Positions 1 through 24,000 of a stretch of 24,000 nt of DNA are shown in pieces; the stretch's first letter is position 1, and each line of letters opens with the position of its first letter. The translations under genes and the position numbers were made by a program. This DNA is from Liquorilactobacillus uvarum DSM 19971. Lineage in GTDB: Bacteria; Bacillota; Bacilli; Lactobacillales; Lactobacillaceae. The DNA lies in contig NZ_AZEG01000014.1 of NCBI RefSeq assembly GCF_001434935.1, positions 23,825 to 47,824 on the forward strand. Reading direction: 5' to 3'. The notes under the pieces were generated by a model, which saw only the letters and a list, made by a program, of their open reading frames with translations, was not told the DNA's origin and ran no database searches.

Positions 1-1
1 T

Positions 2-1717
2 ACTGTTTTGCATGCAGGTGGGAAGTTCGGTCAAGGAGAATACAAAACGTCTGGTGGTCTTCATGGTGTTGGGGCCAGTGTTGTGAATGCACTCTCGTCC
101 AAAATGAGTGTTAACACAGTTCGAGACGGAGTTGAATATGAAGAGGATTTTAAGAATGGCGGTCATCCAGTTGGAACTTTGCGAAAATTAGGAAAAACGC
201 GTAAGCCAACGGGAACACGGGTTACTTTTTACCCTGATCCTGAAATTTTTACAACAACTCATTATAATTACGATACTTTATCAGAAAGATTACGCGAGTC
301 AGCTTTTTTGCTTAAGGGCGTTAAAATAACTCTGACAGACGAACGAACTGATCAAGAAGATATCTTTAAGTTTGATGAAGGCATTAAGGAATTTGTTGCC
401 TATCTAAATGAAGATAAAGACACTTTGGGCAATATTATGTACTTTGACGGTTTTAAAAGTGGTGTTGAAGTTGAAGTTGCTGCACAATACAATGATGGTT
501 ATTCCGAGAATATTATGTCATTTGTCAACAATGTGCGTACTAAGGATGGTGGAACACATGAAGTTGGGATGCGATCAGCTTGGACCAAGGCTTTTAATGA
601 ATATGCACGCAAGGTTGATTTACTTAAAGAAAAAGATAAAAATCTTGAAGGCAGCGATGTTCGAGAAGGCTTGGCTGCAATTATATCTGTCCGTATTCCT
701 GAGGAACTTCTTCAATTTGAAGGGCAAACAAAGGGGAAACTTGGAACCCCCGAAGCGCGATCAATTGTTGATAGTGTAGTTAGTGAACAGCTTGGATTTT
801 ACTTGATGGAGAATGGTGAATTTGCACAGGATCTGGTTCGTAAGTCGCTTAAAGCCAGAGAAGCTCGGGAAGCGGCGCGCAAAGCACGGGATGAGAGTCG
901 CAGTGGAAAAAAGAAGCATAGAAAAGAGCGGCTTCTCTCGGGCAAGCTAACACCCGCCCAGTCTAAAAATGCCAAAAAAAATGAGCTCTTTTTAGTCGAG
1001 GGAGATTCGGCCGGTGGTTCTGCCAAACAAGGTCGTGATCGAAAGTTTCAAGCTATCTTGCCTTTGCGTGGAAAGGTATTGAATACTGAAAAGGCTAAAT
1101 TACCAGAAATTTTGAAAAATGAAGAAATTAATACAATGATATATACGATCGGCGCAGGCGTCGGTACTGATTTCGATATTAAAGATGCAAATTACGATAA
1201 AGTGATTATAATGACCGATGCAGATACTGATGGGGCACACATTCAAACGTTGCTGTTAACATTTTTCTATAAATACATGCGACCGATGATCAACGCAGGA
1301 AAAATTTACATTGCTTTACCTCCCCTGTATAAGTTACAAAAGAAAGTCAAAAACAAAATTGTTGTCAAATATGCTTGGACAGATGATGAGCTGCAATACG
1401 CAGTAGCCAAGATGAAAAAAGGCTATGCACTTCAGCGTTTCAAAGGGTTAGGTGAAATGAATGCTGATCAATTATGGGAAACCACAATGAATCCTGAATC
1501 GCGCACACTGGTACGTGTAAAAATCGAAGACGATGCATTAGCTGAAAAAAGAGTGACAACTTTAATGGGGGATAAAGTTGAACCCCGTCGTAAATGGATC
1601 GAAAAAAATGTTCAATTCACTCTTGAAGAAGACGGTAGCCTATTAGATAATACGGTCGTTGAAGGAGCACATGGAGAGGAAGAAGTAATAGATTCTGACC
1701 AAGGAGATGAAAGCTAA
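2..1717 (+). CDS. parE: DNA topoisomerase IV subunit B, 5' end cut by window edge
   Basis: The frame is open to nt 2, with no start in the window. The translation carries type IIA topoisomerase B-subunit motifs: LHAGGKFG and GLHGVGASVVNALS (GHKL ATPase), ELFLVEGDSAGGSAKQGRDR and IMTDADTDGAHI (Toprim), ALPPLYK, and QRFKGLGEMNADQL. The stop overlaps the start of the A subunit (TAATG at 1715-1719). I call it ParE rather than GyrB because the partner protein is ParC-like. Confidence 0.85.
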   Translation, partial: TVLHAGGKFGQGEYKTSGGLHGVGASVVNALSSKMSVNTVRDGVEYEEDFKNGGHPVGTLRKLGKTRKPTGTRVTFYPDPEIFTTTHYNYDTLSERLRESAFLLKGVKITLTDERTDQEDIFKFDEGIKEFVAYLNEDKDTLGNIMYFDGFKSGVEVEVAAQYNDGYSENIMSFVNNVRTKDGGTHEVGMRSAWTKAFNEYARKVDLLKEKDKNLEGSDVREGLAAIISVRIPEELLQFEGQTKGKLGTPEARSIVDSVVSEQLGFYLMENGEFAQDLVRKSLKAREAREAARKARDESRSGKKKHRKERLLSGKLTPAQSKNAKKNELFLVEGDSAGGSAKQGRDRKFQAILPLRGKVLNTEKAKLPEILKNEEINTMIYTIGAGVGTDFDIKDANYDKVIIMTDADTDGAHIQTLLLTFFYKYMRPMINAGKIYIALPPLYKLQKKVKNKIVVKYAWTDDELQYAVAKMKKGYALQRFKGLGEMNADQLWETTMNPESRTLVRVKIEDDALAEKRVTTLMGDKVEPRRKWIEKNVQFTLEEDGSLLDNTVVEGAHGEEEVIDSDQGDES

Positions 1718-4176
1718 TGGTTGATAACTCGGGAGAAAATAGTAATATTCAAGAATTGTCGCTTGAAGCGGTCATGGGAGAGCGTTTCGGAAGATATTCA
1801 AAGTATATTATTCAAGAGAGAGCCTTACCTGACATTCGTGATGGACTAAAACCTGTTCAACGCCGTATTTTATATGCTATGAACCAAGATGGAAATACAT
1901 ACGACAAGGCTTTTCGTAAATCAGCTAAGTCCGTCGGAAATGTAATGGGTAATTTTCATCCCCATGGAGATAGTTCGATTTATGAAGCCATGGTTCGTTT
2001 GAGTCAATCATGGAAACTGCGTGAGCCTTTGATTGAAATGCATGGGAACAACGGGTCAATGGATGGTGACCCGCCAGCTGCTATGAGGTACACTGAAGCG
2101 CGTTTGAGCAAGATCTCAGGTGAGATGTTGAATGACATCGAAAAGGAAACAGTTGATTTTGTTCCTAATTTCGATGATACAGAAAATGAACCGACTGTTT
2201 TACCAGCGCGTTTCCCCAATCTGCTTGTGAATGGTGCAACGGGAATTTCAGCGGGATATGCTACAGAGATTCCGCCACACAATCTTCATGAAGCAATTCA
2301 GGCAGTAATCTATCTTATGGAGCATCCTAAAGCTAAGCTTGATAAGCTAATGGAGTTTGTTAAAGGACCGGATTTCCCAACGGGAGGAATTGCCCAAGGA
2401 ATTGACGGAATTATCAAAGCTTATACTACTGGTCGTGGACGAGTTATGCTGCGTTCCAAAACTGAAATTGAACAGTTAAAGGCAAATAAAGAACAGATTA
2501 TCGTTACTGAGATACCATATGAAGTCAATAAAGCTTTGCTGGTCAAAAAAATTGACGAAATTAGGCTATTAAAAAAAGTTGAGGGAATAGCTGAAGTAAG
2601 GGATGAAAGTGATCGTGAAGGGCTGCGGATTGTTATTGAGCTTAAACGAAATGCTTCAGGTCAAGGAATTCTAAATTATTTATTCAAGAATACAGATTTA
2701 CAGATATCATATAATTTCAATATGGTCGCAATAAACAATAAACGTCCGGAGCATGTTGGACTTAAGGCAATATTGAGTGCTTATTTAGAACATCAGAGAA
2801 CGGTCACTACTAAACGTACTAAATTTGATCTTAGAAAAGCACAAGAAAGAAAACATATTGTTAGTGGCTTGATTAAGGCGTTGTCTATTTTAGATCAAGT
2901 TATTAAAACGATTCGTGCCAGCAAAAATAAAAAAGACGCAAAAGATAATTTAGTTGAGCAGTATAGCTTCACCGAAGCACAAGCGGAAGCAATTGTTTCT
3001 TTACAACTGTATCGTTTAACTAACACTGATGTAACGGCGCTTCAAGCAGAATTTGATGAACTGCAGCAAAAGGTGCAAAATTATCAGGCGATTTTGGCAG
3101 ATCCAAGCATGCTTGATAGGGTTATAAAAAAAGAATTGCGTATTATTGACAAAAAATATACCTCACCGCGGAAAACGATTATTCAAGATCAAGTTCAACA
3201 ACTTAAAATTGAAACTGAAGTTCTCATTGCACCAGAGGATGTTGTGGTAATGGTAAGTCGAGACGGTTATTTAAAGAGGAGTTCGCTGAGATCATTTAAA
3301 GCATCCGGAAAAGATGATAATGGCTTGAAAAGTGATGACTTAGTAATTTTTCAGGACATAGTCAATACACTTGACCATCTCTTTATATTCACAGATAAGG
3401 GGAATGTTATCTATCGGCCAATACATGAGATTCCAGAGTACAAGTGGAAAGAAACGGGAAAACATTTATCACAAACAGTCAGCATGGATAAAAATGAAAA
3501 AATTATTCAGGCCTTTAGTTTTCATGATCTCAAACAAAAAGGAAATTTCATTTTTGCTTCTAAAGAAGGGTTCATCAAGCAGACAGCTTTGACTGATCTG
3601 CAGCCAGGACGAACTTATAAGAGCAGAGCTGCTCAATGTATGAAACTTAAAACAGATAGTGATCGTCTACTTATGATAAATTATCTTCCTGAAGATACTA
3701 AAAATGATTTACTATTTGTTCTAGCAATAACGCATGGCGGATATGGGCTCAGATACAAGTTAAATGAAGTGCCAGTTAATGGTTCTAAGGCAGCTGGTGT
3801 CAAAGCAATTGATCTTCGTGAAGATGTATTAGCTTCGGTTATTCTTGTTCAGGAAAAAACGCAGGTTGGTATTTTAACTCAACGTGGAGCGTTTAAGAGA
3901 ATGAAGGTTTCTGAGATAACACCAACTGCTCGTGCAAGGCGCGGAGTTCAGATATTGAGAGAACTTAAACGGAGTCCTCATCGTGTCGTTCTGGTGAAGG
4001 CTTTGAAAAATGGTGGAAAACTTAGAGTTACAACAGAAAAAATGAAGACAATTACGATTGATCCGTTCGAACATCCTAATGTAGACCGTTATTCAAATGG
4101 TTCTTTTGTCATCGATGTCGAAGAATTCGGTATTCCAATATGGGCTGAGATCATTGAAACGCAACAAAAGGATTAA
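1717..4176 (+). CDS. parC: DNA topoisomerase IV subunit A
   Basis: 819 aa. Motifs: [19 protein letters not shown]; the [27 protein letters not shown] (ParC-style SQxWKxRE context); catalytic Tyr in [11 protein letters not shown] see no QRRGGKG-type GyrA box in the C-terminal domain. Translationally coupled to parE. Confidence 0.85.
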
Positions 4177-4216
4177 ATAACTGTGCATATTAAACTGAGA
4201 TATCAGCGGTTAGGAA

Positions 4217-4281
4217 ATATTTAGAAAGAATAAAGCTGCAGCAAATTAAAATTTTGCCGCAGCTTTATTCTTTCTAAATAT
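4217..4281. terminator. Long hairpin between convergent parC and rqcH, likely a bidirectional terminator
   Basis: Arms 4217-4245 and 4253-4281 are complementary over 29 bp with one mismatch (core: atttagaaagaataaagctgcagcaaa / tttgccgcagctttattctttctaaat). It lies in the 133-nt gap between two converging stop codons. The flanks are A/T-rich. Confidence 0.6.
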
Positions 4282-4309
4282 AATATAATTATAATGTTTT
4301 GATTTAAAG

Positions 4310-6016
4310 TTATTTTTTCAAAGAATCGACTAATTGTCTTTGAGGGGTTACAAAAAGTGTTTTTTGTCCTTCATAAATAACAAAACCGGGTCTTGCACCA
4401 TTGGGTTTGCGTATTTTTTTAACTTGAACATAGTCTACCGGTACAGTTGCAGAAGTTCGCGATTTAGAGAAATAGGCGGCTAAGTTAGCTGCCTCAAGCA
4501 ACGTTTGCTGGCTCGGATCATTTGAGTAGATAATGACATGAGATCCGGGGATGTTTTTAGCATGCAACCAAATATAATTTTTATGTGCAGTTTTCAAAGT
4601 TAAACGATCATTTTGAAGATTGTTTTTCCCAACAGCTATTTTTGTGTTGTCACTAGAAAAATACGTAGCCGGTTGGCTGATTTTATCTTTGCGTACTTTC
4701 CCGTGCTTTGTGCGTTTTTGAGCTTTAAGATAACCTTGCTGTTGTAGTTCAATTTTAATATCTGGGAGATCTTGAGGCTCTGCAAGTTCGATTTGGGTTT
4801 GCAATTCTTCGAGATAATTAATTTCTGATTGTGTCAAACCAATCTGCTGCTTAAGAAAAGATACCGCATTTTTAAGCTTTTGATATTTTTTAAAGTATTT
4901 TTGAGCATTTTGGGAAGGTGATAATTGGTTAGACAGGGAAATTTTGACTAGCTTATCTTCTTCATAGTAATTTGGTAATTCTATTGAGGTCATCCCGCGT
5001 TTTATCTGAAAAAGATAGGTCGTAAGCAATTCACCTTTAACACGATATTGGTCGGCCTTACCAGTTGAACTCAACTCTTTTTTTAACTTTTTGAGCTTTT
5101 TACGATTTTTCTGCAAATTATTTTTGATGACATGAATCAATTGACTTCCTTGTTGTTGAACTCGATCAGAAGTCGCTTTATCTCGGTAAAAAATATCTAA
5201 TAGTTCGCTTAAAGTTGAAAATGTTTTCTTAGTCCTCTCAGCAGAGTAGGCAAAACAAGTAAAAAAGGTTTTTTTACCATCAATAAGACTGGGAGTAGGG
5301 TTGGTTGTCTGATGCAAAACATTCTGCCATCCGAATTCAGGATCCTTGGCATAAGCATGCAATTGTTCGGCAAGGTACAATGCATGTTCTTTTGCAATTC
5401 CCTGGTAAGCTTTGCTTAATTGGCCTGCAAGTACCTCTTGGTTTGGATAGTCCTTGATCAGATTTAAGTAGTATTCCGTATCATCTGTAAATGGATCTAG
5501 ACGTTCTTGTTTTGGAGGTCTATTGTATGTTGCGTTTGGTAAAAGCGTCCGAAAACGATTTTGATCAGGACCTATATGCTTGATTGTATCAATAATTAAA
5601 TTTCGAGATGGATCAATCAAAATAACATTGCTGTAACGACCCATGATTTCAATACTTAAGACCAAAGGCAGTCTGTCACCAAGTTCATTTCGTGTCTCAA
5701 AACTTAAGTAAACTACACGATCATTTTCAAGCTGTTCGACTTTAGTTAACTTTGCTCCTTCGAGATATTTCCGGAGAGCCATTGTAAAATTAGTTGGAAC
5801 AGGAGGGTTCTTATATGGCATATCTGATATTTGAATGCGTGCATAGTTCGGATGTGCTGATAAAAGCAATGGGAAATTATGCCGCTGAGCTCGAACGGTA
5901 ACTATCACTTCATTAGGAAAAGGCTGTGAAATACGACCGACTCTTCCAGAAACCAGTTTTTGGAGCTCATGAACCATGGCATGCGTAAATAAACCATCAA
6001 ATGGCATGGAGACCAA
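4310..6016 (-). CDS. rqcH: RqcH/Rqc2-family ribosome quality-control protein (NFACT; formerly annotated fibronectin-binding protein A / YloA)
   Basis: 568 aa. N-terminus is MPFDGLFTHAMVHEL, the middle is coiled-coil-like, and the C-terminus carries NYIWLHAKNIPGSHVIIYS (NFACT-R/DUF814-type motif). The ORF-track start at 6016 is a TTG. The ATG at 6007 (MPFDG...) is an equally plausible start. Confidence 0.8.
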   Translation of the reverse strand: MVSMPFDGLFTHAMVHELQKLVSGRVGRISQPFPNEVIVTVRAQRHNFPLLLSAHPNYARIQISDMPYKNPPVPTNFTMALRKYLEGAKLTKVEQLENDRVVYLSFETRNELGDRLPLVLSIEIMGRYSNVILIDPSRNLIIDTIKHIGPDQNRFRTLLPNATYNRPPKQERLDPFTDDTEYYLNLIKDYPNQEVLAGQLSKAYQGIAKEHALYLAEQLHAYAKDPEFGWQNVLHQTTNPTPSLIDGKKTFFTCFAYSAERTKKTFSTLSELLDIFYRDKATSDRVQQQGSQLIHVIKNNLQKNRKKLKKLKKELSSTGKADQYRVKGELLTTYLFQIKRGMTSIELPNYYEEDKLVKISLSNQLSPSQNAQKYFKKYQKLKNAVSFLKQQIGLTQSEINYLEELQTQIELAEPQDLPDIKIELQQQGYLKAQKRTKHGKVRKDKISQPATYFSSDNTKIAVGKNNLQNDRLTLKTAHKNYIWLHAKNIPGSHVIIYSNDPSQQTLLEAANLAAYFSKSRTSATVPVDYVQVKKIRKPNGARPGFVIYEGQKTLFVTPQRQLVDSLKK

Positions 6017-6187
6017 CTCGCTTTCTTAACAATTATGGTGCTGATATTCCTTATTTGCTGTTTATAATTGTACCTTTTATGCAGAAAAAGCGCAAAAAGG
6101 CAACTAAAGTATAGTTTGATAGTGCAATTAAAGTTTTTATGTTGCGCTTGAAGTTTAAATATAACATAATGACTTTGTAGATTAAAT

Positions 6188-6213
6188 TTGCATATTGCAT
6201 ATTAGAGCAATAT
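6188..6213. promoter_or_regulatory. Candidate MarR operator (tandem TTGCATA x2 plus 7-bp inverted repeat)
   Basis: TTGCATA occurs at 6188-6194 and again at 6195-6201. ATATTGC (6192-6198) is the inverted complement of GCAATAT (6207-6213). The site lies directly upstream of the marR-family RBS (6222-6228) in the divergent rqcH/marR intergenic region. Position and symmetry are the only evidence. Confidence 0.25.
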
Positions 6214-6236
6214 ACCTATTTGAGGAGGTAATGAGT

Positions 6237-6659
6237 ATGCGGTCATCTTTGGACAGTCTATTGATACTCGAAAGAAAATATCACAATATTTTAGCTGAGG
6301 TTGCTAAGCAACAAGACTTAACAATTGCAGAGTGGCAATTACTTATTAAAATAAACAATGGATTACAGACACAGGAACAACTTGCCCATACAACGAAACT
6401 TAATATTTCAACCCTAAGTCGACAATTGGCCCGTTTGGACGCAAAAAAGTTTATTACTAAGATGCAAACTAATGGAACACGTGGAAGGGGATACTTTACA
6501 TATTCAGGGACGGAAAAGGGTGAAGAAGCTGTGCAAAAAATGCAAAGTTCTCTTAAAACTTTAGAACAAAAGCTTTTTATGCGCTGGTCTGATGAAGAGA
6601 CCACGTTGTTACAAGTACTGTTAAATAGATTGGTTCAAAGTATGAAGAGGTTTGATTAA
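6237..6659 (+). CDS. MarR-family winged-helix transcriptional regulator
   Basis: ~140 aa. MarR-like wHTH stretch: LTIAEWQLLIKINNGLQTQEQLAHTTKLNISTLSRQLARLDAKKFITK. GAGGAGG at 6222-6228 lies 8 nt before the ATG at 6237. The ORF-track start at 6195 has no RBS and would add 14 unlikely residues. Confidence 0.75.
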   Translation: MRSSLDSLLILERKYHNILAEVAKQQDLTIAEWQLLIKINNGLQTQEQLAHTTKLNISTLSRQLARLDAKKFITKMQTNGTRGRGYFTYSGTEKGEEAVQKMQSSLKTLEQKLFMRWSDEETTLLQVLLNRLVQSMKRFD

Positions 6660-6750
6660 GTTGCCCACAACATAAGTATGCTGGATGAAAAAAATATTTT
6701 GTGTTATGATTACATTCGTAAGAATTTCCCAAAAAGTAGGTGTAGGATTC

Positions 6751-7614
6751 ATGAAAATTGCTGTTGTTACCGACAGTACCGCTTATTTAACGGATAAGCA
6801 GATCAACGATTACAATGTTCACGTAGTTCCAATACCTGTGATTATAGATAAGAGGGTTTATAAAGAAGGTATAGATATCTCTACTGAGGATTTCTACCGT
6901 AAACTCAAAACAGCTGATTCTTTTCCAAGCACATCGCAGCCGCCTATAGGCGAGCTAATTTCTTTATATGAGTCTTTGGGCGATCAAGGCTATGACGCAG
7001 TGATAAGTATTCATTTGTCCAGTACGATTTCAGGATTTGTTCAAACATTGACAAACATTGCTGGAGAGATTCATAATGTTAAAGTGGTTCCATTTGATTC
7101 TCAAATCACGGTCATGTTAATGGGAAATATGGTAATTGCAGCAGCACGAATGGCCCTAGCAGGTGCTAGTGTCGATGAAATCTTGGTAAAATTGAGAGAA
7201 TTACGAGCTACGACCAATGAGTATTTTATTGTCGATGATTTGCAGAATCTTGTTCGTGGAGGTCGTTTGTCTAATGCATCGGCCTTTATCGGGAGTGTTT
7301 TGAAGATAAAGCCATTGTTGACCTTTGATCGCGAAACTCATAGAATTGTTGCTTTTGATAAAGTTCGTTCTACAAAAAAAGCAATTAAGCGTGTTGAAAA
7401 GCTTTTTGCACAAGAGTGTGAGAAAATTGATTATCCGCTTCGTTTAATCATTATTCATGCAAACAATGAAGAAGCAGCCACTGCTTGGAAAAATGAACTA
7501 TCAAAACAATATCCGGATTTTCCGATTGATATTAGTTATTTTGGTCCTGTCATTGGTACGCATTTGGGTGAAAAAGCCCTTGCGCTGGCGTGGATGAAGG
7601 ATATTGAAAAATAA
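6751..7614 (+). CDS. DegV-family fatty-acid-binding protein
   Basis: 287 aa from the ATG at 6751 (MKIAVVTDSTAYL, the typical DegV N-terminus). Also PSTSQPPIGE, ISIHLSSTISG and VRGGRLS. The ORF-track start at 6685 adds a 22-aa hydrophobic extension not typical of the family. Confidence 0.85.
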   Translation: MKIAVVTDSTAYLTDKQINDYNVHVVPIPVIIDKRVYKEGIDISTEDFYRKLKTADSFPSTSQPPIGELISLYESLGDQGYDAVISIHLSSTISGFVQTLTNIAGEIHNVKVVPFDSQITVMLMGNMVIAAARMALAGASVDEILVKLRELRATTNEYFIVDDLQNLVRGGRLSNASAFIGSVLKIKPLLTFDRETHRIVAFDKVRSTKKAIKRVEKLFAQECEKIDYPLRLIIIHANNEEAATAWKNELSKQYPDFPIDISYFGPVIGTHLGEKALALAWMKDIEK

Positions 7615-7635
7615 GAAGAGCAATAATTTGATTTT

Positions 7636-7672
7636 AGAGACTGAAGGGCTAATAGCAGCAGTCTCTTTTTTG
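7636..7672 (+). terminator. Rho-independent terminator after degV
   Basis: Stem agagactg (7636-7643) pairs with cagtctct (7659-7666), followed by a T6 run. Confidence 0.7.
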
Positions 7673-7723
7673 TATTTGTATATGTTGGAAAAGATAATTA
7701 TAATTTTTAAGGAGAATTAATAG

Positions 7724-8560
7724 ATGAACAGCATTATAAAACCGTTATTGGGACTTAAAGCTGGGACAGAAGCTAATCAAGTCAATGATCGTTTGAAGTA
7801 TTCCCCAGACGTTTTTGAGTTTTTTACAAATGAAAATGATTTTACCCCCGAAGGTCTGAAAAGGTTGGAATATGATATACAATGGGTCAAAGCAGATGCA
7901 ACATCTAAGATTATACTTCATCATCCGATGCGTTATAGGAATGAATTTACTGAACTCGTAGCACCTGAAAATGTGTTTCCCGAATTACGCAAGTTTATTT
8001 ATCAGAGTACAGAAAATCTTTTGCAGTTTGCTTTTGATTACAATATTCAGGTGTTAGTACATGGTTCATATGCACGACATACACAATTTTTTATTGATAT
8101 GTATCCAAACCTAGAAGATGCACGTCAATCTGTATTTAAACAGTTAGATAGATTGGCAAAATTGGGACAGGAGCATATCATGTTCGAAAATTCGATTTCA
8201 CCGATTTTTTATTATGGAGACAAGCATGAAGAAGATGATATCTTAGAACGAGGATATCGCTTAGCTTTTGACACGAGCCACTGTTTTATTAAATGTAAAG
8301 GAGATAATAGGCTGCTACAGAAGTCGCTTATGCATTTAAAGAGTCAGGTGGTTCATTATCATTTGGTCGATTCGATGGGTAAAAAGCATGATAGTCTAAC
8401 TCTGGGTCAGGGGAAAATAGACTGGAGAAAAATATTGCCTTTGCTCAATTCAAAAGCAACAAGTATTTATGAAATAAATTTGAGCAACCAAGAAGATGCA
8501 AAAGAACAAGTTGAAAGTCATGAATATTTAAGTAGTATTTATTCCGATGGATGTAAGTAA
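7724..8560 (+). CDS. Xylose-isomerase-like TIM-barrel protein (AP-endonuclease-2 superfamily; sugar phosphate isomerase/epimerase-like)
   Basis: 278 aa with a strong RBS (AAGGAGAA, 7 nt before the ATG). A spaced set of metal-ligand-like motifs fits this superfamily: ILHHP, VLVHGSY, IMFENS, AFDTSH, HYHLVD, IYEINL. The assignment rests on motif pattern only. Confidence 0.5.
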   Translation: MNSIIKPLLGLKAGTEANQVNDRLKYSPDVFEFFTNENDFTPEGLKRLEYDIQWVKADATSKIILHHPMRYRNEFTELVAPENVFPELRKFIYQSTENLLQFAFDYNIQVLVHGSYARHTQFFIDMYPNLEDARQSVFKQLDRLAKLGQEHIMFENSISPIFYYGDKHEEDDILERGYRLAFDTSHCFIKCKGDNRLLQKSLMHLKSQVVHYHLVDSMGKKHDSLTLGQGKIDWRKILPLLNSKATSIYEINLSNQEDAKEQVESHEYLSSIYSDGCK

Positions 8561-8731
8561 GGATCAACAACTAAGAAATAAATTTAAAATTGGTTTAAAA
8601 AGCTGTGTGTGTGCTTTGTTTTACTGTTTCTAAATTGAACCGTGGGTTACAATAAATACCGGAATCAACTTTAGTATTTATTTTGAGGCTATAGTTTATA
8701 TTATGTATATGGTCTGCTACGAGTTTAAGGG

Positions 8732-9148
8732 ATGGTGAATTTGAACAAATTTTTAAATATTTGTGTTGGAACTTTAGGAACTTTGTATGTTCTTAATGAT
8801 ATATTCTTTAAAATAATGATCAAGCTCTATCGTCGACAAGGATACACATTCCAGACTGCAGATAAAATTGCCAGTAATGTGAACTTTTTTTCTATTGTAG
8901 TTGTAATGACAATTCTTTTAGTTTTAATCGGTATTTTATCAATAATTGGTAACATGATTTTATTTGCTCGCAGCAACTTTCTTTTGAGAGTCTCCATGAA
9001 TATTACCAATATATTGATGCCTTTTTTATATGTTAATAGAATTTGGTTTATTTTTTACGAGCTTCTTTCATGCGGGCTATTCCTTGTTTACCTATATACA
9101 CTGAGTGTTAGGCGCAGCAACAAGAATATCGAATTCGATCTTTTTTAA
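8732..9148 (+). CDS. Small polytopic membrane protein, unknown function
   Basis: 138 aa with about four hydrophobic segments (e.g. FFSIVVVMTILLVLIGILSIIGNMILF). The start is uncertain: ATG 8732, GTG 8735 or TTG 8741 all follow AAGGG at 8727-8731. Confidence 0.5.
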   Translation: MVNLNKFLNICVGTLGTLYVLNDIFFKIMIKLYRRQGYTFQTADKIASNVNFFSIVVVMTILLVLIGILSIIGNMILFARSNFLLRVSMNITNILMPFLYVNRIWFIFYELLSCGLFLVYLYTLSVRRSNKNIEFDLF

Positions 9149-9193
9149 TAACGGATATCTTATCCCAGAGAGAGTTTGATGAATTAAGGTTTA

Positions 9194-9231
9194 TTGATTA
9201 AATAGTATTACAATGTATAGTATCACAATGT
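9194..9231 (+). promoter_or_regulatory. Candidate sigma-A promoter of lepB overlapped by a tandem 14-mer
   Basis: TTGATT (9194-9199), a 16-nt spacer, then TATAGT (9216-9221). TAGTATTACAATGT (9203-9216) and TAGTATCACAATGT (9218-9231) form a direct repeat with one mismatch and a 15-nt period. Confidence 0.35.
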
Positions 9232-9278
9232 TATGTTAAGATTAAGATAAAATAAGTTTTAAGTTTGAAGGAGAAAAA

Positions 9279-9875
9279 ATGAAAGCTTTTAAAGAAATAA
9301 TGAGTTGGATTATTCCGGTACTTATTGGATTGGTGATTGCATTGCTTGTAAAACAATTTTTCTTTTCATTAGTAAGAGTTGATGGAACGTCAATGTATCC
9401 TAATCTTCAAAATAATGAACGTGTGATGATGTTGAAACAGGCTAAAATTAAGCGCAATACGGTGATTGTTTTTAATGCACACGGAGTCGATAAAAATTCA
9501 CCTTCAGTTACGGAAAGTACTAAATATGTTAAGCGTGTTATCGGATTGCCTGGTGACAAGATTGAGTACCGTAATGATGGTCGTGTTTTTGTAAACGGTC
9601 AAGAGCAGTCTCAGAGCTATATAACAGCTTCACAACGCCGAGAGGGTACTCTGATGCTCAGTTCCAGCTTATCTGAAGCTCCAGGTGTAACTTTGGGGAC
9701 TGGAAAAACTTTTACAGTCCCTGAAGGTAAGTACTTTGTACTTGGTGATAATCGTAAAAATTCTAATGACAGTAGATATTATGGTTTTGTTCCAAAGAGT
9801 AAAGTTGATGGTGTTGTCAAAGTAACATTTTGGAATGCCAAAAGTAATGTAATTAACTCGTATGGTAAAAAATAG
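9279..9875 (+). CDS. lepB: Signal peptidase I
   Basis: 198 aa with an N-terminal TM helix. Catalytic Ser box VDGTSMYPNL, Lys box YVKRVIGLPGD, and box E GDNRKNSNDSRYYGFV. RBS GAAGGAG lies upstream of the ATG. Confidence 0.88.
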   Translation: MKAFKEIMSWIIPVLIGLVIALLVKQFFFSLVRVDGTSMYPNLQNNERVMMLKQAKIKRNTVIVFNAHGVDKNSPSVTESTKYVKRVIGLPGDKIEYRNDGRVFVNGQEQSQSYITASQRREGTLMLSSSLSEAPGVTLGTGKTFTVPEGKYFVLGDNRKNSNDSRYYGFVPKSKVDGVVKVTFWNAKSNVINSYGKK

Positions 9876-10239
9876 TAAGACAAAAGAAATGTTAGGTTGA
9901 TTTGTATCGTCGTATAAATAAAATTTTATTTTTTAATGAGCACCAGTGACAGTTTTTCATTAAAATGGTTGAATTATCATAAATTGTGTCAATTGAGTTG
10001 AGATTATAAGATAAAATAAAGAGTAAGCACTTATTCTTTATTATCACTACTTTCGATAATATATATTATGTAAACTAGAAAAATAAGAGAATTTGTCAAG
10101 TCCGAATTTTAATCTAACCCCTCACTTATTTTTATGCATCGCTGAAAGTGCTGTTAAAACAGCGCTTTAACGCATAAAAAACAAAAAAATAAATTTGAAA
10201 AAGAAAAATAAATTCAAAAAAATTGCAAAAAATCAGTAG

Positions 10240-10312
10240 AAAAAATAATCGTCAAAATTTATAACCAGCAAAATAATTTGATTTGCTAGCCAAATTTTGA
10301 CGATTATTTTTT
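10240..10312. repeat. Perfect 21-bp inverted repeat (AT-rich cruciform/hairpin)
   Basis: 10240-10260 (aaaaaataatcgtcaaaattt) is the exact reverse complement of 10292-10312. The 31-nt spacer contains a smaller hairpin (agcaaa...tttgct). It lies ~115 nt beyond the IS30 transposase stop. Confidence 0.9.
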
Positions 10313-10425
10313 ATTTTCATGTAAAAATCATGTTTTTTAGTGATTTATGCAATGATTTTTTTGAATTTTACACGTAAATCTTGCTACGAATTTTACTAAT
10401 TATTTTTGATGAAATTTGCTTTAAA

Positions 10426-11577
10426 TTAACGTTTCTTAGTGTTTTTAGAACATCTTAAATGTCGTTTATAACCAAAGGTTCGATCAATTTCATGCATTTT
10501 TTGTCTGAATACATCTCTCGGTGCTTTATAGTTTAAAACAGCCTTTGGCCGTTTATTAATCTTATGTAATACGCGACGAATATCATCATTGTTAACATAT
10601 TCAAAATGTGTTTTCTTTGGAAAATATTCCCGCAACATCCGATTAGCATTCTCGTTCGAACCACGTTCAGCCGGACTGTACGGGTGTGCAAAATACGCCA
10701 TAAGTTCGTATTCACGTTGCACTTTATTAATCACAAAGTGATTGGCAAATTCAAATCCATTGTCAAATGTGAATGATTGAACAATATGTTTTGCACGTTT
10801 CCCCAATAAGTCCATAAATTGATCCAAGACCTTACATACCGCTTTTCCAGACTGAGATTCAGCTTTTAAAACAATATAATAACGTGTTTTACGTTCACAA
10901 AACGTCACAAAGACTTGCCGGTAACCTTTTTTTGGTAGAACACAATCAACTTCCCAGTGACCAAAAACTTTACGCTTATCAACACCTACTGGGCGTTCTT
11001 CAATTGAATGTTTAAGTGGGCGAACCAGCTGTTTTTCTTTTTGCTTCACCCTCTTTCTTTCAGTTTTTAATTCAGCCGCCCTCTTTTCTTTAGCGTTCAT
11101 TTCAACTGTTCTTTGCGGTCTCCCTCGACGATACTTATGACGATAACGTAAATTAGATTCAGAAACGCCTGGGATCATACCGCGGTAAATCCAGTTATAA
11201 ATTGTATTGCGACTCAATTTTAATTCTTTATGAGTTTCAGCAATCATTTGTGGTGACCATTTATCATCTAAAATCCTTTTAGCAATAATCCGTGCTTTTT
11301 TCTTTGAATACTTTTTTTTAGTACCAATCCGATCTTTTCTTAAGTCGGCATATTGTTGGGCTTCTTCGGCATTATAACGATAAGCATGCCATTTACGTGG
11401 TCTCAATTTATAATCCGAAAAGCGTTGACTCCGACGGAGTTCATTATTAATCGTCATAACTGTTCGGTGTAACCGCCGCGCAATTTCTGCCTGATTATGA
11501 ATTCCTTCGGTGTTCCATAGATAATCAATTTGACCACGCTCAAATGGCGTTAAGTGATAAGCTTGTTTTCTCTGCAT
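10426..11577 (-). CDS. IS30-family transposase (element ends not resolved)
   Basis: 383 aa. N-terminal HTH region (LTPFERGQIDYLW..., NTIYNWIYRG). DDE triad context typical of IS30: GHWEVDCV, FTFDNGFEFANH, ERGSNENANRMLREYFPKK. RBS GGAGGGAGGA lies directly upstream of the ATG at 11577. Confidence 0.9.
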   Translation of the reverse strand: MQRKQAYHLTPFERGQIDYLWNTEGIHNQAEIARRLHRTVMTINNELRRSQRFSDYKLRPRKWHAYRYNAEEAQQYADLRKDRIGTKKKYSKKKARIIAKRILDDKWSPQMIAETHKELKLSRNTIYNWIYRGMIPGVSESNLRYRHKYRRGRPQRTVEMNAKEKRAAELKTERKRVKQKEKQLVRPLKHSIEERPVGVDKRKVFGHWEVDCVLPKKGYRQVFVTFCERKTRYYIVLKAESQSGKAVCKVLDQFMDLLGKRAKHIVQSFTFDNGFEFANHFVINKVQREYELMAYFAHPYSPAERGSNENANRMLREYFPKKTHFEYVNNDDIRRVLHKINKRPKAVLNYKAPRDVFRQKMHEIDRTFGYKRHLRCSKNTKKR

Positions 11578-11773
11578 ATCCTCCCTCCTTTCTGCTTATT
11601 ATTAAGCGTCGGTAATTAATTATATAATTTATCTAGTATAATTTACTTTTCATTTAGATTAATTCTTTTATTTTTATCATCAAATTAAAAAGATTTTGAA
11701 ACACTTTTGTAAAGATAAAATGTTATGAGAAAAAGAAATAATTCGGTTGAACTAAAAACGTTCAACTAAACCC

Positions 11774-11824
11774 CAAATAAAAAATTGCTTGCCCTGAAAA
11801 CATAGACAAACAATTTTTTATTTG
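11774..11824. repeat. AT-rich 18-bp inverted repeat downstream of the recombinase gene (terminator or recombination-site candidate)
   Basis: caaataaaaaattgcttg (11774-11791) pairs with caaacaattttttatttg (11807-11824) with one mismatch. A second 7-bp hairpin, gttgaac/gttcaac, lies at 11746-11766. Confidence 0.6.
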
Positions 11825-11839
11825 AGGTGTAATTAAAAG

Positions 11840-12427
11840 CTAACCGAAATCGATTTTATCCAGCATATGTTCCCTACTTACCTGATCTAATCCAAGGTAT
11901 TTTAAGGTCATAGCCTCACTACTATGATTAAGCAGCTGCATAACTAAACCAATATTATAATTTGTTTGTGTATAGACGCGATATGCGCCAGTTTTACGCA
12001 TAGTATGCGTACCTAAATAATTAATTCCTAGCAAGTCACCAACTCGTGCCATAATCTTATAAAACTGTTTTTCAGTAATATGACAACTAGGATTTTTAGT
12101 TGAAGGAAAAAGCCATTCAGACTGCAAATTATGTTTAATTAGCCATTGGTGATATTTTAATAAATCACTTTCAACTGGCTTTAAATATAAAGTATTAGAT
12201 TTGCCAGTCTTTTTATCTCGAATATAGGCATTATGCTTAATTGAACCATCAGGACTATAAATATCCTGGTACTTTAAGCGCATAATATCACTTACTCGTA
12301 AAAGCGTAGCTTTACCAACTTGAAAAATCATATAGTTACGCTGACCGGCTTTAAAATCTTCTAGCAAACATTCCTGAACTTGTTGCAAGACATTGGAATC
12401 TTTAATTGGCATAACAATCTGTTTCAT
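11840..12427 (-). CDS. Small tyrosine recombinase/integrase (catalytic domain only, 195 aa)
   Basis: The full catalytic set is readable: R44 (TLLRVSD), K73/K76 (DKKTGKS), H141-x-x-R144 (GTHTMRKTG), H168 (LLNHSS), Y177 (MTLKYLG). There is no N-terminal core-binding/SAM-like domain. Strong RBS (AAGGAG, 9 nt before the ATG). Confidence 0.85.
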   Translation of the reverse strand: MKQIVMPIKDSNVLQQVQECLLEDFKAGQRNYMIFQVGKATLLRVSDIMRLKYQDIYSPDGSIKHNAYIRDKKTGKSNTLYLKPVESDLLKYHQWLIKHNLQSEWLFPSTKNPSCHITEKQFYKIMARVGDLLGINYLGTHTMRKTGAYRVYTQTNYNIGLVMQLLNHSSEAMTLKYLGLDQVSREHMLDKIDFG

Positions 12428-12431
12428 AATT

Positions 12432-12670
12432 TCAACTCCTTATTAAACGCATTATTTTTAACAATAGTTTAAATTCTTTATTAACAAAGAAAATGCCTTC
12501 ATCTGCAAACGAAATTCCATCTCTTGAAATGCAAGCAATCTCTTTCCTATTTTTAGATTTTAAATACACATATATATCATCAGTACCACATACTTCTAAA
12601 GTATGATAATTCTCAACGGAATACTCTTGATTACATTTTTTACTAATCCTAATAACTTTCTAAATTTCAT
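12432..12670 (-). CDS. Conserved small ORF (~80 aa) upstream of int, readable only with a -1 frameshift (programmed slip or homopolymer pseudogene)
   Basis: An ATG at 12670 follows AGAGGTGAG. That frame stops after 24 codons. The -1 frame continues as KCNQEYSVENYHTLEVCGTDDIYVYLKSKNRKEIACISRDGISFADEGIFFVNKEFKLLLKIMRLIRS and stops at 12432-12434, 4 nt before the int ATG. The two frames meet at GTA_AAA_AAT (A6 run, plus-strand T6 at 12636-12641). In the copy-2 comparison, nucleotide differences are mostly synonymous in the -1 frame (caa/cag, tcc/tct, gag/gaa, aat/aac). Confidence 0.4.
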
Positions 12671-12699
12671 AAAACTCACCTCTTTCATAATAATATACG

Positions 12700-12725
12700 A
12701 AAAAAAACGCTCCTTTTTAGGGGCG
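12700..12725 (-). terminator. Rho-independent terminator after the 132-aa gene
   Basis: Minus-strand read: cgcccc-taaaaa-ggagcg followed by T8 (the plus-strand A8 at 12700-12707). Confidence 0.7.
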
Positions 12726-12848
12726 ATTAGTCAAATATATTAAAGTAAAAACGCTAATGATAAAACCTAAGATATATAAATATTGGTAATAAAGGAATCT
12801 GTAGGGTCTATTTCGGCAAATGGACCCTTGCAAGGTTAATTAAAGAAT

Positions 12849-13247
12849 TTAAATCTTTGTTAATATTATATCAGTTGAAGAAATCCAATGTACTTCAATT
12901 CTGTCTCCAACGGCTGCATTTATTTGGTTAAACCAAACTCCGAGTTTCTTTAAATCGCCCGATGTTTGTAAATTTTTAGCATAAACATCATTTGCTTTTG
13001 TACTGCCAGCTACTTTAACTGTAACTTTCAATAATCCATCATCTGATGTAGCATTGAATTCATTATAACCTATTCCTTCTTTTCCTTTATTAGAATTATA
13101 AATTTCAAATTGTACAGCTTTTTCACGAGGTATGCTTATATAGGCCTCTCCGTCAATTTTATCTCGTGAATCTGTGTGTCTATTTGTTCCCCAAGATAAA
13201 TTAGATTTTGTCAAAGATACTATAAAATAATCACCTTTTTTTGGCAT
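12849..13247 (-). CDS. Stand-alone B3-like (EcoRII-N / BfiI-C type pseudobarrel) DNA-binding domain protein, inferred
   Basis: 132 aa with its own strong RBS (AAGGGGAG, 8 nt before the ATG). The pattern FIVSLTKSNLSWGT...GEAYISIPREKAVQF...ATSDDGLLKVTVKVAG...AKNLQTSGDLKKLGVWFNQ...GDRIEVHWIS resembles REase B3-like domains. It shares the motif K-x-[LI]-[QE]-[ST]-x-G-x3-K-x-LG-x-W-[FI] with the C-terminus of the adjacent 551-aa protein. The gene call is solid; the fold assignment is an inference. Confidence 0.55.
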   Translation of the reverse strand: MPKKGDYFIVSLTKSNLSWGTNRHTDSRDKIDGEAYISIPREKAVQFEIYNSNKGKEGIGYNEFNATSDDGLLKVTVKVAGSTKANDVYAKNLQTSGDLKKLGVWFNQINAAVGDRIEVHWISSTDIILTKI

Positions 13248-13309
13248 TCAATATACTCCCCTTTTTTAATGATTAACTCTCAAATTAGAAATAACAATAG
13301 TTATTCTAA

Positions 13310-13405
13310 TTATTGATCCCAAAATGATTTTAATATATAAATTTTAATTTTCAAATTGTAACCATGCCAAAATTCACCGTCTACAAAAATTGCAAATTTA
13401 TTTAT
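13310..13405 (-). pseudogene. Fragment of a second, divergent vsr gene
   Basis: Translation NKINKFAIFVDGEFWHGYN...KSFWDQ* matches the core of the intact Vsr at 16339-16761 (ITKYHIAIFIDGEFWHGYK...RSYWIPK). Only ~30 codons remain. The N-terminal two thirds and the C-terminus are missing. The DNA is diverged from the intact copy, so this is not a recent duplication. Confidence 0.7.
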
Positions 13406-13406
13406 T

Positions 13407-15062
13407 TTATTTCCAAATGTCATCAGGTTCGTTTTCAGAATCAATCCAAATAAACTGAAGTTCAATATGATCGCTTTTTTTAATAAACCGAATACCATTT
13501 ATTCCTATTTCGTTTAGCTTGTTATATGTTAATGGCTCATACTCTTTTAATTGAAATACATCTCTTAAAATCCACTTTCCCAATATTTTTTGTGAGCCAA
13601 CAGATTCAATTGCTTTTCTGTTTTGTTGATTCACATATGCATTAATCACATCATTTGAAGGTAGAAACATAAGCTTAAACGTTCTTAATTCCTTATCTCT
13701 AACATATTTTTTCGATCCCGAAATAAAGATATTTTTTACAAAAAAATTAGGATACTGCTGATGAAATTGAGTCGATTTTGGAATTCTAATTTCTAATTCA
13801 TCGGCTGGTCGATATACCATACTTCCAACATCTTTTTTGATTTTTTGATTATTAATTTGAGTGATAAAATGCATTAATTCTAAACGAATAGTGACCATCC
13901 TATCTTTATCTTCTTTTGTTGTCCATTTCTTCAATAATAATACTTTCAAACGATCGATTATATAATCAAGATTCTTTTTTGAAATTATATCGGAATAATC
14001 ATTTTCAAACTTTTTTATGCGTTTTTCTCTATATTCATTTTCCCGACCCATTTTGCTTTGACCATAAAAAGCATTATAACCAGAGTATGGTTTAATTTCT
14101 ATATACCAGGAATGAGACTCAGAAATTTTAGTCTTAACCGGGACAGCTCTACGTTTAAGGTTATCTTCACTCATATTTTCAAAAAATTTAAAAGCATCTT
14201 TAACATAAGTTACAGGCCATTTTTCCAAAACCATATTTTTATTGTTAAATGACATTAATAATTGGCTGTCCGCCGAAGTATATTTATAGCAATGATTAAT
14301 ATCATGAAAAATGAAATTTGTCGGATTTCTTACACCCGTACACCCATCAATTGCTATACTTTCAAGGTCAATAGGCATGTAGGTAGTTTCACCAACTAAA
14401 ATCTCAGGCTTGTTATTCTTAGGAGTTGGCATTAAAACATGATATACTGCTTCAACGGAAATGTGATCTCGATTTTTAAACCCCTTTATATTTTCTTCTG
14501 ATGATCTAATTCGACTGTTTCGTACTGTAGCTATTTTTTTTGCAAGACTTAAATAAAGATCATGATTAATTTTATTTATATCTTTTTTTGTAGATAGCCC
14601 CTTTGAGTTTTCTTTGATTTTATCTATAATTTCGGTCCATTGATCCGCACTAATGGCTTTAAATTGTGCAATTTTTTGATCTCCAGAGTTAAGCCCAAAT
14701 GTCTTAATGCCAATTAGAAAACGTTTTTTAATTTTATCATCTATATGATCAATAGAAGCATCATAGGAAGTATTTCCTATATCTTCTCCAGTAGCATTAA
14801 ATGATTTTTGAAAAGCAGTTTCTTGAAATTTAGAATTAACAATAGGAGGTACTATGCTTTCTTCATCTTCGGTTTTTTGTGCAAAAGCTTCACTTAAACT
14901 AGCAAAATTTGTAATAAGCCTTTCATATAATTCCTTCTGATCATTTGGTAATTGTCCCCACAATAAAAACACCCCCGCATTAAGAATATTCTTATTATAT
15001 ACTAAAAGAGCAATTAACGTTTTATTATCGCTAATTGCTCCCCCAAATTCAAATTTTTTCAA
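13407..15062 (-). CDS. Putative type II restriction endonuclease: uncharacterised ~400-aa N-terminal region plus C-terminal B3-like DNA-binding domain
   Basis: 551 aa, last gene of the vsr-M-R operon. Its TTG start overlaps the MTase stop by 14 nt. C-terminal pattern: LEIRIPKSTQFHQQYPNFF...TFKLMFLPSN...RKAIESVGSQKILGKWILRDVF...INGIRFIKKSDHIELQFIWID (B3/BfiI-C-like). I could not read any PLD HxK, HNH, GIY-YIG or Walker A motif. Confidence 0.6.
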   Translation of the reverse strand: MKKFEFGGAISDNKTLIALLVYNKNILNAGVFLLWGQLPNDQKELYERLITNFASLSEAFAQKTEDEESIVPPIVNSKFQETAFQKSFNATGEDIGNTSYDASIDHIDDKIKKRFLIGIKTFGLNSGDQKIAQFKAISADQWTEIIDKIKENSKGLSTKKDINKINHDLYLSLAKKIATVRNSRIRSSEENIKGFKNRDHISVEAVYHVLMPTPKNNKPEILVGETTYMPIDLESIAIDGCTGVRNPTNFIFHDINHCYKYTSADSQLLMSFNNKNMVLEKWPVTYVKDAFKFFENMSEDNLKRRAVPVKTKISESHSWYIEIKPYSGYNAFYGQSKMGRENEYREKRIKKFENDYSDIISKKNLDYIIDRLKVLLLKKWTTKEDKDRMVTIRLELMHFITQINNQKIKKDVGSMVYRPADELEIRIPKSTQFHQQYPNFFVKNIFISGSKKYVRDKELRTFKLMFLPSNDVINAYVNQQNRKAIESVGSQKILGKWILRDVFQLKEYEPLTYNKLNEIGINGIRFIKKSDHIELQFIWIDSENEPDDIWK

Positions 15063-16260
15063 TCATATAGAAACTTGCACTTTTTTTCTTTTGAACGAGT
15101 TTTAAATATTCATCATCAGATAAAAGGTTCTTTTCTGATTCTAAAACAATTTTTTTTAAGTTATCAATAGAGTCAGAATATTCTTTTACATAACTTTCGC
15201 CTTCAAAGTGACTACCAATATTAGAATATATTAAAGCATACCTACCATGATGTCTATTATCGTCAATCTTTATTTGATCATTGATTGCTTTACAAATTTG
15301 TAAAGCAATTCGATGAATAACTGGAACAACAACCGAATTACCAGCTTGTTTATATAATTGTCCGTTAGCGATATCTGGTAATTTAAATGTTTCTGGATAT
15401 CCTTGAGCATTAAATGTTTCTTTAGGTGTTAACTTTCTAATTCTATCAGAATTAGTAAGAATTAGAGGAACATTGTGTCCACCAGTTCCCATATTTGCGG
15501 TTAATGTGGGTACCACTCCAGCTTTGTTTTCACGAACGTATTGTCGGCGCCATTGATAAATAGTATCGTGACTTGTCATATCGTTGACAAGATTATCATA
15601 GAAAGTCTGTTTGTCTCTTTTATAATAATATTTTTCATCTTTTGTGCCATCGAAATCTATGATGTCATGGATTGTTTTTGTTAATTTAATAGGATCGGGA
15701 AAATTGAATTTAACATAGTCAGTTGCATATTTAAATCCTACAATGTATATGCGTTCTCTATTTTGAGGAACATTCCCGTAATCTTTTCCATTAAGAACGT
15801 GCCACTTAATATAATATCCATTTTCTACTAAAGCTTCTCTAATAACCTTAAATGTATTTCCATGGTCATGTGTAACCAGATTTTTAACATTTTCGATAAA
15901 AACTACCCTGGGCTTTTTAGCTTTAATAATCCTTAGCATTTCAAAAAAAAGGTTTCCCCTCTCATCTTCAAAACCCTTTCGATAACCTGCAATTGAAAAT
16001 GCTTGACAAGGAAACCCGCCCATAATCACATCGCAGTTAGGTATCTCCTTAGTACTTACTTCATGAATATCTCGACCATCTAAAAGTGTATCAGGGTTGT
16101 TTTTTGCATACGTTTTCCGAGCATTTTTATCGAATTCGTTCGCATAGACAACTCTGAACTTGCCAGTCTGTTCAAAACCTAGCTCAATTCCACCAACACC
16201 AGCAAAAAAAGAAGCAATACTATATTTTTGTGTATTGATGGAACTCACAGAATTTGTCAT
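15049..16260 (-). CDS. DNA (cytosine-5)-methyltransferase
   Basis: 403 aa from the ATG at 16260 (RBS AGAGGAA). Canonical motifs: I FAGVGGIELGF, IV GGFPCQAFSIAG, VI FIENVKNL, VIII QNRERIYIVGF, IX RKLTPKETFNAQGYP, X YKQAGNSVVVPV. The ORF-track start at 16329 has no RBS. Confidence 0.95.
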   Translation of the reverse strand: MTNSVSSINTQKYSIASFFAGVGGIELGFEQTGKFRVVYANEFDKNARKTYAKNNPDTLLDGRDIHEVSTKEIPNCDVIMGGFPCQAFSIAGYRKGFEDERGNLFFEMLRIIKAKKPRVVFIENVKNLVTHDHGNTFKVIREALVENGYYIKWHVLNGKDYGNVPQNRERIYIVGFKYATDYVKFNFPDPIKLTKTIHDIIDFDGTKDEKYYYKRDKQTFYDNLVNDMTSHDTIYQWRRQYVRENKAGVVPTLTANMGTGGHNVPLILTNSDRIRKLTPKETFNAQGYPETFKLPDIANGQLYKQAGNSVVVPVIHRIALQICKAINDQIKIDDNRHHGRYALIYSNIGSHFEGESYVKEYSDSIDNLKKIVLESEKNLLSDDEYLKLVQKKKSASFYMIEKI

Positions 16261-16338
16261 GTTAGTTCCTCTTTTCTTTATAAGAATAATCCTAAGTATA
16301 GCATTTTGGTCAAAAAAAAGCTGCCCCAAATGTTAATA

Positions 16339-16761
16339 TTATTGTGAACTTCTCATATAAAAGAGAATTAACTCCGTACAATAATCCGGATTTTTTACAA
16401 CTTCTTTTGACCAAAATCTAACAACTCTCCATCCTAAAGATTGAAGCTTTGAGTTAACTAGTAAATCCCTTTTCATGTTTTTTTCAATCTTGGGAATCCA
16501 ATAACTTCTATGTGTATGTATATTATTTTGATTTTCGCTCCATTTATATCCATGCCAAAATTCGCCATCAATAAATATAGCAATATGATATTTTGTTATT
16601 GCTATATCAGGTTTTCCTGGTAGTTTTTTAAAATTTTTCCTATATCTAACACCATTGTTCCATAGTTTCTTTCTAAAAAGTAATTCTGGTTTGGTATCAA
16701 CAGATTTTATGTGGCTCATGTTTTTTGAACGTTGTTCAGCAGTAAGAATATGATTAATCAT
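16339..16761 (-). CDS. vsr: Very-short-patch repair endonuclease
   Basis: ~140 aa. Motifs: LTAEQRSKNMSHIKS, PGKPDIA, IAIFIDGEFWHG, LGWRVVRFWSKE (E. coli Vsr-like pattern). The start may be at 16761 (MINHIL, AAGGGA upstream) or 16779. Confidence 0.9.
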   Translation of the reverse strand: MINHILTAEQRSKNMSHIKSVDTKPELLFRKKLWNNGVRYRKNFKKLPGKPDIAITKYHIAIFIDGEFWHGYKWSENQNNIHTHRSYWIPKIEKNMKRDLLVNSKLQSLGWRVVRFWSKEVVKNPDYCTELILFYMRSSQ

Positions 16762-16794
16762 ATAATTTCCCTTCAACATTTTTATCTATTATTG

Positions 16795-17007
16795 TCATTG
16801 TTGTTTCCATTTTAAATTAATAGTTTCAGTAGCATTGTTTTGTCTTGTTTGTCGCTTTTGAGCTGATTTAGAAGAAGTTTCAATCAATCTAAATCCAGAT
16901 AGTATCGAACGTAGCTCTTCAACTGACGATTTTTAGTAAGTGTTACTAATTGTAATTGTTGAATCAAGAATTTTTGCAATTTGAAATTTACTGATCTTTG
17001 ACGTCAA
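16795..17007 (-). pseudogene. Possible remnant of an XRE-type HTH regulator (candidate decayed C-protein)
   Basis: Minus-strand frame reads (TTG)TSKISKFQIAKILDSTITISNTY*KSSVEELRSILSGFRLIETSS...KWKQQ*. It has an HTH-like signature, an in-frame TAA (16933-16935) where XRE proteins usually have Glu (GAA), and a stop two codons upstream of the only possible start. Confidence 0.3.
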
Positions 17008-17196
17008 ATTGGTTTAGCAAAATCAATATTAGTTTTTTTTGATGTTTATTATTCTTGATTAAAATATATTTTATAGAACACCTTTTCTGAAATAATTATC
17101 TCATAATAACATCATCTTTGTACATCGAATTCCTTTCGATATCTAATAAAAGTTGGCTGTTTAATATCCGTATTACGGGCAACATACAAAAGGATA

Positions 17197-18192
17197 TAAT
17201 TTAAAAACTGACCGAAATCAATCTTATCTAGCATATGTTCTCTACTTACTTTGCTCCTAATTCAATATTTGGCACATGTTTTTCTAGATACTTGTTCTGA
17301 TTCTTTCAGTGTTGAACCAATTAATATAATTTGATTGCGTATAAACACGATATGCGCCAGTTTTACACATAGTATGTATACCTAAATAATTAATTCATAA
17401 CAAGTCACCAACATGTGCCATAATTTTATAAAATTGCTTTTCGGTAATATGATGATTATATCTTTTAGTTGAAGGAAAAAGCAATTCAGGCTACAAATTA
17501 TGTTTGACTGAACCATCAAGACTATAAACGTCTTGAATAATATCACTAACTCTTAAAAACGTAGCTTTACCAATCTGAAAAATTGTATAGTTACGTTGAC
17601 CAGCTTTAAAATTTTCCAGCAAGCATTTTTGAACTTGTTTTAAGACAGTTGAATCTTTGATAGGTAAGATAATTTGTTTCATGGTTTCAACCTCTTAATT
17701 AAACACATTATTTTTAATTCTGTTTGAATAAAGAAAATGCCTTCATCAGTAAATGAAATTCCATCTTTTGAAATACAAGCAAGTATGTTCCCATTTTTAG
17801 ATTTTATATACACACATACTTCTAAAAAACGATAGTTTTCAACAGAATACTTCTGATTATACTTTTAATAATTTTTTTAAATTGCACAAAGTTTACCTCT
17901 TTCACAACAATAAATACGAAGAATCATTTCTGTCATTTGATTACATTCAACGTAAGTTTTAAAAAATATTTTTTCTTGTAATTCTGAGACTTCTGTGGTT
18001 AAATTGTTTTATGAATATCAAACAGTTGGCTAGTTAAAATTTCTAGTTATCAAATTAGGTGCAAATGAAAAAAAGCGCTCTTTTAGGGGCACTTTTCTTT
18101 ATATATTCATTTAATAACCCTTATATACAACCATTGATAAATGACGTTGATATAATAATACTTTATAGGGTCTATTAGAGATTTATGGTCCG
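17197..18192. repeat. Copy 2 (decayed) of the ~1 kb recombinase module
   Basis: See copy 1 (11830-12830). Relative to copy 1, copy 2 carries a ~105-bp deletion and smaller deletions inside int, a deletion inside the small ORF, and a ~130-bp insertion (about 17930-18060). Confidence 0.8.
17209..17682 (-). pseudogene. Tyrosine recombinase pseudogene (paralogue of 11840-12427)
   Basis: The N-terminal 50 codons are nearly identical (MKQIILPIKDSTVLKQVQKCLLENFKAGQRNYTIFQIGKATFLRVSDII). The frame then breaks. The remaining DNA still aligns with copy 1 to the stop region (ctgaccgaaatcaatcttatctagcatatg vs ctaaccgaaatcgattttatccagcatatg), with internal deletions and stops. Confidence 0.85.
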
Positions 18193-18240
18193 TAAGTAGT
18201 AAGTATTAGCATATATAGATATCAACTTATTTGATAAAAG

Positions 18241-20925
18241 TTAATGTCTACTAAAATTATAACGCTCTTCTCGCTTTTTAAAAGCTTTTTCACCACCTTC
18301 AAGCACTTCACATATTGCGTTTTGCATGTTGCTGTCTTCAATGGATCCTTGTCTATAACAAAATTGATATCCTGGAATACCTTCTTTAGTCATTTCTTCA
18401 GCTAAAATCACGCATTCACTGTCACCACCAACTAACACGTTAGCATTATGAGTAACGATAAATAATTGTCTGTGTTGCTTTTGTTCGCGTAAGTATGAGA
18501 CAAGTTCCTCGTAAATTGCTTTATTGTCAAGTTCATCTTCTGGTTGATCAATTAGAAAAGGTCTATCATCTTTATCCAAGCTTAACTGGAGCATTAATAA
18601 AATAAAAGCTTGTTTTCCTTCAGACATTGTATGGAATTCTTGTCCTTTGTAAGTAATATTATATTTAGTTTGAATGAAATCCATGTTAGAAAATTGTTCA
18701 AACCATGAATAAAGATTCAAATTTGCCCTGTACGGATTGTCCTCGTTAATAGAATTTATTTCCAGCTTCAGACATTGCATCATCATTTTTTTAATGCTTT
18801 CAGCGTTAATAGAATTAGGATTATCAATATCAATAATACCAGCTTCAATTTCATTTTTGAAAGTACCCCGGCCTGTTTTGAAATTGCTTTGGACCAAGCT
18901 GATGAATTTATCTGTATTGATAGATGAAATAATTTGGAAATTTAGATTTTTGTCATCAACTTTATAAAGATCATGTGTGGTTAAAGAATCTCCAAAATCT
19001 ATTTCATTTACTAAATCATTGAAAAGAGCGAAACGACTTGAATTCAACTTCTTTAATTCATTATTAGCATCCTCAACGACTCTAAGAGAATGTTGCTGCT
19101 TTGTTAAACTTTCTTGAAATTTTTTGAGTTCTGGAGATTGTTCCTGCAAATTTGTATATTGTTCATAGATAGGAGCTTTTTTTGATTTTTGAATTAGGTT
19201 ATTTTTATCTTCAATGAACAGCTTTTTTTCTTGAATTCTATCATCAACATATTTAGCAAAATCTTGATTTAATTTATCAATTTTTGATTTGAAGATTTCA
19301 AAAACCTGTTTAGTTACATCACGCGTATATTGTTGAGATTGTGGATTCAATTGAATTTCAACGTTATCTAGAATAAGAGATAGTTCATCGATATCTTTTT
19401 GAGTGTCTTTGATCTGACTTTCAAAATCGTATATTTTTTGAATCATTGTGTCTATAGATTTTTGGTCAATATCTTCAATTTGTTCTTGCAATACTTGAAT
19501 ATTTTTTTTTAACTTATCAATATTACCTTCAAGAGTTCTAATAGGTTGTTGAGAACTAATCTTAGAAGTCTGTTCCTTTATTTTAATATTTAATTCTTTA
19601 AACTGATTAATTTTTAGAACAATTGAGTCATGTTTTTTACGCTGATATGTTTCAATTTTTTCTTTTATTTTACTTATATCTGTTATCCTATACAGAGTAC
19701 CCTCAATAAATTTATTTCTTTTATCATCGCTGCGAGCAATTTCTTGAAGACCATCTTGATAAATAAATTTAACTCCTTCTTCTCCACATGGAATGGTATC
19801 GTCTGCATATTTTAGTACACAATTTTCACTTAAATTATTGATTAAATTATCATAATTGGAATTATCACTTTTAAAATGTTGCACATTACTAGAAAGTTTA
19901 CTAATTATAGATAATAGCACAGATTTTCCACTTGAACGCCCACCTATAATTGTGTTTAAACCATCTGAAAATTCAAGTTTTTTAATTCCAAATTTTTCAC
20001 TTGGAAGTTCAAGAGTTTTAATGATTTTTGACTTTACTGGTGGTTCTGGTTTGTTAGCTTGGATTTTAATTCGTAAATCAGGTTCATAAGTGATTTGTTT
20101 CAAACCTTCAAAAGTTTTCATTGCTTTAATCCAAGTTCTTGAAGCTTCAGGGAAATCCTTAATTTTTTCTATACTGTGAGCATCGCATCCAGTTACAGAA
20201 GCGTAAATATTTTTATAATTATTTTCAGGGTTCAAAGCATATAGTTTATCATGGTATGCATTTTGGGTTCTGGCCTGTAAAAAATCTATATTTCCCCTTA
20301 CAAAATCTTTGCCGTTACTTGAACCATTACCATCTTTTAAGTTTATTCCATCACCACTATTGGGAATCATCATTAGAACCTTTTCTTTATAATTGTTTCC
20401 AAACGTATCTCTAAGTGATTTTTTTACGGAATCTGTAGTTGGTAAATAGCCAAAATTATTATCTTTAATAATTTCTTCTAAATCATCGGCAAAGTTAATA
20501 TTTTGACCATTGGATTTTGAAATACTTAATCCTCTTAAAAATTTTTCTATACATTCTTTCTGTTCATCTGGCCTGAAAATTAAGTGTATATTGACATAAC
20601 TTGTAGATTTATGACTATCTTCTCTTTTTTTGGAAACAAGATCGCTAACTCTTATTTCAACGTTTGGAAATAAAGTAATATTATCATTCAATCCCCAATT
20701 ACTTCTATTCCGTTTAAGTTTAAAAAAGTTCTTTGCTGAAAAATAATCTGTTATTCCTAGAACATCCGCCCCATAATTATTTAATTCTGCACAGTATTTT
20801 TTCCAAACAAGTTCTTTATCAGTTTGACTGCCATTTTGGTCTTTGAAGTTATCATTCATTTGAGTTTCTGGTGTGTGAATATGAAGATCCCATCTATACC
20901 ATTGTGACATAAGTTGTTTTTGCAA
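18241..20925 (-). CDS. PHP-domain phosphoesterase fused to an SMC/Rad50-like ABC ATPase (single-gene defence candidate, possibly Ppl-like)
   Basis: 894 aa with a TTG start at 20925, 7 nt after GGGGAGAG. PHP motifs: WDLHIHTPET, GITDYFS, NVEIRV, VTGCDAHS. Walker A IIGGRSSGKSVLL. A ~250-aa heptad-rich K/E/Q coiled-coil region. Signature-like MSEGKQAFILL, Walker B PFLIDQPEDELD, and H-loop FIVTHNANV. Confidence 0.7.
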   Translation of the reverse strand: MQKQLMSQWYRWDLHIHTPETQMNDNFKDQNGSQTDKELVWKKYCAELNNYGADVLGITDYFSAKNFFKLKRNRSNWGLNDNITLFPNVEIRVSDLVSKKREDSHKSTSYVNIHLIFRPDEQKECIEKFLRGLSISKSNGQNINFADDLEEIIKDNNFGYLPTTDSVKKSLRDTFGNNYKEKVLMMIPNSGDGINLKDGNGSSNGKDFVRGNIDFLQARTQNAYHDKLYALNPENNYKNIYASVTGCDAHSIEKIKDFPEASRTWIKAMKTFEGLKQITYEPDLRIKIQANKPEPPVKSKIIKTLELPSEKFGIKKLEFSDGLNTIIGGRSSGKSVLLSIISKLSSNVQHFKSDNSNYDNLINNLSENCVLKYADDTIPCGEEGVKFIYQDGLQEIARSDDKRNKFIEGTLYRITDISKIKEKIETYQRKKHDSIVLKINQFKELNIKIKEQTSKISSQQPIRTLEGNIDKLKKNIQVLQEQIEDIDQKSIDTMIQKIYDFESQIKDTQKDIDELSLILDNVEIQLNPQSQQYTRDVTKQVFEIFKSKIDKLNQDFAKYVDDRIQEKKLFIEDKNNLIQKSKKAPIYEQYTNLQEQSPELKKFQESLTKQQHSLRVVEDANNELKKLNSSRFALFNDLVNEIDFGDSLTTHDLYKVDDKNLNFQIISSINTDKFISLVQSNFKTGRGTFKNEIEAGIIDIDNPNSINAESIKKMMMQCLKLEINSINEDNPYRANLNLYSWFEQFSNMDFIQTKYNITYKGQEFHTMSEGKQAFILLMLQLSLDKDDRPFLIDQPEDELDNKAIYEELVSYLREQKQHRQLFIVTHNANVLVGGDSECVILAEEMTKEGIPGYQFCYRQGSIEDSNMQNAICEVLEGGEKAFKKREERYNFSRH

Positions 20926-21053
20926 TACTAATCTCTCCCCAAAAATTAAATTTTAAAAACAAAAGACCTATGCTTATTTTGAAACAAAATAAAAAAAAAG
21001 CAATACTTATTGTTAATAATTTTTGATGTGATTTTGTCTATCATAGAACTTAG

Positions 21054-21416
21054 TTAATTTGAGTAAATAAATTTCAACTTTAATATGCTTGACGGTGCTA
21101 TCTTTAAATATTTAGTTACTTTTGTTATTTTATAATATATAAACCAAACATTAGCTTGATTACCATTTGGATATCTGAAACTAATGCTAATTAGATGTTC
21201 ATTTTCTGCTGGATCATCATAAATAACAATTTTAGTATTTTTCTTTGTCAAATTTTTTTGACCAGGAACGGCAATTTTATTTTCATAATTAAGTACCTGA
21301 TTAATTTCATAGTCATATTTGGTTTCGTGTTTATAGTATGCAAATCCTAAAATTCCTAAAAGCGCGATTGTCAATAGCACTATTATTTTTATTTTTTTAT
21401 TCTGCAATAGTTTCAT
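21054..21416 (-). CDS. Small membrane-anchored protein, unknown function
   Basis: 120 aa from the ATG at 21416 (RBS AGGAGGA, 5 nt upstream). It has an N-terminal TM segment (IIVLLTIALLGILGFAYY). The longer ORF-track form (to 21578) overlaps the upstream gene and has no RBS. Confidence 0.55.
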   Translation of the reverse strand: MKLLQNKKIKIIVLLTIALLGILGFAYYKHETKYDYEINQVLNYENKIAVPGQKNLTKKNTKIVIYDDPAENEHLISISFRYPNGNQANVWFIYYKITKVTKYLKIAPSSILKLKFIYSN

Positions 21417-21426
21417 TTTTGTCCTC

Positions 21427-22011
21427 CTAAAATGTTGATATTTCAGTAATTTTTTCTTGTTTTGTGTTATAAGTAAACTGGTATTTAATGTTATTTGTTG
21501 TTTGATTGCCAGAACTAGTTGTTTTGACTGTTCCGATAAAGATTCCTTTAATTTCGTTATCTTCTGACTTTTTTTCAAAATAAATATTAGATTCCATCAG
21601 CTGAGATGTTGCATTTAACTGTTTTAATTGTTTGGTGGCTATTGATTGATTATTAGCTGATTGACTGCCACCAAGGTACGTTAGAACATCATCAGTAGCA
21701 TATTTAGTGCCGATTTGTTGCTTTTCTAACCAGTTATCTGCATTCCAATTATTTAAGCTATTGAACAATTTTGTTGCTATATGTTCTGCTTTTTTATCAA
21801 CACTAATTTTAGTGATAGTTGTTGAAGTAGAACTGTTTTCAAAAGAAATTTGCTGAGCTGTTAGTTTCTTATTTTTAGCTTTTAATTTCGCTATCTGAGC
21901 TGTTTGTGTTGCGTTTATGCTATTTTGTTCTTGATTAGTTGCATTAAGCTTATAAAAAGCACTTAGTGCTAGAATTCCGATTATAATTAAGATTATTTTA
22001 TTTCTATTCAC
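21427..22011 (-). CDS. Membrane-anchored conjugative-element protein (possibly TcpC/NTF2-like), function unproven
   Basis: ~194 aa from the GTG at 22011 (GAGGTG, 6 nt upstream, immediately after the hydrolase stop). It has an N-terminal TM segment (IILIIIGILALSAF). Its position after a CwlT-like hydrolase mirrors ICE/Tn916-type operons. The start is uncertain. Confidence 0.45.
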   Translation of the reverse strand: MNRNKIILIIIGILALSAFYKLNATNQEQNSINATQTAQIAKLKAKNKKLTAQQISFENSSTSTTITKISVDKKAEHIATKLFNSLNNWNADNWLEKQQIGTKYATDDVLTYLGGSQSANNQSIATKQLKQLNATSQLMESNIYFEKKSEDNEIKGIFIGTVKTTSSGNQTTNNIKYQFTYNTKQEKITEISTF

Positions 22012-22021
22012 CCTATTCACC

Positions 22022-23173
22022 TCATTTATACTTATCTGGCAATAAATTTGCTTTAATTCGACCATATGAAACCTTGCTCCAGTTACCATATGCTGGATTA
22101 TTTGCTTGCCAAACGTTTGTTTTTTTAATGCCAGAATTTTCTTCGTCAATCATCTGACCATTTCCGATATAGATTCCAACATGGCTATACCCTGAACCGG
22201 CATCGTCATTAACCGAACTGTAAAAGAAAACCAGGTCCCCTGCCCTGGCATCTTCTTTTTTTACTTCTTCAATATCTTGTGACCATTGAGTTTGTGAAGT
22301 CCGAGTTAATGTAATTCCGATTTTATTAAATGCCCAGTAAGTAAAGCCTGAACAGTCAGTTGCGCCATGTACTGCTTTAGCGGTTGCTGAATTATCAAGG
22401 CTCGAAGGATTACCACCCAGCAAATAGTTATCAGGCGTTTTGTCAGCCCACTTATTAGCCCAAGCCGACAAATCAGTCCACCATTTATCAGTTGGACCAG
22501 AAACACTAAGTGTTTTACCAGCATTTTTATCACAAGTTTGATCTGTTTCAGTAATTTCAACAGTATTTGAATTAGAATTATCTCCGGTTGAGTCTTTAAA
22601 CTTGTTGTACCAATACTCTGCATTGCTTGCCCTAACGATGTTGTTGGCTTCATTTTTACCGGCTCGTTCAAAGCGTAACTCCCATTGAACCGCGGCAATA
22701 GACGGATTAGTTGAATTTTTAGCGTAATCTCCTAAGTTAGACTTTTCAGTTCCATTAGCTTCCTCGTAGAGGAACATAACTTGAGCTTGGATACTATCAG
22801 GATCTTTACTATGCTCGGTTGCAAAGCTTTTTTCGTTGGACAATCTCTCACCTAACCACTGAGCAATCCCGTGTGCACCAGAACTTGAATTAGTCGAAGT
22901 TGGATTGATATTAGATTCCTGCTGTAAGTTGCCTAAAACACCAGCTACCGCAGCTTTAGACCAGCCCTGATTAATTAGATAGTTCCAGATAATTTGAGCA
23001 TTTTTTTCAGTATTCTTAGATACTTGATTGCCTGAAATTCCTAAGTTGTTGGCACAATCTAAATTCGTAACATTACTTTTTTCATTGCCACCAAAAATCA
23101 TAAAAACAATAACAATTAGAATAACCAGCAAAAAAATCGGGATCGTTAAGATCCCGACTAACTTTAATTTCAT
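22022..23173 (-). CDS. Bifunctional cell-wall hydrolase of conjugative elements (lysozyme-like domain plus NlpC/P60), CwlT-like
   Basis: 383 aa with an N-terminal TM segment. Lysozyme-like motif AAVAGVLGNLQQESNINP...GIAQW. NlpC/P60 catalytic Cys in GATDCSGFTYWAF and His in YSHVGIYIGNGQMI. RBS GAGGTGA. Confidence 0.8.
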   Translation of the reverse strand: MKLKLVGILTIPIFLLVILIVIVFMIFGGNEKSNVTNLDCANNLGISGNQVSKNTEKNAQIIWNYLINQGWSKAAVAGVLGNLQQESNINPTSTNSSSGAHGIAQWLGERLSNEKSFATEHSKDPDSIQAQVMFLYEEANGTEKSNLGDYAKNSTNPSIAAVQWELRFERAGKNEANNIVRASNAEYWYNKFKDSTGDNSNSNTVEITETDQTCDKNAGKTLSVSGPTDKWWTDLSAWANKWADKTPDNYLLGGNPSSLDNSATAKAVHGATDCSGFTYWAFNKIGITLTRTSQTQWSQDIEEVKKEDARAGDLVFFYSSVNDDAGSGYSHVGIYIGNGQMIDEENSGIKKTNVWQANNPAYGNWSKVSYGRIKANLLPDKYK

Positions 23174-23221
23174 TTAATCACCTCATATTTTTTCACGACC
23201 GACATAAAATTGGTGGGAATT

Positions 23222-23389
23222 TTACTTTCGTGAGTACCTAATTAACATTGGTTCTGGATAAATATTTTGCCAATGCTTTTGCTTGCTTAAAGCTGGATTA
23301 TATTTTTGAATAGCCAGTTGATTGAGTTTTTCCTTGGACTCAGCTTGTAAGTAAACATTGAGCGAAAAGTATCCCACCAGTTGCCACAT
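23222..23389 (-). CDS. Small ORF (55 aa), hypothetical
   Basis: Below the ORF-track length cutoff. ATG at 23389 lies 4 nt after TAGGTGAG and immediately after the upstream stop. Translation: MWQLVGYFSLNVYLQAESKEKLNQLAIQKYNPALSKQKHWQNIYPEPMLIRYSRK. Operon packing is the only support. Confidence 0.35.
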   Translation of the reverse strand: MWQLVGYFSLNVYLQAESKEKLNQLAIQKYNPALSKQKHWQNIYPEPMLIRYSRK

Positions 23390-23398
23390 GTAACTCAC

Positions 23399-24000
23399 CT
23401 ACTCTCTCATTGATTCAATTTTTTCTTGTATTTCATCAGATTTTATTTTAGTTCCTTCTAGCTTTTTCTTAGCTTGATTAGTTGCTTCATCTAACCCAGT
23501 AATTTGTTGTTTAGTTCTAGTATCAACCATTAACTTGCGTCCTTGTTTTAGATCTTTTGGTTTGGCTGGATCAGGTAATTTACTATCTTTACCCTTTTCG
23601 AAATGATCATCAATTTGAACAACTCGCTTTAGGTGAATTTCTCTTTGACTTGGATTAGTTTCTTTTGCTTCAGTAATCTTTTCATTTTTAGGATTAAGTT
23701 GTTCTGAAGCTGCTGATTTCTGTTTTTGTTTTCGAGCCAGTTTCTCAATAAAGGTGTTTTGTTGAACATTTTCTTGTGGTGTCCGCTTTGTTTGATCAAC
23801 TTTCTTTTTAGTCTCACTAACATCGGCAGATGTTTCATTACTAGAAGTACCGCGACTAAAGAAACTTGCCACTTTTCCTCCGGAACTTCTGACAAAGTGA
23901 TTAGCGTTTTCCAGTCGATCATTAGCTTGATGAACACTCTCAACAAACTTTTCTTTTTGATTATTGACCGTTTGCAAAACTTCTTTAGACGATCTAATTC
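23399..24000 (-). CDS. C-terminal part of a larger protein (K/E/Q-rich tail), 5' end outside the window
   Basis: The frame stays open upstream of the TTG at 23977 to the window edge (...IRSSKEVLQTVNNQ...). The hydrophilic low-complexity tail sits just upstream of the hydrolase, where VirB6-like (ConG/Orf15-type) proteins sit in Gram-positive conjugative elements. That identity is unproven. Confidence 0.45.
   Translation of the reverse strand, partial: IRSSKEVLQTVNNQKEKFVESVHQANDRLENANHFVRSSGGKVASFFSRGTSSNETSADVSETKKKVDQTKRTPQENVQQNTFIEKLARKQKQKSAASEQLNPKNEKITEAKETNPSQREIHLKRVVQIDDHFEKGKDSKLPDPAKPKDLKQGRKLMVDTRTKQQITGLDEATNQAKKKLEGTKIKSDEIQEKIESMRE

Follow-up and report, generated by a model that had tools for sequence, protein, structure and literature searches.

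A vsr and C5 methylase cassette of Liquorilactobacillus uvarum with a candidate restriction endonuclease that probably joins a PD-(D/E)XK-type nuclease domain to a C-terminal B3-like domain

The window, that is, the whole stretch of 24,000 nucleotides of Liquorilactobacillus uvarum DSM 19971 DNA analyzed here, carries a cassette of three genes that all lie on the (-) strand, in the order vsr, m5C methylase and endonuclease candidate (Table 1). The ORF containing the methylase gene runs upstream to 16329, and the methylase stop codon lies at 15049..15051. The 551-codon ORF that had been reported at 13407..15062 (-), downstream of vsr and the C5-methylase, is real and is uninterrupted from a TTG codon. 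Its description as the last gene of an operon had to be given up, since a remnant of a second vsr and a 132-aa B3-like ORF follow on the same strand. The translation of the remnant (...FAIFVDGEFWHGYN...) resembles the vsr core, and at the DNA level positions 13351-13406 are 73% identical to 16539-16594 of the intact vsr. The 132-aa B3-like ORF had no relative except itself in the word-index search and showed no similarity to the B3 domain of the endonuclease candidate by BLASTP. As a possible partner subunit it was rejected, being without relatives and missing from every related locus for which a gene table was examined, and it probably lies outside the restriction system.

Table 1. Features of the cassette and of its downstream flank (positions within the window; residue numbers refer to the 518-aa form unless stated otherwise)
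Feature	Position	Strand	Remarks
vsr (very-short-patch T:G mismatch endonuclease)	16339..16779	(-)	Pfam Vsr 5.4e-31, TIGR00632 2.3e-41; opens the cassette
C5 cytosine DNA methyltransferase	15049..16260	(-)	403 aa from ATG 16260; PF00145 1.6e-90, TIGR00675 1.5e-106
Terminator-like stem-loop and U run	15002..15046	(-)	Between methylase stop and endonuclease start
Restriction endonuclease candidate	13407..14963	(-)	518 aa from TTG 14963; the 551-aa ORF minus 33 N-terminal codons
N-terminal domain, predicted PD-(D/E)XK nuclease with second beta-sheet	14169..14963	(-)	aa 1-265
Candidate active site E48 ... D68-x16-G85-I-K87	14703..14822	(-)	E81, D101, G118 and K120 in 551-aa numbering
Invariant Q96, K97 of the endonuclease candidate	14673..14678	(-)	Downstream of the candidate active site
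B3-like C-terminal domain of the endonuclease candidate	13410..14123	(-)	PF20731 5.1e-5, 23.8 bits
Helical insertion in the B3 N-arm	13815..14057	(-)	aa ~303-383, four helices
Remnant of a second vsr	13310..13406	(-)	Directly after the endonuclease stop
Stand-alone B3-like ORF, 132 aa	12849..13247	(-)	Own ribosome-binding site AGGGGAG; PF20731 1.9e-8

All relatives of the endonuclease candidate begin with MW..L, which corresponds here to the TTG at 14963 with a GGGGG ribosome-binding site upstream, and the RefSeq protein WP_057737483, 100% identical to the candidate, is likewise the 518-aa form. The 33 extra N-terminal codons of the 551-aa ORF show no conservation and contain a strong terminator-like hairpin. 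With the start at TTG 14963 there is therefore no overlap with the methylase gene: the 14-nt overlap claimed in the initial annotation gives way to a gap of ~85 nt and is most likely an artefact of having chosen the longest ORF. The hairpin has an RNA fold energy of -19.7 kcal/mol (z -7.0, with no shuffled sequence folding equally well), and in L. reuteri (z -5.0) as well as in S. gordonii (z -3.3) a hairpin of different sequence is found at this position. Downstream of it lie a TATAAT-like box and the GGGGG ribosome-binding site. Probably the endonuclease is expressed from a promoter of its own, behind the terminator-like hairpin that trails the methylase gene, and would then appear later than the methylase.

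The association of the candidate with a methylase is by no means restricted to L. uvarum. A word-index search returned 660 homologues at E ≤ 0.001, and methylases sharing the same target-recognition region were found in at least 591 species genomes, many of them of oral streptococci or of food or gut lactobacilli. A protein consisting of the N-terminal domain (N-domain) and B3 adjoins the methylase in 77 of the 80 loci that matched this recognition region best. The pair is kept in L. reuteri and S. gordonii, where the neighbourhoods differ, it is accompanied by vsr on an L. johnsonii plasmid, and in B. altitudinis the endonuclease gene sits behind a controller-type HTH gene and is divergent from the methylase. 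The methylases paired with the relatives in L. johnsonii, S. gordonii and B. altitudinis are 74%, 66% and 53% identical to that of L. uvarum, and all three have kept the target-recognition region. The proposal that the gene encodes a restriction endonuclease is thus strengthened by a methylase pairing conserved across genera and gene orders, and the gene very likely encodes the enzyme that does the cutting in a restriction system based on cytosine methylation. Since the family is so common, it is likely to be a practical obstacle, in streptococci and lactobacilli, to transformation and to infection by phages.

The C-terminal part had been proposed to be a B3-like pseudobarrel, and on this Pfam, the R.NgoAVII profile comparison and Foldseek agree, placing the domain in the NgoFVII/NgoAVII clade. 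Against PF20731 (RE_NgoFVII_C) it scores 23.8 bits, exactly at the gathering cut-off of 23.8, and distant relatives score 34-53 bits. The PADLOC profile PDLC03479 is matched by the B3 part at E 3.6e-16 and by a short-form relative at E 7e-98, the family profile matches the B3 domain of R.NgoAVII (4rd5/4rct) at E 1.6e-11, and Foldseek retrieves 4rdm/4rd5 at E 1e-5 to 7e-5 (probability 1.0, target-normalised TM-score 0.66-0.70). Block pLDDT in the AF2 model is 78-94 across the B3 region. Between the S-G-x-N and R-P-x-x-E motifs lies a helical insertion of ~80 residues (pLDDT 94-98), which is confined to the long-form subfamily and is missing in the 363-454-aa relatives and in R.NgoAVII. The N-terminal region had been thought to span ~400 aa; the N-domain is in fact ~265 aa long, and residues ~303-383 are the helical insertion within B3. 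The modular organization suggested earlier, in which an N-terminal nuclease-like domain is fused to a C-terminal B3 domain, stands.

R.NgoAVII, R.CglI and NgoFVII consist of a PLD nuclease and a C-terminal B3 domain and are ATP-dependent, with an N/H helicase subunit. Their B3 domain is homologous to the one described here, S-x-L-N, R-P-x-x-E, a conserved K and L-G-K-W being common to both, and the N-terminal position of the nuclease and the single m5C methylase partner are shared as well. The candidate could be taken for a true NgoFVII/NgoAVII-type enzyme with a PLD nuclease and B3, a reading that is encouraged by the common B3 domain and by the NCBI names 'NgoFVII family restriction endonuclease' and 'restriction endonuclease PLD domain-containing protein', which are borne by short-form relatives and by the L. 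johnsonii plasmid gene. We regard it as extremely improbable, since the protein contains no HxK and its only invariant histidine, H175, has no K after it, there is no PLD match in Pfam, and the best 50 matches of the N-domain-only model do not include the PLD half of 4rct, BfiI or Nuc. Moreover, no helicase or ATPase partner gene is conserved beside family members in the L. reuteri, S. gordonii, L. johnsonii and B. altitudinis loci, in contrast to the known systems. The identity as a PLD nuclease was thus ruled out by the missing HxK, profile match and fold match, and the finding would correct the names of relatives that are called 'NgoFVII family' or 'PLD domain-containing' yet lack a PLD domain. 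Within the B3 domain itself, besides the ~80-aa helical insertion in the N-arm, the clamp residue K275 and the base-reading R285 of R.NgoAVII are replaced here by Y443 and E453 (residues counted on the alignment), and the specificity of NgoAVII is therefore not implied for the candidate.

As to the N-terminal half, the absence of PLD, HNH, GIY-YIG and Walker A motifs noted in the initial annotation is correct, and HxK, HxK(x)4D, Walker A, GIY-YIG and CxxC are all missing from the translation. The N-domain gave no Pfam, NCBIfam or PDB sequence match, weak Pfam matches across 26 family members pointed to no consistent family, and among solved PD-(D/E)XK enzymes there was no sequence or profile match, none at E ≤ 10. 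It is matched over its full length by the PADLOC REase_II profile PDLC03446 (E 2.2e-9, positions 5-227 of 237), as are 20 of 20 diverse relatives (best 4e-41). A Foldseek search of the PDB with the N-domain-only model retrieved SwaI (4e-3) and HinP1I (1.8e-2), then HincII, FokI and BamHI, and a search of BFVD, which holds predicted viral protein structures, retrieved UL24, RecE-like, HamA and bunyaviral endonuclease structures. In both libraries the top structural neighbours are almost all PD-(D/E)XK nucleases, the fold matches being weak (best E 4e-3 with probability 0.72; E range 4e-3 to 0.5; TM-scores 0.21-0.35). The N-domain aligns with complete Type IIP enzymes over 218-314 columns, and with FokI over 81-142 columns only. 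The AF2 model of the endonuclease candidate has a pLDDT of 88.

E48, D68, G85 and K87 do not vary among 68 close and 27 distant relatives; at 23-35% identity these four residues and K97 remain invariant, with Q96 almost so. In the AF2 model E48 lies in helix 44-54, D68 opens strand 67-75 and K87 closes the hairpin partner strand 78-88, so that the elements come in the order helix(E) - strand(D) - strand(xK), as expected for the PD-(D/E)XK fold, with the second acid of (D/E)xK replaced by the invariant Gly85 to give GxK. A weak candidate motif pointed out earlier, D101/D105/D108 followed by the strand RFLIGIKTFG, survives in part: D101 is D68 and the strand is that of G85-I-K87, both invariant down to 23-28% identity, and D105 and D108 are unconserved. 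From this we infer that E48 ... D68-x16-G85-x-K87 is a variant PD-(D/E)XK active site, at which catalysis and metal binding would take place; the second beta-sheet of the N-domain comes after it. At another locus (L088), a 270-aa ORF beside the same methylase type carries a canonical E54..P-I-D74..D85-I-K87. Its motif is paired by hhalign with D68 and G85-x-K87 at a pairwise E of 0.009 and a probability of only 4%, and the ORF had no viral-contig relatives for profile building.

It had been suggested that the N-terminal region is of an unknown nuclease fold or chemistry and would be a new catalytic partner for B3. The lack of any Pfam, NCBIfam or PDB sequence match, TM-scores below 0.4 and GxK in place of the canonical (D/E)xK would agree with this, and yet it appears improbable in view of the match to a 'Type II REase' profile (PDLC03446) over the full length, the PD-(D/E)XK nucleases that make up almost all structural neighbours in two libraries, and the invariant E...D...xK on the expected helix-strand-strand elements. 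Moreover, the pairing of PD-(D/E)XK with a B3-like domain is already known from EcoRII and UbaLAI (PMC5766183). The N-domain is thus probably a diverged but ordinary PD-(D/E)XK nuclease and not a new kind of nuclease; the family, widespread and uncharacterised, varies a modular design that is already known and does not open a new nuclease class. Throughout ~330 cluster representatives and 207 profile hits the N-domain is fused to B3, and both viral-contig hits of the family are full-length proteins. The two N-domain-only hits whose loci were inspected, both on long contigs, belong to loci that appear disrupted or duplicated. The family hits thus include no convincing stand-alone N-domain, which fits the B3 domain being indispensable rather than accessory.

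We consider it likely that the locus is a Type II cassette of vsr, m5C methylase and endonuclease whose cutter has a PD-(D/E)XK plus B3 architecture. In such a cassette the methylase would mark host DNA at a site that is probably symmetric or quasi-symmetric, Vsr would repair T:G mismatches arising from deamination of 5-methylcytosine, and the endonuclease would cut DNA lacking the methylase mark. As for the mode of cutting, we tentatively place first, at somewhat under even chances, a monomeric HinP1I/MspI-like N-domain that may itself read the site, with B3, like the additional DNA-binding domain of UbaLAI or DpnI, serving as a tether or binding another copy of the site. Having one active site per chain, the enzyme would make a double-strand cut by two sequential nicks or as transient dimers. 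Of the fold matches to the N-domain, HinP1I reaches the highest TM-score (target-normalised 0.35, with 218-266 columns aligned to a chain of 247 residues). Like the N-domain, HinP1I has two beta-sheets, a Q/K pair a little beyond the catalytic lysine and a non-acidic residue at the position of the second acid, its sequence reading S-D62...Q81-x-K83. The residues of D62...Q81-x-K83 we take to be catalytic in HinP1I. By contrast, HinP1I, MspI and HhaI have no B3 domain and their TM-scores are below 0.4, and hhalign of the family with HinP1I gave a probability below 1%. The positions of Q96/K97 match those of the base-reading Q93/K96 of HinP1I (PMC7026639).

An additional DNA-binding domain on a monomeric enzyme is a well-established arrangement (PMC7026639, PMC5766183). 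UbaLAI, a monomeric Type IIE enzyme, is composed of an EcoRII-N-like B3 and an MvaI-like PD-(D/E)XK domain (PMC5766183), and UbaLAI and EcoRII, in which a B3-like domain is likewise fused to a PD-(D/E)XK cutter (PMC5766183), would be the likeliest functional analogues, B3 being a tether or effector. They differ in that their B3 domain is N-terminal instead of C-terminal and of another clade, EcoRII-N and UbaLAI-N not being among the 50 best Foldseek matches. Sequence similarity of the catalytic domain to MvaI, EcoRII and other solved chains was not detected, and for homology to EcoRII-C/PspGI or MvaI/BcnI there was neither a PDB sequence or profile match nor a place among the 50 best fold matches. 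DpnI similarly combines an N-terminal monomeric PD-(D/E)XK cutter with a second, C-terminal DNA-binding domain (PMC4081073, PMC7026639); unlike the candidate, it has a winged-helix effector and no B3, requires methylated DNA and has no partner methylase.

Another mode, which we think possible but rather unlikely, would be that of a stand-alone, ATP-independent Type IIS-like counterpart of BfiI, in which the NgoFVII-type B3 domain, its principal DNA-reading arm remodelled by the helical insertion, is the sole reader and the GxK nuclease domain, non-specific by itself, cuts at a fixed distance upon transient dimerisation. BfiI (Type IIS) is comparable in its N-terminal nuclease and C-terminal B3 and in standing alone, with no ATP need expected; its chemistry, however, is that of a PLD nuclease, the dimer having a single active site, and its B3 domain is not among the 50 best fold matches. 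A single methylase would suffice for such an enzyme through a quasi-palindromic site, like those of BbvI (GCAGC/GCWGC) and NgoAVII (GCCGC/GCSGC), and single-methylase Type IIS systems exist as a precedent (PMC4081073). The sequence relationship of the B3 domain to that of R.NgoAVII points the same way, B3 being the specificity module, C-terminal to the nuclease, in the NgoAVII clade (PMC4267654), and so do the constant fusion of the N-domain to B3 and the presence of the FokI cleavage domain among the fold matches. However, the N-domain, at 265 aa, contains a second conserved beta-sheet and aligns over a greater length with Type IIP enzymes than with FokI, invariant Q96/K97 fall where HinP1I reads bases (PMC7026639), and a possible stand-alone relative (L088) occurs beside the same methylase type. 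If B3 were nonetheless the sole reader, this would be a Type IIS architecture so far undescribed and widespread in streptococci and lactobacilli. For the PD-(D/E)XK and B3 enzyme in general, confirmation by biochemistry would make this the first described family with an N-terminal PD-(D/E)XK cutter and a C-terminal NgoFVII-type B3 reader; one B3 module would then occur in combination with PLD as well as with PD-(D/E)XK, nuclease chemistries that are unrelated to each other.

Several leads to the target site were also followed. The best solved relative of the methylase is M.HhaI (3e-59), and GCGC does not follow as the target, the recognition region of the methylase being poorly aligned with that of M.HhaI. 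Phage methylases found with the same recognition region have no stated specificity, and a literature text search with the recognition-region peptide found nothing. Among 5-mers, CCWGG shows the strongest depletion in carrier loci (observed/expected 0.50 and 0.45). As evidence of the target this was rejected because streptococcal non-carriers show the same depletion: in valS-anchored metagenome loci used as a control, the ratio was 0.53 in streptococcal non-carriers versus 0.51 in carriers, and 0.70 in distant taxa. GCCGC had the lowest ratio (0.61) in a third, small set, but not in the larger sets.

Association with a C5 cytosine DNA methylase gives strong evidence that the endonuclease, the candidate restriction enzyme encoded in the window, is indeed one. 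The ORF proposed in the initial annotation at 13407..15062 on the minus strand (551 codons, TTG start) is present, and it is preceded on the same strand, as had been described, by vsr (16339..16779) and then the methylase. A word-index search retrieved 660 homologues of the endonuclease at E <= 0.001, nearly all of them named 'hypothetical', and in L. reuteri and S. gordonii, where the neighbourhoods are unrelated, a C5 methylase immediately precedes the gene. On an L. johnsonii plasmid, vsr and the methylase are followed by a 433-aa relative with just 23% identity, and in B. altitudinis a 412-aa relative comes after a small controller-type HTH gene, the two genes diverging from that of a C5 methylase, as in classical Type II systems. 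The partner methylases of these highly dissimilar endonucleases share 53-74% identity with the window methylase, and its target-recognition region (...YQWRRQYVRENK..PTLTANMGTGGHNVPLIL...) is common to them all. When one genome per species was scanned, this region was found in at least 591 genomes, and a protein with both the N-terminal domain and the B3-like domain of the endonuclease adjoins the methylase in 77 of the 80 best loci. The exceptions are L079, at a contig end; L085, with a small ORF (3837-4253) matching another PADLOC REase_II profile (PDLC03476, 1e-63); and L088, with a 270-aa ORF (5339-6151) that has a canonical E..PID..DIK (PD...DxK) motif and no family match. The candidates in the latter two loci are likely isoschizomers, and the pattern is that expected where several endonucleases, unrelated or related only distantly, work with one methylase type. 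The methylase ends in an extension of about 65 residues, for which a domain search gave no match; the partners from L. johnsonii and S. gordonii retain it, and the 334-aa partner of B. altitudinis lacks it. In Floricoccus tropicus (L083, 4329-10147) the locus contains the methylase, a 527-aa endonuclease of the long form and, 1.8 kb on and beyond two unannotated ORFs, a 381-aa short-form relative, so that one methylase apparently serves two diverged members of one endonuclease superfamily.

The annotated start of the 551-aa ORF is probably wrong, judging from its relatives. All of these begin with 'MW..L', the equivalent of which is here TTG 14963 with GGGGG upstream, and the RefSeq protein of Liquorilactobacillus uvarum (WP_057737483) is the corresponding 518-aa form, whose numbering we use. 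The 85 nt that then separate the methylase stop from the start fold into a strong stem-loop with a U run behind it (-19.7 kcal/mol, z -7); hairpins of differing sequence, with a -10-like box after them, occupy the equivalent position in L. reuteri and S. gordonii. The 14-nt overlap with the methylase that had been claimed is therefore most likely a longest-ORF artefact. The endonuclease would probably have its own promoter, located behind a terminator or attenuator, and the hairpin could serve, in a system that has no controller protein, to delay the expression of the endonuclease or to limit it.

The N-terminal domain (N-domain) has no sequence match in Pfam, NCBIfam or the PDB, and a pattern scan of the 551-aa translation, in agreement with the motif negatives first reported, found no HxK, HxK(x)4D, Walker A, GIY-YIG or CxxC. 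The idea of a catalytic partner of a new kind, bearing no signature, is nevertheless not supported, given a restriction-enzyme profile, fold matches and conserved residues. By itself (aa 1-262) the domain matches the whole of the PADLOC profile PDLC03446, 'Type II restriction enzyme' (E 2.2e-9), and 20 of 20 diverse relatives have a match to this profile (best 4e-41). With a model of the N-domain alone (pLDDT 84, pTM 0.77), Foldseek placed SwaI, HinP1I, HincII, FokI, BamHI and a bunyaviral cap-snatching endonuclease at the top ranks; among the predicted viral protein structures of BFVD, two uncharacterised phage proteins came first, and later matches included herpesvirus UL24, RecE-like exonucleases, HamA and an annotated PD-(D/E)XK protein. 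None of the 50 best fold matches of the N-domain model is to the PLD half of NgoAVII. With a best E of 4e-3 and TM-scores of 0.21-0.35 the fold matches are weak, and a PD-(D/E)XK fold is probable rather than proven. Down to relatives of 23-35% identity, Y13, E48, D68, G85, K87, K97, N149, Y174, H175, D221, Y226 and F239 are invariant and Q96, R148 and E192 nearly so. In the model, E48 lies on helix 44-54, strand 67-75 opens with D68 and its hairpin partner 78-88 closes with G85-x-K87, and this conservation supports the E ... D ... (D/E)xK layout of PD-(D/E)XK enzymes with a glycine replacing the second acid. Of the weak candidate site noted initially, D101/D105/D108 followed by RFLIGIKTFG (numbered 33 higher), D101 and the strand correspond to the invariant D68 and G85-I-K87, whereas neither D105 nor D108 is conserved. 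A non-acidic residue in the second-acid position has precedents, among them HinP1I, whose sequence has S-D62...Q81-x-K83 at its catalytic site. The motif of the 270-aa L088 protein (E54-x19-D74-x10-D85-I-K87) may offer a parallel, suggestive and weak: hhalign sets its D74, D85 and K87 on D68, G85 and K87 of the endonuclease (pairwise E 0.009, probability 4%).

The C-terminal B3-like pseudobarrel proposed initially was confirmed. The window endonuclease reaches exactly the gathering score of PF20731 (NgoFVII C-terminal B3-like), distant relatives score far higher (34-53 bits), and the family profile matches the solved B3 domain of R.NgoAVII at E 1.6e-11. The C-terminal part of the AF2 model (pLDDT 88) superposes on 4rdm/4rd5 with a Foldseek probability of 1.0 and a target-normalised TM-score of 0.66-0.70. 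Residues ~303-383 form four helices that are not a linker but an insertion in the B3 N-arm, between S-G-x-N and R-P-x-x-E, two motifs that directly adjoin each other in NgoAVII and in relatives of 363-454 aa. Most base contacts in NgoAVII come from this N-arm (PMC4267654). By residue count on the profile alignment, the clamp residue K275 and the base-reading R285 of NgoAVII align with Y443 and E453, and the NgoAVII site GCCGC is therefore not transferable.

In BfiI, NgoAVII and CglI a PLD nuclease carries a C-terminal B3, and in EcoRII and UbaLAI a PD-(D/E)XK nuclease carries an N-terminal B3 of another clade, whereas the present family joins an N-terminal PD-(D/E)XK-like cutter to a C-terminal NgoFVII-type B3 and lacks both the PLD and the helicase partner that define the NgoFVII family. 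Relatives nonetheless go under the NCBI names 'NgoFVII family' or 'PLD domain-containing'; neither a PLD domain nor an HxK motif is present in the L009 relative, P0306 and P0318, and the names seem to have been carried over from the common B3 domain. A literature search found no paper on this domain combination, and REBASE may hold a characterised member. Both halves are already covered by PADLOC Type II restriction-enzyme profiles, and the family is not a new catalytic class; its relevance is to restriction-modification specialists.

The cassette comprises vsr, an m5C methylase and an endonuclease with a nuclease-like and a DNA-binding domain, and no conserved ATPase partner gene was found next to family members. 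Cleavage would be Mg2+-dependent, each chain having a single catalytic centre at the candidate E48/D68/K87 site. We tentatively favour a mode like that of UbaLAI or DpnI, in which the B3 would act as a tether or occupy a second site, since the N-domain has the size of a complete monomeric enzyme plus a second conserved beta-sheet, its alignment spans most of HinP1I, SwaI and HincII, and Q96/K97, invariant or nearly so, lie nine and ten residues past the predicted catalytic lysine K87, in the place matching the base-reading Q93/K96 of HinP1I (PMC7026639). The rival, a somewhat less probable BfiI-like Type IIS mode, would fit a B3 from the clade in which this domain is the sole reader and C-terminal to the nuclease, as well as the failure to find a convincing intact gene for the N-domain alone; single-methylase Type IIS systems do exist for quasi-palindromic sites (PMC4081073).

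Attempts to derive the target gave one lead, which was rejected. The best solved relative of the methylase is M.HhaI, and the recognition region aligned poorly. Relative to a third-order Markov expectation, none of the other 512 five-letter words was as depleted as CCWGG in either of two carrier-locus sets, which were independent of each other (observed/expected 0.50 and 0.45). In control metagenome contigs anchored on valS, the neighbour of the cassette in the S. mitis group, the ratio was 0.51 in carriers, 0.53 in non-carriers and 0.70 in distant taxa; the depletion is therefore generic and uninformative on this system. CCWGG, then GGWCC, were the most depleted 5-mers in every set (L015-L174), including distant taxa without the system, and GATC was the most depleted 4-mer in the carrier sets. 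In oral streptococci of the S. mitis group (L015-L078, L095-L117) the cassette is found at a variable locus immediately downstream of valS, the gene separating valS from the methylase varies by strain, and the cassette was present in 7 of 25 streptococcal metagenome contigs with valS.

Features of the window and of related loci (window coordinates unless a locus is named)
Feature	Position	Strand	Remarks
IS30-like transposase (rve + HTH_38)	10426-11577	-	edge of low-G+C island starting near 9.9 kb
Direct repeats, about 1 kb, 81-88% identical	11833-12812 and 17201-18176		bracket the cassette; each with a small tyrosine-recombinase gene
132-aa ORF, B3-like domain alone	12849-13247	-	own ribosome-binding site; PF20731 1.9e-8
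Second vsr remnant	13310-13406	-	upstream of 132-aa ORF; 73% DNA identity to intact vsr
Terminator-like hairpin + -10-like box, methylase/endonuclease gap	15002-15046; L001 4935-4957; L005 4940-4968	- (window)	three genera, same position, different sequences
Methylase C-terminal extension, ~65 residues after motif X	15049-15255	-	residues ~335-403
894-aa protein, weak SMC_N / AAA_21 (AbiEii-type ATPase) matches	18241-20925	-	just past degraded recombinase copy
Misnamed relatives, 'restriction endonuclease PLD domain-containing protein' / 'NgoFVII family restriction endonuclease'	L009 (L. johnsonii plasmid NZ_CP062070) 3498-4799; P0306, P0318		NCBI annotation

Chromosomal core (topoisomerase IV, RqcH-like NFACT, DegV, signal peptidase) occupies the window up to ~9.9 kb, and from about 10 kb the G+C content drops to 27-31%. 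This stretch encodes an IS30-like transposase, an SMC_N/AAA_21 ATPase, a phage-lysozyme/NlpC-P60 protein and, flanking the restriction cassette, a duplicated small tyrosine recombinase locus whose gene is intact in one copy (11840-12427) and broken in the other (around 17382-17682). On these grounds, the restriction system rides on a mobile island. The repeats suggest an array of recombinase-associated defence cassettes. The 894-aa ATPase-like protein may represent cargo of the adjacent cassette and be a candidate for defence. The 132-aa B3 ORF, which NCBI names 'NgoFVII family restriction endonuclease', had no relatives in the word-index search; it resembles debris of an older restriction system or, alternatively, an orphan DNA-binding protein.

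What the first reader, a model, noticed from the sequence alone, without database searches (positions are those of the whole stretch)
18241..20925. 894-aa PHP phosphoesterase :: SMC/Rad50-like ABC ATPase fusion as a single-gene defence candidate
The N-terminal ~270 aa carry PHP metal-binding motifs (HIH, DAH). The rest is an ABC/SMC-type ATPase head split by a long coiled coil, with Walker A GGRSSGKS, signature-like SEGKQ, Walker B LIDQPEDELD and H-loop THNAN.

It sits alone between a conjugation operon tail and the decayed recombinase module, in an AT-rich island next to an RM system. That is typical defence-island context. As far as I recall, a single-gene system called Ppl (PHP-like phosphoesterase plus ATPase) was reported in the 2020 large-scale defence screen by Gao et al. 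I cannot verify membership from sequence alone. The architecture also resembles a Lamassu/SbcCD-like sensor (SMC head plus coiled coil) fused in cis to its nuclease effector, and I know of no mechanistic characterisation of such a fusion.
Basis: partly seen in the sequence, partly recalled or inferred. Interest (0 to 1): 0.65.

Follow-up and report, generated by a model that had tools for sequence, protein, structure and literature searches.

The report
Ppl-like PHP nuclease–ATPase defence gene
This is an intact, stand-alone gene on an integrated conjugative element that fuses a PHP-type metal nuclease domain to an SMC/Rad50-like ATPase. It belongs to a large, already catalogued family that also contains the tested anti-phage protein Ppl, so it is a credible but ordinary defence-gene candidate.

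Summary

Structure prediction and fold search show an N-terminal PHP domain. This is followed by an ABC ATPase head split by a coiled coil of about 225 residues, most similar to SMC, JetC, RecN, Rad50 and LmuB.

NCBIfam assigns the protein to the "TrlF family AAA-like ATPase" (494 bits, cut-off 350). It is not Ppl in the strict sense: it scores 105 bits against a cut-off of 1000, and 90 bits on PADLOC's Ppl model where true Ppl scores 1779. It is nevertheless collinear with E. coli Ppl over the full length (hhalign probability 99.9%), and Ppl itself passes the TrlF model.

The gene has no conserved partner. The TrlG partner of the Photorhabdus TRL operon is absent here and in 51 of 53 related loci. 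Relatives sit beside restriction-modification systems, Abi genes, helicases and insertion sequences. They occur on 1144 plasmids, 828 of them conjugative, and in a P2-like phage.

A mechanism for Ppl was published in 2026 (an ssDNA 3'-5' exonuclease gated by NTPs), so the architecture is no longer uncharacterised. The one distinctive feature is a PHP-site variant found across most of the family sampled: Tyr replaces the motif-II His, and an Arg is nearly always present two residues after the Glu.

Verdict: a new member of a known kind, of low to moderate interest.

The parts
18241..20925 (-). Complete 894-aa ORF (stop codon included): PHP nuclease-like domain fused to an SMC-like ABC ATPase, NCBIfam TrlF family.
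   Evidence: ORF list. NCBIfam NF045780: 494.3 bits against a cut-off of 350, aligned over residues 7-890. AF2 model: pLDDT 86.8.
20926..20940 (-). Ribosome-binding site GGGGAGAG (20933-20940) and 7-nt spacer before the TTG start codon.
   Evidence: Sequence read directly. The spacing fits the TTG start, not the ATG 15 nt downstream.
20041..20907 (-). PHP domain, aa 7-295. Conserved residues: D13, H15, H17; T59-D60-Y61; E90-x-R92; N112-x-H114; N189/D192; D248-A-H250.
   Evidence: The N-terminal AF2 model has pLDDT 89.4 and pTM 0.89. The top 22 Foldseek hits are all PHP domains: RNase AM 9etk (E 4e-7), BAD_1165, Cv1693 (2yb1), and the PHP domains of Pol III alpha and PolC. The listed residues are invariant or nearly so.
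19678..20040 (-). ABC ATPase head, N-terminal lobe, aa 296-416. Contains Walker A G328-GRSSGKS-335 and the Q-loop Q390.
   Evidence: Residues are invariant in A1. Foldseek matches SMC, JetC, RecN, Rad50, RecF, LmuB and AriA heads. The profile matches Smc5, AriA and Rad50 sequences in the PDB.
19003..19677 (-). Antiparallel coiled-coil insertion, aa 417-641. No CxxC zinc hook at the apex.
   Evidence: Long helices 417-457, 462-481, 488-520, 536-582, 585-596 and 598-641 in the model. No CxxC occurs anywhere in the sequence.
18376..19002 (-). ABC ATPase head, C-terminal lobe, aa 642-850. Contains the signature motif S768-E-G-K-Q, Walker B D793-QPED-797, the D-loop L799-D800 and the H-loop H826.
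   Evidence: Residues are invariant. This is the region most similar to Ppl: 36% identity over 738-888, E 2e-21.
18244..18375 (-). Conserved C-terminal tail, aa 851-894. Conserved residues: Y857, E863, C872, L875-E-G-G878, A881-F882, R885, Y889. Shared with Ppl and the Spaf_1101 family.
   Evidence: Invariant columns. The tail aligns with the Ppl C-terminus...MEGGEKAFRSRYER.

Best explanation
The gene encodes an intact, stand-alone member of the PHP-nuclease / SMC-like ABC-ATPase family. NCBI names this family 'TrlF family', and the experimentally validated anti-phage protein Ppl falls within it. The gene is carried as cargo in the accessory region of an integrative conjugative element in a lactic-acid bacterium, next to a type II restriction-modification cassette.

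Most likely it is a single-protein immunity factor against invading DNA, whether phage or a rival mobile element.

Shown here:
- A PHP fold that keeps its metal-ligand set.
- A full catalytic ABC motif set (Walker A and B, Q-loop, signature, D-loop, H-loop). An ABC head with these motifs works by ATP-sandwich dimerisation (established knowledge of ABC ATPases).
- A coiled coil of about 225 residues.
- No conserved partner gene.

Inferred by homology with Ppl, and with Rad50/SbcC:
- A homodimer binds DNA ends or ssDNA 3' tails through the head and coiled coil.
- Nucleotide occupancy of the ATPase head, and possibly of the PHP site, keeps the nuclease off at normal NTP levels.
- When infection lowers NTP levels and produces free DNA ends, the PHP domain degrades the DNA exonucleolytically and replication of the invader stops.
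For: Family and architecture:
- NCBIfam TrlF: 494 bits over the full length.
- AF2 models with pLDDT 86.8 and 89.4.
- PHP fold hits and SMC/JetC/RecN/Rad50/LmuB/AriA head hits.
- Catalytic residues invariant in 30 and in 85 homologues.

Homology to a proven defence protein:
- BLASTP against E. coli Ppl gives two collinear HSPs, E 1e-7 (N-terminus) and E 2e-21 (C-terminus).
- hhalign gives probability 99.9%, E 2.6e-32, over 596 columns.
- Ppl itself scores 475.5 bits on the TrlF model.
- The two proteins are 894 and 895 aa long.

Ppl function and mechanism from the literature:
- Ppl restricts T7 and is countered by Bas63 gp130 (PMC11482910).
- Ppl is an NTP-inhibited ssDNA 3'-5' exonuclease that senses 3'-OH ends (review PMC12904381). 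The primary paper, Xu et al. 2026, is cited in PMC13434339.

Solo gene in variable defence or mobile-element contexts:
- Close homologues (53-55% identity) lie inside a Tn916-like ICE, beside IS66, or beside a TIR + TPR-S pair.
- Among 148 flanking ORFs from 40 loci no partner recurs, but many are R-M, GmrSD, Abi, PD-(D/E)XK, helicase or integrase genes.
- The family matches 1144 PLSDB plasmids, 828 of them conjugative.
- On plasmid pEh1A it sits next to an Abi protein and near an ATP-binding protein + UvrD-helicase pair.
- On a Lactococcus plasmid it sits next to a type III R-M system.
- A P2-like Yersinia phage carries a family member between gpA and gpQ. From my own knowledge this is the tin/old accessory slot.

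In the window itself, the neighbours are a type II R-M system and integrase remnants.
Against: - No phenotype exists for this protein or, as far as the held literature shows, for any member of its clade. No paper contains the phrase 'TrlF family'.
- It is only a remote relative of Ppl: 23-36% identity in the conserved parts, 90 bits on PADLOC's Ppl model against 1779 for true Ppl.
- Its PHP site differs from that of Ppl. Tyr61 replaces the canonical motif-II His, and Arg92 is invariant among its relatives (30 of 30; 68 of 85 family members). Substrate, polarity and regulation could therefore differ.
- The closest PHP structures are RNase AM and Cv1693, which act on RNA, oligonucleotides and nucleotides.
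- The only published phenotype attached to the name TrlF is temperature restriction in Photorhabdus. That phenotype mapped to TrlG, not TrlF (PMC7554251).
- The Ppl mechanism is known to me only second-hand, because the primary paper is not held.
Confidence: 0.62

Rival explanations
1. The architecture is the same, but the role is competition between mobile elements rather than phage defence. The protein would destroy incoming plasmid or ICE DNA (for example the ssDNA 3' end that enters during conjugation), or exclude related elements, to the benefit of the ICE or plasmid that carries it.
For: The gene sits on an ICE here and inside a Tn916-like ICE in L001. Of 1144 plasmid matches, 828 are on conjugative plasmids. 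The structural neighbours JetC (Wadjet) and LmuB (Lamassu) belong to systems that act on plasmids or DNA ends (review).
Against: Ppl, the only tested relative, is reported as anti-phage. A family member sits in an accessory slot of a P2-like phage. This reading does not exclude phage defence, since many systems do both.
Confidence: 0.2
2. The PHP domain acts on RNA or nucleotides rather than DNA. It would be an RNase AM-like 5'-3' exoribonuclease or a nucleotide phosphodiesterase, and the ATPase head would gate RNA decay or depletion of a signalling or nucleotide pool.
For: The best fold matches are RNase AM (9etk, 7ug9) and the AMP-bound Cv1693 (2yb1). The PHP site departs from the canonical pattern, with Tyr61 and Arg92. 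From general chemistry, Arg and Tyr are typical phosphate-binding residues.
Against: The PHP domains of Pol III alpha and PolC match about equally well. The fused SMC/Rad50-type head with a coiled coil is a DNA-handling module in every structural neighbour. Ppl is reported to be a DNA exonuclease.
Confidence: 0.12
3. It is a DNA-repair ATPase-nuclease of the SbcC/RecN/Rad50 type, serving the host or the ICE in double-strand-break processing.
For: Foldseek matches RecN, Rad50, RecF and MukB heads. Some database records label relatives 'DNA repair ATPase' or 'chromosome partition protein'.
Against: - No NCBIfam or Pfam hit to SbcC or RecN. SMC_N scores 29.7 bits, below its cut-off of 40.
- No zinc hook or hinge, and no SbcD/Mre11 partner.
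- Patchy distribution on plasmids, ICEs and islands, with non-conserved neighbours.
- AT-rich foreign DNA.
Confidence: 0.04
4. It is the TrlF component of a TRL-type (temperature restriction locus) module, acting with a TrlG-like Schlafen/AlbA_2-HATPase partner and a small TrlR regulator.
For: It passes the NCBIfam TrlF model. The TRL operon trlR-trlF-trlG is described in Photorhabdus (PMC7554251).
Against: No AlbA_2/HATPase_c_4 gene was found among the ORFs scanned in the window. Only 2 of 53 full-length related loci have a TrlG-like gene downstream. Those TrlG-linked proteins cluster with Ppl in the 'DH' clade, far from the window protein.
Confidence: 0.02

Closest known systems
Ppl (E. coli single-gene anti-phage system, Gao et al. 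2020; NCBIfam NF042955; PADLOC PDLC02208; example WP_059331541.1 on IncF plasmid p147)
   Same: - The domain order is identical and the length almost identical (895 versus 894 aa): N-terminal PHP domain, ABC head N-lobe, coiled coil, ABC head C-lobe, and the conserved 'EGGxxAF..R..Y' tail.
- The two proteins are collinear.
- Both are solo genes on conjugative elements inside small defence islets. Ppl lies next to a P-loop NTPase gene and pifC.
- Both pass the NCBIfam TrlF model.
   Different: - Identity is only 23% (N-terminus) to 36% (C-terminus) in the alignable parts.
- The window protein fails the Ppl equivalog cut-off: 105 bits against 1000.
- The PHP motifs differ. Ppl has the canonical D-H in motif II and E-x-T. 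The window protein has D-Y and E-x-R.
- In a rough NJ tree the two fall in different deep clades.
- The hosts are in different phyla (Bacillota versus Enterobacterales).
TrlF of the Photorhabdus laumondii temperature restriction locus (trlR-trlF-trlG; PMC7554251)
   Same: The same NCBIfam family and the same PHP + ABC ATPase architecture. The Photorhabdus protein was annotated 'histidinol phosphatase' there.
   Different: The Photorhabdus-type genes are followed by trlG (SLFN_AlbA_2 + HATPase_c_4), as in L043 and L086. They have the 'H' form of PHP motif II and cluster with Ppl. The window gene has no such partner.
SMC-like sensor ATPases of Lamassu (LmuB), Wadjet (JetC) and PARIS (AriA), and Rad50/SbcC
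   Same: An ABC head split by a coiled coil, with Foldseek E values of 1e-6 to 4e-4. Weak HMM hits to AriA and AAA_21. In the review's model, SMC-like complexes sense DNA ends or DNA structures and license a nuclease.
   Different: In those systems the nuclease or effector (LmuA, JetD, AriB, SbcD/Mre11) is a separate protein of a different fold. Here a PHP nuclease domain is fused in cis. The coiled coil is short (about 110 residues per arm), has no zinc hook or hinge, and has no kleisin or KITE partners.
Stand-alone PHP exonucleases and phosphoesterases (RNase AM/YciV, Cv1693, Pol III alpha/PolC PHP domains)
   Same: The fold and most of the metal-ligand pattern: HxH, E, H, DxH.
   Different: Those enzymes are not fused to an ATPase. 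The window protein has Tyr at the motif-II His position and an extra Arg conserved among its relatives. Sequence similarity is too low for Pfam PF02811 to detect the domain.

Membership tests
TrlF family AAA-like ATPase (NCBIfam NF045780) | Full-length match above the curated cut-off of 350 bits | tested here: met
   494.3 bits, E 1.1e-147, residues 7-890 against profile positions 3-944 of 944.
TrlF family AAA-like ATPase (NCBIfam NF045780) | TRL operon organisation as first described (trlR-trlF-trlG) | tested here: not met
   No SLFN_AlbA_2/HATPase_c_4 gene was found among the ORFs scanned in the window. A TrlG-like neighbour occurs in only 2 of 53 related loci. This feature therefore does not define the HMM family as NCBI applies it.
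Ppl (Gao 2020 single-gene defence) | N-terminal PHP domain with a metal-binding site | tested here: met
   Fold search. D13/H15/H17, E90, H114 and D248/H250 are conserved. Motif-II His is replaced by Tyr61.
Ppl (Gao 2020 single-gene defence) | ATPase (ABC/SMC-type) domain with intact Walker A and B, in the same polypeptide | tested here: met
   Motifs are present and invariant. Head fold confirmed.
Ppl (Gao 2020 single-gene defence) | Stand-alone gene with no obligatory partner | tested here: met
   Neighbours vary in the window and in the loci examined.
Ppl (Gao 2020 single-gene defence) | Score at or above the NCBIfam Ppl_antiphage equivalog cut-off (1000 bits) | tested here: not met
   105.5 bits. 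Genuine Ppl scores 1326.7 bits.
Ppl (Gao 2020 single-gene defence) | Detection by the PADLOC Ppl HMM (PDLC02208) | tested here: inconclusive
   E 3.2e-26 and 89.7 bits in two partial stretches, against 1778.6 bits over the full length for true Ppl. PADLOC's own coverage rules and DefenseFinder's thresholds could not be applied here.
Ppl (Gao 2020 single-gene defence) | Anti-phage phenotype; NTP-inhibited ssDNA 3'-5' exonuclease activity | not testable with these tools
   Known only for E. coli Ppl, from the literature.
Spaf_1101 family AAA-like ATPase (NCBIfam NF045781) | Score at or above 475 bits | tested here: not met
   139.9 bits, C-terminal part only.
Housekeeping SMC/SbcC/RecN/Rad50 | Family HMM match, hinge or zinc hook, partner nuclease or kleisin, conserved chromosomal context | tested here: not met
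   Pfam SMC_N scores 29.7 bits, below its cut-off of 40. NCBIfam gives no SbcC or RecN hit. There is no CxxC. The context is mobile and variable.
Lamassu (LmuB + LmuA) / PARIS (AriA + AriB) | SMC-like or AAA_21 ATPase encoded with a separate effector (LmuA; AriB Toprim) | tested here: not met
   No LmuB hit for the window protein. The AriA hit is weak (E 6.8e-8, partial). No effector-like neighbour was found.

The most novel reading that the evidence does not exclude
Most of the family members sampled (70 of 85), including the window protein, carry a remodelled PHP active site. Tyr replaces the motif-II metal-binding His, and in 68 of them an Arg sits two residues after the catalytic Glu. Ppl, the TrlG-linked TrlF proteins and the P2-phage copy keep the canonical His.

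If this change removes the third metal site, or creates a phosphate or end-recognition pocket, the clade could have a different substrate, polarity or trigger from Ppl. One possibility is recognition of 5'-phosphorylated or conjugatively transferred ssDNA ends. On ICEs and conjugative plasmids it could then act mainly against rival conjugative elements. That would make it a functionally distinct, untested and very widespread single-gene immunity system that is currently hidden under a misleading 'TrlF' label.
Probability: 0.2. Interest if true: 0.55.

Novelty: new member of a known kind. Interest (0 to 1): 0.3.

Why it matters
If it is active, this would be a single-protein nuclease-ATPase immunity gene carried by a conjugative element in lactic-acid bacteria, where phage resistance and gene flow matter in practice.

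It also shows that the experimentally studied Ppl is a small branch of a much larger family. That family has more than 1000 clusters at 50% identity with E<=1e-30, and matches 1144 plasmids in PLSDB. Its main branch carries an altered PHP active site, and I found no published experimental test of any member in the literature searched.

The window copy itself adds little beyond one more member.

Tried and rejected
- Pfam on the full protein and on residues 1-300 gave no PHP hit, even at E<=1. The PHP assignment rests on fold search, on motifs, and on a transitive link through family member L087, which hits PF02811 (E 7e-4) and CehA/McbA.
- Sequence searches of the PDB, with the single sequence, the full-length profile and the N-terminal profile, found no Ppl-like or PHP entry. 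They found only Smc5, AriA, Rad50 and noise. No solved Ppl structure was available for comparison.
- The primary Ppl paper (Xu et al. 2026) is not held, and the PhageMaP supplement is not held. The Ppl mechanism is therefore cited second-hand.
- The search for a TrlG partner or any other conserved partner was negative.
- I rejected a housekeeping SbcC/RecN reading and a TRL-operon reading (see rivals).
- The window has no tRNA genes, so no tRNA attachment site was identified.
- The promoter and terminator scans were at background level, so the transcription unit is not defined.
- A first MAFFT run timed out and was repeated with faster settings.
- The NJ tree is rough: BLOSUM distances, no support values. 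I used it only for the coarse DH/DY split, which the motif table shows independently.
Their placement is inferred from the alignment and from beta-strand periodicity.
Full report
**Observation**

The window has an uninterrupted ORF at 18241-20925 on the minus strand, encoding 894 aa from a TTG start. A GGGGAGAG ribosome-binding site ends 7 nt upstream of that TTG. This favours the 894-aa start over the ATG five codons downstream, which the public gene call uses to give 889 aa.

- HIH at 15-17
- DAH at 248-250
- GGRSSGKS at 328-335
- SEGKQ at 768-772
- LIDQPEDELD at 791-800
- THNAN at 825-829

In an alignment of 30 homologues that share 25-55% identity with it, these residues are invariant or nearly so. 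So are D13, T59-D60-Y61, E90-x-R92, N112-x-H114, D192, Q390, and a C-terminal tail (Y857, E863, C872, LEGG 875-878, AF 881-882, R885, Y889). The same holds in an 85-member table.

**Anatomy**

Pfam sees only weak ABC signals: SMC_N at 29.7 bits (below its cut-off) and AAA_21 at 28.7 bits (just above). It finds no PHP domain even at E<=1.

Structure prediction resolves the question.
- The full-length AlphaFold2 model, built on the 30-sequence alignment, is confident (pLDDT 86.8, pTM 0.68).
- It shows an alpha/beta N-terminal domain (about 7-295), an ABC head N-lobe (about 296-416), long paired helices (417-641), the head C-lobe (642-850) and a short helical tail.
- Foldseek against the PDB returns SMC, cohesin, JetC, RecN, MukB, Rad50, RecF, LmuB and AriA heads (E 5e-8 to 1e-3). 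It also returns the PHP enzyme RNase AM over 300 columns.
- A separate model of residues 1-300 (pLDDT 89.4, pTM 0.89) gives only PHP domains as its 22 best hits: RNase AM, BAD_1165, Cv1693, and the PHP domains of Pol III alpha and PolC (E 4e-7 to 3e-3).

There is no CxxC anywhere, so there is no zinc hook.

**Family**

NCBIfam places the protein in NF045780, "TrlF family AAA-like ATPase": 494.3 bits against a cut-off of 350, over the full length. Hits to Ppl_antiphage (105.5 bits, cut-off 1000) and Spaf_1101 (139.9 bits, cut-off 475) fall far below their cut-offs. In PADLOC the best hit is Ppl (E 3e-26, 89.7 bits, two partial stretches), followed by weak hits to mad3, AriA and PDC-M49A.

The name TrlF comes from the Photorhabdus laumondii temperature restriction locus, trlR-trlF-trlG (PMC7554251). 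There, the mutations that restored growth at 36 C all fell in trlG, which encodes an AlbA_2 + HATPase_c_4 protein. None fell in trlF.

**Relation to Ppl**

I recovered a genuine Ppl (WP_059331541.1) from E. coli IncF plasmid p147, where it lies next to a P-loop NTPase gene and pifC.
- It scores 1326.7 bits on NCBIfam Ppl and 1778.6 bits on PADLOC Ppl.
- It also scores 475.5 bits over its full length on the TrlF model. The TrlF model therefore covers Ppl as well.
- BLASTP of the window protein against Ppl gives two collinear segments: 7-341 against 5-305 (23% identity, E 1e-7), and 738-888 against 752-892 (36% identity, E 2e-21).
- hhalign of the family profile against Ppl gives probability 99.9%, E 2.6e-32, over 596 columns.
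- The two proteins are 894 and 895 aa long.

They are homologous over their whole length and share one architecture. But the window protein is a remote relative, not a Ppl equivalog.

**A split inside the family**

The motif table shows two forms of the PHP site.
- Ppl, the two TrlG-linked proteins (L043 from Enterobacter, L086 from Hydrogenophilales) and L087, among 15 of the 85 tabulated members, keep His at PHP motif II; Ppl and L087 have the canonical D-H. The P2-like phage protein, which was not in the table, reads ITDH in its translation.
- The window protein and most other members have D-Y at that position, and nearly all of those also have Arg two residues after the catalytic Glu (E-x-R).

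A rough NJ tree puts Ppl, the TrlG-linked TrlF proteins and L087 together at the base. It puts the window protein in a subclade with the homologues found for the window protein (P0002-P0023; the two with a source name are Macrococcus), inside the large DY/ExR group. By analogy with YcdX-type trinuclear PHP sites (my own knowledge), the motif-II His is a ligand of the third metal. The variant could therefore change metal content or substrate binding.

**Context**

In the window, the first ~7.6 kb holds core-type genes: a gyrB/parE-type gene followed by a gyrA/parC-type gene, an NFACT-family gene, a MarR-like gene and DegV. Further ORFs (an AP_endonuc_2-domain gene, a 138-aa ORF of unknown function and a signal peptidase) follow up to about 9.9 kb. 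Next comes the following series, all on the minus strand:
- an IS30-like transposase
- a 195-aa tyrosine recombinase of the type found on plasmids of lactic-acid bacteria
- a type II R-M cassette (NgoFVII-like REase plus a fragment, a Dcm-type methyltransferase, and Vsr)
- a decayed second copy of the small integrase (about 17315-17716)
- the PHP-ATPase gene
- conjugation-type genes, including a lysozyme/NlpC-P60 hydrolase

GC content is 27-31% across roughly 8.5-21.5 kb, against 35-41% in the core.

The closest homologues (53-55% identity, from metagenomes) are solo genes in unrelated settings:
- inside a Tn916-like ICE, between the Rep_trans relaxase and the FtsK coupling protein
- next to IS66
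- next to a TIR protein and a TPR-S protein

Across one representative genome per species, at least 574 loci encode relatives, and all ten I tested are TrlF-family by NCBIfam. Only 2 of 53 full-length loci have a TrlG-like gene downstream. A pooled Pfam scan of 148 flanking ORFs from 40 loci shows no recurrent partner. It does show many type I, II and III R-M components, GmrSD, Abi_2, PD-(D/E)XK, Schlafen-helicase, DUF2130 and integrase genes.

Distribution on mobile elements:
- tblastn finds the family on 1144 of 72,556 PLSDB plasmids, 828 of them conjugative.
- On Enterobacter plasmid pEh1A it sits beside an Abi protein and near an ATP-binding + UvrD-helicase pair.
- On a Lactococcus plasmid it sits beside a type III R-M system.
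- Phage records rarely carry it: 7 records, all with C-terminal matches only. In the one I opened, a P2-like Yersinia phage, the gene is a full-length 872-aa DH-type member lying between gpA and gpQ. From my own knowledge that is the tin/old accessory slot of P2-like phages.

A phmmer scan of 1.84 billion cluster representatives finds 1048 clusters at E<=1e-30. The family is large, mobile and associated with defence islands.

**Mechanism**

Shown here:
- the fold
- an intact, conserved PHP ligand set, with the Tyr/Arg variation
- a complete ABC catalytic motif set; such heads work by ATP-sandwich dimerisation (established knowledge of ABC ATPases)
- the coiled coil
- the absence of any conserved partner

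From the literature:
- Ppl restricts T7 and is countered by Bas63 gp130 (PMC11482910).
[quoted passage not shown] NTPs bound at both the PHP and the NTPase domains inhibit it. It is activated when phage infection depletes nucleotides and 3'-OH ends appear (review PMC12904381). The primary paper, Xu et al., Mol Cell 2026, is cited in PMC13434339 and is not held.

Inferred for the window protein: a homodimer uses its head and coiled coil to engage DNA ends or ssDNA tails, and nucleotide state gates a PHP exonuclease that destroys invading DNA. I put about 0.6 on this overall reading, and less on the Ppl-specific details because of the altered PHP site.

Rivals:
- a primary role in competition between plasmids or ICEs (0.2)
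- an RNA or nucleotide substrate, as in the nearest PHP structures (0.12)
- DNA repair (0.04)
- a TRL-type two-gene module (0.02)

**Comparison and novelty**

Its tentative Ppl assignment becomes "remote Ppl homologue, NCBIfam TrlF family". Its statement that such fusions lack mechanistic study is now out of date.

The window gene is one more member of a family that NCBI already models and annotates on thousands of genomes and plasmids, so I file it as a new member of a known kind.

Two points remain mildly interesting. First, no paper in the held library mentions the TrlF family as such. Second, its dominant DY/ExR branch, to which this gene belongs, appears untested and has an active site unlike that of Ppl.

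Interest: 0.3.

Noticed in passing
window 11840-12427 (-) and about 17315-17716 (-), flanking 12849-16779: The type II R-M cassette (NgoFVII-like REase, Dcm-type methyltransferase, Vsr) is bracketed by two copies of the small (~195 aa) site-specific integrase typical of plasmids of lactic-acid bacteria. One copy is intact. The other has decayed into pieces with 71-77% nucleotide identity to the plasmid genes. This looks like a plasmid-derived module captured in the island.
   Followed up: partly
window 12849-13247 (-) and 13407-15062 (-): Two ORFs both carry the NgoFVII C-terminal B3-like DNA-binding domain: a 551-aa REase-like protein and a 132-aa fragment just downstream. This may be a duplicated or truncated restriction enzyme gene. 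I did not assess whether the REase is intact.
   Followed up: no
window 10426-11577 (-): An IS30-like transposase (rve + HTH_38) lies about 550 bp from the signal peptidase gene (9279-9875), within the AT-rich stretch that starts near 8500. No tRNA gene is present in the window, so the attachment site of the element was not identified.
   Followed up: no
L090 (E. coli IncF plasmid p147, NZ_CP023384.1) 3748-10276: Genuine ppl lies about 500 bp from a 'P-loop NTPase fold protein' gene and pifC, close to the IncFII replication genes. This is a small defence islet on an F-like plasmid.
   Followed up: no
NCBIfam models NF045780 (TrlF) and NF042955 (Ppl): Genuine Ppl scores 475.5 bits over its full length on the TrlF 'equivalog' model (cut-off 350). 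The TrlF model therefore spans functionally and phylogenetically distinct branches: Ppl, the TrlG-linked TrlF proteins, and the large DY/ExR clade. The product name 'TrlF family' says little about function.
   Followed up: partly
L091 (Yersinia phage vB_YenM_42.18, OM046624.1) 2781-5399: A P2-like temperate phage carries an 872-aa member of the family with the canonical 'DH' PHP site, annotated 'chromosome partition protein Smc'. It lies between replication gene gpA and portal gene gpQ. Six other small 'phage' records (14-110 kb; hosts Listeria, Microcystis, Vibrio and Streptococcus suis) also matched through the C-terminal region, and I did not open them.
   Followed up: partly
L088 (Enterobacter hormaechei plasmid pEh1A, NZ_KR822246.1) and many Klebsiella/E. 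coli plasmids: One TrlF-family allele (WP_001568022.1) gives identical match statistics on dozens of conjugative Enterobacterales plasmids of 38-368 kb. On pEh1A it sits beside an Abi-family gene and IS elements, and near an ATP-binding + UvrD-helicase gene pair.
   Followed up: partly
window 21054-21578, 21427-22149 and 22022-23173 (all -): Three successive minus-strand ORFs upstream of the PHP-ATPase gene overlap each other by about 130-150 nt in the mechanical ORF list. The two smaller ones have no family hit. Their true starts are probably further downstream, and they were not resolved.
   Followed up: no
window 8732-9148 (+): A 138-aa ORF at the edge of the AT-rich region has no Pfam or PADLOC match.
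   Followed up: no
PADLOC models PDC-M49A (PDLC04678-04680): The phage-defence-candidate family PDC-M49A matches both the PHP N-terminus (in L043) and the C-terminal ATPase lobe (in several members). It is probably another, shorter branch of the same PHP-ABC superfamily.
   Followed up: no
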